From positions 1 to 54,280 of IMG/VR virus record IMGVR_UViG_3300037493_002486: DNA of 54,280 bases. One strand, given 5' to 3'. This stretch comes from a virus. Taxonomy: Duplodnaviria > Caudoviricetes. Numbering within the stretch: the stretch's first letter is position 1; each line of letters begins with the position of its first letter. The notes under the pieces were generated by a model. It saw only the letters and a program-made list of their open reading frames with translations, searched no databases and had not been told where the DNA came from. Positions 1 through 54,280 of the stretch are shown piece after piece. The translations under genes and the position numbers were made by a program.

Positions 1-2
1 CC

Positions 3-1043
3 CCTGACAGGCATTTAATCTGTTTTGGTACAGAAGAAACAATTGGCACTATTTCTTCGCAGGATCCTATGTTTGTACGTTTTTCTGACCAAGAGAACAT
101 CGCTGAATTTGAACCTACTGCAACTAACACGGCCGGTGGACAACGGCTCACGGACGGTAATCATATCGTATCTGCCATTCGTTCTCGTGGCCAGATACTT
201 ATCTTTACTGACACTGCGTTACATGGCATGCAGTATGTAGGGCCTCCGTATACATTTGGTTTTTCACAGTTAGGTACAAACTGTGGCTTGATCGGTCCTC
301 ACGCATCAGCTGACGTTAACGGCGTGGCTATGTGGATGGGCGTTGGCGCTTTCTATGTGTTTGACGGTACGGTTAAAAAAATACCTTGTACGGTTCAGGA
401 CTACGTATTTAAAGATTTAAACAAGGTCCAAGGAACAAAAACGCACATGGGTGTAAATTCGGAATACAACGAAGTGACATGGTTTTATTGCTCGTTTACC
501 TCCGATTATATTGACCGCTACGTAACTTACGATTACATAGAAAATGTGTGGTCTATTGGGACAATGGCTAGAACGGCATGGAATGACACAGGAACATTCG
601 ATCAACCAACAGCGTCCGAGTATTTAGCAGACAGTACCGCAACGCCAGTTGGACCGACTGTAAATGGCTTAACCCCAGGACGCTCCCTTATCTATCTACA
701 AGAAATTGGTGCAAATGCAGTGGACCAACCTATTACGGCATTTTTACGCTCTGGCTACTTTGACATAGGCGACGGCGATCAAATGTTGTTTATGAAACGA
801 TTTATTCCTGACTTTAGGAATTTTGTAGGGGATTTAACCATACACTTATTAATGCGTGCATTCCCCGCTGCTACAGCTAGTCCAAGTTCTTTAGACCCTT
901 ATGTGATTAATCCTACTACGGATAAAGTGGACACTCGCGCGCGAGGAAGGCAAATTTCCGTGAGCATGGAAAGTGATACTCTAGACAGTACCTGGCGTTT
1001 TGGTACGTTGCGCGTCGATATTCAACCGGATGGCTTGCGATGA
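3..1043 (+). CDS. Tail nozzle / packaged-DNA stabilization protein (P22 gp10 / tail tubular B-like), 5' truncated
   Basis: Frame is open from the window start (PDRHLICFGTEE...). Beta-rich sequence with a C-terminal RARGRQ...WRFG motif typical of this podophage family. Lies upstream of the putative ejection proteins. Confidence 0.7.
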   Translation, partial: PDRHLICFGTEETIGTISSQDPMFVRFSDQENIAEFEPTATNTAGGQRLTDGNHIVSAIRSRGQILIFTDTALHGMQYVGPPYTFGFSQLGTNCGLIGPHASADVNGVAMWMGVGAFYVFDGTVKKIPCTVQDYVFKDLNKVQGTKTHMGVNSEYNEVTWFYCSFTSDYIDRYVTYDYIENVWSIGTMARTAWNDTGTFDQPTASEYLADSTATPVGPTVNGLTPGRSLIYLQEIGANAVDQPITAFLRSGYFDIGDGDQMLFMKRFIPDFRNFVGDLTIHLLMRAFPAATASPSSLDPYVINPTTDKVDTRARGRQISVSMESDTLDSTWRFGTLRVDIQPDGLR

Positions 1044-1216
1044 GTAAGATTAATAATGTCCGACTACCCAATGCGGTATCTGCACAATATAGTCCACAGC
1101 AGTTTGACCAATTGGTGCGGTCGGTGGAGCAGATTGTACTGCAGCTTAACAGTAATTACACCCCTAACGTAACCGAGGATAAGGGCGAGGCTATGACCTG
1201 GTTCTTTAGCAGCTAA
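1040..1216 (+). CDS. Small hypothetical virion-associated protein (58 aa, not in ORF track)
   Basis: ATG overlaps the upstream TGA. Reads MSKINNVRLPNA...AMTWFFSS. Its stop overlaps the next ATG. Confidence 0.7.
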   Translation: MSKINNVRLPNAVSAQYSPQQFDQLVRSVEQIVLQLNSNYTPNVTEDKGEAMTWFFSS

Positions 1217-1554
1217 TGGCAAACTTATACAAACGGTATTACAAAGCTTTTTCCGGAGCTACGACAGAGGACATATTGACCGTTCCTGCGGCTACAACGG
1301 CAATTGTAAAATCAATTATTGTATCTAATACAACCGGTTCTTCTATTAATGTGACTGCAGCATTTTCCCCACTAGGAACAGGTACCATGACGGTTGCTCC
1401 TGCCTTAGCCGTAGCTACCAATAGTTACATAGACCTATTGGCAGGAAAAGTAGCCGGGCCTTTGATACTAGAGGCCACGGATATTTTAAAAATTACTTCA
1501 TCAGCAGCTAATTTAAATGTGACTGTTTCTGCAATGCTTGTAGACAGAAGCTAG
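1216..1554 (+). CDS. Small beta-rich structural protein
   Basis: 112 aa with TVPAATTAIVKSI; resembles 52503..52829. Translationally coupled to the upstream gene. Confidence 0.6.
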   Translation: MANLYKRYYKAFSGATTEDILTVPAATTAIVKSIIVSNTTGSSINVTAAFSPLGTGTMTVAPALAVATNSYIDLLAGKVAGPLILEATDILKITSSAANLNVTVSAMLVDRS

Positions 1555-1641
1555 TAAAATAGCTCATAATTACAACATCTTCGCCTCCTTTACTGAGGTG
1601 CGGCCCTGTGAGGCCATTTATGTATTTGGGAAAGGTTAAAC

Positions 1642-3579
1642 ATGGCAGAAGAAATGCAGGGTATTATGGGTCTGGCGGAAGGCCAACCACAACAGGCAGG
1701 CGGTCAAATTGACCCGTCTAAGTTCAGTCCGATTATTGAAAGCTACGCGAAGAACAGCCCTCGCGAGTTCAGTAAAGACATTTTAGCTGGTATTGCGGAA
1801 GTAGACCCTGCATTGGCAGATAAATTTATCCGTGAACTGGCCGCAATGAACCTGTCCCAAGAAGTTATTGACGCATTGCAGGAAATGGTAGACGGTATCC
1901 TTGCCGCTCCTGAGGACTATGCGGAAGACCGGAAAGGGCTGCTTGCAGAGGGCGTGCCAGAAGATTTACTTCCAGAGCAATTTGACCCGGCCTTCTTTGC
2001 CGCATTTAATCTAGCCCTTGATCAATTAGAAACACAACAAGCTGCTGTTACGCCTGCTGTCCCTGCTTTTGCAGATGGCGGAATTATCAATGTTAAATCA
2101 ATTGCAAAAGAACTGGCCGCAATGGGCCGTGGTGGCGACACCATGCTTGCGCACATTACACCAGAAGAAGCGGGCCTTTTACGCAGGCGCGGCGGTAGCG
2201 GCACAATCAACCGTAATACTGGTCTTCGCGAATTCGGTTTCCTTAAAAAAGCCTTTAAAAAAATCGGTAAGGCAGTAAAAGGCGTTGCAAAAGGTATTGG
2301 TAAGGTAGTAAAAGGTATTACAAGCAGCACTATTGGTAAGATTATTCTTACCATGGCCGCCGTATACTTTATGGGACCTGCTGGTTTTAACTTAGCAACA
2401 AATATGGGAATTACAAATGCGGCTTTGGCAACGGGTGTAAATACCTTTGCAGGCAGTACGCTTGTAAACCTTGCTTCTGGTCAAAAAATAGGCCAAGCCA
2501 TTAAAGGCGGTATCATTGCAGGTGCAACGGCAGGTGCCGTATCAGGTGCGATGAACTACTTTAATCCTCCTACTCCGGCTCCCATTACAGAAGGCAGCTT
2601 TAATCCTGTTAATACGCCGGATGTGACTACATACGATATATCCCAAGGTGTACAAGGCGCTCAAGGTCTTGAAGGTATTCAAGGCATTCCTATGGATAAT
2701 CCCATAATGGCCCCAACTCCAATGCCTACTGCTAGTGTGCCGACGCCTCCAGCTCCTACTCCAGTGGCTTCTCCTGTAAACGCAGCTCCTCCTGTAAATG
2801 CAGCTCCTTCTGTAAACGCAGCCCCTCAAATAGGCGCAGCTCCAGCCCCTATTGTAGAAGGTTCCTTTACTCCTAATGCTGCATACCAACCACCGCCTCC
2901 TCCTGGCGTGATGGACTTAATCAAAGAAGGCAAGTACGGTGACGCCGCTTCTGCTGCGTATAAAACTATTTCACCTTCTGCTATTCAAGAGCAGGGCACT
3001 GCAGCTGCACAAAAAGCGGGCATGGATGCAATTAAGACACTTCCTGCTGGTACTCCAAACGCTGTAATAAGCAGTGTGTACGAAAAAGCTTACACGGCAG
3101 CAATGCCAGGCATGTTATCTACCTACGGCCCTATAGCCGCGGTTGGTCTAGGGGCAGCCTATTTAGGCGGTGCATTTAAACCTATTCCAGCAACGCCTCC
3201 TGCTAATATAGACATGTTCAAAACCACAGGGTCTGACTTACTGGCCCAAGACCCGTCCAAGTATGGGCTTAGCTTCGGCGGAACAAATACAACGTATGGC
3301 TCAAACCCATACGAACAGATGTATTCTGCCTACAAAACAGTGCCATCGCCTGTTCCTCTTGCTAAAGGTGGTATTGCTTCACTTGAGGATTTTCCTCGTA
3401 AAAACGGCCCGATTAGCGGTCCAGGTACCGGTACTTCTGATTCTGTTCCAGCGATGTTATCGGACGGTGAATTTGTATTTACGGCCAGGGCAGTACGTGC
3501 CATGGGCCAAGGATCACGTAGAAAAGGCGCTAAACGCATGTACGCCTTAATGAAACAACTTGAGGCAAAGGGGAAGTAA
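1642..3579 (+). CDS. Putative internal virion / DNA ejection protein
   Basis: Has the GRGGDTMLAHITPEEA and GPGTGTSDSVPAMLSDGEFV blocks seen in podophage internal proteins, hydrophobic Gly/Ala segments and a Pro-rich linker. RBS GGAAAGG. Confidence 0.6.
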   Translation: MAEEMQGIMGLAEGQPQQAGGQIDPSKFSPIIESYAKNSPREFSKDILAGIAEVDPALADKFIRELAAMNLSQEVIDALQEMVDGILAAPEDYAEDRKGLLAEGVPEDLLPEQFDPAFFAAFNLALDQLETQQAAVTPAVPAFADGGIINVKSIAKELAAMGRGGDTMLAHITPEEAGLLRRRGGSGTINRNTGLREFGFLKKAFKKIGKAVKGVAKGIGKVVKGITSSTIGKIILTMAAVYFMGPAGFNLATNMGITNAALATGVNTFAGSTLVNLASGQKIGQAIKGGIIAGATAGAVSGAMNYFNPPTPAPITEGSFNPVNTPDVTTYDISQGVQGAQGLEGIQGIPMDNPIMAPTPMPTASVPTPPAPTPVASPVNAAPPVNAAPSVNAAPQIGAAPAPIVEGSFTPNAAYQPPPPPGVMDLIKEGKYGDAASAAYKTISPSAIQEQGTAAAQKAGMDAIKTLPAGTPNAVISSVYEKAYTAAMPGMLSTYGPIAAVGLGAAYLGGAFKPIPATPPANIDMFKTTGSDLLAQDPSKYGLSFGGTNTTYGSNPYEQMYSAYKTVPSPVPLAKGGIASLEDFPRKNGPISGPGTGTSDSVPAMLSDGEFVFTARAVRAMGQGSRRKGAKRMYALMKQLEAKGK

Positions 3580-6210
3580 ATGGCCGAGGAAATTAGCACC
3601 CAGATTGTACGGGAAGCTCCCGAAATTGAGGCCTATAAACTAGGTCTCTTAAAAGAAGCCCAAGGACTCTACAATGAGCCATTAAACCTACCTGCGTATG
3701 AGGCAGCGGGCTTATCCCCAGGCACCAACCAAGCCATAGACCTTGCTAGACAAGGTATTGGCGCTTATCAACCTTATTTAGACGCTGCTTCTCAAGGTAT
3801 TACACAGGGCCAGAACGTAGCTCAACAAGGTGCAAATGTAGCTGCGGGTGTAAACACAGCGCCTGCTTTTGCCAATGCGCAAGGCATCATGAACCAAGGT
3901 GTTACTGCTGCCGGAGGTATCGGCCAAGCGGCTAACCTAGCAGGTAATTACTTGCAAGCTGATTTAAATCAGTCGCAAGGTGTATTGGGCCGTGCCTCAG
4001 GCATAGCTGAAAATGCACTTGTTGCGGGTATACCGTCACAAGGGGCCGCCCTAGATACACTAGGACAAGGCATAGGTGCATACGGGCAAATGGCAGGAGG
4101 CGCCGCTGCACAAGGGACTGCTTTAAATACCGCAGGACAAGGCTTAAATGCCTATAACCAAATGGCATCGGGTGTTGCCGGTCAAGCATTAGGCCAAGGC
4201 CTTGTTGGCAGGGGAACAGAACGTTTCGATCAAATGGTAACCGCTGCAACGCCTGCCTTAACGCAAGGGCAGTCATATATTGGCCAAGGCATGTCAACGG
4301 CAAATCAGGTAGCTGCCGCAGGACTGCCCTCACAATACATTGGTCAAGGAATGGTTGGGCAAGGTGCAAATGCTTACGGTCAAATGGCAGGAGGTGCTGC
4401 AGCACAGGGCACTGGACAAGGCTTAGTGGGCCAAGGTGCGGGCTTAGCCGGACAAATGGTATCTTCTGCAATGCCTGCCATAGAGCAAGGCCAAGGCACT
4501 GTAGGAAGAGGTATTCAAACTGCAGGTCAAATATCCGCTGCAGGATTACCTGCACAACAAACAGGACAAAACCTCGTGGCCCAAGGCGCTGGATTGGCTG
4601 GCCAGATGGTTGGAACGGGGATCACGGCCCAGGAAAGGGGATTAGGTGCTGTTGAACAAGGCATTGCCGGACTAGGGCAGGCCTCTAGAGCATACGACCC
4701 TGCGTCGGCGCAGGCCTTTATGAATCCGTATCAGCAACAGGTCACGGATAAAGCACTTCAAGAAATGCGTCGTCAGGCAGACATCGCGGCCCAAGGAACA
4801 GCAGCTCAAGCAGTTCGTTCAGGCGCGTTTGGCGGTACACGTGAAGGCGTGCAACGTGCTGAACAAGAGCGTAATCTACAGGACTTGATGTCACAACGTG
4901 TCTTCCAGGACATGGCCGCTAATTACGGTCAGGCACAGGCCGCTGGCATGACCACCTTTGAGCAAGCACGTCAACGTGAATTGGCCGCCGCTCAAGGCAC
5001 TATTGGCGCAGGTACTGCGCTTGGTGGCCTAGGCACTAACGCGGCTAATATATACGGCCAAGCTGGCCAGCAATTAACTCAAGCAGGCACTGCAACCGGC
5101 GCTTTAGGTGCACAAGCGGCTAATATCCTGGCTAACCAAGCAGGTCTTGAGGGCACTCTTGGGACTCAACAAGGCGCGCTAGGAGCACAGGCTGCCAACG
5201 TCTACGGACAGGCCAGTCAGAACCTAACAAATGCCGGTCAAGCCACGGGGGCCTTGGGTGTCAATGAAGCCAATATATATGGTCAAATGGGTCAGGGACT
5301 TACACAGGCTGGTACGGCTACGGGTGCTTTAGGTGCGCAGGCATCTAATATCCTTGCTAATCAGGCAGGCCTACAAGGTACTCTAGGTTCTCAACAAGGT
5401 GCTTTAGGTTCTCAAGTGGCCAACATATACGGTCAATCTGGTCAAAACTTCACGAATGCTGGCCAAGTCGCCGGTGCTTTGGGGGTTAATGAAGCTAATA
5501 TATACGGCAACATGGGTCAAGGTATTACCAATGTAGGCCAGTTACAAGGGTCATTAGGCCTGAATCAGGCCAATATATACGGCAACATGGGTCAGGGCTT
5601 GACGCAAGCAGGGGCTACACAAAGTAACGTGGGCACTGCCGCTGCTAATATATACGGTAATGTGGCTAATACGACTGCTAATATAGGCAATACACTAGGT
5701 AATCAAGCTATTCAAAATGCTCAACTAGGCCAGTCTGGTGTATCTAATATGGGCAACTTATCTGCCTCACAAGCTGCTACACTAGGTAATCTAGGTCAAG
5801 GTATCGGTGCATTGGGCTCTCAATCTGCTACCGTAGACTTGAACAAAGCTGGCACCTTGTCTAATATAGGTACTAATATTGCCAGCATGGGTACACAACA
5901 GGGACAAATAGGCGAAGCTACTCAACGTGCCGGAATTAATGACGTTAACCTATTGTCAGGCATTGGCGCTATTGAGCAGCAAAATGCTCAAAACCAAATG
6001 GATGCGATTCGTAATACGCAACTTCAAGAAACAATGTCACCGTATCAACAACTAGGGTTTGTATCCGATATATACAAAAATGCGCCAACTAGTCAGATGT
6101 CCCTGACCTCTGCTAGTGCACCTAGCCCTTCTACCTTCCAAACGGTAGCAGGTACGGTGCTTGGTGGTGTTACAACAGCAGCTGCAGCAAGTAAAGCCGG
6201 TTTATTCTAA
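3580..6210 (+). CDS. Putative DNA ejection (pilot) protein with two arrays of 24-25 aa Gly/Gln/Ala repeats
   Basis: Central FMNPYQQQV...GAFGGTR block flanked by repeat arrays; adjacent to other internal virion genes. Confidence 0.6.
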   Translation: MAEEISTQIVREAPEIEAYKLGLLKEAQGLYNEPLNLPAYEAAGLSPGTNQAIDLARQGIGAYQPYLDAASQGITQGQNVAQQGANVAAGVNTAPAFANAQGIMNQGVTAAGGIGQAANLAGNYLQADLNQSQGVLGRASGIAENALVAGIPSQGAALDTLGQGIGAYGQMAGGAAAQGTALNTAGQGLNAYNQMASGVAGQALGQGLVGRGTERFDQMVTAATPALTQGQSYIGQGMSTANQVAAAGLPSQYIGQGMVGQGANAYGQMAGGAAAQGTGQGLVGQGAGLAGQMVSSAMPAIEQGQGTVGRGIQTAGQISAAGLPAQQTGQNLVAQGAGLAGQMVGTGITAQERGLGAVEQGIAGLGQASRAYDPASAQAFMNPYQQQVTDKALQEMRRQADIAAQGTAAQAVRSGAFGGTREGVQRAEQERNLQDLMSQRVFQDMAANYGQAQAAGMTTFEQARQRELAAAQGTIGAGTALGGLGTNAANIYGQAGQQLTQAGTATGALGAQAANILANQAGLEGTLGTQQGALGAQAANVYGQASQNLTNAGQATGALGVNEANIYGQMGQGLTQAGTATGALGAQASNILANQAGLQGTLGSQQGALGSQVANIYGQSGQNFTNAGQVAGALGVNEANIYGNMGQGITNVGQLQGSLGLNQANIYGNMGQGLTQAGATQSNVGTAAANIYGNVANTTANIGNTLGNQAIQNAQLGQSGVSNMGNLSASQAATLGNLGQGIGALGSQSATVDLNKAGTLSNIGTNIASMGTQQGQIGEATQRAGINDVNLLSGIGAIEQQNAQNQMDAIRNTQLQETMSPYQQLGFVSDIYKNAPTSQMSLTSASAPSPSTFQTVAGTVLGGVTTAAAASKAGLF

Positions 6211-6219
6211 GGAAATACC

Positions 6220-8157
6220 ATGAAATCTAAAATAACAGATCGACCTATGTTTAAAAAACCAGTAGATGAGACTGACGTAGAAAACGTCGGCATCATGCAA
6301 GGCTTTATGGATGCCATGGAGGAGGACGACAGCGAAGACGAATACGAAATGGACGATAACGAGGCGTCGAAAGTAGCCGATCGTCGTCCTAATTCACCAG
6401 AGATTCTGATGAATAACCTTCGTGGTGACATGCGCTCTATCGATGCGCGGGTCGAGGAGCTTGCTGACTTAGTGGGTTACAACGCTGCGGCAGACACCCC
6501 AGAAGACGTGCTTGCCTTATTGCAACCAGTACTAGCACAGCAACAAGGTGCTCCAATGCCTCCACAAGGCGGTATTCCTGCTGCAATGCCACAAAGCATG
6601 CCAGGTATGGAACAAGCAATGCCAATGCCTGCAGATGCAGGTATGGGTGGCATCGGTGCGTTGCCCACGGACCAAGGAGCAATGCCTCAAGAACCAGTGG
6701 CCATGGCCCGCGGTGGATACGTACAGCATTTTAGAGATGGGACCGCAGAGGATGGCGTAACCCCTATGGAAGATACATCCTCATATAACTACCCTGCTGA
6801 CTGGAAAGCAGCTGCTCAGTATATGGTAGAACAAGACATGCTTAGGAAGCCTCTTGCAGTGCCTGATTTAAAAAAGGGCATGGAATCTCGTATTCCTTTG
6901 TATCAAAGCTTACTTGGTGTAGATAAAAACCAGTCTCAAGCGCAGATGTTGGCAGAACTAGGCAATCGTGCATTTAACTACGCTGCAAACGTAGACGATC
7001 AAGGTCGTCCTTTACGTGGTTCTGGCATGGCTCGTTTTGCTGGTGCTGTTCGTACCTTGCCTACCGCTATGACCGCTATTGCTGCAGAAGCTGAAAAACA
7101 AAATCGCGCTGTTAAAGTGGCCGCTCTTCAGGCCACTGAAAAAGACATTCAAGATACTCGTGAAGAAAACACTAAACTCATCAATGGTCAGCGTACTATG
7201 TGGAGAGAAGTATTTAAACAAAGCATGAAGGATTCTGGTGATAAAGGGTTTGGTAGCGGAGTAGAAGGCGCAGCTCATACTACCCTATACAAATATGCTC
7301 CAGCCTATGCAAATGGTACTTTGAGCGAAGAGCTTTCACGTAAGTTTGAATCTGCTTTACAGATTATTCAGACTCCTACTCAATTTAATAACCCATACAC
7401 CGGTAACATAGAGACTAGAACACCTAAACTTCCTGAGTACGTGACCTCGGCTATTTCAGCACGTCAAAAACTATCCGGGCTTACTCCTAAAGTAACTCCT
7501 CCTAGTGTTGAAGTCCCAGGTACAGTTCCAGGTACAGTTCCTAGTGGTGCGTCGGGTGAGATCCCTGCGGCTGACTTACCCGCATTGCAACAAGCAGCTC
7601 AAAATGGCGATGCAAATGCTCAAAAAACGCTTCTTGCAGCTCAGCGAAAACCTACGTCTTTATGGTCCTTATCCGGATCAATAACGGGTCCGGTATCTGC
7701 ATTGCAGGCAGGTGCTGCAAGGGTTCCTGGACAAGGCGGTTCTTTTTCAGATGTGACCCAGGCTCGCGCATATTCTCAAACAGCTATTAATGGCATAGTA
7801 TCTGCACTTAGAACTACCGATAGGTTTGGTAATTCAGAACGCGAAGAAATTAAAAAAGACTTAGGCCTTGTGCCACAGTTATTTGATGACCCTGCTGCAT
7901 TACGAAATAGGCTAATTGGGATTGGGGACTTTATTGAACAAGAAAGAGTTCTTGCGGAACGTCAATTACAAAACCAGGATCTTCCTGTAGAATTACGTAA
8001 AACAGTGGCTACTCGCCTAGAAGAAATGAAAAGTGCAATTAAAATCCTGGGTCTACCACCTAAGATATATTCAGTAGAAGAAGCCGCCAAACTAGGCCCT
8101 GATGTTGAATTTTTGTGGAATGGTAATACTCCAATGAGGACAAAAAATGTCAGATAA
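6220..8157 (+). CDS. Putative internal virion / ejection protein
   Basis: 645-aa helical protein with N-terminal RPMF and a MARGG motif; position in the ejection cluster. Confidence 0.5.
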   Translation: MKSKITDRPMFKKPVDETDVENVGIMQGFMDAMEEDDSEDEYEMDDNEASKVADRRPNSPEILMNNLRGDMRSIDARVEELADLVGYNAAADTPEDVLALLQPVLAQQQGAPMPPQGGIPAAMPQSMPGMEQAMPMPADAGMGGIGALPTDQGAMPQEPVAMARGGYVQHFRDGTAEDGVTPMEDTSSYNYPADWKAAAQYMVEQDMLRKPLAVPDLKKGMESRIPLYQSLLGVDKNQSQAQMLAELGNRAFNYAANVDDQGRPLRGSGMARFAGAVRTLPTAMTAIAAEAEKQNRAVKVAALQATEKDIQDTREENTKLINGQRTMWREVFKQSMKDSGDKGFGSGVEGAAHTTLYKYAPAYANGTLSEELSRKFESALQIIQTPTQFNNPYTGNIETRTPKLPEYVTSAISARQKLSGLTPKVTPPSVEVPGTVPGTVPSGASGEIPAADLPALQQAAQNGDANAQKTLLAAQRKPTSLWSLSGSITGPVSALQAGAARVPGQGGSFSDVTQARAYSQTAINGIVSALRTTDRFGNSEREEIKKDLGLVPQLFDDPAALRNRLIGIGDFIEQERVLAERQLQNQDLPVELRKTVATRLEEMKSAIKILGLPPKIYSVEEAAKLGPDVEFLWNGNTPMRTKNVR

Positions 8158-11100
8158 TACTCGCCCTGCTCGTTCTATTGAGGATATTGCGTCTCCAATT
8201 AGTGATCCTGGAATGATAGACCAGTTAGTTAATGGCGCTGGCGATTCTACACAAGGTCCTTCTATCTCAGATATAGCTGTTGCCGTAGAGCCTACTGGCG
8301 CCGAAAAAATACGTGAGATTGGATACGGCACTGCAGAAGGTGCTATTCAAGGCGGAACAGCTATGAGTGGGGCACTTATGGGCGCACGTACTGCAGCGGC
8401 TATAACCCCTCCTATTCTACCTGTAGTAGGCCCATTGGCTAAACCCATTGCGGCTACTATTGGATTTGGCGCAGGCTTAACTGCAGGCATGTTGGCTACA
8501 CAAGATGTCAACCAGTTATTTCCAGATGTACCTAGAGAAGACTTAATTCCTTATCGTGAAGGCGGCAAGACATTCGGTGAGTCAATAGCTGCAGCTCCTG
8601 TTGCATTTGGCATTCCTGTCATGAATGCCAACCGAGTAGCACGTTTCATGTCTGGTATTGGTGAAGCAGCACGTAAGTATCCTAAGTCTTATTTCATTTC
8701 TGAGATAATGGGTGGAGCGGGTGCAGGTATTGCAGGGGGTAGTTCTGAGGCATATTTCCCAGGAGAGGCTGGTCCTCGCTTTGGTGCAGAAGTTGTAGGT
8801 GGATTTTTTAGCCCAGGACGTTTCTTAGTCAGCACTGTCGGCGCGGTAAAAGATTTTACAAAAACAATGATGAGTAGTATGTCTGCGGATGCCCGTGAAA
8901 CACGTGCTGCAAATGCCTTATATACCTTATTAAATAATGTAGGCACCGATGTACCTGCCCTTATTACAAAACTAGAAACATCTGTTCCTGCAGGTGTAAC
9001 CACTTCTTCTGCTCAAAAAACAGGTGAAGCTGGACTAGTAATGTTGGAAACAACTCTAGCCAGAGGCAACGCTAAATACGGTGCAGAAGTAGCAGAAAAA
9101 GGTCTACAGTCAATACAGGCCTATGAAAAACTAATTGGCAAACTACGTGATATTGGAACTCCAGAAGCCTTACGTAAAGCTGCCGAAATAGAGTCTGCAA
9201 ACTTTGAGGCCTTATTAGATGGCCGCATGGCTCTTGCTGATGCAGATGCAGCGGCTAAGATTGCCAAAATAACTAAAGATACCCCTCAAGCCCGTGTTGA
9301 AATAGGTCAAATTGTCCGTTCTGAAACAGAACGTGCTCTTGCGGATGCGCGTATGCAAGAAAGAGCTTTGTGGCTAGATGCTTTTAAAGGTTCTTTCCGT
9401 AAAAAAACTGTAAAAGGCGAGAAAGTAATAGCCTTACAGACCGTAGATCCAACTAACACAGGCACTTCATTCTTGGACATTGCGTCTTCTATGACGCCTG
9501 AGCGCTTTAAATATAGAATGCCTCCAGAAGTTAAGTCAATCATGGACCGTCTTGGCGTAGATGAAGAAGCCATTGCTAAATATACTGCTGGCAAACAGAC
9601 TCAAGAATACCTGGATACAGGCATTGTTCCCGCCCAGTATCTAACAAAACAAGACGGTCGTAAGAACATATCCGTATTTAAAAAGACAGATGTACAAGAC
9701 CTTATCAATGTCCGTAGTGACCTATTAGCATTTGCTCGTGATGCTTCTTCTAAAGGCGATGTGTCCAATGCGGGCTTCTATGGCCGTTTGGCAGAGTCTG
9801 TATTAGACGACCTGTCTGCAATGAAGAACCCTGCCTACGATAAGGCACGTCAATTCTCTCGTACATTGAACGATTACTTTACCCGTTCGTATGCTGGTGA
9901 TTTAGTTGCCGTAAACAAAAAAGGTGCGGATAAACTTCCTCCTGAAATCCTTGTAGCAAGAGCCTTTGGCAGCGGAGCAGACGTGACGGCTCACCGCATG
10001 GCTGATATTGAAGATGCTGTGGGAATGATGGGCGCTCAATATGATGACGCAGTAGCCAAGTTTGGTAAAAACAGCGCACAAGCTAAAGCGCTAGAAAGCA
10101 CTGCAAATCTATCTAAACAAGGTGTTGTATCCATCCGCGATGCACAAGGCCGTGCCCTTCGCTTAGCAGCAGCAAAATCAATTGACCCTATTACTGGTCG
10201 CGTTAACCCAAAACAATTGGCTACTTTCGTTGCTGAAAACAAAGGCATGCTTGATCGCTTGCAAATCACTACTGATTTGTCTGATGCAGTAAAAGCAGAG
10301 AATGCCTTCCGTGCAATGGAGAATACAAATAGCGTTGCCCGTAAAACCATGGAACAACAGGCTGCATTTGCTCAAGTGCTTAAGTTTGAGAATCCTACTG
10401 CTGCCGTTACCGACGCGTTAAATAGTCGTTATCCAGTCAAGAGCTTTAACAACATTGTTACGCTGGCTAAGACAGGTGGACCTGAGGCAATACAGGGATT
10501 AAAAGCCAGTATATATGACTATGCGTTCCTTAAAGCAGGTGGTGAATCAGGCTTTAGTCCTTCGGCATTTAACAAGGCCATATTCTCTCCAATGGCGCCA
10601 GGCCAACCATCCTTATTCAATATCCTACGCAGCCAAGGCGTAATCGATCTTACAGAGGCCACAAACCTTCGTAAGTTGATTAATCCTATGCAGAACATTG
10701 AAAAGGCAATGAAAAACAACAAGCTTACTGATGAGGTAGTTCAAGGTGCAGATGCCTTAACTGAATTGGCATTGCGTGTTACTGGTGCTAAATTAGGTAC
10801 GGCCTTGACTCCAGGCGGCAATAGTCTTGTGGCGTCTTCTGCCGGTTCTAAATACGTCCGTAAACAGTTCGATAAATTACCTACATTCATGGTAAAAGGC
10901 ATTATCGAAAAGGCTACACAAGACCCTCAGTTAATGGCTTTGTTGCTTAAACGTGGCGCTACACAGCGGGAGAAATTCCAGATATCGCGTCAGTTGCATT
11001 CTTACTTGACGGCAGCTGGTTTAAACTTTGCACAGCAAGATGACGAGCCAATGCCGGCAGAAGAAAGAGCACGTCCAGGGCTGCAGTTCACTGACCAGCA

Positions 11101-11311
11101 ACCTTCTGTTTCACGCAGGTCGTTAAATGCATTGCCTACTGCTCAGACCCGTGGAACAGCACCTAGAGCACCAGCAGCACCTGCCCCGGCAGCACCAGCA
11201 CCGGGCCCTGTATCAATGGCCTCGCCTCAAGGACCAGAAGGCGAGCAGTCTGCAAGCCGTAAAATGCTTCAGTCTTTATTCCCAATGGACACAATCTCGT
11301 CCATGGCGTAA
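8147..11311 (+). CDS. Large internal virion / DNA transfer protein
   Basis: 1054-aa Ala-rich helical protein with N-terminal Gly-rich hydrophobic segments; last gene of the structural transcription unit. Confidence 0.55.
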   Translation: MSDNTRPARSIEDIASPISDPGMIDQLVNGAGDSTQGPSISDIAVAVEPTGAEKIREIGYGTAEGAIQGGTAMSGALMGARTAAAITPPILPVVGPLAKPIAATIGFGAGLTAGMLATQDVNQLFPDVPREDLIPYREGGKTFGESIAAAPVAFGIPVMNANRVARFMSGIGEAARKYPKSYFISEIMGGAGAGIAGGSSEAYFPGEAGPRFGAEVVGGFFSPGRFLVSTVGAVKDFTKTMMSSMSADARETRAANALYTLLNNVGTDVPALITKLETSVPAGVTTSSAQKTGEAGLVMLETTLARGNAKYGAEVAEKGLQSIQAYEKLIGKLRDIGTPEALRKAAEIESANFEALLDGRMALADADAAAKIAKITKDTPQARVEIGQIVRSETERALADARMQERALWLDAFKGSFRKKTVKGEKVIALQTVDPTNTGTSFLDIASSMTPERFKYRMPPEVKSIMDRLGVDEEAIAKYTAGKQTQEYLDTGIVPAQYLTKQDGRKNISVFKKTDVQDLINVRSDLLAFARDASSKGDVSNAGFYGRLAESVLDDLSAMKNPAYDKARQFSRTLNDYFTRSYAGDLVAVNKKGADKLPPEILVARAFGSGADVTAHRMADIEDAVGMMGAQYDDAVAKFGKNSAQAKALESTANLSKQGVVSIRDAQGRALRLAAAKSIDPITGRVNPKQLATFVAENKGMLDRLQITTDLSDAVKAENAFRAMENTNSVARKTMEQQAAFAQVLKFENPTAAVTDALNSRYPVKSFNNIVTLAKTGGPEAIQGLKASIYDYAFLKAGGESGFSPSAFNKAIFSPMAPGQPSLFNILRSQGVIDLTEATNLRKLINPMQNIEKAMKNNKLTDEVVQGADALTELALRVTGAKLGTALTPGGNSLVASSAGSKYVRKQFDKLPTFMVKGIIEKATQDPQLMALLLKRGATQREKFQISRQLHSYLTAAGLNFAQQDDEPMPAEERARPGLQFTDQQPSVSRRSLNALPTAQTRGTAPRAPAAPAPAAPAPGPVSMASPQGPEGEQSASRKMLQSLFPMDTISSMA

Positions 11312-11976
11312 TACTTCTCGACGCGTCTTAACCACTCTTCTTTATATCGTACAAACTCCTGGCCGGCCGTGGAATACTCCATGGTCGTGCCGTCTTGTAC
11401 TGCCATCAACACCACACCGTATTCAATGTTAGTGCCGTGAATGATGTCATGCGCTAGTGCATACGCAGCCAGCTGGTGAAAGTAATCGTCAATCCACTCC
11501 CGCTTCTTAGGCTTAACGCTCTGCTTAAAGTCAATAATGGCGGGCTTCCCGCGATACACGCCCACTAAGTCCGTGGTCCCTGCATATTTATCCGGGTAAT
11601 ACAATGCGACTTCAGAGCCCCATATCTCGTCTATGTTCTTAAAGTATGTGTTGATCAGTCTGTAGCCCATCTCGTAGCCCTTGCACATCAGCCAGTTCGT
11701 TGGCCGTGGTAAGTTGCGATAGGCTATCATGCGCTCCATCACCCCATGCATGTGTGTGCCTACTGTAGCGGCTTCATTCTTTATACGGTCCGCTTCCTCT
11801 TGCCCAACCCTCGCGGCCCACGCGTCAAGATGAGACAGGTCTTTAGTCTTGGATAGAATAGTCGTTACGCTTGGCAGCTTCTGTTCACCGTAGACATAGC
11901 GACGTCCTTCGGGGGCGTCTACCCGCTGCAATGTTTCATATTTATATAACTTTTTGATAGGGATTAAATCAACCAT
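11269..11976 (-). CDS. PD-(D/E)XK exonuclease
   Basis: PSVTTIL, GTHMH, AGTTDLVG, IIDFKQS and QLAAYA motifs. Confidence 0.85.
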   Translation of the reverse strand: MVDLIPIKKLYKYETLQRVDAPEGRRYVYGEQKLPSVTTILSKTKDLSHLDAWAARVGQEEADRIKNEAATVGTHMHGVMERMIAYRNLPRPTNWLMCKGYEMGYRLINTYFKNIDEIWGSEVALYYPDKYAGTTDLVGVYRGKPAIIDFKQSVKPKKREWIDDYFHQLAAYALAHDIIHGTNIEYGVVLMAVQDGTTMEYSTAGQEFVRYKEEWLRRVEKYYAMDEIVSIGNKD

Positions 11977-13418
11977 TCTTTTAGCTCCTCGCCCATTACT
12001 TGGTTAGCGATGTCAATCTTAGCTCGCAGGGCCTGCACAATCTTCTCGTCTACTGTCTTAGGCGATATCAGGTCGATGTATGTCACGTTCTTAGTCTGGC
12101 CAATACGATGCGCACGGTCTTCTGATTGCAGGCGTACTTCCAAGTCAAAGCTATTGCTGAAGTAGACGACCACACTGGCTGCCGTCAATGTCAAGCCATA
12201 GCCGCCGGTACGGGGGTTGCCAACGAAGAAACGCAGCTCTGATTCAGGGTCTTGGAAGTCAATCACAATCTTCTGCCTTTCCTCTGATTCCGTGTCACCG
12301 TAGTACGTGGCGACGGAGTTCATGCCGTATTCCTTCTGTAGCGCTATCTTGATTGCTTCGATGTCATGGCGGTAATTAGCCCAAATGATGATCTTGCCAC
12401 TGGTCTCTTCCACAATGTTAAGCAGCTCTTTGACGCGGTTGTTAGGCAGTTCCTTGACCGTGCCGTCATCCAGTTTTAAGTGGCCACACACTATCTGATG
12501 CAAGCGCATAATCTGCGTCAAGGCATTGACGGTAGACGCCATGCCCTCCTTGAACATAGCCAGCGCCATAGTCTTCATTTCGTTGTACGCTTTAATCTGC
12601 TCTTCGGTTAAGTCCACTTCGCGCTTGGTATACATCTTATCCGGCAAGTCCAAGCATTCTTCTTTAGTCACGCGGAAAGCAAAGCGATTTATCTTCTCTT
12701 GCAGCTCGTCAAGGTGACGATACCCAACAACCTGTTTAAAGGAGTGCGTGGCCAGGCTACGTTCTACAGTGACCGCGTACCGCGCCTGGAAAGCATAGAA
12801 GCTACGGGCGTCTAAGCAGTCCTCAGATAAGAATGCGCATTGTTGGTACAAGTCCATAGGACTCTTAGTGACAGGCGAGCCAGTCATAATGCGACGGTAT
12901 TTAGCAAGCTTGCCTACCTTAACAGCGTTCTTGGCCCGCGCAGCAGTGGGCGTCTTAATGGTAGTGCTCTCGTCAATCGCCATATACGCTTCATGCGACA
13001 TAAGGAAACGACTCGCGAACTTAACCCCTTTCTCCGTGGACAACGCTTCAATGTTCATGATTAGAACCTTCAAGTCTTCTGTCACTTCAAACAATCTATC
13101 CATCGCATCTTTCTCTGCCTTCTTAGGCGACGGGTTCCATATGGCCATTCTAAATACTACGTGTGCGGGTAAATGCTTGGGTATTTCCGTGTCTAACCAA
13201 TTTCGATATACACCTTTTGGCGCGACAATTAATACAGCATTTATGTTGCCCTGGTCATATAGCATGGCTATATTATTAATGACCATAAAGCTTTTTCCGG
13301 TACCCATGTCGGCAAATAGTGCTGCCACACGATGGTTCCAAAAGCGCTCTAGGTAAGCCTCTTGATGTAAAAATGGTTTATTCTTAAACGGGTAGTTATG
13401 TAAAAATTCAGTTGTCAT
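11964..13418 (-). CDS. SNF2-family helicase
   Basis: DMGTGKS (motif I), IDES (II), TGSP (III), GYGLTL and QSEDRAHRIGQ (VI). Confidence 0.92.
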   Translation of the reverse strand: MTTEFLHNYPFKNKPFLHQEAYLERFWNHRVAALFADMGTGKSFMVINNIAMLYDQGNINAVLIVAPKGVYRNWLDTEIPKHLPAHVVFRMAIWNPSPKKAEKDAMDRLFEVTEDLKVLIMNIEALSTEKGVKFASRFLMSHEAYMAIDESTTIKTPTAARAKNAVKVGKLAKYRRIMTGSPVTKSPMDLYQQCAFLSEDCLDARSFYAFQARYAVTVERSLATHSFKQVVGYRHLDELQEKINRFAFRVTKEECLDLPDKMYTKREVDLTEEQIKAYNEMKTMALAMFKEGMASTVNALTQIMRLHQIVCGHLKLDDGTVKELPNNRVKELLNIVEETSGKIIIWANYRHDIEAIKIALQKEYGMNSVATYYGDTESEERQKIVIDFQDPESELRFFVGNPRTGGYGLTLTAASVVVYFSNSFDLEVRLQSEDRAHRIGQTKNVTYIDLISPKTVDEKIVQALRAKIDIANQVMGEELKEWLI

Positions 13419-13440
13419 AATCTTTCTTTCTAGTTAAGGG

Positions 13441-13469
13441 TTGCAATCCCATAAATGTGAGTGTACACT
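13441..13469 (+). promoter_or_regulatory. Sigma70-like promoter for the replication operon
   Basis: TTGCAA-17 bp-TACACT, followed by an AGAAAGGGAG RBS, in a divergent intergenic gap. Confidence 0.6.
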
Positions 13470-13500
13470 GTCTTTTCGAATTTAGAAAGGGAGAAATATA

Positions 13501-13848
13501 GTGCCAACAGTTTTTGTCGTCTCTGAGACGGGTTCACATAACATTACGTCTGCTTTAAACTATGGAGACATAGAAACAATTTTGCCACCTAATGCGCAAA
13601 TTGCATTTTCCGTGTATCCTACTGTTCGTAGAATACAGCGTAAGTTAGAGAAGTTTACAGATGAGGATTATCTCCTCTTTATAGGTGATCCTACTGCCAT
13701 TGGAATCATCAGTGCTATTGCAGCAAGTAAAAATAATGGTAGATTTAAGTGCTTGAAATGGGATAAACTAGAAAAACGGTACATTCCAATCCAAGTTGAT
13801 TTGTTTCCCAAGAAAGGAGAAATAGATGAGTTTGACGAATACATTTGA
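13501..13848 (+). CDS. Conserved phage hypothetical protein
   Basis: GTG start after a strong RBS; DYLLFIGDP...LKWDK motif. Confidence 0.7.
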   Translation: MPTVFVVSETGSHNITSALNYGDIETILPPNAQIAFSVYPTVRRIQRKLEKFTDEDYLLFIGDPTAIGIISAIAASKNNGRFKCLKWDKLEKRYIPIQVDLFPKKGEIDEFDEYI

Positions 13849-14380
13849 GGAAGACGCAGGCGCGCTTCAGGTTAAAGACGATGACATTCAAGGCATCGCT
13901 AATCTAGCTAAACGTGCTAAGCATCTTGAAAAAGAAATACTAGACCTTGAGACAGTCTTCAAGGAACGTAAAGAGCAATACCGTAAGCTGACCGAGGAAT
14001 CTATTCCAGAGGCGTTATCCGGTATGGGCATGAAAGCGTTCCGTATGGAGGATGGCTCATCGATTGAAATTAAAGCCTTCTATAGTGCATCGATTTCAGA
14101 AGCACGTAGAGCTGAAGCATACCAATGGCTCAGGGACCACGGCTTTGACGACATCATTAAGAACACTGTCAGTGTCCGCTTTGGACGTGGCGAAGACGAG
14201 CTTTGTGCACGTCTATTGAATCTACTTGGCGAGACTGGCTACCCTGCTGATCAAGCCGAGAAGATAGAACCTATGACCTTAAAAGCATGGGTTAAAGAGC
14301 AGGTTGAACGCGGTAACGAGTTCCCCAGCGAATTGTTTGGCGCATACATTGGCCAAAAAGCAGTAATTAAATCAGCATAA
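13826..14380 (+). CDS. Conserved phage replication-module protein
   Basis: Coiled-coil N-terminus, WLRDHGFDDIIKN and TLKAWVKE motifs; RBS AGGAG. Confidence 0.7.
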   Translation: MSLTNTFEEDAGALQVKDDDIQGIANLAKRAKHLEKEILDLETVFKERKEQYRKLTEESIPEALSGMGMKAFRMEDGSSIEIKAFYSASISEARRAEAYQWLRDHGFDDIIKNTVSVRFGRGEDELCARLLNLLGETGYPADQAEKIEPMTLKAWVKEQVERGNEFPSELFGAYIGQKAVIKSA

Positions 14381-14400
14381 CGAAAAAAGGATAAAGCATC

Positions 14401-15171
14401 ATGGCTAATAAATCAGAAGTAGCAGAAGTAAAAGGCAGTTCAGCATTAGTATTAGGTTCATCATTTGAGGACGACGCACAAAGCGGCTTTGACAATATGA
14501 ATCAGGAAGACTTTGCGCTTCCATTCCTACGTCTATTAACAAACACTTCTCCTGAAGTGGGTGAAGTAGATGGCGCATTACCCGGCATGATTTACAACAG
14601 CGTTACAGGTGAATTGTATGACGGTAAGAAAGGTATCCTTGTTGTTCCTACAGCCTATGTTCGTCAGTACATAGAGTGGGCACCACGTGGTAGCGGTTCA
14701 GGCGCACCAATCAACATCTATCCTAGCACCAGCGACATCTTGTCTAAGACACATCGTGAGACAGGTGAGAACCGTGACTATTTAGATAGCGGCAACTACA
14801 TTGAAAACACTGCCAACCATTATGTAATGGTATTGGACAGCGCTGGCACACCTAGTCCAGCATTGATCGTGATGAAATCAACACAATTGAAAAAATCACG
14901 TAAGTGGAATTCTATGATGATGTCTGTTAAACTAAACGGTAAGAACGGTTTATACACACCTCCTATGTATAGCCAAGTCTATCGCCTGTCAACTGTCGGA
15001 GAGTCAAACGACAAGGGCAAATGGTTTGGTTGGGAAGTAGAGCGTGTTGGTTCAGTGGAAGACGCTAATGTTTATCAAACAGCAAAACTATTCGCACAGT
15101 CTATCAGTGCTGGTGATGTAAAAGTTAAACATCAAGACGAAGCAGCAAGAGAAGAAAACTTACCCTTCTAA
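14401..15171 (+). CDS. Putative single-stranded DNA-binding protein
   Basis: Lies just before the primase; acidic C-terminal tail ending EENLPF, resembling the SSB DDIPF tail. Confidence 0.55.
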   Translation: MANKSEVAEVKGSSALVLGSSFEDDAQSGFDNMNQEDFALPFLRLLTNTSPEVGEVDGALPGMIYNSVTGELYDGKKGILVVPTAYVRQYIEWAPRGSGSGAPINIYPSTSDILSKTHRETGENRDYLDSGNYIENTANHYVMVLDSAGTPSPALIVMKSTQLKKSRKWNSMMMSVKLNGKNGLYTPPMYSQVYRLSTVGESNDKGKWFGWEVERVGSVEDANVYQTAKLFAQSISAGDVKVKHQDEAAREENLPF

Positions 15172-15176
15172 GTGTT

Positions 15177-15248
15177 TGGGGGAAAGCGGATGATGTGACT
15201 TACACTGTCAAGTCGACACCGCAGTGCACATACGCAGCGAGTACCCCA
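15177..15248 (+). ncRNA. Candidate structured RNA with loop-E (GAA/AGUA) motif
   Basis: TGGGG...CCCCA closing stem, GAAA opposite GAGTA, inner ATGTG/CACAT and GACTT/AAGTC stems; fills the SSB-primase gap. Confidence 0.4.
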
Positions 15249-15270
15249 TCTTTAATCTGAGAAAGATAGA

Positions 15271-16800
15271 ATGACTGACATTACACGATTTAAAGCAATA
15301 TTCAAAGGATTAGATATTGCATATGGCACATATAAAATTGAAAAAGCCAAAGACAATGGTAAACAGGCAGGTAAGGCTATGGTCATCCGTAAGCCGCCTA
15401 CTGACAACCTATGGATTGATCACCTTAATGGCGTAGAACCCAGCTTAGGTATTATTCCTATTCGAGCAGACAACACCTGTATATGGGGTTGTATTGATAT
15501 TGACCAATATCCACTAGACCATGCCGGTCTTGTCACAAAAGTGCGCAAGCTAAACTTACCTCTTGTGGTATGCCGAAGTAAATCCGGTGGCGCACACGTA
15601 TTCCTATTTACTAAAGACCCCATCCCTGCCGGTGAAATGCAGCGTTATCTTAAGACATGCGCTGGATTACTCGGAGAATCGGGTAGGGAGATCTTTCCGA
15701 AGCAATCTGAGATACTTGTAGAGCGTGGAGACACTGGTAATTTCCTCAACCTGCCCTATTTCGCAAGTAATGAGGGCTTCCGCTACGCAATCAAGGACGA
15801 TGGTACTGCGGCCTCACTTGAGGAGTTTTACGAGCTCTATGACCGCTTTGTGCAAGCCGATAATTTAACTTTTCCGGAAGAACCGAAGGAATCAGAGAAT
15901 CCGATCAAAGATGGCCCTCCTTGCATGCAAGCTTTATGTGCGCAAGGCTTTCCTGAGGGAACTCGCAACAATGGACTGTTCAATATTGGCATTTATTTGA
16001 AAAGAGTGTTTTCCGTGGGCTGGGAAGACAAGCTTATGGAATACAACCAAAAGTATTTTGGTCCTCCACTAGGCATGAGCGAATTGCAAATCATCGTCAA
16101 GCAGCTGCAGAAGAAAGAATATAAGTATAAGTGCAAGGATGCGCCTATCAATTCATTCTGCAACTCAGGCATATGCCGTACCCGTAAATTTGGGATCGGG
16201 GCCGATGGACCAGATGCACCAGAAATGGGCTCGCTATCCAAATACAACTCCGAGCCACCCTTGTGGTTCTTGGATGTTAACAGCAAACGCATCGAGCTTG
16301 AGACAGATAGCCTCTTTAATCAGATGGCATTTCAAAAGGCCTGCGTTGAGAAAATCAACATACTCCCTCCTACCTTGCGTAAGCCGGACTGGGAAGGCGT
16401 GCTTAACGGACTATTGAAAGAGATGGTCGAGCTTGAGCAAATTACTGAGGCGTCTGACGACACCAGCATAACCGGTCGATTCATTGACCTAGTAGAAGAG
16501 TTCACCACTCACTTACAACAGGCCATGGACCGCGATGAGATTCTCATGGGACGGCCGTGGACGCATGATGAAGAAGGTAAAGTGTATTTCCGAATCAAGG
16601 ACCTTGAGGCTCACCTGAAGCGTAACAACTTCACTGGACTTTCTGCTCCGAAGATGGCGCAACGTATGCGCGAACTAGGCGGGGACCCTGTAAGCCTATT
16701 CCTAAAAGGCCGCGCTACTCGCGTGTGGAGCCTTCCTAGGTTTGACAAACAAGATTCTCCTTTTGTAACCCCTGAAATGAAGAAAGTGAGCCCATTCTAA
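15271..16800 (+). CDS. Primase (archaeo-eukaryotic primase-like with PriCT-like domain)
   Basis: WGCIDID, SKSGGAHVF, GNFLNLPY and GTRNNGLF motifs. Confidence 0.8.
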   Translation: MTDITRFKAIFKGLDIAYGTYKIEKAKDNGKQAGKAMVIRKPPTDNLWIDHLNGVEPSLGIIPIRADNTCIWGCIDIDQYPLDHAGLVTKVRKLNLPLVVCRSKSGGAHVFLFTKDPIPAGEMQRYLKTCAGLLGESGREIFPKQSEILVERGDTGNFLNLPYFASNEGFRYAIKDDGTAASLEEFYELYDRFVQADNLTFPEEPKESENPIKDGPPCMQALCAQGFPEGTRNNGLFNIGIYLKRVFSVGWEDKLMEYNQKYFGPPLGMSELQIIVKQLQKKEYKYKCKDAPINSFCNSGICRTRKFGIGADGPDAPEMGSLSKYNSEPPLWFLDVNSKRIELETDSLFNQMAFQKACVEKINILPPTLRKPDWEGVLNGLLKEMVELEQITEASDDTSITGRFIDLVEEFTTHLQQAMDRDEILMGRPWTHDEEGKVYFRIKDLEAHLKRNNFTGLSAPKMAQRMRELGGDPVSLFLKGRATRVWSLPRFDKQDSPFVTPEMKKVSPF

Positions 16801-17051
16801 TGAACGACGATACCTTAACAATTGATAACTATGACTTTGCCTTAATCGGCATGTGCATGACATGGCATGGCAACATGCTAGTAGAACGCTGTATCTATGA
16901 CGGTCCTATGATTATAGAGGCCATGGTAGAACAAGACGGAATGACTGAAGAAGAAGCAATCGAATACATTGACTTTAATATCGTAGGCGCATACGTAGGT
17001 GAAACAACACCTATCATCATGTGGCCTATTCTTGAAGACCTTGACTCTTAA
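16800..17051 (+). CDS. Conserved phage hypothetical protein
   Basis: DGMTEEEAIEYIDFNIVGAYVGETTP motif; ATG overlaps the primase stop. Confidence 0.7.
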   Translation: MNDDTLTIDNYDFALIGMCMTWHGNMLVERCIYDGPMIIEAMVEQDGMTEEEAIEYIDFNIVGAYVGETTPIIMWPILEDLDS

Positions 17052-17053
17052 TC

Positions 17054-18553
17054 ATGACCATTCAGAAGGTATTCGGTCCTCCGGGTTCCGGAAAAACTAC
17101 CTTCCTGTTGAACGTCATTCAGCAGGAATTAGATAGTGGAGTGCACCCATCACAGATGGGCTACTTTGCGTTTACGCGCAAAGCGGCTACTGAGGCAAAA
17201 GAACGCGCAGTAGAAAAATTCCCTCAGCTAAATCCTGAAATAGATTTCCCTTGGTTCAGAACGCTTCATAGTCTTGCTTACCGGTGCCTTGGCATCAGCA
17301 ATAAGGACATGATGAAGCCGGAGAACTTTAGGGAGTTTGCTCGTGAGTCCGGTATTGAGATTGGCATAGATAACGGTGAAGAAGACTTCATGGTCAAGAC
17401 GGATAATCCTATTCTAAATGAAATCAACATCGCCCGTATCCGCGGTGTCGACCTACGCACTCACTATAACCGTAGCCAAATGGAAATCGAATGGTTTCAC
17501 TTTGACTTCGTTGAGCGCGCCTATCGTCATTATAAAGAGGCCAACTCCTTACTAGACTTTACCGACCTACTGGAGCGCTTAGTAGAAGAAGCACATCGTC
17601 TCCCTGCTCTTGAAGTATTAATCATCGACGAAGCACAAGACTTGTCTCGCCTGCAATGGCGTCTGGTTGCGGAATTAGCGTCAAAAGCGAAGAGGTCCTT
17701 CCTGGCTGGTGACGATGACCAGGCGGTGTATAACTGGGCCGGGGCAGATGTAAATAGCTTCCTTGGCTTTGAGGGCGACATCACCGTACTAGAGCAATCT
17801 TACCGTGTCCCGGCTAAGGTGCATGCGCTTGCTAACACCGTGGTCAACCGTATTCGTGTAAGGCAGCCTAAGAAATGGAACCCGCGTGAGTTTGATGGTG
17901 ATGTGAAGTTCTACAATGACTTTGAGCACGTGGACATATCACAAGGAGAGTGGCTTATTCTTGCTTCTGCCAACTACATGCTAAACGACATGCACAACTG
18001 GATTAAGTCACAAGGATTATTGTTCGAGCGCCAAGGCTATCGGAGCATTAATGAAGCCGTGATGACTGCGGTAATGGGATGGGAAACATTGCGCAGGGGT
18101 AAAGAAGTCCCTTTCCCTGTTGTCAAACAGATCTATAAACATCTTGATTCCAATTATATCAAACGGGGTCACAAAATGCTAAGGGATCTCGACCCTGAAG
18201 GCTCATTTACCATGGACTACCTCAAAGAACACCATGGTCTGAACACCGATGTAATCTGGCACGAGGCCCTGACCAAGATAGGCGAAGAGAAGCGTGACTA
18301 CATTATTTCCCTATTACGTCGCGGCACGAAACTATCCGGCAAGGTCAACATAAAACTCTCCACGATCCACGGAGCAAAAGGCGGTGAGGCGGACAATGTC
18401 TTACTGCTCACGGACCTTTCTACCAAATTCGCAAGTGAATACGATAAAAACCCTGATGATGTTAATCGCTTACTGTACGTGGGAATTACACGTGCCCGTC
18501 AGTCATTGCATATTGTCTTACCTAAAAACGAAAGAAAAGGCTTTAGACTATGA
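17054..18553 (+). CDS. UvrD/Rep-like superfamily 1 helicase
   Basis: GPPGSGKT, TLHS, DEAQD, GDDDQA, QSYR, TIHGAKGGE and YVGITRA motifs. Confidence 0.92.
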   Translation: MTIQKVFGPPGSGKTTFLLNVIQQELDSGVHPSQMGYFAFTRKAATEAKERAVEKFPQLNPEIDFPWFRTLHSLAYRCLGISNKDMMKPENFREFARESGIEIGIDNGEEDFMVKTDNPILNEINIARIRGVDLRTHYNRSQMEIEWFHFDFVERAYRHYKEANSLLDFTDLLERLVEEAHRLPALEVLIIDEAQDLSRLQWRLVAELASKAKRSFLAGDDDQAVYNWAGADVNSFLGFEGDITVLEQSYRVPAKVHALANTVVNRIRVRQPKKWNPREFDGDVKFYNDFEHVDISQGEWLILASANYMLNDMHNWIKSQGLLFERQGYRSINEAVMTAVMGWETLRRGKEVPFPVVKQIYKHLDSNYIKRGHKMLRDLDPEGSFTMDYLKEHHGLNTDVIWHEALTKIGEEKRDYIISLLRRGTKLSGKVNIKLSTIHGAKGGEADNVLLLTDLSTKFASEYDKNPDDVNRLLYVGITRARQSLHIVLPKNERKGFRL

Positions 18554-20415
18554 AACCACGTTCACTATTCCCCACGTCCTCTGAGTGGCTACCTCCTCAG
18601 AGCTTTCCTGACCTGTCTCAGGCAACGGAAATCGCAATCGACTTGGAGACATGCGACCCAAACATGGAGAAGTTCGGTCCAGGCTGGCCCCGTAAAGACG
18701 GCTACATCGTCGGCTACGCGTTTGCAGTAGACGGATGGAAGGGCTACTTCCCCGTGGCCCATCAAGGCGGTGGCAACCTAGACAAAGGCATTGTAGAGCG
18801 CTGGGTCAAGAAGACCTTGGCCTTACCTTGCGACAAGATTATGCACAACGCGGCATACGACACGGGCTGGCTGAAGGCAACAGGCTTCGAGGTCAACGGA
18901 CGCATCATTGATACCATGCTCGCCGCGGCAATTGTGGACGAGAACCGTTTCTCATTCGCCTTAAACAGCCTAGGCTTTGACATGCTTAAAGAGACCAAGT
19001 CCGAGCAAGGCCTTAAAGACGCGGCCGCAGACTTCGGCGTGCACCCTAAGAAAGAACTATGGAAGCTTCCTGCCATGTACGTGGGCGACTACGCGGAGCA
19101 AGACGCCGCGCTTACCCTAAAGCTTTGGCACCATCTTCAGACGCTATTGCGTAAAGAAGAAGTCGAGTCCATCTTCGGCATGGAAACAGAGATGCTCCCT
19201 ATCCTTATCGACCTGACATTTAAAGGTGTTCGCTTTGATCGTGAGAACGCAGAGAAGCTTATTAAGGACATGAAGCGCAAAGAACAGCAATACTTGATGG
19301 ACATCAAGAAAGAAGTAGGCAATCACGTCGATATATGGGCCGCGGCCAGTATCGCTGCTGCCTTCGACAAGCTTAAGATTAAATTCCCAAGGACCGAGGC
19401 CGGCGCACCAAGCTTCACGAAGTCTTTTCTAGACGGCAACGCACACCCTGTCGCTAAGATGATTGTAGAAGCACGCGAGCTGAACAAGACCCACGGGACA
19501 TTCCTACAGCCTTACCTGGACTTCTCCGCCGCTGATGGACGCATACATCCACACGTCAACCAACTTCGCTCTGACGATGGCGGCACGGTTACTGGCAGGC
19601 TATCTATGTCACAGCCTAACCTACAACAAGTGCCGGCTAGACACGAGGTTATCGGTCCGCTAGTGCGTTCCTTGTTCCTTCCAGAGGAAGGCGAGCTATG
19701 GGCCGCGAACGACTTCTCATCACAAGAGCCCCGTTTGCTAGTGCATTACGCTACGCTTATCGGTTTAGACGGTGCAGAGAAGATGGCACAAGCCTATCGG
19801 GACAATCCTGACACGGATTTCCATCAAATGGTGGCAGACATGGCAGGCATTGAGCGTAAACAAGCCAAGACAATTGGCTTAGGTCTGATGTATGGCATGG
19901 GCAAGAACAAATTAGCCGGCCAGTTGGACCTTCCTGTGGACGAAGCCAGTGAATTGATGGGCACATTCCACAACAAAGTGCCCTTCCTACGCGGCACAGT
20001 CGATGCAGTCATGCGCCGTATTGAAAAGCCGGCGTCCAATGGCGCTATTCGCACCCTTCTAGGGCGTAAATGTCGCTTCCCATTATGGGAGCCGATAGCA
20101 TGGGGCGTGAACAAGGCGCTTCCTTATGAACAAGCCGTCTCGGAATACGGACCACGGATCAAGCGTGCCGGTACGTATAAGGGTTTGAACCGTTTAATCC
20201 AAGGTTCTGCGGCTGACCAGACCAAGGCGGCCATGATTGCACTGCATAAAGCAGGCTTCCGTATCCTTTTACAGGTGCACGATGAGGTTGCTGTGTCCGT
20301 CAAGAACCGTGAAGAGGCGGAAGCAGCTGCGGAAATCATGCGCACCGCCGTGGATTTAGAAGTGCCGAGCAAAGTAGACGTAGAAATCGGTACTTCTTGG
20401 GGCGGAGCACGATAA
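18550..20415 (+). CDS. polA: Family A DNA polymerase with 3'-5' exonuclease domain
   Basis: DLET, HNAAYD and YAEQD exonuclease motifs; TGRLS; DFSSQEPR (motif A), KTIGLGLMYG (B), QVHDE (C). Confidence 0.95.
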   Translation: MKPRSLFPTSSEWLPPQSFPDLSQATEIAIDLETCDPNMEKFGPGWPRKDGYIVGYAFAVDGWKGYFPVAHQGGGNLDKGIVERWVKKTLALPCDKIMHNAAYDTGWLKATGFEVNGRIIDTMLAAAIVDENRFSFALNSLGFDMLKETKSEQGLKDAAADFGVHPKKELWKLPAMYVGDYAEQDAALTLKLWHHLQTLLRKEEVESIFGMETEMLPILIDLTFKGVRFDRENAEKLIKDMKRKEQQYLMDIKKEVGNHVDIWAAASIAAAFDKLKIKFPRTEAGAPSFTKSFLDGNAHPVAKMIVEARELNKTHGTFLQPYLDFSAADGRIHPHVNQLRSDDGGTVTGRLSMSQPNLQQVPARHEVIGPLVRSLFLPEEGELWAANDFSSQEPRLLVHYATLIGLDGAEKMAQAYRDNPDTDFHQMVADMAGIERKQAKTIGLGLMYGMGKNKLAGQLDLPVDEASELMGTFHNKVPFLRGTVDAVMRRIEKPASNGAIRTLLGRKCRFPLWEPIAWGVNKALPYEQAVSEYGPRIKRAGTYKGLNRLIQGSAADQTKAAMIALHKAGFRILLQVHDEVAVSVKNREEAEAAAEIMRTAVDLEVPSKVDVEIGTSWGGAR

Positions 20416-20423
20416 AAAAGTGC

Positions 20424-20453
20424 TTGCATAATCTTAAAAGCTTATGATACAGT
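20424..20453 (+). promoter_or_regulatory. Sigma70-like promoter for the accessory gene cluster
   Basis: TTGCAT-18 bp-TACAGT with TGn extension; downstream GTCTTTTC...TTAGAAAGG matches the leader at 13470-13490. Confidence 0.5.
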
Positions 20454-20480
20454 GTCTTTTCATTAGAAAGGAGAGCGCCA

Positions 20481-20666
20481 ATGGCAAAATCGCCATCACA
20501 AAGAGACACTGCATGGGCTACTTTGATCATTCGATCGAAGTCTTACGCAATGCTCAAAGAATTAGCAGACTATTACGATGTTTCTATCGGACAAGCGGCT
20601 ATGGACCTTATTGAACGAGAGTTTAATAAGCTTTTAGAGGAGCAGACCAATGGCAAACACAATTAA
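20481..20666 (+). CDS. Small putative ribbon-helix-helix-like DNA-binding protein
   Basis: 61 aa with a strand-helix-helix pattern; strong RBS. Confidence 0.45.
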   Translation: MAKSPSQRDTAWATLIIRSKSYAMLKELADYYDVSIGQAAMDLIEREFNKLLEEQTNGKHN

Positions 20667-20952
20667 ATCAACCCTATCGCAAGATGTTGTGCTGAATTAC
20701 ACCGTCTTACCAGAGATATATGGGTCACTTGAGGATGAGTTTGAATACATCCCTGAGCAAATTGAGATAGACGAGGCTTGGCTTGAGCTAAAGAGTCGTA
20801 AATCAGGTAAGATTAGACGCATTAACATTACCGATACGCTTTCTGACGATCAAATCTTGAAGTTTGAAGACGATGTCATGACGTATCGCGCTACAATTAA
20901 ACGTAATTTTTTGAATAAAAAGAGAAAGGATACATATGACCTGGAATCATAG
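20650..20952 (+). CDS. Hypothetical protein
   Basis: RBS GAGGAG; overlapping operon arrangement. Confidence 0.6.
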   Translation: MANTIKSTLSQDVVLNYTVLPEIYGSLEDEFEYIPEQIEIDEAWLELKSRKSGKIRRINITDTLSDDQILKFEDDVMTYRATIKRNFLNKKRKDTYDLES

Positions 20953-21166
20953 AGTAGTACGCTTTGAAGACGATGAAATGGGCGAGTATTTTGAGATTAA
21001 AGAGGTATTTTACGATAAAGACGGTGGCTTATCTGGTTATTCTGACGCCACTATCCTATCGGAATCCTTCGATGGCCTACACGAGCAGTTGGACATGTTC
21101 AAACGTGCGACATCCAAGCCCATAATCAACGAATTTGAGTTCTTTTTGCCTAAGGCCGCGTCATGA
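20936..21166 (+). CDS. Conserved phage hypothetical protein (MTWNHRV family)
   Basis: WNHRV...EVFYD motif; RBS AAGGA. Confidence 0.7.
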   Translation: MTWNHRVVRFEDDEMGEYFEIKEVFYDKDGGLSGYSDATILSESFDGLHEQLDMFKRATSKPIINEFEFFLPKAAS

Positions 21167-21262
21167 GCTACGCACTTTCAGCACTAATAGGCATTATTAT
21201 CGGGATTTCAGGCGTAGCAACGAAGCCTGACCCTCAACAAACAGATAAGAAAGAAGAGATAC

Positions 21263-21451
21263 ATGACAGCAAAGACACCAAAAGATGATGTAGATGACCT
21301 AGACTACCGAGATATGTTTGCTATCGGCGCAATGATAGGTATGATATCGAATGGAGGACATGCTCCTAGGAGTTGCGCTGAAATGGCGTACATATATGCA
21401 GATGCAATGTTAAAAGAAAGGAAGAAAGATGGTTTCCAAAACTCGTACTGA
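21263..21451 (+). CDS. Conserved phage hypothetical protein
   Basis: RDMFAIGAM...AYIYADAMLKER motif, common in phage small proteins. Confidence 0.7.
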   Translation: MTAKTPKDDVDDLDYRDMFAIGAMIGMISNGGHAPRSCAEMAYIYADAMLKERKKDGFQNSY

Positions 21452-21962
21452 TGCCTTTATTGAATCAGAGCAAAACAAATTAAGGATAATGGAGCTTCTT
21501 AATAAGCACCCCTTGTCTCGTAGTCAGATTTGCTTGAGGCTTCACATCTCTAAGATGCAGATGCACAACCTACTTAAGGCGCTATGTGGCAAAGGCTACG
21601 TTAAGATAGACGATGATTCGTACTTCTGTACTGTTAGTAATCGTACCATGTGCAGTTATGCGCCTACTGGGCTTCCTTATGTAGGTAGGGACATCAAAGA
21701 GATCGAGATTAAGGCTGAGAAAAACAAGGTGCACAGAGAACGTCGCGCGGCTCAAGGACCACGGACCTACAAAAAGAATCCAGTAAAAGAAGGCCGGCCT
21801 GCAAAGGCGGAGCCCGTTGTAGTAAAAGTGGATGAACACACGACTATGTACTTTAATAGCCGACGTCCTGCTTCTGACTTTAAGATGAAGAAGGAAGAGA
21901 AGAGCCGTCGTAACAGTAAAGTAGCCATTGGCAGTGGAATGGGAATGTTCGGGAATTGGTAA
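21429..21962 (+). CDS. Putative winged-helix DNA-binding protein
   Basis: N-terminal HTH-like LSRSQICLRLHISKMQMHNLLKAL. Confidence 0.5.
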   Translation: MVSKTRTDAFIESEQNKLRIMELLNKHPLSRSQICLRLHISKMQMHNLLKALCGKGYVKIDDDSYFCTVSNRTMCSYAPTGLPYVGRDIKEIEIKAEKNKVHRERRAAQGPRTYKKNPVKEGRPAKAEPVVVKVDEHTTMYFNSRRPASDFKMKKEEKSRRNSKVAIGSGMGMFGNW

Positions 21963-22141
21963 TGGATAAACTAGATGAAAAGAACGCAGAGGCATTTGGG
22001 CAGACAGTGGTGGGCATTGTTAAAGGTATGCAAGATCCTGACTATCTATCTATTGGAATGCTTATTGAAAATATATACATACGGTTTCAGAAAGAAGCCG
22101 AACGCGATGCCCGCGACGCGGCAAACGGAAAGAGAGTCTAA
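21962..22141 (+). CDS. Hypothetical protein
   Basis: ATG overlaps the upstream TAA (MDKLDEK...). Confidence 0.55.
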   Translation: MDKLDEKNAEAFGQTVVGIVKGMQDPDYLSIGMLIENIYIRFQKEAERDARDAANGKRV

Positions 22142-22143
22142 TT

Positions 22144-22317
22144 ATGAAATTAAATAAAATGAATCATTTGTATCAATGGATGTGGTGGCAAAAGGGTGAA
22201 TGTGTTGTTGAAGTAATTAGTGTGGGTCACTTCCCTACTACTGCAATGGTAAAACTACCCAATGACAAGTTGACCGAAATAGACATCGTCGAACTTGAAA
22301 TAGCGAACGACCTTTAA
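22144..22317 (+). CDS. Hypothetical protein (57 aa, not in ORF track)
   Basis: MKLNKMNHLYQWMWW...GHFPTTAMVKLP...; fills the operon gap. Confidence 0.55.
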   Translation: MKLNKMNHLYQWMWWQKGECVVEVISVGHFPTTAMVKLPNDKLTEIDIVELEIANDL

Positions 22318-22327
22318 GGAGCATGAC

Positions 22328-22597
22328 ATGAGTGTATTTACAGATATGGAAGAAAGCATTATGGATTGCTGGGGCGTGATAGATGATTTAAAAGCCATGG
22401 CAGAAGGCGGAGAAGAGGCTATCTCTCCTGAATTGTTGCTGGCGTTTGCAGAAGTGTACACGTTTAAATTCTCACGGCTCGCGGACCTACACGAGGACGC
22501 GCTGAAGGAATACTATACGCTTAAAGGGGATAACGAAATATCCTTATCCGTAGATCTCATGGAAGAATTAGATTTACATGGAGACCTACAATGGTAG
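22328..22597 (+). CDS. Acidic hypothetical protein
   Basis: RBS AAGGAG; IMDCWGVIDDL motif. Confidence 0.65.
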   Translation: MSVFTDMEESIMDCWGVIDDLKAMAEGGEEAISPELLLAFAEVYTFKFSRLADLHEDALKEYYTLKGDNEISLSVDLMEELDLHGDLQW

Positions 22598-22758
22598 CGC
22601 GCAACGAAATCACTGGAGACAAAATCCAGTCTAAGGTAAACGAGAACGACAAGTTTGACAAAAACTACGGTGAGATAGACTGGTCCGTTAAACTTGAGGA
22701 CACGCCCGTCAAGCCTGTAGAGGGGGTAAAAAATGAAGATGAATGTAATCCCAATTAA
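22591..22758 (+). CDS. Small conserved phage protein (55 aa, not in ORF track)
   Basis: MVARNEITGDKIQSK...KFDKNYGEIDW; RBS GGAG. Confidence 0.6.
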   Translation: MVARNEITGDKIQSKVNENDKFDKNYGEIDWSVKLEDTPVKPVEGVKNEDECNPN

Positions 22759-23959
22759 GGATGCATTAAAACAGAATAGTCCTTCGATACTAAAGCCTTC
22801 TGAGAAGAACACCTCTCTGCCATTAAAGCAGTTTTCTGATTACTGGCTAGAGAATATGGCCCTTCCTAATCCATCTGGACTAGGGCAATTGCAGATTACA
22901 TCCATCTGCGATTCAAGGTGTGAGTACTGCTCGAATGATTCAAATGAGTTTCTTACTGGTCGGAATAAGTTTAGAGACCTTGGTGAGATTGAAAAAGTAT
23001 TGTGGGCTATTCCCTTCAGCTTTTCAGGGACCTTTTATTTGAATGAAAGCTTGCCAGGCCGCATCAGTGAAGGGGAGGCATTACTGCACCCTGATATAGA
23101 TAAGGTTATGGCGCTAATACGTGCAAGGTTTCCGTACAACGTAATCAGTATAACCACCAGTGGCTCTCAGTTGTCACATGAAATGGTCGAAAGGATCGCC
23201 CCGTTTACGCCTATAGATATAGTCTATTCCATCCCTTCCTTCCAAGAGAAGCATTGGAACGTTATCTATAAACTAAAAGAAAAACATTTTAATAATTTTA
23301 TTAACTCGTTTGCTTTGATAAGGAATTATCTTTTTACATACCATGCAAACATTACACCGTTGCCGAGTATGGTGGGTTACGATGACTTAGACAACACGAT
23401 TAGATGCTGTAGAGAGGTTGGCATTAGCCATATCAACATCTACGCGCCAGGCTATACAAAATATACTCCAGAAAAAATAATTAGTTCGATGATTTACGAT
23501 AAATACGAATTAAGTAATTTCTTATCGGACATGTCGCGTAAGCATGATGTACTAATTACCTGGCCTTTGGATCCTAACATACCCTTATCCTTTCCGATAA
23601 ATAACCTGTCAGAGCATATGAAAAGTATATATCATCAAGGGCACAGGGAATGTTATTGGATGGTCTCTACCGCCGTTGCATCTAGGTTTAAAGAAGTAAT
23701 GGACAAGATAACAAGGACCATCCCTGTTGAAGCGCATGTAATACCTGTTGAGAACTCGAATTACGGTGGTAATATAGAAGTAGCGGGGCTGTTAGTCGTT
23801 GCGGATATTAAAAAGAAAGTAGATGAATTAAAACTAGAAGGTAAATACATCATTGTTCCAAGTACATTTTTAGATTTGTATGGGTTTGACTTAAATAGTG
23901 AAAACTTTTTAGATTATATTAAAACATCAAGTAATTACTTTTATGTATTTTCGTGGTAA
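22733..23959 (+). CDS. Radical SAM enzyme with DUF512-like C-terminus
   Basis: CxxxCxxC (CDSRCEYC), SEGEALLHP and C-terminal NSNYGGNIEVAGLLVVADI. Confidence 0.8.
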   Translation: MKMNVIPIKDALKQNSPSILKPSEKNTSLPLKQFSDYWLENMALPNPSGLGQLQITSICDSRCEYCSNDSNEFLTGRNKFRDLGEIEKVLWAIPFSFSGTFYLNESLPGRISEGEALLHPDIDKVMALIRARFPYNVISITTSGSQLSHEMVERIAPFTPIDIVYSIPSFQEKHWNVIYKLKEKHFNNFINSFALIRNYLFTYHANITPLPSMVGYDDLDNTIRCCREVGISHINIYAPGYTKYTPEKIISSMIYDKYELSNFLSDMSRKHDVLITWPLDPNIPLSFPINNLSEHMKSIYHQGHRECYWMVSTAVASRFKEVMDKITRTIPVEAHVIPVENSNYGGNIEVAGLLVVADIKKKVDELKLEGKYIIVPSTFLDLYGFDLNSENFLDYIKTSSNYFYVFSW

Positions 23960-23996
23960 AGATGGTTCATTTTTAAACTATATAAGGAGATAGATA

Positions 23997-24218
23997 ATGC
24001 CATGTACTCAGGATTGCAACCAAGGACGCACGTGCACGTGTCAGCCGGATAGGAGCGTGGACCGCGCGACAGTCGTGATCGCGACCCTGCTTACCATCTG
24101 CTTTCTTTCCATTGGTCTGGGCTTGTATAAGCTTTTCAGTGGAAACAAAGGCCAAGAGTGCGCTGTCGAAGTGCAATTCAAGGACAGTAGGGCAACTTAT
24201 ATAGGGACAAGTGTATGA
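23997..24218 (+). CDS. Small Cys-rich membrane protein
   Basis: MPCTQDCNQGRTCTC followed by one hydrophobic helix; RBS AAGGAG. Confidence 0.65.
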   Translation: MPCTQDCNQGRTCTCQPDRSVDRATVVIATLLTICFLSIGLGLYKLFSGNKGQECAVEVQFKDSRATYIGTSV

Positions 24219-24334
24219 CCGAAGCAGAAATGGAAGAGCTACGCTTCTTATTGATACTCAGTAAGATGAAAGAGAACGCTGACAAATTGAAAATGGAACT
24301 AACAGATTGTAAAGAAGTCGCGACTATAATGTAA
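24215..24334 (+). CDS. Hypothetical 39-aa protein (not in ORF track)
   Basis: ATGA overlap with the upstream stop; MTEAEMEELRFLLILSKMKE... Confidence 0.45.
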   Translation: MTEAEMEELRFLLILSKMKENADKLKMELTDCKEVATIM

Positions 24335-24700
24335 AGCTGTTCAATAAAGTCGCTTTGGCGGGTAAGTAACTATGCTGGAAACCGTTGGTACAACTAGGTT
24401 TGAGGTACATTGAGTGAGCATTGTTTGCGCATATATCACTTTTTTGCGTTTAATTCGTGCGGATCAAAAAAGTTTGTGTGTAATATAATGTGTAAAATTC
24501 TACACAAAACTAAACTATTAGTTTACATCCAAGCAGAAATGTAAACCATGGGACACAGTTTGAGTGTAAATAATGATTATCCGTATGGTGATATGTATAA
24601 AAAAGAGCAAAATCTATACATATACACACGATGTGTATAAAAAACAGTGAAATATGTACACATGTGCATTTTTTGCACATTACTAACTAGGAGATTTACC

Positions 24701-24772
24701 ATGTGGACCACACCAGCGGCAACAGAAATGCGCTTCGGCTTTGAAGTGACAATGTACGTAATGAACAAGTAG
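24701..24772 (+). CDS. pqqA: Pyrroloquinoline quinone precursor peptide PqqA (23 aa, not in ORF track)
   Basis: MWTTPAATEMRFGFEVTMYVMNK contains the W..P...R.GFEVTMY pattern (E-x3-Y). RBS AGGAG at 24689-24693 and a terminator directly after. Confidence 0.93.
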   Translation: MWTTPAATEMRFGFEVTMYVMNK

Positions 24773-24788
24773 TAACATATTTGTTACT

Positions 24789-24811
24789 AAGCCACCTTCG
24801 GGTGGCTTTTT
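24789..24811 (+). terminator. Rho-independent terminator after pqqA
   Basis: AAGCCACC-TTCG-GGTGGCTT followed by a T tract. Confidence 0.85.
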
Positions 24812-24848
24812 GTTACATGTAACACGTATATACTAAATGTATATACCT

Positions 24849-25277
24849 TTAGCGCTCTAAAAAACTCCCTTCCTTCATCTGACGCTCTTCATGGTGCCAT
24901 ATCCGGTGACAGCTGGCACACAACACCACGCATTTTGACTCAATCTCCGCACGGGCCATCTTGTATGCCCCGTTTTGGGCCAGCTCACTTATCTTTCTAT
25001 TGGCTGGGTCTTTTATAACATGGTGGAAGTCCAACGTGGCCGGATGATTCTGTCCGCACTGCACGCACTCCAAGGTGGACTTATACTCTTCCCACTCGGC
25101 CCGCATACGAATCTTCTGCATCCGTATGCGCTCGATGTGCGCTTCCCTGTTGTTGTGGTAGTGTTTACTTGAATACTGCCGTTGTTTTAATCTTCGTTCT
25201 TCCGGATCTTTAATTGGCATAGTAGAATATACCCTTACAGAAAGACTCTTTATAACATTTATCGTATTAATATGCAA
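24849..25277 (-). CDS. HNH endonuclease
   Basis: CVQCG...LDFHH...CVVLCASCHRIWH; the true start is probably the internal MPIKD. Confidence 0.8.
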   Translation of the reverse strand: MHINTINVIKSLSVRVYSTMPIKDPEERRLKQRQYSSKHYHNNREAHIERIRMQKIRMRAEWEEYKSTLECVQCGQNHPATLDFHHVIKDPANRKISELAQNGAYKMARAEIESKCVVLCASCHRIWHHEERQMKEGSFLER

Positions 25278-25307
25278 AATATGATAAATATCCTACCAAG
25301 GTGAAAA

Positions 25308-25424
25308 ATGACTGAAATCCTCGATTATTACCTATGCTACAAAGAAGCATTCTTACTTGGTGCGTCGTTTGGTATACTTGTTTCATATACTTTTGCTAAA
25401 AAAGCTTTACAAAATCATAGATGA
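25308..25424 (+). CDS. Small membrane protein (38 aa, not in ORF track)
   Basis: MTEILDYYLCYKEAFLLGASFGILVSYTFAKK...; AAGGTG upstream. Confidence 0.45.
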   Translation: MTEILDYYLCYKEAFLLGASFGILVSYTFAKKALQNHR

Positions 25425-25496
25425 TGGTATTCTAGTTGCTCAAACCTATTTTTGGGGCGAATTATGTTTAACAGAAAGTTAGAAAAGGAAAATATC

Positions 25497-25688
25497 ATGT
25501 ATTTAATAGACTTAGCACGGGTGCAATTGCCACCTAATGAACTGCATGCCGCTATCGCACGTCGCGATGACAAAGTTGCACGGCTCAAGGAGCAAATGGG
25601 AAGTAAATACCGTCTTCATCCAGACAACATGGTCCGCTTACCACGGAACATACCTAATTTCTTGTTGAAGGAGAATGATAATGATTGA
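25497..25688 (+). CDS. Hypothetical protein
   Basis: ATG after an AAGGA RBS; MGSKYRLHPDN motif. Confidence 0.6.
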   Translation: MYLIDLARVQLPPNELHAAIARRDDKVARLKEQMGSKYRLHPDNMVRLPRNIPNFLLKENDND

Positions 25689-25872
25689 GTTTTTATTAGT
25701 AGGTGTAGTAGTTAATTTCATATTACTTGCAGGACTTTTTTATGTGTGCTCAAAAGAGTTTGAAAGATTAGAAGCTAGGCATAAGAAGGAAGAGGAAAAC
25801 TTTATTAAATTGATAGTGAGATACTATGAATTATTTCTTGAAATTAAGGAATTAAAAAGGGGTAAAAAATGA
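25681..25872 (+). CDS. Small membrane protein
   Basis: N-terminal transmembrane helix; RBS AAGGAG. Confidence 0.55.
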   Translation: MIEFLLVGVVVNFILLAGLFYVCSKEFERLEARHKKEEENFIKLIVRYYELFLEIKELKRGKK

Positions 25873-26090
25873 AAACAATCGTCCATGTTAACCAACATGT
25901 GATTAAGGAAAATTCAAAGACAGGGGAAAGAAATCCCGTGTTGACTGTTAAAACTTATAAGACCAATACCTACGCACACGAAGTAGAGATAAAAGGCGAC
26001 AGCAAGGTTGTATACAGCCCTGACAAGCCTTTAAGTTGCGGCGCCAAGGTATGGATCGAGACTCAAGGAGAGGTGGTGATAATAAAATGA
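25869..26090 (+). CDS. Conserved phage hypothetical protein
   Basis: IVHVNQHVIK...YSPDKPLSCGAKVWIET motif. Confidence 0.75.
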   Translation: MKTIVHVNQHVIKENSKTGERNPVLTVKTYKTNTYAHEVEIKGDSKVVYSPDKPLSCGAKVWIETQGEVVIIK

Positions 26091-26278
26091 AATACACATA
26101 CGACACAGAGCTATTGTCCGACCTTTATAAAGACGCTTACGGCTTTCGTCCTGACGCAGAATACTTTAAGGCCTGGAAGGAATACCCCGACGACTTTAAA
26201 CAAGTTATATGGAACAGAATACTGGTCGACCTTGCGGCGGCCATAGAAGCAGATAAGGAAGAAGAGCAATATGAGTGA
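26087..26278 (+). CDS. Conserved phage hypothetical protein
   Basis: SDLYKDAYGFRP motif; ATGA overlap with the upstream gene. Confidence 0.7.
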   Translation: MKYTYDTELLSDLYKDAYGFRPDAEYFKAWKEYPDDFKQVIWNRILVDLAAAIEADKEEEQYE

Positions 26279-26606
26279 TTTACACGCTTTTAAAGACACA
26301 AAAGATATGACGGACTGGCTACGTGACAATGCATGGTCAGGATTAAGAGGAGAGGGCACGATTTCTTCTTCCCCAATGTCCGACCCTGTCAATTCTCCAT
26401 CGCACTACACCAGCGGAGGGATCGAAACGATCGACTACATGGAGGCCAAGTCCACCCCTGAGGAATTCAGAGGGCACCTACGCCTATCTGCACTCAAGTA
26501 TCTGTCCCGCGCCGGCCTTAAAGACGACACACTCAAGGATTTAAAGAAAGCGCAGTGGTATATCAATGCCTTGGTGGACTTTATTGAAGACAATCAAGAT
26601 AATTAA
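26271..26606 (+). CDS. DUF3310 (SaV-like) protein
   Basis: DPVNSPSHYTSGGIETIDY...KYLSRAGLK...DLKKAQWY. Confidence 0.85.
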   Translation: MSDLHAFKDTKDMTDWLRDNAWSGLRGEGTISSSPMSDPVNSPSHYTSGGIETIDYMEAKSTPEEFRGHLRLSALKYLSRAGLKDDTLKDLKKAQWYINALVDFIEDNQDN

Positions 26607-26621
26607 TAGTAAACTAGGCCA

Positions 26622-26813
26622 ATGGACGACGAAAAACTAATGCAGATAGTCAGGATTACTGTGGACGGGATAACGTATCCCATGTTCGCACCTGTTATAT
26701 GCAAAGAAGACGAAGAAGTAGGCGAAATTCAAGACCTAGAATTCGGTGAAATCGTCGTAATGAAACACATCGTATCTTGCTTACTTCATGGACTGAATAA
26801 TACGGTGCAATGA
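26622..26813 (+). CDS. Hypothetical protein
   Basis: Last ORF of the accessory operon. Confidence 0.45.
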   Translation: MDDEKLMQIVRITVDGITYPMFAPVICKEDEEVGEIQDLEFGEIVVMKHIVSCLLHGLNNTVQ

Positions 26814-26839
26814 CAAGAAAATAATGGCATTTAGGTAAC

Positions 26840-27270
26840 TTATTACGGCCAAAACAGAGAATAATTTTATAGAGACCCGAAGGTCTCTTTTTTTTATAAG
26901 TAGCGTTTTGAAAAATAGACGTAATGTAACGTAATGGGGTTTTTTAATGGATTTTGGGTGTTTTTGCTTAAAAAATAGGCAATTTTGCTTAAAAAATAGG
27001 CAGGTTTTTAGGTGCGTTTTGAGAGGGAAATAGGCTGAATGGCTTGGTGCGTGGGTCTTGGGGGGTTTTTCATGTTGGTTTGTTAATGGATCATGGCTCA
27101 CGGACCACGGAGCAATTAATGCATTCTATATAAGGTAGCGTTTTGAAAAAAAAAAAATTAAATTGTTTTTTTTAAAATTTGACGTAATAGACGTAATGCC
27201 GTAAGGAACCAGTCGTAGCAACGTTCTTCAGCATTACGTTACATTACGTTGAAATAATAGACGTAATGGA
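26840..27270. repeat. AT-rich non-coding region with ACGTAAT iteron-like repeats; candidate phage replication origin
   Basis: ACGTAAT at about 26919, 26929, 27182, 27191 and 27261, inverted ATTACGT at 27233 and 27243; long A/T runs; duplicated GTAGCGTTTTGAAAAA. Confidence 0.55.
26962..27002 (+). repeat. 21-bp-period tandem duplication TTTTGCTTAAAAAATAGGCA
   Basis: Two exact copies at 26962-26981 and 26983-27002. Confidence 0.9.
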
Positions 27271-27458
27271 ATATCAAAACGTTCTAAAAGTGCGCGCGAG
27301 ACCAAAATTTGGAAAAAATAAATTCTTTTTTTTGGCTAAAAAAGTGTAATGAGAGTGCTTTTTTTGAATAGGTTTGGAAGTAAATACATCTGTTTGGAAG
27401 TCCTTGTTATTTGTGTTACATTATCGGGTAAGATTTGGTATATGAGGAGAAAGTGATA

Positions 27459-27719
27459 ATGCCGTCGAAGGATGAAGAAGTAAAACTAACTGGAATAACA
27501 CCAAGAAAGCATGCTGTTCGCCATAGTGGCAATGGAAGAGCTAAGTATCCGTTTAAGGCAATGATCATAGGTGACTACTTTACTGTGGGCACTGAAGCAG
27601 AAGCCATCAACATACGAGGCGCTTTGAAATCGTTTTACAGAAGGATAGAGAATAGGCGCTTTACTGTTCGCCAGCCTATCGATAATGATTACATATGGAT
27701 TTGCAGGAGGGTAAGCTAA
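27459..27719 (+). CDS. Small putative DNA-binding protein
   Basis: KYPFKAMIIGDYF...FTVR...ICRR motif; RBS GAGGA. Confidence 0.6.
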   Translation: MPSKDEEVKLTGITPRKHAVRHSGNGRAKYPFKAMIIGDYFTVGTEAEAINIRGALKSFYRRIENRRFTVRQPIDNDYIWICRRVS

Positions 27720-28462
27720 TGGCGCTTAAGGATGTTTGGAATGTTCCGCCCATCTTGGGGGATAAATTGCAGAAGAGACTATCTAGTAATGTAGGCTCTT
27801 TGCTTAGTCAGAAGAAGAAGTTAAACGGCCGCGAGTGGAAGTTTGTGCAAGAGCTGGTATCCGGTGACGGCCAAGTCACAATGAAAGAGTGCGCTATCCT
27901 TGCTGGCTTTAGTGAGAAATCAGCAAAGGTTACGGCATGGAAGCTTACCAATCCTGAAATCTGTCCGCATGTAGTTGCCGCGATCCAAGAGTATCGTGCA
28001 GAGTTAAATGCAAAGTATGGCACCAATTACGATAGGCACATGAAGGATTTGCAGTTGATACGGGATAAAGCGCTTGAAGCTGGCGCTTTCGGTGCGGCTG
28101 TATCTGCTGAATATCGTCGAGGTCAGGCACTTGGAACCATCTACATCGAGAGGAAAGAAGTTCGCATAGGCACCATCGATAGTATGAGTAAAGACGAAGT
28201 AATGCGTAAGCTTGAGGAAATCAAAAGAATTTACGGCGCTCCACCTCAAACCATCATTGATATGGAACCTATTGATGTAGAGAGCACCATCGAGGTTGAA
28301 CCGGCATTTGACGCAAACGAGGTAATAGAGAATGGCAATAAAACCAGAGGCGGGGCTATACAAAAGGCTGAAAGAGAATCTACCGGAGGCGCACATCACG
28401 AGAATAGAATCGAGAGTGAACCTAGGGATACCGGACTGTCTGATAGCGCTGAACAAGACTAG
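27719..28462 (+). CDS. terS: Probable terminase small subunit
   Basis: N-terminal HTH with AILAGFSEKSAKVTAWKL and AAVSAEYRRGQALG; RBS AGGAGG. Confidence 0.7.
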   Translation: MALKDVWNVPPILGDKLQKRLSSNVGSLLSQKKKLNGREWKFVQELVSGDGQVTMKECAILAGFSEKSAKVTAWKLTNPEICPHVVAAIQEYRAELNAKYGTNYDRHMKDLQLIRDKALEAGAFGAAVSAEYRRGQALGTIYIERKEVRIGTIDSMSKDEVMRKLEEIKRIYGAPPQTIIDMEPIDVESTIEVEPAFDANEVIENGNKTRGGAIQKAERESTGGAHHENRIESEPRDTGLSDSAEQD

Positions 28463-28748
28463 GTTTGTAATGGTGGAGCTGAAAGTGGTAAAGCGCGGTA
28501 AGAAGGTCGCGCTTAGTCCACACCAAGTAGCCTTCCATCTCAAGCATGCCAGCTTAGGCTGTCCCACATATATCTTGGTGCAGTATCATCCGGCCGGCAC
28601 AACATCTGCATTAAAGGCCGAGCTATTGCTATATGACGGATCGCAAGCAGAGGATTTGCTGTTGCGTGGCGTGGAATGTATCCCAGCTGAAAAATGGCCG
28701 CTATCACATGTGCATTGGCATATGTTTAGGCATGCTTTAACCGAGTAA
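28332..28748 (+). CDS. VRR-NUC-like nuclease / Holliday junction resolvase
   Basis: E...RIE...GIPD...VELK...LSPHQVAF. Confidence 0.75.
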   Translation: MAIKPEAGLYKRLKENLPEAHITRIESRVNLGIPDCLIALNKTRFVMVELKVVKRGKKVALSPHQVAFHLKHASLGCPTYILVQYHPAGTTSALKAELLLYDGSQAEDLLLRGVECIPAEKWPLSHVHWHMFRHALTE

Positions 28749-28751
28749 AAG

Positions 28752-28776
28752 AAAAGGGGCTTAGCGCCCCTTTTTT
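28752..28776. terminator. Bidirectional Rho-independent terminator
   Basis: AAAAGGGGC-TTAGC-GCCCCTTTTTT between convergent gene blocks. Confidence 0.8.
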
Positions 28777-28933
28777 ATTGCCCTCCAAATATATTTGCAA
28801 ATAGCAACATCGATAATAGTCTAAATATAGTGCTGAGTTTGAACGGTGCCTCCGGCGCCGCTGGTTTAGTCTCTATCGTTGCTCGCTCGCGTCGCAATCG
28901 TCTGCGTCGATCGTGTGGGTTTTCTCGTGGCAT
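28775..28933 (-). CDS. Small hypothetical protein (52 aa, not in ORF track)
   Basis: MPRENPHDRRRR...LLSMLLFANIFGGQ; ends at the terminator. Confidence 0.45.
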   Translation of the reverse strand: MPRENPHDRRRRLRRERATIETKPAAPEAPFKLSTIFRLLSMLLFANIFGGQ

Positions 28934-28942
28934 AGCAAGTCA

Positions 28943-29155
28943 TCACCCCTTGTATACTCTAATTGCTTCATCTTCTATGTCATCAATGAATGAATCGCCT
29001 AAATCGCTTTCACGGACTGAATCGCCATCTTCATCTAGAATGCGCTTGATTGGCACTTCATACAATGTAGGGCTGTCGCCCGTGCCGTATCCGTCACGGT
29101 CTTCAGTCACATGCGCCGTTATCAAAAACCCTTGGTGCTCGAATTCAAAGCTCAT
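28943..29155 (-). CDS. Early hypothetical protein
   Basis: DGYGTGDSPT motif; RBS AAGG. Confidence 0.65.
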   Translation of the reverse strand: MSFEFEHQGFLITAHVTEDRDGYGTGDSPTLYEVPIKRILDEDGDSVRESDLGDSFIDDIEDEAIRVYKG

Positions 29156-29161
29156 GGATAT

Positions 29162-29437
29162 CTACCTTTCAAATGCATTTAAATAATCGTTAACGGCCTC
29201 GCTGGCGGTCTCGCCCTCATAGCTGGTCGCTATAATCTCGGCGCAGTCTTCTTCTGATAATTCATACCTTAGCCGCTTGGCATAGTCTTTTAAATCCGTA
29301 TGGTCAAAACTAATCTCTTCTACATAAGAGGCATTCGCTGTCTGATAGCGATACTCTTTAGCACAAGCCAAGGCGTCTTTTTCGTTATCAAAGGTGCCTA
29401 AGCATGTGCCGTTATGGTTGTATGCATTAAATGTCAT
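29162..29437 (-). CDS. Early hypothetical protein
   Basis: RBS GGAGGTG; acidic protein. Confidence 0.65.
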   Translation of the reverse strand: MTFNAYNHNGTCLGTFDNEKDALACAKEYRYQTANASYVEEISFDHTDLKDYAKRLRYELSEEDCAEIIATSYEGETASEAVNDYLNAFER

Positions 29438-29588
29438 CTTGCACCTCCATTAGTTTTTTTACATCAGTATCAATCAAGCATGCCACATCGTCCCTAAGGT
29501 CGCCTTCTGAAAATTCATTGATTAATACGCCTGTTTCCTCGTCGTATACACCTATCGTCACTTTGTAATACCATTTTCTAGTTTTCAT
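29427..29588 (-). CDS. Early hypothetical protein (53 aa, not in ORF track)
   Basis: MKTRKWYYKVTIG...; RBS AGGGG. Confidence 0.5.
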   Translation of the reverse strand: MKTRKWYYKVTIGVYDEETGVLINEFSEGDLRDDVACLIDTDVKKLMEVQDDI

Positions 29589-29597
29589 ATTAAGCCC

Positions 29598-30059
29598 CTA
29601 TACATCGTATTGTTGATAAATAATTAATATACCGGTATTGGTTGAATGATTAAACGGTAGCCAGTTATAGTGCCGGCAAAAATACCCTCCGGCCTCTTGA
29701 TGAGTCTCTGCATAGTAATTAGTAGCAAAAAAATCCTCTACTCTGTCGGCCGTTATGTCCGCCTCAAAATCTTCAAGCTTTAAGTATAGGTCTTGCCCAT
29801 CTACGCCTAAGGGAATAGTCCCTATCCGCGTCACTTTTATTGTGTCCAAGCTTGGCACCTCCACGATCCTAAAATCTTCTCTGTCTGTGTAGTCTTTTAA
29901 ATTGCCGGCGTCTACTTCATGCTCCGTCTCTTTTAAAAACTCGTCCAGCGCGGCCTGTGCACTTTCTATGCTGTCGAACCTAGTAGGTTCGCCATCATCG
30001 CTCCATGTATTTTTCCATCCGCCACATAGGCAATACTCTTGCACTTCATACTTGGCCAT
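29598..30059 (-). CDS. Early hypothetical protein
   Basis: RBS GGGAGGGTG; GGWKNTW...DFRIVEV. Confidence 0.65.
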   Translation of the reverse strand: MAKYEVQEYCLCGGWKNTWSDDGEPTRFDSIESAQAALDEFLKETEHEVDAGNLKDYTDREDFRIVEVPSLDTIKVTRIGTIPLGVDGQDLYLKLEDFEADITADRVEDFFATNYYAETHQEAGGYFCRHYNWLPFNHSTNTGILIIYQQYDV

Positions 30060-30060
30060 A

Positions 30061-30219
30061 TCACACCCTCCCTTTCACTAGCGCATAAATCAATGCCAGT
30101 CTATCTGTCGTCATATTAAATAAAGCCGCCCCGAAATACTCTTCTATATCGCTAACAGTCCGAGCGGGTAATGCCTCCCTTATTGTTAGCTCCATCGCGT
30201 CTAGCATGGTCTCGGTCAT
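30061..30219 (-). CDS. Early hypothetical protein
   Basis: Probable start MTETML after GGGGGTG. Confidence 0.5.
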   Translation of the reverse strand: MTETMLDAMELTIREALPARTVSDIEEYFGAALFNMTTDRLALIYALVKGRV

Positions 30220-30299
30220 ATCACACCCCCAATTAAAAGTAGTGCTGTCGTTAAAGTAATTGCCCATAGGCATATCGTGAATGTCTTATCGGTCATGGT

Positions 30300-30452
30300 C
30301 TATTCTTCCTCAATTAGTTTAATCATCTGCGCCAATGCGTCTGTATTAGAATGCCAGTCGGTCATCTCTATTAGCATAGGCTCTTTCTCGGCTATGTGAT
30401 TAATCAAGTCACATAGGTATTGCATTCTTGCTATCCTATATTGCTTGGTCAT
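30300..30452 (-). CDS. Early hypothetical protein (50 aa, not in ORF track)
   Basis: ATGA overlap with the upstream stop; RBS GGAGG. Confidence 0.55.
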   Translation of the reverse strand: MTKQYRIARMQYLCDLINHIAEKEPMLIEMTDWHSNTDALAQMIKLIEEE

Positions 30453-30685
30453 AGCTCGTCCTCCCCTTCTTTGTCATCTTCCGGCTCCGGAAATAGATAG
30501 TCTGCCGTGAATTGGATAACATCCCAGTTTATGCCGTTGTTAGCGTCAAAATCATCGGCCAAAACTTCCAGCACTCTTAGCGCCTCGGATTCAGTTAAAT
30601 CCGGCCTTATGTTTAATACATCATCAATGTGCCAGTCGTCGGCTAAATACCAAATACCTGTCTCTGTCTGCTTCATATGTGCCAT
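30449..30685 (-). CDS. Early hypothetical protein
   Basis: WHIDDV...RPDLT...FDANNGINWD motif. Confidence 0.7.
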   Translation of the reverse strand: MAHMKQTETGIWYLADDWHIDDVLNIRPDLTESEALRVLEVLADDFDANNGINWDVIQFTADYLFPEPEDDKEGEDEL

Positions 30686-30688
30686 GGT

Positions 30689-30880
30689 CTAATCCTCTTC
30701 TATAATGCCGCTATCTAAGCATGCGGCTAATACGGTCTGCGCTAAGCGCCTATCTGCCATTATGGCCATCGCTATTGTTTCCTGTAGCTCTTGCCATTCG
30801 TCACGGTCTATGTTGCCTTGCCATTCATAATTATCAACAAGGCGGCTTATTGCCCATTCAATACTTGAGTGTAGATTCAT
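30689..30880 (-). CDS. Early hypothetical protein
   Basis: Translationally coupled operon; RBS GGGAG. Confidence 0.55.
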   Translation of the reverse strand: MNLHSSIEWAISRLVDNYEWQGNIDRDEWQELQETIAMAIMADRRLAQTVLAACLDSGIIEED

Positions 30881-31047
30881 AGTGTCGGCTCCCTATCTAG
30901 TGCGTCAATCGTATCAATAATGCAACTATCGGCCACGCTCATCAATCGCTCTATAGTGCCGTCGTTGATATCTTGCGCATAGTGATATACATTCGACAAT
31001 AATCGTTGCGCTTGGTCTAAGTCGCTAAGTATTTGGTCTCTTGTCAT
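30877..31047 (-). CDS. Early hypothetical protein (56 aa, not in ORF track)
   Basis: MTRDQILSDLDQAQRLLSNVY...MSVADSCI; RBS AAGGGA. Confidence 0.55.
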   Translation of the reverse strand: MTRDQILSDLDQAQRLLSNVYHYAQDINDGTIERLMSVADSCIIDTIDALDREPTL

Positions 31048-31050
31048 GGT

Positions 31051-31239
31051 CTAGTCCCTTTCGTCAAAGTCACAATGTTTTAGCTCGGCCAATAGCTCGG
31101 CCTCGTCCATGTTTTTGAATCCCTTGAAGCCATACATTAACAAGTCCCATATTAGGCCATCATTAAAGCTAGTATCGGTTTGGCATAGCTCTAGGTTATA
31201 TTCCACAAGCTTGCTAATTAGTTCGTCTCTATCAGTCAT
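31051..31239 (-). CDS. Early hypothetical protein
   Basis: GFKGFKNMDEAEL motif. Confidence 0.6.
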   Translation of the reverse strand: MTDRDELISKLVEYNLELCQTDTSFNDGLIWDLLMYGFKGFKNMDEAELLAELKHCDFDERD

Positions 31240-31255
31240 TTTGCTTTCTCGCTTT

Positions 31256-31876
31256 CTAGTGTTTAAGGTAGGTTACATTGCTTACGGTTTTATCCCAGCA
31301 CGCGCGGCATGTTCCGCACTTGCCATTATTAGCTGGCGCTTTACATTCGACGCCATCTATCTTTCCGGCCTTGGTTATAACGGTGCTCGTTGTCGGCCAC
31401 GCTCCAGCTGGTGCCATGTCCAGCATTGGCATGCTTAGGCGCACGGTTAAATTATCCGGCATGGCTCGCTGTCTATTAACCTTGGCCAGTATGCCTTTCT
31501 CTTTCGTAGGTAGCCAAAAAGTCACCTCCGGCATGGCCTCGGCAATGTCCATGATTGCCATTAAATGCGCCTCGCTTTGAATATCGCCGCTGTCGTGCCA
31601 GCGAAAATAGCCGGTAGTATCATTGCTTTTAATGGCCGCTATCATACCGGCCTTCCACGAAGGCAAGTCACTAAGGGATTGCAAATTATGCTCCCTGTGG
31701 CTTATTACATTTTTAAATCGATAATTGCCTTTCATAGCATAGCAGTCATAGCATACGCTCCCTTTAATCTCGGCCAGCTGGCGGCCGGTCTTGCACGCCG
31801 TCGCCGGCGTGCTAAAGGTATGGCATGGCATTTTCTTAGGCTCGCTAAGCTTAGGCATGAATTGAATGGTCTGCAT
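31256..31876 (-). CDS. Gp88-like Cys-rich (probable Fe-S/metal-binding) protein
   Basis: KMP...C..G...VCYDCYA...YFRWHDSGD...WLPT...CGTCRACW. Confidence 0.75.
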   Translation of the reverse strand: MQTIQFMPKLSEPKKMPCHTFSTPATACKTGRQLAEIKGSVCYDCYAMKGNYRFKNVISHREHNLQSLSDLPSWKAGMIAAIKSNDTTGYFRWHDSGDIQSEAHLMAIMDIAEAMPEVTFWLPTKEKGILAKVNRQRAMPDNLTVRLSMPMLDMAPAGAWPTTSTVITKAGKIDGVECKAPANNGKCGTCRACWDKTVSNVTYLKH

Positions 31877-32417
31877 GGCGCGCGCCCTTTCTATTATATT
31901 CGTAATACCTTGCTATTGTTGCCTCGGCCTCTGCCTCGGCCTCGGCATGGTCAAAAAAGCCGCCGGCTCCGTCAATCCATTCGCCTGTTTCGTCCATGAT
32001 ATCAAAACGATATATGTTGCCAGTTAAATACCGGTCAAAATAATCAATCTCACGCGCTAGCCTTGCCTCTATGCCCGCTCGGCGCTTTGCTGTAATGCGC
32101 GTATAACCTAGCCAGTCGCGCACGCGCTCCGGCGTGGTGTATATAATTCCAAGCTGGCCGCTGTCCCAGCGGCAATTAAATGGCGTTGTGCTAATAGTAA
32201 TGCCGCCATGGTCATACATATAAACCGGTAAAATTATGGCGCGTGGTGCTGTCTTTTTTAAATCGGCAAGCCATTCCTCCGGCGCTTGTTTTGGTTGCTG
32301 GTCGCCAAGTGCATAGCGCCTATGCCATGTCACTATCACGCCTAAATTGTCACAATCGCGCGGATGATTTAATTCGCACTCGTCACGCTCTACAATAAAT
32401 GAATATGCCATGATCAT
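31851..32417 (-). CDS. Early conserved hypothetical protein
   Basis: LPVYMYDHGGITIST...WDSGQLG motif; start overlaps the upstream stop. Confidence 0.7.
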   Translation of the reverse strand: MIMAYSFIVERDECELNHPRDCDNLGVIVTWHRRYALGDQQPKQAPEEWLADLKKTAPRAIILPVYMYDHGGITISTTPFNCRWDSGQLGIIYTTPERVRDWLGYTRITAKRRAGIEARLAREIDYFDRYLTGNIYRFDIMDETGEWIDGAGGFFDHAEAEAEAEATIARYYEYNRKGARHADHSIHA

Positions 32418-32800
32418 GCCGCCTTTTTTTGATTGATTGATGATGATATATATACCGGCTCCAAGTCCACGCCATTGAATAAGTCGCGGCACGATACCTT
32501 AAGCCGCTGGCCGGCCGCCTCGACGGTATACCAAAACTCCACGCCAAGCGTATCGCCATTGGTTGCGTCCGCTGGTAGCAGTCTTAAATCGCCGCCGCCG
32601 GCTTTCTTGTTAGCCGCTATAAATGAAGCCGCGAATTCGTCGGCCTCGAATCTTGGTAATTCCCATGCATAGGCTAAGGCGTTGGCAATAAACCGGTGCG
32701 CGCCGTATTCCGTCCAATGGGTAGGATAATTATCCCAATGCTTAAAAACTGTATAGGCGCCGTCGGCGTCTTTAAAAGTGTAAAGTCCACGAGTGCTCAT
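32414..32800 (-). CDS. Early conserved hypothetical protein
   Basis: MSTRG...FKHWDNYP...AWELPRFEADEFAASF; start reassigned to follow the AGAAAGGG RBS. Confidence 0.7.
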   Translation of the reverse strand: MSTRGLYTFKDADGAYTVFKHWDNYPTHWTEYGAHRFIANALAYAWELPRFEADEFAASFIAANKKAGGGDLRLLPADATNGDTLGVEFWYTVEAAGQRLKVSCRDLFNGVDLEPVYISSSINQKKAA

Positions 32801-32880
32801 AATTAAATCCCTTTCTATCTGTATGATTGAGCGGCCAGCCATCGCCGGCCGCTGGTTGCATTGTAATGCCATGTTTTAAA

Positions 32881-33234
32881 TCATTGCAAGCTTTTTATTA
32901 TGGCCTCGGTCGCGGCTATGGCATTGCTTAGTGCCTCCGCTATATGAACGGCGTGGCCTTTCGTATTGTGGCCATTAGCCAGCGCGGCCGCTATGCTCTC
33001 GGCGGATTCTTGGCTATATCTAGGCGCCTCGGCCAGCTTGCACGGCGACGCCTCCACTAGTCGCCAGCCGCCGGCCTCTCGCACCATCTTAGGTTTGATA
33101 GCTAAGTCGCCCACCATAATCACATGGCCAGTCCCTAAGAGCACGCCATCGAGCGCCGCCAGCGCGCGCTTGTTGGCCTCGTGGGTTTCAAAGAATTGCG
33201 GCGCCGCCTCGCGTAATAAGTCTAAATTGCTCAT
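32881..33234 (-). CDS. Early hypothetical protein
   Basis: RBS GGAGG. Confidence 0.6.
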   Translation of the reverse strand: MSNLDLLREAAPQFFETHEANKRALAALDGVLLGTGHVIMVGDLAIKPKMVREAGGWRLVEASPCKLAEAPRYSQESAESIAAALANGHNTKGHAVHIAEALSNAIAATEAIIKSLQ

Positions 33235-33250
33235 GGTTTGTTGCCTCCGT

Positions 33251-33466
33251 TTAATATAAGTCTAAAGTGTCGTTGTCCGCGCGGTCTTGCCACGCTTGCC
33301 GGTAGGCCTCCCGTCTATTAGGCTCCACCCAAGCGCCATACCATTCAGGATGTGCGGCTTGTAAATCGGCGGCCTCGTTTAATGCCTCCCGCTCTGTTTT
33401 GAATCCCGTTGAATAGGTGCATTCGTCGCCGCATTCATCGGCAATAATAATGTCGTAAGTTTGCAT
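33251..33466 (-). CDS. Early hypothetical protein
   Basis: Follows the repeated leader element; acidic. Confidence 0.6.
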   Translation of the reverse strand: MQTYDIIIADECGDECTYSTGFKTEREALNEAADLQAAHPEWYGAWVEPNRREAYRQAWQDRADNDTLDLY

Positions 33467-33519
33467 GGTTTAATCCCTTTCTATGGTTGCGGCGGCCATC
33501 GCTGGCCGCCATGGTTTAA

Positions 33520-33861
33520 TTAGTCAAAGCGTGAATAATCGCTGGCGTGCGGTATAAACTGAAGCGGCTCGCGCGGGCTGTCGTCCGGCTCCCAGTCGCC
33601 GCCATCGTCCGCCATCGCTGGCGCCTCGGCGGCCTCGGCCTTAGGCCAAATGAACATGGATTTAACTTCAAAATCCAATTGCGCCGCCGCGTCAATGCCG
33701 CGCTTAGCGTTGGCCTCGCGCACTAGCTCGGCGGCCTCGTCGCCGGTGCCCCAATCTAAATTGGTAGGCGTATAGCCGCGCTCGCCGCGTTTGATTATGG
33801 CGATATTAGCGCCAGCTGGCTTGTTTAATAAAACGGTATAACATAGATTGAATGCTTGCAT
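33520..33861 (-). CDS. Early hypothetical protein
   Basis: Start MQAFNL after the AGAAAGGG RBS; IIKRGERGY...SMFIW. Confidence 0.6.
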   Translation of the reverse strand: MQAFNLCYTVLLNKPAGANIAIIKRGERGYTPTNLDWGTGDEAAELVREANAKRGIDAAAQLDFEVKSMFIWPKAEAAEAPAMADDGGDWEPDDSPREPLQFIPHASDYSRFD

Positions 33862-33952
33862 GGTTTTTAATCCCTTTCTGTCTGTATGGTTTACTTGCAT
33901 AAGACCGGCGACGCCGCCGCCGGTTTCGCGCCCTTAGCGCTCATCAGTTATG

Positions 33953-34819
33953 CTATGCCGCCTCGGCCTCGGCGTCCGCCGCCGTGCCCTTGATATAATC
34001 CGCCGCTTTCTGAGCCAGCGCCGCCGCCTTGAATATGGCCGTGTTATCGTCGCGGCATGCCTTGAGCCAGCTCTGAATATATCCGGCATGGCGTAGCTCG
34101 CCGGCGATACCATTATCGGCGCAAAGGTAAGCGGCGCCAATTTCGGCGACTAGCTCTTCAAATGCATAAGCCGGATTCCCAAAACGGCCGCTATGGTCGC
34201 GCGCCAGTCTATGCTTAGCGCCTGTCCAATGCGTGAGCTCATGAAAGGCCGTGGCGTAGTAATGCGCGGCGCTGTCGAATGTGGCTTTATGCGGCAATTG
34301 CACGGCGTCGGTGCTCGGCATGTAGAAGGCCGCGTCGCCGCCATGGCGAATGATTGCGCCGGTTTTAACTATGGCCGCCTCGCATTGCTCGCTGGCGTCG
34401 AATGGCACGGCCACGGGCTCGGCCACCGGTGCGCGCTCGGCGTCGGTCTGCTCGATGTTAAACACGCTGTAAGCTTTTAGCACGGCATAGCCGCTGGATT
34501 TTTCACCGGTCGCCGCGTCCACGGTGCCGGCCACCGGTTTATAAAAGCAAATGGCCGTCCCTTTCTGTCCCTTGAGCACTTGCGCGCCGCGGTCTTGCCA
34601 TTGCTTATATGTTGCCCATTGGCCGGCCGCGTAGCCGTTGCCCATGCTGGCCATGCCTAGAATTAAACGATTCACGCCGCGATAGGCCGCGCCGGTCACG
34701 ATATTATGGTCGGCGCCGCTTGCCGCGTCGGCGTGCCATGGTTTAACCCAAGGCGCCGCGCCCTTTTCGAGCTCGGCGATAATTTGGTCGGTTACTGTCT
34801 GATAAATTGGATTTGTCAT
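33953..34819 (-). CDS. ardC: ArdC-family antirestriction / ssDNA-binding protein with zincin-like domain
   Basis: PWVKPW, YRGVN, WATYKQW, VFNIEQ, AFYMPSTD, HELTHWTG, YAFEELVAEIGA and YIQSWL motifs. Confidence 0.9.
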   Translation of the reverse strand: MTNPIYQTVTDQIIAELEKGAAPWVKPWHADAASGADHNIVTGAAYRGVNRLILGMASMGNGYAAGQWATYKQWQDRGAQVLKGQKGTAICFYKPVAGTVDAATGEKSSGYAVLKAYSVFNIEQTDAERAPVAEPVAVPFDASEQCEAAIVKTGAIIRHGGDAAFYMPSTDAVQLPHKATFDSAAHYYATAFHELTHWTGAKHRLARDHSGRFGNPAYAFEELVAEIGAAYLCADNGIAGELRHAGYIQSWLKACRDDNTAIFKAAALAQKAADYIKGTAADAEAEAA

Positions 34820-34873
34820 TCTGCTAGTCCCTTTCTTTCTGTATGGTTGCGGCGGCCAGCTGGCCGCCGTGGT

Positions 34874-35152
34874 CTATTGGTTGTAGCTGTTCCACCAGCC
34901 GCCCATGAATTCGTTGTCTGAAAAGTCCGCGACTAGTTCGTCGTCGGCTAAGCCAAGCACTACCAGCGCCCAGCCCAGCTTTTCACCGGCGGCGTCGCGG
35001 ATGATTAATTGCGCTTCTTCGACGCTCTCAATGTCCGCAATAATTTGGTTATGGCTGGCGCTCTTTTTACATGCCCATTCTTCGCCGTCATAAACTGAAA
35101 CGGTATGGCCGGCGGCTAATGCATGCTTTACTAAGTGTCTATATGCTTTCAT
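34874..35152 (-). CDS. First early gene, hypothetical protein
   Basis: MKAYRHLVKHALAAGHTVSVYDGEEW; start after the AGAAAGGG RBS. Confidence 0.65.
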   Translation of the reverse strand: MKAYRHLVKHALAAGHTVSVYDGEEWACKKSASHNQIIADIESVEEAQLIIRDAAGEKLGWALVVLGLADDELVADFSDNEFMGGWWNSYNQ

Positions 35153-35214
35153 GGTGTGCCCTTTCTTTCTGTCTGCTGTATGTTGCACGCCGCGCCCGCG
35201 CCGTGCTAGTTCCT

Positions 35215-35242
35215 ATATTAATGATATACGGCACGCCGTCAA
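35215..35242 (-). promoter_or_regulatory. Sigma70-like early promoter (leftward)
   Basis: Minus strand TTGACG-16 bp-TAATAT, upstream of the whole early cluster. Confidence 0.6.
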
Positions 35243-35428
35243 GCGCTTTTTCGCGTGCCGGTTACCTAGTCCGGCCAATGCCGGCCAGCATGCCCGCAAA
35301 GGCGCGCCGGTGCACGCTCACGCCGTCCAATTGCCGGCGGCCGGCTTGGTGCCTTGCCTATATAATAACCAAGCCCACGGCGCGTGAGCCGTGGAGCGTG
35401 TCCCGTGTGCCATGGTGCGATACGCGTG

Positions 35429-35502
35429 GCCGGTGCCCGTGTCCGGAAAAAAGCCTGGTCACATTGCCGGTGTCCGTGTCCGGAAAAAAGCCTGGTCACA
35501 TT
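35429..35502 (+). repeat. 37-bp tandem repeat (2 copies, 1 mismatch)
   Basis: GCCGGTG(C/T)CCGTGTCCGGAAAAAAGCCTGGTCACATT at 35429-35465 and 35466-35502. Confidence 0.9.
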
Positions 35503-35506
35503 GCAT

Positions 35507-35545
35507 GTTAGTAGGCGCTAACCTAAAATGTTAGTGGTCACTAAC
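35507..35545. promoter_or_regulatory. Two degenerate SlmA-binding-site-like palindromes
   Basis: Cores GTAGGCGCTAAC (35511-35522) and GTTAGTGGTCAC (35530-35541), compared with the consensus GTGAGTACTCAC. Confidence 0.4.
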
Positions 35546-35634
35546 CAATGCGCAAAGTCGCATGCCCAGCAAGGCCAGTTTTAAGCGCGCTATAAGGCGC
35601 GTGATTCGTTTTGAACCTACCATACAGGGCTGGT

Positions 35635-35802
35635 TGTGGATATCCTGTGCGTTTCCTGTGGATTCGCTGTGGATAGAATGTGGATAACTTTCCGTGGCAA
35701 ATGATCATAATTGTGGATAACTTGCCTGTGGATAAGCTGTGGATAACCCTGTGCATGAATTGTGGATAACTTTTGGCCTAACAGATCATAGAATGTGGAT
35801 AA
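35635..35802 (-). promoter_or_regulatory. Cluster of co-oriented DnaA boxes
   Basis: Six exact TGTGGATAA (= TTATCCACA on the minus strand) at 35679, 35712, 35727, 35738, 35761 and 35794; near-matches at 35635, 35657, 35668 and 35750. Confidence 0.85.
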
Positions 35803-35891
35803 CTTTTTCACGGTCCGCGGTCCATGGTCGCCGGTCCACGGCCCGCGGCCGGCGCTTAGGGGGGCAGAGTCCCTGAAACCGTTATGGTTAT

Positions 35892-35911
35892 GTAAGTGAG
35901 CACTCACTAAC
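35892..35911. promoter_or_regulatory. SlmA-binding-site-like palindrome
   Basis: GTAAGTGAGCACTCACTAAC; the core GTGAGCACTCAC is an 11/12 match to GTGAGTACTCAC. Confidence 0.6.
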
Positions 35912-36086
35912 CCACCCCAAAAAATTCCCCACCCTCGGCGGCCGTCCGCACACTTTAGCCCGATTTCGCACAGTTTTTGGCACTCCAAACGAAATTGAGG
36001 TATTATGACCCTACAAATAGGCCCCCTTGTTTTAATAAAGCCATTGCTAGAAAAATTTTTACAAAAATTAAAGAGAATGAAAACAT

Positions 36087-37556
36087 ATGCTTAGCGTCTC
36101 TGCAGCTGAACAAGCCTCTATTGAGCAGGCTAGATTAGAGCTTCGTCTTCTCCAGATTGAAGCGCAAGAAAAAGCCCGAAAGGACTTCTTGTCCTTTGCA
36201 AAATACGTATGGCCAGAGGCTATCTTTGGCGCGCACCACACAAAAATGGCAGATGCCTTTAACCGTCTAGCAGATGGGACCTTGAAAAGACTGATCGTTA
36301 ACATGCCTCCGCGGCACACCAAGTCTGAGTTCTCGTCCTATCTGCTACCCGCGTTCATCATGGGCCGTAAGCCAAAAACCAAGATCATTCAAGCGACCCA
36401 CACCGGGGAGCTTGCCGTGCGCTTTGGCCGTAAGGTCCGTAACTTGATGGACACAGAAGAGTACAAACAGGTCTTTGATGACGTAGCCCTTCGAGCAGAC
36501 TCCAAGGCCGCCGGTCGGTGGGACACGGACCATGGTGGGGAATACTTTGCTGTCGGTGTGGGCGGCGCGATGACGGGCCGCGGTGCGGACTTGTTGATCA
36601 TTGATGACCCGCACTCGGAGCAGGACGCTTTGTCAGAGCTCGCCATGGAGAACGCATGGGACTGGTACACCTCCGGCCCTCGTCAACGGCTCCAGCCTGG
36701 TGGTGCTATTGTCATTGTGATGACACGTTGGAACACCAAGGACTTAACGGCACGTCTTGTCAAGGCACAGGCCAGCCATAAAGCCGACCGCTGGGAGATT
36801 ATTGAATTCCCTGCAGTCTTGCCTAGCGGCAATCCAATGTGGCCGGGGTTCTGGAAGCTTGAAGAGTTGCTCGCGGTCAAGGCCTCTTTGTCACCGCAAA
36901 AGTGGCAGGCCCAGTGGCAACAACAGCCAACCAACGACGAAGGCGCTATTCTGAAAAGGGACTGGTGGCAAGTGTGGCCTAGCGACGAGGCACCGCCTGT
37001 TGAATACATCATCCAGTCGTATGATACGGCTTATTCCAAGAAAGAGACGGCCGACTACTCTGTAATCACGACCTGGGGCGTGTTCTACCCGGACCAAGAC
37101 TCAGGGCCTAATATCATCTTGTTAGACGTCACGCGAGGTAGGTGGGATTTCCCGGAGCTTAAACGTATTGCCAAGGAAAGCTACGACCAGTGGAAGCCTG
37201 ACAATGTGTTGATCGAGGCCAAAGCGACAGGGATCACGCTTCAGCAGGAGCTAAGGAGAATGGGTATTCCTGTGACAATGTACTCACCGGGTGGCCGACG
37301 TAGCGGACAGGACAAGGTATCGCGTGCGCATTCTGTTGCACCCATCTTGGAGGCTGGTATGGTGTGGGCCCCGGACACGGACTGGGCAGAGGAATTAGTG
37401 GAAGAGTGTGCTGCATTCCCGAATGGCGACAACGATGACATGGTCGACAGCACGACGCAGGCATTGAATAGATTTAGGGCAGGTAATTTTATATCTCTTG
37501 GCAGCGATTTATTAGAGGATGAAAAGCAACAAGATGTTGCATTCGAATACTATTAA
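36087..37556 (+). CDS. terL: Terminase large subunit
   Basis: NMPPRHTKS (Walker A), LLIIDDP (Walker B), VMTRW, and nuclease SYDTA and NDDMVD. Confidence 0.93.
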   Translation: MLSVSAAEQASIEQARLELRLLQIEAQEKARKDFLSFAKYVWPEAIFGAHHTKMADAFNRLADGTLKRLIVNMPPRHTKSEFSSYLLPAFIMGRKPKTKIIQATHTGELAVRFGRKVRNLMDTEEYKQVFDDVALRADSKAAGRWDTDHGGEYFAVGVGGAMTGRGADLLIIDDPHSEQDALSELAMENAWDWYTSGPRQRLQPGGAIVIVMTRWNTKDLTARLVKAQASHKADRWEIIEFPAVLPSGNPMWPGFWKLEELLAVKASLSPQKWQAQWQQQPTNDEGAILKRDWWQVWPSDEAPPVEYIIQSYDTAYSKKETADYSVITTWGVFYPDQDSGPNIILLDVTRGRWDFPELKRIAKESYDQWKPDNVLIEAKATGITLQQELRRMGIPVTMYSPGGRRSGQDKVSRAHSVAPILEAGMVWAPDTDWAEELVEECAAFPNGDNDDMVDSTTQALNRFRAGNFISLGSDLLEDEKQQDVAFEYY

Positions 37557-37595
37557 GGGATAGAATAGTGGGAAATTACCCCCGGAGATTTTGCA

Positions 37596-40556
37596 ATGTT
37601 TAACGACCCACGCGCCAAGGACCTTCTGGCCATGTACCCACGCCGATTAGCCGAAGGCGGTAAAGTAGAATCGCCGTCTACCTTTAATGCAAGAGGGTAT
37701 TTAGACGCATATCCGGATTTACAAAAAGCGTTTGGTAATGACTTAGCCGCTGCAGAACAACACTATACCAATTACGGTATAAAGGAAGGGCGTACAGTTC
37801 CGCCTGTAGAACGGCCTGCAACGACGACCCCATCTTGGCAAGCCCCTGCGGTACAACAACGCAAGACTTCTTTGACTCCGATATATGCCCCTAGTCAAGT
37901 ACCTGCTGGCTATACGGGCAATTACATTGACCCAACAACACTATCCGCGTCACAGCAAAATGCCCGCATTAGGGCGGAACAAGACAAGGCTCTTAGGGAG
38001 GTGATAGACCGAAAAGAACCCGGATCGGTTAGCGGACGTGACTATCGCCAATTGCAACAGGCGGTTCGCAGGTTTGAGGGCCCTCTTAAAGACTTTGGGG
38101 CTCCATTTAATGCAAGAGGCTATTTAGAAGCGAATCCGGATTTAAAAAATGCATTTGGTAATGACGCAGCTGCAGCATGGCAGCATTATTTCCAATTTGG
38201 TAAAAAGGAAGGACGGACAGTCCCCCCTCCATTTAATGCACAAGGGTATCTAGACGCGTATCCGGATTTAAAAAATGCATTTGGTAATAACTTAGCTGCA
38301 GCAGAAGACCACTATTACAATTATGGTAAGAGTGAAGGGCGGACAGTCCCCGTTCCGTTTAATGCACAAAGGTACTTAGATGCATACCCGGATTTAAAAA
38401 AGGCATTTGGCAATGACTTAGCTGCAGCAGAGCAGCACTATATCAATTACGGTAAAAATGAAGGACGGACAACCCCTCCTGCTCCTGATATAACAGATAT
38501 AAATAATCCAATTTTTCGACCTGCCTCTACGGTATCGCCAGTAAATAACCCCACTGCTCCTTCCATAGGAGGCGCATCATACACCGGCCTGTACAATCCG
38601 CTTGTAAATGCTATTACTAATAACGTTAATGCCGTAGTAAAACCGGTGGATCTATCCACCACTCCTACCACGGGAGGGTTATTAAATACTAGCCAATCAC
38701 CTAACACTGTTACAGCGCCTGCAATCACTACTCCTTCCATGGCGTCTGTATATAGCCCTCAGGTTGGTTTTCCGATAGGCAATCAAAGTAATGGATATAG
38801 CATTGCCGACATGATAAAAGGAGGAACATATAACCGCCCTACCTCTGGTTTTGGCATGGCCTCCGTTTTTAACCAAGGCGGTCCAGTAGAAAAAAAGTCC
38901 GGTGAGTCAGAGGCTGCCTCTGACAGTTCCGCCGCGGACCTTGAGCAGTGGCTCTTGAACAACTCACGTGCCCAAGTCGGCCCTGTCGACGTGCAAGAAG
39001 TGCGCTCTGCAAGAGGCCCTGGCAAGTACGACACCCGCCTTAGCAAGAACATAGACGGCCTAGAGGCCTTTGCTGACGTGGACGTTAACGACAAGAAGTT
39101 AAGTCAAGTTGGCGCGAGTTTCGTGGGCCGTGGTCGTATAGGCAATTACGAAGTGCAGTACGTGTACGACCCTGAGACTAAGCAACCTGTGATTACTGGT
39201 GCTATTCGTAGGGAGTTGAGTCCTACTAGTGACGTGTCCGCTGAGGGCGTGTATGTGCCCTCGAGGGACGGCAAGGACTACTACAATGCTGGCGTTCGTT
39301 ACACCAAGCGGTTTGAGAATGGCGGGGAAGTAACAAACGAGAACGACCGAACACTTCGCTCCATTGTCGTTACTCCTACGAATAAAAAAGAAGTAGGCCA
39401 CCCAAATGAATACGTTGACGCCGTAGCGCGTTGGGGACGTAAAGGCCAAGAAGGCTTTGCAAACATGATAGGACTTGGCGAAGAGGTTAAGTTTGCCAAT
39501 GCCATCCCTGAGTTCTACTTTCCTAAGGACGAGCAGCTAGACGGACGTGGCGATGCAATGCGCCATATGTTATTGCAGGCACAGATAGCAAAGAAGCTAG
39601 GCAGGACACCTGCGGAGATTGCAAGCTGGATTCATGAAACCATGTTGACTGGCGGACAGTCAGATGCTGAAAAGGCGATGGACGTGGCCAATGACGCGCG
39701 AGGCATGGACATTGGATTACGGTCCAAGGACAAAGCAGACATGGCCTACCAAGCGCTACAGGCAATCAAGTCTGGACAAGCTAAGACTATTGCAAAGGCG
39801 AAAAAGCCAAAAAAGTTTGAAGATGGCGGGGAAGTAACACCTGCAAAAAGTAGGGTTAAAGAAAACCTTGATGCCATAATTCAAGGGGTAAAAAATGAAA
39901 ACGTCAGTGCTAAGGACGCAGCGTTGTTCATCAATTCGTTTATTCCTGTAACAGGAGATATTCAATCCGCAGCTGAGTTATATCAAGCTTTAAAGGATAA
40001 AGACTACCTAGGAGCAGGGCTTAGCGGGCTTGGATTAATTCCTGGACTTCCTGCTATGGGCGGTGTTATTAAGGGAAGAAAATGGTCAGACAACCCAGGG
40101 GGAAGTTGGTTAGAACATAAAAGAAAACTGGCAGCAGACGAGGGCATGAATGAGTTCGGTACACCTGAAAGAATGGGTACTCTGACAGGAGGCTTTGACG
40201 AAGAGCAAACTATCCCGGTCAGTGTTCTCCGTAATATACGTGGCATGCGAGGAGAACAGGATAATGTAAGGTCTGACTCCATTGAATGGCTTACTAAACA
40301 CATGAGCAAGACTGGAAAATTACCTCCTACTCAAAGTGGTAAAGAATACGCTCCTTTCATTACGGTAGATCAAAGAGGCATACCCTATGTTAACGAAGGC
40401 AATCATAGGATTATGGTTGCGGATAAATTAGGATGGGAAAGCTTACCTGTTGAAATTAGGTACTTTAACGGAGGGGAAGACATGCCTGGTATAATGTCTC
40501 CTAGCAGCATAGAGGCAATGCCCGATTTACCTCGCATGAAGAAAACAAAGAAGTAA
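37596..40556 (+). CDS. Modular 986-aa protein: 42-aa repeats, beta-rich module, DAxRH module, pre-toxin-TG-like segment and C-terminal ParB/Srx-like domain
   Basis: Four FNAxGYLxAxPDLxxAFGN...HY..xG..EGRT repeats; GDAMRH...HE...MDVANDARG; FIPVTGD...GLIPG; NEGNHRIMVADKLGWESLPV. Confidence 0.6.
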   Translation: MFNDPRAKDLLAMYPRRLAEGGKVESPSTFNARGYLDAYPDLQKAFGNDLAAAEQHYTNYGIKEGRTVPPVERPATTTPSWQAPAVQQRKTSLTPIYAPSQVPAGYTGNYIDPTTLSASQQNARIRAEQDKALREVIDRKEPGSVSGRDYRQLQQAVRRFEGPLKDFGAPFNARGYLEANPDLKNAFGNDAAAAWQHYFQFGKKEGRTVPPPFNAQGYLDAYPDLKNAFGNNLAAAEDHYYNYGKSEGRTVPVPFNAQRYLDAYPDLKKAFGNDLAAAEQHYINYGKNEGRTTPPAPDITDINNPIFRPASTVSPVNNPTAPSIGGASYTGLYNPLVNAITNNVNAVVKPVDLSTTPTTGGLLNTSQSPNTVTAPAITTPSMASVYSPQVGFPIGNQSNGYSIADMIKGGTYNRPTSGFGMASVFNQGGPVEKKSGESEAASDSSAADLEQWLLNNSRAQVGPVDVQEVRSARGPGKYDTRLSKNIDGLEAFADVDVNDKKLSQVGASFVGRGRIGNYEVQYVYDPETKQPVITGAIRRELSPTSDVSAEGVYVPSRDGKDYYNAGVRYTKRFENGGEVTNENDRTLRSIVVTPTNKKEVGHPNEYVDAVARWGRKGQEGFANMIGLGEEVKFANAIPEFYFPKDEQLDGRGDAMRHMLLQAQIAKKLGRTPAEIASWIHETMLTGGQSDAEKAMDVANDARGMDIGLRSKDKADMAYQALQAIKSGQAKTIAKAKKPKKFEDGGEVTPAKSRVKENLDAIIQGVKNENVSAKDAALFINSFIPVTGDIQSAAELYQALKDKDYLGAGLSGLGLIPGLPAMGGVIKGRKWSDNPGGSWLEHKRKLAADEGMNEFGTPERMGTLTGGFDEEQTIPVSVLRNIRGMRGEQDNVRSDSIEWLTKHMSKTGKLPPTQSGKEYAPFITVDQRGIPYVNEGNHRIMVADKLGWESLPVEIRYFNGGEDMPGIMSPSSIEAMPDLPRMKKTKK
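37683..38480 (+). repeat. Four coding repeats; the last three are tandem with a 126-nt period
   Basis: Units start at 37683, 38106, 38232 and 38358. Confidence 0.9.
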
Positions 40557-40615
40557 CACTTGCGTAAACCCTGCAATACCGAGTACACTACGGAAAATAC
40601 TCGGACGAGAATCCT

Positions 40616-43015
40616 ATGCCCATTGACAAAGTAGTTAACCAAGCCCCTGAAACATCTATTGAGATTGATCAGGAAGGCCTGCCCGAAATCGAAATAGTCT
40701 TGGAAGACGATGGCGGAGCTACGGTTGAGATAGGCGAAGACGAGGATAACGAGGTAGAATTTTACGCCAACTTGGCGGAAGTGATTGACCAAGACGATTT
40801 AAGCCGTATGTCTATTGACTTACTGGCTTTATTTGACGCCGACAAGGCCTCCCGTAGTGACTGGGAGCAAGTTTATGCCAAGGGCCTTGAGCTGTTAGGC
40901 TTGAAAGTCGAAGAACGCACCAAGCCATTCCGTGGCGCAGCCGGTGCAGTCCACCCAATGTTGACCGAAGCGGTAGTACAGTTCCAATCGCAAGCGATGA
41001 AGGAGCTAATGCCAGCAGACGGACCTGTTAGAACGCAGGTTTTGGGCAAGGAAACAGTAGAAAAACTACAACAAGCGTCACGTGTTCAAGATTTTATGAA
41101 CTACGAACTGACAACCGTGATGGAAGAGTACACTCCAGAGATGGATCAGGCCTTATTCTACCTAGGTTACGGCGGTTCTGTGTTCAAAAAAGTGTATTTT
41201 AATGCACAATTAGACAGAATGGTGAGCAAGTTAGTACTTGCTGACGACTTATACATCCCTTACACCGGCTCAAGCGTCATGAGCCAATGCCCACGGATCA
41301 CGCACCGTGTTCCGATGGACGCAAACGAGTTCAGAAAGCGCGTTGTCGCTGGCGAATACTTGGATTTAGACATCCAAGCAGAGAGTTCTGACCCAAATCA
41401 AGACCAAATTCAAGAAGGCGTGGACCGTCAAACAGGTTTAAGCCCTTCTGACCAAGCCGAAGAAGTATTTTTGCTTGAATTCCAAGTGGATTATGACATT
41501 CCAGGCTTCGAAGACACGGATGAAGACGGTGAACCGACAGGAATTAAGCTTCCTTACGTTGTAACCATTGACGAAGTGAGCGGAAACGTGCTCGGCGTGC
41601 GTCGTAACTGGAAAGAAGGCGACGAATTAAAACGTCGCTGCAATTATTTTGTGCATTATGTGTTGATCGAGGGCCTTGGTGCGTATGGCTTGGGCTTTGT
41701 TCACTTAATCGGCAGCCTATCTAAGACAGCAACGGCTGCATTACGTCAATTAATTGACGCGGGTACGTTCTCTAACCTACCTGCAGGCTTCAAGGCTAAA
41801 GGCGCACGGATCGCGGACACGGATACACCTATCCAACCAGGCGAATGGCGTGACATTGACGCTGGTGGCGCTGAATTGCAGTCATCACTATTACCATTAC
41901 CGTATAAAGAGCCTAGCCAAACACTATTCCAGTTATTAGGCTTCACTGTAGACGCGGGTAAACGCCTTGCAAGTATCGCGGACATGCAAGTTGGTGATGG
42001 CAATCAGAACGCAGCGGTCGGAACGACCATTGCATTGCTTGAGCGTGGCTCAATGGTCATGTCGGCCATCCATAAACGCTTGCACTACGCACAAAAATTG
42101 GAATTCCAACTGCTTGCCAAGGGCTTTGGTGAGTATTTACCTAAAGAGTACCCTTATGACGTGCCGGGTGCCAGTCGTAAGATTAAAAAATCAGACTTTG
42201 ACAACATGGTGGCAGTGCTTCCGGTTGCCGACCCTAACATATTCTCTACAGCACAGCGTATAACCCTTGCACAAACACAGCTACAGCTTGCGCAGGCGGC
42301 CCCACAGATGCATAACATGTACGAGGCATACTACCGGGTCTACACGGCACTAAACGTGCGTGATATCGACGGCATATTGCGTCCACAGAGCTCTCAAATG
42401 CCAAAAGACCCGGCGACAGAGAATGCTGACGTGTTGGATACGATGGAATTGAAAGCATTTGCTGGTCAACAGCATGACGCACACATTGAATCGCACTTAC
42501 GCATGGGCATGTCGCCAATGTTGCAGGCGAACCCTATGTCTGCGTCTATATTGCAAAAACACATCTTGCAACACATCCGTATTAGGGCAGAAGAGGACGT
42601 GGAAGCCGAATTATTCCAAGCATACGGCACGGACCCAGACGGTATGGTGTCAATAATCCAAAAAGAGGGTATGATTGCATTGAAAGTAGCGCAAGCCATG
42701 GCTGACGTTAAAGCAATGCAAGACCAAATCGCTGGTACAGGCCAAGAAGCCACTGACCCGGTTGTGGAACTCAAGAAACAAGAATTGGATCAACGTGCTA
42801 AGGCTGACGCGGCGGATGCAGCGGCTAAGGAGAAGAGTTTGGCACTCCAACAAGAAAAATTAAGACAAGAAGCGCAAGATGATAAGGCCAGCATTGCATC
42901 GCAGGATGCAATCGCAGAGGAACGTGCTGCTATTGCCCGTGAGCGGTTGGCCATTATGGAACAACAGATGTTAGGTCAACAACAGCAGGGTCAAGGAGAT
43001 AACAATGCCGCTTAA
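40616..43015 (+). CDS. Portal protein
   Basis: 799 aa near terL with HPMLTEAVVQFQ, GSVFKKVY, ALRQLIDAGT and PLPYKEPS motifs and a coiled-coil C-terminus. Confidence 0.85.
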   Translation: MPIDKVVNQAPETSIEIDQEGLPEIEIVLEDDGGATVEIGEDEDNEVEFYANLAEVIDQDDLSRMSIDLLALFDADKASRSDWEQVYAKGLELLGLKVEERTKPFRGAAGAVHPMLTEAVVQFQSQAMKELMPADGPVRTQVLGKETVEKLQQASRVQDFMNYELTTVMEEYTPEMDQALFYLGYGGSVFKKVYFNAQLDRMVSKLVLADDLYIPYTGSSVMSQCPRITHRVPMDANEFRKRVVAGEYLDLDIQAESSDPNQDQIQEGVDRQTGLSPSDQAEEVFLLEFQVDYDIPGFEDTDEDGEPTGIKLPYVVTIDEVSGNVLGVRRNWKEGDELKRRCNYFVHYVLIEGLGAYGLGFVHLIGSLSKTATAALRQLIDAGTFSNLPAGFKAKGARIADTDTPIQPGEWRDIDAGGAELQSSLLPLPYKEPSQTLFQLLGFTVDAGKRLASIADMQVGDGNQNAAVGTTIALLERGSMVMSAIHKRLHYAQKLEFQLLAKGFGEYLPKEYPYDVPGASRKIKKSDFDNMVAVLPVADPNIFSTAQRITLAQTQLQLAQAAPQMHNMYEAYYRVYTALNVRDIDGILRPQSSQMPKDPATENADVLDTMELKAFAGQQHDAHIESHLRMGMSPMLQANPMSASILQKHILQHIRIRAEEDVEAELFQAYGTDPDGMVSIIQKEGMIALKVAQAMADVKAMQDQIAGTGQEATDPVVELKKQELDQRAKADAADAAAKEKSLALQQEKLRQEAQDDKASIASQDAIAEERAAIARERLAIMEQQMLGQQQQGQGDNNAA

Positions 43016-43265
43016 AAAAGGTAGTAGCAAGAAAACCATATCCAGCAACATCGGTACACTTGTCGGTGACTTTAAAGAGTCAGGCAAGATTGGCACAAGC
43101 AAGCCAGCGTCAAAGGCTAAGGCCGTAAAACAGGCTGTGGCCATTGCGTTTAGCAAAGCAGGTAAAACTAGGCCCGCCAAGATGAAGAAGGGTGGCGATG
43201 TAATGGAAGCTAAAGTAACATACGTAAAGAAAAAAGACGGTAATAAACCAGTAAAGATTTGTTAA
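43005..43265 (+). CDS. Small basic protein (MPLKKGSSKKTISSNI family)
   Basis: KQAVAIA motif; Lys-rich; MKKGG. Confidence 0.7.
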   Translation: MPLKKGSSKKTISSNIGTLVGDFKESGKIGTSKPASKAKAVKQAVAIAFSKAGKTRPAKMKKGGDVMEAKVTYVKKKDGNKPVKIC

Positions 43266-43327
43266 ATAGTTTTAAGCCTACAGACGAGGGCTCTTGATCG
43301 TCTGCCTTTTACATGGAAGATTGAACC

Positions 43328-43522
43328 ATGCTTGAATATGCAGAAAGACTTCTTAAGGAAGTTAGAAAGTTACAGTCGGACTCCGAAGCAATAGTGCTGA
43401 ACGGCACCATTGCCAATATGGAACGGTATCGTTTCATGATGGGGCGTCTAGAAGGCTTAAAACTCGTTGAGGAAATGATCAAGGAATCCTTGAACTCAAA
43501 TATTGATCCTTTAGATTTTTAA
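43328..43522 (+). CDS. Conserved hypothetical protein
   Basis: ERYRFMMGRLEGL motif; lies before groES. Confidence 0.7.
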   Translation: MLEYAERLLKEVRKLQSDSEAIVLNGTIANMERYRFMMGRLEGLKLVEEMIKESLNSNIDPLDF

Positions 43523-43535
43523 CCGTGGAGGCCCT

Positions 43536-44006
43536 ATGGCAGAAGAAGAAACAAAGAACCTAACAGCGCTAGAAAAGAAGTGGCTTGAGAACGAGCAGAA
43601 TAAGCAGCCGTCTATTGACGATGCCTATGACGCAGACGGCCAGTTTGACCCATCACTGATACCAGAGGAGGCCATAAGCCGTATTCCTCGCCCTACAGGA
43701 TGGCGTGTAGCAATATTGCCGTATCGTGGCGCAGAACGCACGAAGAGCGGTATTGTGATAGCAGAAGAAACTCAGAAACGTACACAGCTGGCTACGAATT
43801 GCGGCTACGTATTAAGCTTGGGTGATTTAGCCTACAAAGACGAATCCAAATTCCCATTCGGCGCATGGTGCAAAGAAGGCGACTGGATTATCTTTGGTAG
43901 GTACGCAGGTTCACGTATTTCTATCGATGGTGGTGAAATCCGATTTTTAAACGATGATGAAATCTTGGGCATTGTAAATGACCCAGAAGACATCTTGCAT
44001 ATGTAA
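43536..44006 (+). CDS. groES: GroES-like co-chaperonin
   Basis: PTGWRV...RTKSGIVI...GDWIIFGRYAG...FLNDDEILG. Confidence 0.9.
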   Translation: MAEEETKNLTALEKKWLENEQNKQPSIDDAYDADGQFDPSLIPEEAISRIPRPTGWRVAILPYRGAERTKSGIVIAEETQKRTQLATNCGYVLSLGDLAYKDESKFPFGAWCKEGDWIIFGRYAGSRISIDGGEIRFLNDDEILGIVNDPEDILHM

Positions 44007-44019
44007 GGAGTAGAAAGTT

Positions 44020-44919
44020 ATGGCTGAAGATTTAGACTTTAAGGTAGGCGAAGAAGACGAAAGTCCGGCTACTGTCGAGCTTGATGGCGACGGTGGTTCC
44101 GAACTAATCAATAATGACTCCAACCAGGCCCCTTATGTTGAAACACAATCAACACAGGCGCAAGGCGAGGAACTAGATGTATACAGCGACAAGGTAAAGA
44201 AACGCATTGACAAGCTTACTGCTCGTCTACGCGAGACAGAACGTCGCGAACAGGCTGCGCTAGAGTACGCTAAAAACGTACAACAAAAAGCACAGGCCTA
44301 TGAGCAATATGCTTATAATTCGGATAATGCCCGCTTAGGCGAGACCAAAAGCCGTATTGATACACAAGCTGTTGCCTTAAAACAGATTATCCGTAAGGCA
44401 CGTGAAGAAGGCGACTACGACACGGAGATAGAAGCGCAAGAACGTTTGACTGAAATTCAAATGGAACAACGCAGTATTTCTGAAGTAGCGTCACAACGTC
44501 AATACAACCAACAACAGGTACAGCAGGCCCCTCAACAGGTGCAACAGCCTGTCCAACAGCGCTCTAGCTATGACCCTAAAGCCGAAGCGTGGGCCGAGGA
44601 AAACGAATGGTATGGCAAAAACGTGGCAATGACACATGCAGCTCAGGGCATTCATAAGCAATTAGTTTTAGCAGAAAGATTTGACCCAAACTCAGATGAG
44701 TATTATGATGAGCTAAATAATAGATTGCGCGAGGCATTCCCTACGCAATTCAACGCAAAAAACAGGACCAATCGACCCGTGCAAACGGTTGCGCCTGCTT
44801 CCAGGTCTTCTGGAGTAAATAATGCACGCCGCACTGTCAAGCTCTCACCGAGCCAAGTTGCGATAGCTAAAAAATTGGGTGTTCCGTTAGAAGAATACGC
44901 CAAATACGTTAAGGAGTAA
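44020..44919 (+). CDS. Probable capsid scaffolding protein
   Basis: Acidic N-terminus, coiled coil, and C-terminal LSPSQVAIAKKLGVPLEEYAK. Confidence 0.7.
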   Translation: MAEDLDFKVGEEDESPATVELDGDGGSELINNDSNQAPYVETQSTQAQGEELDVYSDKVKKRIDKLTARLRETERREQAALEYAKNVQQKAQAYEQYAYNSDNARLGETKSRIDTQAVALKQIIRKAREEGDYDTEIEAQERLTEIQMEQRSISEVASQRQYNQQQVQQAPQQVQQPVQQRSSYDPKAEAWAEENEWYGKNVAMTHAAQGIHKQLVLAERFDPNSDEYYDELNNRLREAFPTQFNAKNRTNRPVQTVAPASRSSGVNNARRTVKLSPSQVAIAKKLGVPLEEYAKYVKE

Positions 44920-44923
44920 TAAA

Positions 44924-45409
44924 ATGGATCAAGAACAAGCTGTACCAAAACTAAATCGCAGTGCACGTGAGACAGATTCACGAGAAACTACTGCGCGCCG
45001 TAAATCTTGGGCCCCTCCTTCACGATTGGATGCGCCTCCTGCGCCTCCAGGATACAAGCACCGTTGGATTAGAGCAGAATCTGGTGGACAAGAAGACCGT
45101 ATTAACGTCACGGGTAAACTCCGTGAAGGTTATGAGTTAGTACGTGCCGACGAGTACCCAGAATTTAGCAGTCCTTCAGTAGACGATGGCCGACATGCTG
45201 GTGTTATCAGCGTGGGAGGTTTATTGCTTGCACGAATCCCAGAGGAAACAGCACAAGAGCGACGCCAGTATTACGAATCACGCACCCATGATCAATTATT
45301 GGCTGTCGATAACGATTTAAGCAAATCAAATGGACATTCGTCTATGCGAATTCAGAATCCGACTCGTCAGACCCGTGTATCGTTCGGCGGACCTAAATCC
45401 TCCGAATAA
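44924..45409 (+). CDS. Conserved head-module protein
   Basis: WAPPSRLDAP...HRWIR...LREGYELV...GGLLLARIP. Confidence 0.7.
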   Translation: MDQEQAVPKLNRSARETDSRETTARRKSWAPPSRLDAPPAPPGYKHRWIRAESGGQEDRINVTGKLREGYELVRADEYPEFSSPSVDDGRHAGVISVGGLLLARIPEETAQERRQYYESRTHDQLLAVDNDLSKSNGHSSMRIQNPTRQTRVSFGGPKSSE

Positions 45410-45431
45410 CTTAATTTAAGGAAATGACAAA

Positions 45432-46013
45432 ATGGCAAATATAGATAAAGCCTTTGGTCTTCGTGCATTAGGAAACCTTTCAGCTACTGGCGCTCAAGCT
45501 CAGTACGGTTTCACAATCGCAGATAACCAAGCAGGCGCAATTTTCCAAGGTGACTTGGTAACAGTTTATGATGGTTATTTAGTGGCATTTGCACCAGCGA
45601 CACACACTGCAGCAGTAGGCGTGTTCAACGGTTGTAACTACATTGATCCAACCACTGGTAAACCTACATGGAAGAACTACTACCCAGGTAGCGTTAACAT
45701 CACTCAAGGCACTATCCAAGCTGATGTTATCGATGATCCAGCACAATTATTCATCATTCAATGCGATGAAGGCTTAACACAAGCTCAAATCGGTTTCAAT
45801 GCTGACGTAGTTGCAGGTTCAGGCAGCACAACAACAGGTCAATCTGCAATGGAGTTAGATTCTTCTACTATCGCCAAAACAGCAGCTTTGAACTTGAAAA
45901 TCGTTGGTTTATACAACGTTCCAGGCAACGAATTCGGCACTAACGCCGTTGCTGTTGTAAAAATCAATGAACATCTATTCGGCAGCGTTGGCGTTGCTGG
46001 TCAAGGAGCTTAA
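45432..46013 (+). CDS. Probable capsid decoration / minor capsid protein
   Basis: MANIDKAFGLR...GVFNGC...VIDDP; directly precedes the major capsid gene. Confidence 0.6.
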   Translation: MANIDKAFGLRALGNLSATGAQAQYGFTIADNQAGAIFQGDLVTVYDGYLVAFAPATHTAAVGVFNGCNYIDPTTGKPTWKNYYPGSVNITQGTIQADVIDDPAQLFIIQCDEGLTQAQIGFNADVVAGSGSTTTGQSAMELDSSTIAKTAALNLKIVGLYNVPGNEFGTNAVAVVKINEHLFGSVGVAGQGA

Positions 46014-46015
46014 TC

Positions 46016-46924
46016 ATGGCAATTTCACGTTCCCAACTAGTAAAAGAACTTGAGCCGGGTCTGAACGCATTGTTCGGCATGGAATACAAGGGTTACGAAA
46101 AAGAGCACGAGCAAATATACGATACCGAAACTTCTGACCGTGCGTTTGAAGAAGAGGTAATGTTGTCTGGCTTCGGTGAAGCTCCTGTTAAAACTGAGGG
46201 TGCTGGCGTTTCATACGACAATGCTCAAGAAGTTTACACAGCGCGTTACACACACGAAACCATTGCTTTGGCTTATTCATTAACTGAAGAAGCTGTTGAA
46301 GATAACTTGTATGCATCACTTGCTGCTCGTTACACCAAAGCATTAGCTCGTTCAATGGCAACAACAAAACAAATCAAAGCAGCAGCCGTATTAAACAATG
46401 CGTTTACTACAGCAATCGGCGGCGACGGCAAACCTTTGTGTGCAACTGACCATCCAACATTGTCTGGTCCAGATCTACGCAACGAATTGTCAACTCCAGC
46501 TGACTTAAGCGAAACTTCACTTGAGCAAGCTTTGATTGACATCGCAGCATTCACTGATGAGCGTGGTTTGAAAATCGCGGTTCGTGGTTTGAAATTGATT
46601 GTTCCAAAAGAACTACAATTCACCTCTGATCGTATTTTGAAATCTACTCTACGTGTTGGTACTGCTGATAACGATATCAACGCTATCAAAAACATGGGTA
46701 TGGTTCCACAAGGCTACACAGTCAACCATTACCTAACAGACCCAGACGCTTGGTTCATCAAAACTGATGCTCCTAACGGCATGAAAATGTTTGAACGTGT
46801 TGCGTTCAAAACTGGTTTTGAAGGTGATTTTGATACAGGTAACGTACGTTACAAAGCACGTGAGCGTTATAGCTTCGGTTACAGCGATCCACGCGGTATC
46901 TTCGGTTCACCAGGTACACCTTAA
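46016..46924 (+). CDS. Major capsid protein
   Basis: MAISRSQLVKELEPGLNALFG...YKARERYSFG; high-expression codon bias; followed by a terminator. Confidence 0.88.
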   Translation: MAISRSQLVKELEPGLNALFGMEYKGYEKEHEQIYDTETSDRAFEEEVMLSGFGEAPVKTEGAGVSYDNAQEVYTARYTHETIALAYSLTEEAVEDNLYASLAARYTKALARSMATTKQIKAAAVLNNAFTTAIGGDGKPLCATDHPTLSGPDLRNELSTPADLSETSLEQALIDIAAFTDERGLKIAVRGLKLIVPKELQFTSDRILKSTLRVGTADNDINAIKNMGMVPQGYTVNHYLTDPDAWFIKTDAPNGMKMFERVAFKTGFEGDFDTGNVRYKARERYSFGYSDPRGIFGSPGTP

Positions 46925-46947
46925 TTCAACGGTAATACGTAGAATGG

Positions 46948-46972
46948 AAAGCCACCTTCGGGTGGCTTTTTT
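46948..46972 (+). terminator. Rho-independent terminator after the capsid gene
   Basis: AAAGCCACC-TTCG-GGTGGCTTT followed by TTT. Confidence 0.88.
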
Positions 46973-46985
46973 ATTGCAAAAAGTA

Positions 46986-47013
46986 TTGACAGCACTAATA
47001 CATACTGTATAGT
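46986..47013 (+). promoter_or_regulatory. Sigma70-like promoter for the GIY-YIG gene
   Basis: TTGACA-16 bp-TATAGT, then an AAGGAG RBS. Confidence 0.7.
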
Positions 47014-47032
47014 GGGACCAAAGGAGTAGATT

Positions 47033-47623
47033 ATGCCATACGCTAAGGACTATATTGGAATATATAAAATTGTTAATAGCGTCACAGGAAAGTGTTATGT
47101 AGGACAATCGCAACGCGTTAAAAAAAGAATAAAAGAGCATTTTAGACTACTTAATTTAAATAAACACTCTAATGGACATCTTCAACACTCATTCAATAAA
47201 TATGGAAAAGAAGCTTTTAAGGGTCACCTTGAAGTAATATGCGAAGACGTAAATGATTTAGACACGCTTGAAGAAGCTTTTTTAGTTAAAAAAGCATGGT
47301 TTGACGAAGAAGTTGTATATAACATTGCTAATTTTGCTAAAGCGCCTATGCGCGGCAAGACCCACACTGAAGAAACACGAAAAAAGATAAAAGAAACAAA
47401 ATTACGGTCTAATTTTGACTACACTGATACGGAATGGAGAGAAAAACTACGGTTAGGACAGGCAAGTAGATTTTTTTCAGACAAAGTATTTGTTGCAAAT
47501 CTTAAGTATATCCTTGATAATCCTACAATGAGTTATGCAGAACGCGGGCGTCATTTGGGAAAGGATACATCATCTACCCGCAAATTATTTATTAAATATA
47601 AACATTTACAAGGAATTATATAA
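47033..47623 (+). CDS. Free-standing GIY-YIG homing endonuclease with NUMOD3-like motif
   Basis: GIYKIVN...YVGQS...R...H and GKTHTEETRKKI; AT-rich relative to its neighbours. Confidence 0.88.
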   Translation: MPYAKDYIGIYKIVNSVTGKCYVGQSQRVKKRIKEHFRLLNLNKHSNGHLQHSFNKYGKEAFKGHLEVICEDVNDLDTLEEAFLVKKAWFDEEVVYNIANFAKAPMRGKTHTEETRKKIKETKLRSNFDYTDTEWREKLRLGQASRFFSDKVFVANLKYILDNPTMSYAERGRHLGKDTSSTRKLFIKYKHLQGII

Positions 47624-47904
47624 TGGCAACCACACACTTTAACGGCCCAGTAGCGTCTGCTAACGGATTTGAAGGCAACACTACAGGTAACGTAGTAGGC
47701 GACGTAACAGGCGTTGTAACAGGCAGCTTAGTAGGCTTTGCAACACTACCTACTTACACTGTGACATCCGCTAATGCTTTGACCCCTAAAACAGCAGGTA
47801 AAATCATTTATGTATCAAACGGCTTAGCTGGCAATCCATGTATTGCTGTAGGTAATGGTACAAACTGGATTTCACCAGCCGGTACAGCTATCGCAGCATC
47901 TTAA
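47623..47904 (+). CDS. Small virion structural protein
   Basis: MATTHFNGPVASANGF motif, typical of genes following the capsid gene in this phage group. Confidence 0.6.
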   Translation: MATTHFNGPVASANGFEGNTTGNVVGDVTGVVTGSLVGFATLPTYTVTSANALTPKTAGKIIYVSNGLAGNPCIAVGNGTNWISPAGTAIAAS

Positions 47905-47935
47905 TTTTAACTTCTAACTTTAAAGGAGTTAAATT

Positions 47936-48721
47936 ATGTCTACTCTATCCTCAATTACTCGTGTAGGTACATACGAGCCGTTTGAGTTACAGGTATCGCG
48001 TGGTCAAATCATGGGCCACTCTACTGTTATAGTGTTTGGCTACAATCCAGATGTAGATACTTCTGAAGAATCTATCTGGCCTGATGGCGGTACTGTTCCC
48101 CATCCTACTGTGGCCTCTGTTTTAAAGATAAGCTCTACTAGCGCTAACGATACATCAGCTGGTACTGGCGCAAGAACAATTGCTATTTTTGGTCTTGATG
48201 CAAATTACAACGAAATTAGCGAGTCTGTCCTTTTAGATGGACAAAATTCTGTAAATACAGGGAATAGCTACCTTTATATAAACGGGTTTTACGTAACTAC
48301 AGCAGGTTCAGGCGGCGTAAATGCGGGTAATATTAATGCAGGTACAGGCGTAGTAACAGCAGGTGTTCCAGCAGTGTTATACGACATCATTGCAACTGGC
48401 TACAATAACCGCACCACGGCACATTACTGTGTTCCAGCCGGTTACACCGGCTATTTAACTACAGGACTTGTGACCACAGGCCAGGTAACAGGCTCTACTT
48501 CTGTTACTGCGTTCCTTAAACAGCGTGGCACAGATGGTATTGTTCGTGTAGGTGCGGTATCTACGTTAAACAACGGTTCTGTACAGTATGATTTTACATA
48601 CCCTTACATTATTCCAGAAAAGAATTGCGTAGGCGCAACTGCAATAGGCTCTTCTGCAAACAATTCTGCCAGTGCATACTTAAACATCGTACTGGTTAAG
48701 AATGACGGAAGTGTTGCATAA
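47936..48721 (+). CDS. Putative structural protein
   Basis: FGYNPDVD...SSTSANDTSAGTGART...GLDANY...YCVPAGYTGY. Confidence 0.6.
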   Translation: MSTLSSITRVGTYEPFELQVSRGQIMGHSTVIVFGYNPDVDTSEESIWPDGGTVPHPTVASVLKISSTSANDTSAGTGARTIAIFGLDANYNEISESVLLDGQNSVNTGNSYLYINGFYVTTAGSGGVNAGNINAGTGVVTAGVPAVLYDIIATGYNNRTTAHYCVPAGYTGYLTTGLVTTGQVTGSTSVTAFLKQRGTDGIVRVGAVSTLNNGSVQYDFTYPYIIPEKNCVGATAIGSSANNSASAYLNIVLVKNDGSVA

Positions 48722-48966
48722 TGGAGATGATGGTATGGAATATCGTGCTATCTTTTATGGTAGCTATCATGGGCTTTTTACTTAAAGCTAAGTTTGAAGA
48801 CCTAGATAGACTTAGTATTTTACTTAATAGAACCAGAGAGGAGATTGCTCGTGATCACATCACTCGTGCAGAAGTTAGAGCAGATATTGAAAAAATTATG
48901 GAACGGTTTGACGATGGCATTAATCGCCTGGAAGCAAAAATTGATAAACTTTCTGAAAAGAATTAA
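48721..48966 (+). CDS. Small membrane-anchored coiled-coil protein
   Basis: N-terminal transmembrane helix; LLNRTREE motif. Confidence 0.6.
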   Translation: MEMMVWNIVLSFMVAIMGFLLKAKFEDLDRLSILLNRTREEIARDHITRAEVRADIEKIMERFDDGINRLEAKIDKLSEKN

Positions 48967-48981
48967 CTAAGGAGACATATT

Positions 48982-49191
48982 ATGGCTGGAAGAGGAATGG
49001 GTGCAGCAACTGCCGGTGGTGGTTGTGTTGAAAAAGGTCCTAAAAACAAAATGGTAAAAGAAACAAGCAAAACTACCGGTCCAGTGTTTTTAGCAGACGG
49101 TGGCGAAGCCATCAGCCCTCGCAAACGCATGGCAATGGGCATGGCTTGTGGCGGTAAAGTTAAAAAAATGAAAAAAGGTGGCAGCTGCTAA
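48982..49191 (+). CDS. Small basic Gly-rich protein
   Basis: RGMGAA, LADGG, MACGG and MKKGG motifs; RBS AAGGAG. Confidence 0.65.
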   Translation: MAGRGMGAATAGGGCVEKGPKNKMVKETSKTTGPVFLADGGEAISPRKRMAMGMACGGKVKKMKKGGSC

Positions 49192-49866
49192 ATGGCTACT
49201 TCAGGTACCACGATATTTGATTTACAGATCGACGAGCTTATAGAAGAGGCTTTTGAACGTTGCGGCATGCAAATGACCAGCGGAAATCAGCTTAAATCTG
49301 CTCGTCGCTCGCTCAATCTAATGTTTTTAGAGTGGGCAAATCGTGGCCTGAACCTTTGGACGATTGAACTTGCAACCGCTAACCTGACTGTAGGGCAAAT
49401 AGAAGTTACATTGGATACAGATACTGTTAACGTGCTGTCTGCTGTTATACGAGATAGTTCCCAAAGCCCTCCAGTAGACATTGTAATAGATAGGATTAGT
49501 CGTGCTGAGTATCTGCACATTCCAGATAAGACAACACAGGCAAGGCCTGCCCAGTTATACGTAGAACGCACCAATGTTCCTAAGGTATATCTGTATCCAG
49601 CGCCTAATGCCACTAATCTATATCAACTTCGTTACTACCGAATTAAGCGTATGGATGATGCAGGCGATTACTCCAACACAGCGGACGTTAACTTCCGTTT
49701 CTTGCCTTGTTTGTCAGCAGGCTTAGCGTATTACCTGTCTTTAAAGTACACGCCAGAGCGCACACAGGCTTTAAAGGGCATTTACGAAGAAGAATTCGCG
49801 CGCGCGGCTGCAGAGGATAGGGACACCGCAAGCTTTTATATTGTACCTGCCGTAATGGGATACTAA
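49192..49866 (+). CDS. Head-tail adaptor / tail tubular A-like protein
   Basis: MATSGT...IEEAFERCG...ARRSLN...EWANRGLNLWT...RFLPC...GLAYYL. Confidence 0.65.
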   Translation: MATSGTTIFDLQIDELIEEAFERCGMQMTSGNQLKSARRSLNLMFLEWANRGLNLWTIELATANLTVGQIEVTLDTDTVNVLSAVIRDSSQSPPVDIVIDRISRAEYLHIPDKTTQARPAQLYVERTNVPKVYLYPAPNATNLYQLRYYRIKRMDDAGDYSNTADVNFRFLPCLSAGLAYYLSLKYTPERTQALKGIYEEEFARAAAEDRDTASFYIVPAVMGY

Positions 49867-49867
49867 T

Positions 49868-50218
49868 GTGGCATATGCTTCAGGTAAGTTTTCGTATGGA
49901 TTGTGTGATTACTGCGGTCAGCGGTATCCGTACAACGTATTAAGAAAAAATTGGCGTGGATTTAAGGTCTGCCCAGACGACTACGAGCCAAAAGAGCCAC
50001 AATTAGAGCCATTGCAGTTTGTGGCTGACGCTCAGGCGCTTGAGCAGCCTCGTCCAGATCGAGTAGAACCTATGCAAGTGTATGTAAATGCGCCAGGCGA
50101 CACCGCGTTCCAGAGTATCGGTAGCGCAAATAACACGGTGGATATGCGTCCATATCCAGTGGATAAAGATCTTGTAGGACAATGCTCTGTAGGCACTGTT
50201 AGGGTAGAGATAACATGA
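49868..50218 (+). CDS. Conserved protein with Cys motif
   Basis: GTG start; CDYCGQRY...VCPDDYEPKEPQL. Confidence 0.65.
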   Translation: MAYASGKFSYGLCDYCGQRYPYNVLRKNWRGFKVCPDDYEPKEPQLEPLQFVADAQALEQPRPDRVEPMQVYVNAPGDTAFQSIGSANNTVDMRPYPVDKDLVGQCSVGTVRVEIT

Positions 50219-50871
50219 CATATGATGAATTATTGACCAATATTCGTAATTACACCGAAGTAGGCGCAAATGTGTTTACTGATTCAGTGTGTAATACGTT
50301 TATTTTAATGGCTGAGAATCGTATCCTGCGGGATATTGATTTGGATGTATTTAAACTAGAGGTTACAGGTACACTTACCCAGGGAAATAAGTTCTTAACC
50401 GCTCCTACAGATATTTTGACACACCGCTACATTATGGTGACTAAGGACAATGAGCAGATATTTCTAGAATTTAGAGATACTTCCTACATGAAAGAGTACT
50501 GGCCCAATGGTGCTACCACAGGAACTCCCCGTTTTTATTCTGTATGGGATCAAAATACGTTTTATCTAGCCCCTACCCCTGACGATTACTACACGGTTGA
50601 ATTGGGTTACATACGCAAGCCGGACTCATTATCCGAAACTAACCCGGAAACATGGGTCAGTATTAACGCACCAGAAGCACTGTTATATGCCTGTTTAATC
50701 CAAGCCTATAGCTACACTAAGGGCCCTGGAGAACTTATGGGCTACTTTGAAAACAGCTACAAACAAGCTATTCAAGGTCTTGGCGTTGAACAGCAAGGTC
50801 GTCGTCGTAGAGACGAGTGGCGTGATGGCATGTCTAGGCTGGTGGTTAAATCACTGTCTCCTGGGCCCTAG
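50215..50871 (+). CDS. Adaptor / tail structural protein
   Basis: MTYDEL...AENRILR...GTPRFY...APTPD...LLYACL. Confidence 0.65.
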   Translation: MTYDELLTNIRNYTEVGANVFTDSVCNTFILMAENRILRDIDLDVFKLEVTGTLTQGNKFLTAPTDILTHRYIMVTKDNEQIFLEFRDTSYMKEYWPNGATTGTPRFYSVWDQNTFYLAPTPDDYYTVELGYIRKPDSLSETNPETWVSINAPEALLYACLIQAYSYTKGPGELMGYFENSYKQAIQGLGVEQQGRRRRDEWRDGMSRLVVKSLSPGP

Positions 50872-50924
50872 TTATTTATATGAATTATCTGGTATTATTA
50901 CACGGAATAAATTAGGGATAACCC

Positions 50925-51356
50925 ATGGCTATTTCACAGGCAGTGTGCACAAGTTTTAAAGTTCAATTATTGAGCGGCGCACAGAATTTTAATACGGGCA
51001 CTACAAAAGTATATAAGATTGCTTTGTACACATCTTCAGCGACGTTGGACGCTTCAACTACGGCGTATTCAACAGCGAATGAAGTAGTGGGAACAGGATA
51101 TACGGCAGGGGGTAATGTACTTACGGTGTCTCAAATCCCAACAAACGGTGGATCTACTATTGCCTATATTGATTTTGAAGACGTTACATGGCCTTCGTCC
51201 AGTATTACCGCAAGAGGAGCATTGATATATAATAGTACGGATAACACTGCAGTTACTGTGTTAGATTTTGGTTCGGATAAAACATCCTCCGCTGCCAATT
51301 TTACAGTCATTTTTCCAACCGCAACATCAACAACAGCAATTATTAGAATTTCTTAA
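50925..51356 (+). CDS. Tail-associated structural protein
   Basis: CTSFK...KIALYT...GYTAGG...ITARGALIYN...VLDFGSDK. Confidence 0.7.
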   Translation: MAISQAVCTSFKVQLLSGAQNFNTGTTKVYKIALYTSSATLDASTTAYSTANEVVGTGYTAGGNVLTVSQIPTNGGSTIAYIDFEDVTWPSSSITARGALIYNSTDNTAVTVLDFGSDKTSSAANFTVIFPTATSTTAIIRIS

Positions 51357-51367
51357 GGAGTAATATT

Positions 51368-51931
51368 ATGTTAGATAAAGTAAATGTAGGCGATGCATCA
51401 ACTGCATCATTGATTCGCAGTGCTGGCAGTTCTGAAAGCGTTGAGCTTGATGGGCACTATTCAGTTGAATGCATAGGCGCTGATGGTCAAGTTAAATGGG
51501 CAGAAGAGATTTTCAACCTTGTAACTACTGTGGGTAAAAACTTCACAATGGATACAGTGTTGGGTAACAGCGCCGGTGGCGCAGTAGTTATGGGTTTGAA
51601 AGGCACAGGTACCGCAGTGGTTGCAGATACACAAGCATCCCACGCTTCTTGGGATGAAGTCGGTTTAGCTAATGCACCTACATACACAGGTAACCGCCCA
51701 ACACCTACATTCAGCGCAGCATCAGCAGGTGCTAAGGCAACAAGCTCAGCAGTATCATTTGCAATCACAAGTACAGGTACCGTAGCAGGTTGTTTTATTA
51801 ATATCGGCGGTTCAGCCACTAAAGATAATACTACAGGCACGTTGTTTAGTGCGGGTGATTTTACTGGTGGTTCACGTTCAGTTATCAACGGCGACACATT
51901 GAATGTAAGTTATACCGCAACCGCAGCTTAA
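51368..51931 (+). CDS. Tail-associated structural protein
   Basis: NLVTTVGK...GTLFSAGDF...GDTLNVSY. Confidence 0.65.
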   Translation: MLDKVNVGDASTASLIRSAGSSESVELDGHYSVECIGADGQVKWAEEIFNLVTTVGKNFTMDTVLGNSAGGAVVMGLKGTGTAVVADTQASHASWDEVGLANAPTYTGNRPTPTFSAASAGAKATSSAVSFAITSTGTVAGCFINIGGSATKDNTTGTLFSAGDFTGGSRSVINGDTLNVSYTATAA

Positions 51932-51944
51932 TTAGGAGTCTGCT

Positions 51945-52502
51945 ATGGCTCTTGTAATAAAAGACAGGGTTTATGAAACCTCGACCACGACTGGCACTGG
52001 CACGTTAACCCTTGCTGGTGCTGTATCTGGGTTTCAAACATTTTCCTCCGCAATTGGCAATACCAATACAACATACTATACTATCCAAGACCAAACCGGT
52101 CCTGATTGGGAAGTAGGGATTGGTACGGTTGGTGCAGGTACATTGGCTCGTACAACAGTTCTAGCCTCATCAAATAGCGGAAGCCTTGTCAATTTTACAT
52201 CAGGGTCATTGTTTGTCTTTGGTGACTATCCGGCTGATAAAGCTGTTTATGGTAGTGGCACTACCCTTGTTGCACCTAGTGGAACAATCCTTCCTATCGC
52301 TAATGGCGGAACAAATGCCACCGCTACTCCGACACTTGGTGGTGTAATTGTAGGAACAGGTACAGCATACTCATCAACGGCAGCGGGTACTTCAGGGCAA
52401 GTTTTAACTTCTAATGGGGCATCAGCCCCTACTTGGACTACCCCTAGTGGTGGCGGCGGATCATCCGGATTTGAACAAACTTTTTTATTGATGGGGGCTT
52501 AA
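51945..52502 (+). CDS. Tail fiber-like protein
   Basis: MALVIKDRVYETSTTTGTG...WEVGIG...LPIANGGT...GQVLTSNG. Confidence 0.7.
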   Translation: MALVIKDRVYETSTTTGTGTLTLAGAVSGFQTFSSAIGNTNTTYYTIQDQTGPDWEVGIGTVGAGTLARTTVLASSNSGSLVNFTSGSLFVFGDYPADKAVYGSGTTLVAPSGTILPIANGGTNATATPTLGGVIVGTGTAYSSTAAGTSGQVLTSNGASAPTWTTPSGGGGSSGFEQTFLLMGA

Positions 52503-52829
52503 ATGGCTAATACCTACAAAGTGCTAGGACAGTCGAATCCTGCCGCTACAACAGCAACAACTTTATACACAGTACCCTCCGCAACATCAGCAGTGTGTTC
52601 TACATTGTCAATTGCTAATTTAAGCACATCAACAACATTTAGGGTTGCAATAAGACCGGCAGGTGCATCTTTGGCAAATCAACATTATATTGTTTATGAT
52701 AATTTTGTTAATCAATATGACAGCATACTTTTAACACTTGGTTTTTCTTTGGCTACAACAGATGTTGTTACTGTTTATGCGGGTACTGCTAACCTTGCAT
52801 TTTCTTTATTTGGCACAGAGATAACATAA
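52503..52829 (+). CDS. Small tail-associated protein
   Basis: MANTYKVLGQSNP...LYTVP...FSLFGTEIT. Confidence 0.65.
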   Translation: MANTYKVLGQSNPAATTATTLYTVPSATSAVCSTLSIANLSTSTTFRVAIRPAGASLANQHYIVYDNFVNQYDSILLTLGFSLATTDVVTVYAGTANLAFSLFGTEIT

Positions 52830-54280
52830 TGAGTGTAAAAAATGTACAGTCTAATGGTTTAATACCTAGAGGTACTGATACTATTGCCACTAACCCACAA
52901 AAAAATACTTGGGTTAGGAATCCATCTTGGGTGGCATTTCCGTCTATTACAAGTAGTGACAACAAATTCATTGGTATATTTGCTGTTTACAATACAACAG
53001 ACAACTTTGTGGCATTAAATGCGGCTGGCAACAACTTTGATGTTGATTGGGGTGATGGCACAACTAGCCTTAATAAGTTTTCTGTCGTAAATAAAAACTT
53101 TTCTTATTCAAGTGCATCATTAGCTGGCACAGACGCACCAGTTACGCTTACTGATACAGGTGATTTAGTAACTAGAACATCGCATGGTTACACAGATGGG
53201 ATGACTGTATCTTTTTATAATATCGTTAGCACTACTGGTCTTACAGAAGGGCAAATATATTATGTAATTAGTGCAACAACAAATACATTCCAAGTATCAG
53301 CAACATTAGGTGGTTCTGCTGTTGCATTGACAACGGATGGTACTGCAACATTACTACCATATAAACAAGCAATTGTTACAGTTACTCCAGTTTCAGGACA
53401 AACACTTACTACAATTGATTTGGCTAGGTTGCCCAATCAATCGGGATTGATTACTTCAGCGGGGGTTAATTGGCTTGATGTTGCAATGGCCGGTTCAACA
53501 CTATCTAGCATCACAATGACAAATATTACTTTAACTTTCCCAGTTTGTGAAAGATTTAGAATACTAAAATGCACTAAGACATCTTTTGTTAGTTTCTTTA
53601 GTTCAACTTGGACTGCGCTATGTTCATTTGAATTAAGTGGCACAACAGGTATCACAGCTTTAAATGGATTGTTTCAATCGTGTACTAAATTAACTGATGT
53701 ATATTTTGACAATCTTAATAGTGTCACAAATATGAATTCTATGTTTAGCAATTGTTATAGCTTAACATCTGTTTCGCTTCCTAATACACCCGCCCTAACA
53801 CAAACATCTGCCACTTTTAGTAGTTGTTATAATTTAAAAGTTGCCCCTAATCTTAATACTGCATTAGTTACAACCATGAACGCTATGTTTCAAAATTGTT
53901 ACAGATTAACTTCTGTGCCTCTTTACAATATGGCTAGTAATACAGATATGAGTAATATGTTTTCTGGTTGTTATTCATTGCCAGCAGTGCCGTTTTTTAA
54001 TACCGCAAGTGTTACAGCTATTACAGCTACATTTAATGATTGCCGAGCATTAATAACAATACCACTTTTTAATACAGCTAGTGTTACAAATATGCAAACT
54101 ACATTTTATGGATGTAGTTCATTAACTACTATACCGTTATTAAATACAGCCAATGTTTTAAATATGGCTAGTATGTTTTCTAATTGTTCTTCTTTAATAT
54201 CAGTACCAGCACTAAATACAGTAAAAGTTACCAATATGACTTCTATGTTTAGTTCTTGTACATCATTAAGAACAGTATCT
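52829..54280 (+). CDS. Putative receptor-binding/tail protein with DUF285/BspA-like leucine-rich repeats, 3' truncated (not in ORF track)
   Basis: ATG overlaps the upstream TAA and the frame appears open to the window end. WVRNPSW and VDWGDG motifs, then about 23-aa repeats such as NTASVTNMQTTFYGCSSLTTIPLL. Confidence 0.8.
   Translation, partial: MSVKNVQSNGLIPRGTDTIATNPQKNTWVRNPSWVAFPSITSSDNKFIGIFAVYNTTDNFVALNAAGNNFDVDWGDGTTSLNKFSVVNKNFSYSSASLAGTDAPVTLTDTGDLVTRTSHGYTDGMTVSFYNIVSTTGLTEGQIYYVISATTNTFQVSATLGGSAVALTTDGTATLLPYKQAIVTVTPVSGQTLTTIDLARLPNQSGLITSAGVNWLDVAMAGSTLSSITMTNITLTFPVCERFRILKCTKTSFVSFFSSTWTALCSFELSGTTGITALNGLFQSCTKLTDVYFDNLNSVTNMNSMFSNCYSLTSVSLPNTPALTQTSATFSSCYNLKVAPNLNTALVTTMNAMFQNCYRLTSVPLYNMASNTDMSNMFSGCYSLPAVPFFNTASVTAITATFNDCRALITIPLFNTASVTNMQTTFYGCSSLTTIPLLNTANVLNMASMFSNCSSLISVPALNTVKVTNMTSMFSSCTSLRTVS

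Follow-up and report, generated by a model that had tools for sequence, protein, structure and literature searches.

A phage genome segment from which every copy of at least six restriction-enzyme words has been erased

According to the sections of PMC10644984 drawn on here, sites lying within the first-step-transfer DNA are the only ones at which phages T5 and BF23 are cut; that DNA is composed of two inversely oriented units with a repeat-rich non-coding border. The stop-signal region of T5 contains eight DnaA boxes, and their role in halting entry is a hypothesis put forward in a preprint (10.1101/866236). In Murciavirus, restriction through a Type I motif requires that the motif lie within the first-injected region (PMC12455610). 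The same article, in the sections considered, states that headful packaging with random permutation leaves no fixed first-entering segment, and it cites the leading regions of conjugative plasmids as first-entering, depleted of restriction targets and rich in anti-defence genes.

The DNA analysed here, the window, is the whole 54,280-nucleotide virus record IMGVR_UViG_3300037493_002486 (Caudoviricetes), from an uncultured lake phage; the linear contig has a CheckV completeness of 89%. The nearest named relatives are one metagenome-assembled lake phage and Pelagibacter phages, and a search of 50,697 phage records returned no similar DNA.

Extent of the site-free island and statistical controls

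A preliminary description, based on a manual scan of 28,800-35,400, had reported no GTAC, ACGT, GCWGC, CCNGG or GGNCC and only three GATC there, with these words common elsewhere. Our counts agree: the five words are absent, against 147, 176, 133, 86 and 133 copies, respectively, in the remaining window (GGGCC and GGCCC are both 0), and GATC occurs three times (28909, 29865 and 32412) against 83. The reported rise in GC content toward 35 kb was also reproduced (0.44 at 29-31 kb to 0.58 at 33-35 kb). The extent had been drawn too narrowly, however, since the interval free of all five words runs from 27,279 to 35,454 (8,175 bp) and takes in the probable small terminase gene; elsewhere in the window, no such gap exceeds 593 bp. 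The individual word-free stretches are 20,326-36,102 for GCWGC, 24,754-36,461 for GTAC, 26,172-35,454 for CCNGG, 27,102-35,812 for GGNCC and 27,279-36,205 for ACGT. The island is a segment in which every copy of at least six restriction-enzyme words has been erased, and a second tier extends to its left:

27280..35453, no strand: core island; GTAC, ACGT, GCWGC, CCNGG, GGNCC and GCATC/GATGC all 0
20327..27279, no strand: second tier left of the island; small plus-strand genes downstream of the DNA polymerase gene

CASTG and CCAGA/TCTGG each occur once in the core island, and GATC is reduced to six copies. In the second tier, GCWGC is absent where 6.2 (Markov) or 7.8 (codon shuffle) copies are expected, and GTAC is absent from 24,755 onward against 8.5 expected, while the remaining purged words do occur. 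A complete relative, G001, has the same leftward GCWGC/GTAC-free extension.

The preliminary description had held that base composition could not easily explain the depletion, and had proposed a Markov or codon-shuffled null. Synonymous-codon shuffles of 28,775-35,499 (n = 1000) gave means of 12.2 GTAC, 12.6 ACGT, 15.8 GCWGC, 18.0 GGNCC and 9.0 GCATC, none of which is observed; for CCNGG the mean was 13.5 against 2 observed in this interval, and for GATC 16.5 against 3. For none of these words did any of the 1000 shuffles reach the observed count, and maximal-order Markov expectations concur. An artefact of base composition, codon usage or amino-acid content, which the GC content and strand of the island, unlike those of its neighbours, might have suggested, has a negligible probability: it is ruled out by the codon-preserving shuffles and the Markov models, which expect 8-18 copies of each word, and GGCC is found 71 times in the island, yet GGGCC and GGCCC never.

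The depletion is local, not genome-wide. Word counts in the replication and structural zones are near Markov expectation, as GGNCC illustrates (observed/expected 28/23.8, 47/41.3 and 38/41.7). In an unbiased scan that covered 16 four-letter, 32 five-letter W/S and 64 six-letter palindromes (112 words) together with the five-letter N forms, the longest gaps were those of GCWGC, GTAC, ACGT and GGNCC, and all four terminate at 35.8-36.5 kb. The richness in GGCC, CCGG and GCGC that had also been reported proved to be compositional. These words are indeed frequent in 28,800-35,400 (65, 49 and 75 copies), as is GCCGGC (15, versus 10 in the remaining window). In the island, however, the counts match Markov expectation (GGCC 71/75.6, CCGG 57/47.8, GCGC 89/79.1 and GCCGGC 16/16.1), and they are moderately above the codon-shuffle means. 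GGCC, CCGG and GCGC are thus tolerated rather than avoided, with no special enrichment.

Genes and borders

The island reaches from just upstream of the probable terS gene to terL, the two DNA-packaging genes of this phage. Its features and those nearby are as follows:

22733..23959: putative radical-SAM/DUF512 protein, near the island
26271..26606: putative nucleotide-kinase-like protein, near the island
26840..27434, no strand: non-coding left border with hairpin and repeats
27435..27719, plus: 94-aa basic protein, first gene of a short rightward unit
27695..28462, plus: probable small terminase subunit (terS), 255 aa; phrog_51 E 1.3e-9 and synteny
28752..28774, minus: terminator-like hairpin at the junction of two convergent units
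28775..35188, minus: leftward operon of about 19 tightly packed small ORFs
31256..31876, minus: putative GP88-family protein (PF17338), by Pfam
33953..34819, minus: ArdC-type anti-restriction protein, 288 aa, second ORF of the operon
35189..36086, no strand: repeat-rich right border, about 0.9 kb
35215..35242, minus: sigma-70-like promoter candidate by consensus match only, TTGACG-16-TAATAT, upstream of the operon
35429..35502, no strand: two tandem copies of a 37-nt unit, containing the first CCNGG sites past the island
35636..35802, plus: DnaA-box array, six perfect TGTGGATAA and about four one-off variants
35806..35850, no strand: 7-nt periodic GGNCC-containing repeats
36087..37556, plus: large terminase subunit (terL), start of the late structural module

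The product of 27695..28462 is probably the small terminase subunit. It has no Pfam match; its homologue is annotated as terS in OR003939.1. Of 81 related loci, 52 have the gene, in each case on the same strand as TerL and 0.6-8.2 kb upstream of it. In L013, L022 and L024, it lies directly upstream of TerL, at about 630 bp. The preliminary description had named ArdC as an antirestriction function, and the protein at the head of the leftward operon indeed has both Pfam domains, an N-terminal, ssDNA-binding ArdcN (PF08401, E 4.8e-36) and a C-terminal metallopeptidase domain, MPTase-PolyVal (PF18818, E 1.9e-48), as well as a zincin HELTH (HExxH) motif and a match to phrog_7245 (E 4e-82). Twelve of the 22 island ORFs have a pI of 4.4 or less, and most are preceded by a GGAG-type ribosome-binding site. 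The listed ORF at 35,266-35,499 (pI 11.9, without a ribosome-binding site) is probably not a gene. No tRNA genes were found in the window, and the Methylophilaceae to which the preliminary description had looked for comparison gain no support as hosts from this, from the ArdC homologues or from the nearest named relatives. Several large virion proteins are encoded at 3580-11311, without a PHROG or Pfam match.

On the left, the border contains a terminator-like hairpin at about 26,865-26,895 and about seven GACGTAAT/ATTACGT repeats, which contribute the ACGT sites at 27,182-27,279 that close the ACGT-free interval. On the right, a promoter-like element near-identical to the candidate in the window, with a 17-nt spacer, occurs at the same place in the close relative L002. 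The six perfect DnaA boxes (35,679-35,802) share one orientation, in an array partly of 11-nt spacing, and no perfect box occurs elsewhere in the window; the 13 matches in the window were reached by none of 100 shuffles. Two or three strict boxes are present at the same place in all eight close relatives, while 73 other loci have no comparable array, and none of them holds more than one box in the 1 kb preceding TerL. In a matching repeat array to the left of the boxes, GGNCC is kept in the relatives and mutated in every window copy. From terL (36087) onward, all the purged words return.

Site loss in relatives and across the wider family

Five relatives share the island at 85-90% nucleotide identity, and they too lack GTAC, GCWGC and CCNGG. 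Each retains 8-14 aligned GGNCC sites, at 27 distinct positions, and together they hold 17 GCATC/GATGC positions; the window keeps none of either, while control palindromes in the same alignments are kept at about 40-90%. The window and L002 are sister sequences (tree support 1.0; 90% identical), and at least nine GGNCC sites are common to L002 and other relatives; given this sister relationship, these sites must be ancestral, their loss having occurred in the lineage of the window. The changes at the 27 positions comprise 11 synonymous, 15 amino-acid-changing and 1 intergenic. Since 30 of the 35 GGNCC sites of the late region are kept between the window and L002, against 0 of 13 in the island, the purge is recent, local and driven by selection. 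As judged from these alignments, it reflects selection in homologous DNA rather than import, and GGNCC and GCATC were evidently erased in the window lineage after its split from a sister 90% identical.

The restriction-driven loss of sites proposed in the preliminary description therefore survives as a real, local and selective purge. Its further suggestion, that the missing words reflect host restriction, is consistent with the word list differing between close relatives. Across the six close genomes, no copy of GTAC, ACGT, GCWGC or GCATC occurs in the stretch of about 2 kb that begins at the promoter and takes in ArdC, and GATC is missing too except for one site beside the DnaA boxes; the residual sites of these words in the relatives lie farther out.

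In the wider family, 19 of 42 sequences have at least one word depleted at P < 1e-3 in the DNA upstream of TerL, and 3 of 42 in the DNA downstream, where many of the stretches were shorter; no purge is detectable in the other 23 of 42. Over the terS-to-terL span, other words are missing from clades whose TerL is 75-81% identical and whose cargo includes no ArdC:

L035, L047: GGWCC
L062: GGNCC
L034, L040, L045: GGSCC
L015: ACSGT and CASTG
L064: CASTG
L049: CTSAG

Ranging from 0.6 to 8.2 kb, the interval between terS and terL is a hotspot for cargo, and distant clades hold different genes in it. With terS inside the purged span and clades with other cargo purging that same span, the comparison indicates that the purge follows position, not gene content.

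These results bear on the idea that an ArdC block was imported from a plasmid leading region or another host's phage, and retained its old site avoidance and higher GC. The hotspot nature of the interval, a GC content of 0.50-0.58 versus 0.46 for the window, and the occurrence of ArdC in leading regions, which are reported to be depleted of restriction targets (PMC12455610, in the sections considered), would all suit such an origin. We nevertheless regard it as very unlikely and largely refuted: point changes removed GGNCC and GCATC once the lineage had split from its sister, other clades purge other words over the same span, and the vertically inherited terS sits within the island. Moreover, the phage records hold no similar DNA, and bacterial ArdC homologues, spread over many phyla, reach at most 48% identity over near-full-length matches.

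Position also weighs on a second alternative, in which the bulk of the genome is modified against the enzymes and an unmodifiable island must avoid sites. The putative radical-SAM/DUF512 and nucleotide-kinase-like genes nearby could be taken to favour it. However, no methyltransferase or known hypermodification family was found among 50 ORFs scanned, and the tracking of terS and terL by the border across clades would stay unexplained. We know of no example of segment-specific DNA modification, and consider this explanation very improbable indeed.

Proposed first exposure of the island and comparison with known systems

Our preferred reading, which we hold to be rather probable, is that 27.3-35.5 kb is first-exposed DNA in a stepwise entry of the T5 or T7 type. 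The segment from upstream of terS to the start of terL would be reachable by host restriction enzymes before the phage disables them. Host RNA polymerase would transcribe ArdC and about 18 more ORFs, mostly small and acidic, from the leftward operon, and their products would neutralise restriction; only afterwards would the remaining ~50 kb, with 86-176 copies of each purged word, become accessible. A site in the segment would be lethal if the host has the matching enzyme, and a site elsewhere harmless, so that each lineage would erase the words that its own host population cuts. The purge with its sharp borders, its recent extension in this lineage, its dependence on position across clades and the domain composition of ArdC are direct observations; we infer the stepwise entry, the timing of the early operon, the anti-restriction role of the other ORFs and that of the DnaA array. 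The ArdC of R388 is documented against a Type I HsdRMS system only (PMC7213743); since the purged words are Type II-like, other island genes must then carry most of any protection.

Two opposite polarities of entry both fit the data. The first, with an end near 35.3-35.9 kb and leftward entry, is favoured by the GCWGC/GTAC-free second tier on the left and by the residual sites of relatives lying far from TerL. The second, with an end at the repeats upstream of terS, rightward entry and a stop at the DnaA-box border, is favoured by the T5-like anatomy. The 127-bp end overlap of G001 probably stems from assembly. Among related contigs whose upstream end was reached, 16 of 60 end within 1 kb upstream of TerL versus 6 expected, a weak hint. 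It is common for terS to adjoin the pac/cos site, with packaging toward terL; if this applies here, the island would be packaged first and injected last, which counts against first exposure. The relatives with no detectable purge and the Type I-only record of ArdC also speak against it, as do the undoubled contig depth and the failure to find T5 pre-early families or a phage RNA polymerase among the 50 ORFs scanned. Headful packaging with random permutation, if used by this phage, would likewise leave it no fixed leading segment.

Alternatively, the genome may enter whole, the rest being shielded by a co-injected protein, condensation, or rapid repair and religation, so that only immediately transcribed units would need to be site-free. 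Both borders of the island indeed fall at the limits of transcription units (26.85-27.4 kb, with a terminator and repeats; 35.2-36.1 kb, non-coding DNA), the promoter-through-ArdC stretch is site-free to the degree described above in the six close genomes, and the large virion proteins could be ejected with the DNA. However, terS, which one would not expect to be expressed immediate-early, is as strictly free of sites as the ArdC operon, the shield would have to be nearly perfect given the site numbers elsewhere, and no candidate for it was found. We consider this explanation unlikely.

Returning to stepwise entry, we propose, tentatively and with some doubt, that a widespread family of aquatic phages of about 60 kb related to the pelagiphage HTVC023P has, between terS and terL, a swappable "pre-early bay" whose DNA enters in a first step of its own, that the DnaA array halts entry in the clade of the window, and that this two-step mode of injection evolved separately from that of T5. 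The erased words would then form a strain-by-strain record of host restriction obtained from metagenome sequence alone, with GGNCC and GCATC as entries added after the split from L002, and the roughly 20 small acidic proteins would be a pool of broad anti-Type II inhibitors.

Compared with the leading regions of conjugative plasmids, which carry ArdC, ArdA and others, the island shares an ArdC with both domains. It belongs, however, to a dsDNA phage without relaxase or oriT context, and its ArdC is distant from the bacterial homologues. Like the T7-like Autographiviridae including Murciavirus, in which motifs count only in an early-injected, hypervariable region rich in anti-defence genes (PMC12455610, in the sections considered), it has an anti-restriction gene near the start of an operon, here predicted to be read by the host polymerase. 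The TerL N-terminal domain is nearest to 8dgc and 4bij ("terminase large subunit"/"DNA maturase B"), at weak E values of 4e-5 and 1e-3; we take both to be T7 gp19. Unlike the T7 type, no phage RNA polymerase was found among 50 of 82 ORFs scanned, the genes do not all run in one direction, ArdC takes the place of Ocr as anti-restriction gene, and the motifs are Type II-like instead of Type I.

In contrast to T5, contig depth, a poor measure, gives no hint of a long terminal repeat (run X1: island 7-12, downstream 11.2, no doubling); neither PHROG nor Pfam families resembling A1, A2 or dmp turned up in the ORFs scanned, those of the island included (50 of 82 ORFs across the window); the virion and replication genes are unrelated; the island lies between terS and terL; and the purge is far broader, with at least six words fully erased. 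As in T5 and BF23 (Tequintavirus), in the sections of the sources drawn on here, a segment of about 8-10 kb, or 8-14% of the genome, excludes sites that the rest of the genome tolerates, is built of two inversely oriented units of small genes (host-takeover genes in T5), and ends in a long, non-coding, repeat-rich border with a cluster of DnaA boxes, here at 35,636-35,802.

Extent and statistics of the purge

Between 27,279 and 35,454, from slightly ahead of a probable terS to just before TerL, word counts find not one GTAC, ACGT, GCWGC, CCNGG or GGNCC. Summed over these five words, the window has 675 sites, and the second-longest stretch between them is 593 bp. The preliminary description, which placed the purge at 28800-35400, counted its words correctly throughout; the purge itself stands, and the island is larger than proposed. 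Synonymous-codon shuffles of the leftward block predicted 12-18 copies of each word and reached the observed counts in 0 of 1000 cases, and Markov expectations agree. Outside the island all purged words are at Markov expectation. Hence the depletion is local and does not stem from composition, as had been maintained on both points, and an artefact of composition is refuted. GGCC, CCGG, GCGC and GCCGGC are likewise at Markov expectation within the island; they are tolerated, not enriched, and the richness claimed for the first three was not borne out.

Unbiased rankings extended the list to GCATC/GATGC (0 vs about 14-17 expected), CASTG (1 vs about 8-11) and CCAGA/TCTGG (1 vs about 13), with a broader shortage of GCAG- and CAGG-containing words. 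One codon-shuffle ranking, marred by the out-of-frame shuffling of a single gene among 22 (13 stops), is used solely as support for the others. The erased words are presumably the targets of the classical Type II enzymes RsaI, MaeII, TseI, ScrFI, Sau96I, SfaNI and TspRI (REBASE). Gaps in CGSCG (12.2-18.9 kb), ATWAT (2.7-7.4 kb) and CGCG (50.1-54.3 kb), with Markov expectations of only 5-6, were unconvincing after multiple testing.

The record is linear, 54,280 bp long and 89% complete by CheckV, and the window contains no tRNA genes. Its layout is as follows.

Features of the window (gene entries from ORF calling and family scans)
36,087-37,556 and onward: late module, TerL first, then portal and major head genes, past the contig end, virion genes at 1-11,311
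11,269-13,418, leftward: exonuclease and SNF2 helicase
Ending at 20,415, rightward: replication module (primase, helicase, DNA polymerase)
Up to 26,813, rightward: small genes
26.85-27.43 kb: left border, non-coding, with a terminator-like hairpin and repeats directly ahead of the terS pair
27,435-28,462, rightward: short gene pair, the second gene a probable small terminase (phrog_51, E 1.3e-9)
28,775-35,188, leftward: convergent operon of about 19 small ORFs, the ArdC-type protein being the second gene
35.19-36.09 kb: right border, probably non-coding; its listed ORF (pI 11.9) lacks a ribosome-binding site

Antisense within the rightward small-gene block, at 24849-25277 (-), is a gene for an HNH endonuclease (phrog_3106, E 6e-21); a GTAC-free zone starts at 24,754, about 100 bp to its left.

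Selection in relatives and position between the terminase genes

By TerL, the closest named relatives are the lake phage DSL-LC04 (78%; a metagenome assembly) and the Pelagibacter phages HTVC027P (59%) and HTVC023P (55%); megablast of the window against phage records gave no match. Searching viral contigs for TerL identified at least 598 relatives, with 80 loci listed. Eight have 95-98% TerL identity, and the five that span the island align with it at 85-90% nucleotide identity. All five are likewise purged of GTAC, GCWGC and CCNGG there (0-3 sites each), and ACGT avoidance differs between close relatives. In the aligned island, each relative has 8-14 GGNCC, at 27 distinct positions of which several are common to three to five genomes, and GCATC/GATGC occupies 17 positions in the five; the window keeps none of either, and it keeps about 40-90% of control palindromes. 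In a tree built from the 4,726 shared columns of the island, the window's neighbour is the close relative L002 (support 1.0), so that at least nine GGNCC sites common to L002 and other relatives are ancestral and were lost in the window's lineage. Of the GGNCC sites in L002, the window keeps 30 of 35 across the late genes and 0 of 13 within the island. The amino acid is altered at 15 of the 27 GGNCC changes, and selection was strong enough to outweigh protein conservation. In two loci, L010 and L012, CCWGG is avoided genome-wide rather than locally, with observed/expected counts on the two sides of TerL of 2/17 and 0/18, and 2/21 and 0/17, respectively.

Of 81 loci, 52 have a probable terS, in every case on the same strand as TerL and 0.6-8.2 kb upstream of it. 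The spacing among these 52 ranges from about 0.6 kb (L013, L022 and L024) up to 8.2 kb, with unrelated cargo in each clade, and the interval is therefore a cargo-insertion bay between two terminase genes. ArdC cargo is limited to the close clade, the one exception being a 28%-identical opposite-strand match in L022; ArdC homologues in 70 genome loci come from many phyla, and their near-full-length matches do not exceed 48% identity. Different words are missing over the same terS-TerL span from clades that have 75-81% TerL identity and other cargo; there the word-free zone starts about 100 bp ahead of TerL and extends a few hundred bp past the terS start (1.3-2.3 kb in two loci).

Word-free zones in other clades (locus, missing word: extent upstream of TerL; terS start, bp upstream of TerL)
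L035, GGWCC: to 8,511 bp; 8,158
L047, GGWCC: to 8,217 bp; 7,864
L062, GGNCC: to 7,320 bp; 6,461
L034, GGSCC: to 6,802 bp; 6,254
L040, GGSCC: beyond 6,335 bp (contig end); 6,335
L045, GGSCC: to 6,583 bp; 5,662
L015, CASTG: to 8,829 bp; 7,502
L015, ACSGT: beyond 10,000 bp (none in the stretch examined); 7,502
L064, CASTG: to 8,492 bp; 6,204
L049, CTSAG: beyond 10,000 bp (none in the stretch examined); 6,789

In a test of 48 words, a depleted word occurred upstream of TerL in 19 of 42 sequences and downstream in 3 of 42, many downstream stretches being shorter; the other 23 had no depleted word upstream. A complete relative of 61,095 bp (G001) has the same single island. That the island is an imported cassette retaining an old imprint would suit a bay of exchangeable cargo; it is nonetheless quite improbable, since terS is purged too, the point losses are recent and the lists of missing words are clade-specific.

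Elsewhere in G001, 5 kb at about 8.3-13.7 kb (TerL-forward) is without GGCC, CGCG, CGNCG, GGNCC, TCGA and GATC, a raw absence that may reflect an AT-rich segment. CCWGG density upstream of TerL is 3-10 times that of the late genes in L015, L035, L050, L067 and L071, with its peak adjoining TerL. The excess of CCNGG that other clades show upstream of TerL was dropped as an oddity because trinucleotide composition accounts for most of it; the sites are spaced by multiples of three and stand in CCTGGT-type contexts, which suggests that this cargo encodes Pro-Gly (collagen-like) repeat proteins.

Borders and genome ends

The left border carries about seven copies of GACGTAAT/ATTACGT, direct and inverted, in the non-coding stretch at 26900-27280 ahead of the terS pair, and two copies of GCTTAAAAAATAGGCA at 26,967-27,000. 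These repeats could be binding sites for terminase or a regulator. The right border contains a candidate sigma-70-like promoter pointing into the leftward operon, a tandem pair of 37-nt repeats and, in a single orientation, an array of DnaA boxes, of which six are perfect, the only perfect ones in the window, and about four are variants. All eight close relatives have 2-3 strict boxes at the same place, and the array is absent from the 73 other loci, where the 1 kb upstream of TerL contains no more than one box. Rather than a stop signal for DNA entry, the boxes could be a replication origin or a regulatory site. GGNCC repeats with a 7-nt period, which cannot be coding given that period, flank the cluster (35370-35450 and 35806-35850 in the window; 9370-9400 in L002). 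In the left-hand array GGNCC is kept in the relatives, every copy is mutated in the window, and the window's copies remain only on the TerL side; the GGNCC purge thus has its edge within the right border. The 37-nt tandem repeat, rather than a physical end, accounts for a shared contig break at 35,466.

No molecule ends were seen in the contigs of four sequencing runs (contig-level data), and contig depth in the likely source run (X1), a weak measure, did not double over the island. Contigs from two other runs (X2 and X3) fuse 34,828 to 35,159, deleting the operon's first ORF (34,874-35,188); the deletion falls between copies of a 17-nt direct repeat at 34,829-34,845 and 35,159-35,175. Among five full-length contigs of relatives, one has 127-bp end repeats and four are linear, with no common terminus and unrelated TerL-to-end distances. 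Contig ends are over-represented directly upstream of TerL (16 of 60), but a hypervariable junction would account for this equally well, and the excess is given no weight. The window's TerL has weak similarity to two entries in a packaging-type comparison, too weak to assign a packaging mode; we take both entries to be T7 gp19. Passages from HTVC023P-group papers yielded no genome-end information.

Probable first-exposed DNA and known systems

One cut anywhere is the death of a phage genome. To purge a single segment is sensible only when the remainder cannot be reached during that segment's exposure. We know of no action of ArdC alone on Type II enzymes. The island encodes an ArdC-type protein (ArdcN, E 4.8e-36; MPTase-PolyVal, E 1.9e-48; HELTH motif), and 12 of its 22 ORFs have a pI of 4.4 or less, a content that fits an early host-takeover unit. 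T5 and BF23 are cleaved only at sites in their first-step-transfer DNA (PMC10644984), and Murciaviruses are restricted only via motifs in the first-injected region (PMC12455610). Taken together, this documented logic and the island's content lead us to regard the island, on balance, as probably the first-exposed DNA of stepwise entry. Counting against stepwise entry, no T5 pre-early family and no phage RNA polymerase was found among 50 ORFs scanned, the contig-level data show no molecule ends and, on a weak measure, no doubled depth over the island, and documented ArdC activity is confined to a Type I system (PMC7213743); in addition, a fixed first-entering segment is impossible for a headful phage with random ends (PMC12455610). 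In a second account, the purge keeps the early operon intact while the remainder of the genome is under another kind of shield; we consider it rather unlikely. Regional DNA modification, on which a radical-SAM and DUF512 protein of 408 aa encoded among the small genes (22733-23959, +) bears, is highly improbable.

If the island is first-exposed DNA, two opposite polarities can be envisaged. With leftward entry (model A), the end would lie near 35.3-35.9 kb and the DNA would enter along the operon. Favouring this are a second-tier zone, GCWGC-free to 20,326 (the GCWGC part also in G001) and GTAC-free to 24,754, and the position of the relatives' leftover ACGT, GATC and GCATC sites away from TerL. 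With rightward entry (model B), the end would lie at the repeats upstream of terS, and entry would halt at the DnaA-box border. This polarity is favoured by a close likeness to the T5/BF23 first-step region, which comprises two inversely oriented units and a long, repeat-rich non-coding border (PMC10644984). It is also favoured by the eight DnaA boxes at the proposed T5 stop signal, which the window's array resembles; their stop-signal role (preprint 10.1101/866236) is a hypothesis and not established.

Local site avoidance, read from sequence alone, would reveal which DNA a phage exposes first, and thereby predicts the polarity of packaging and of injection across a large, uncultured group of phages from fresh and marine waters. 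To our knowledge, no phage of this group has been the subject of a bench study. Some 20 uncharacterised ORFs of the island, small and acidic for the most part, are candidate sources of new anti-restriction functions. Over about 10% sequence divergence, one lineage cleared two further words from 8 kb, and comparison of close relatives may offer a way of reading host-strain restriction repertoires from metagenomes. The border DnaA array is a possible second, independent test case for the disputed T5 stop-signal idea. The rule of local site avoidance is already known from T5, BF23 and T7-like phages; what is new here is a different phage family, an island placed between terS and terL, a DnaA-box array at its border and a direct, tree-supported view of two words joining the avoidance list of a single lineage.
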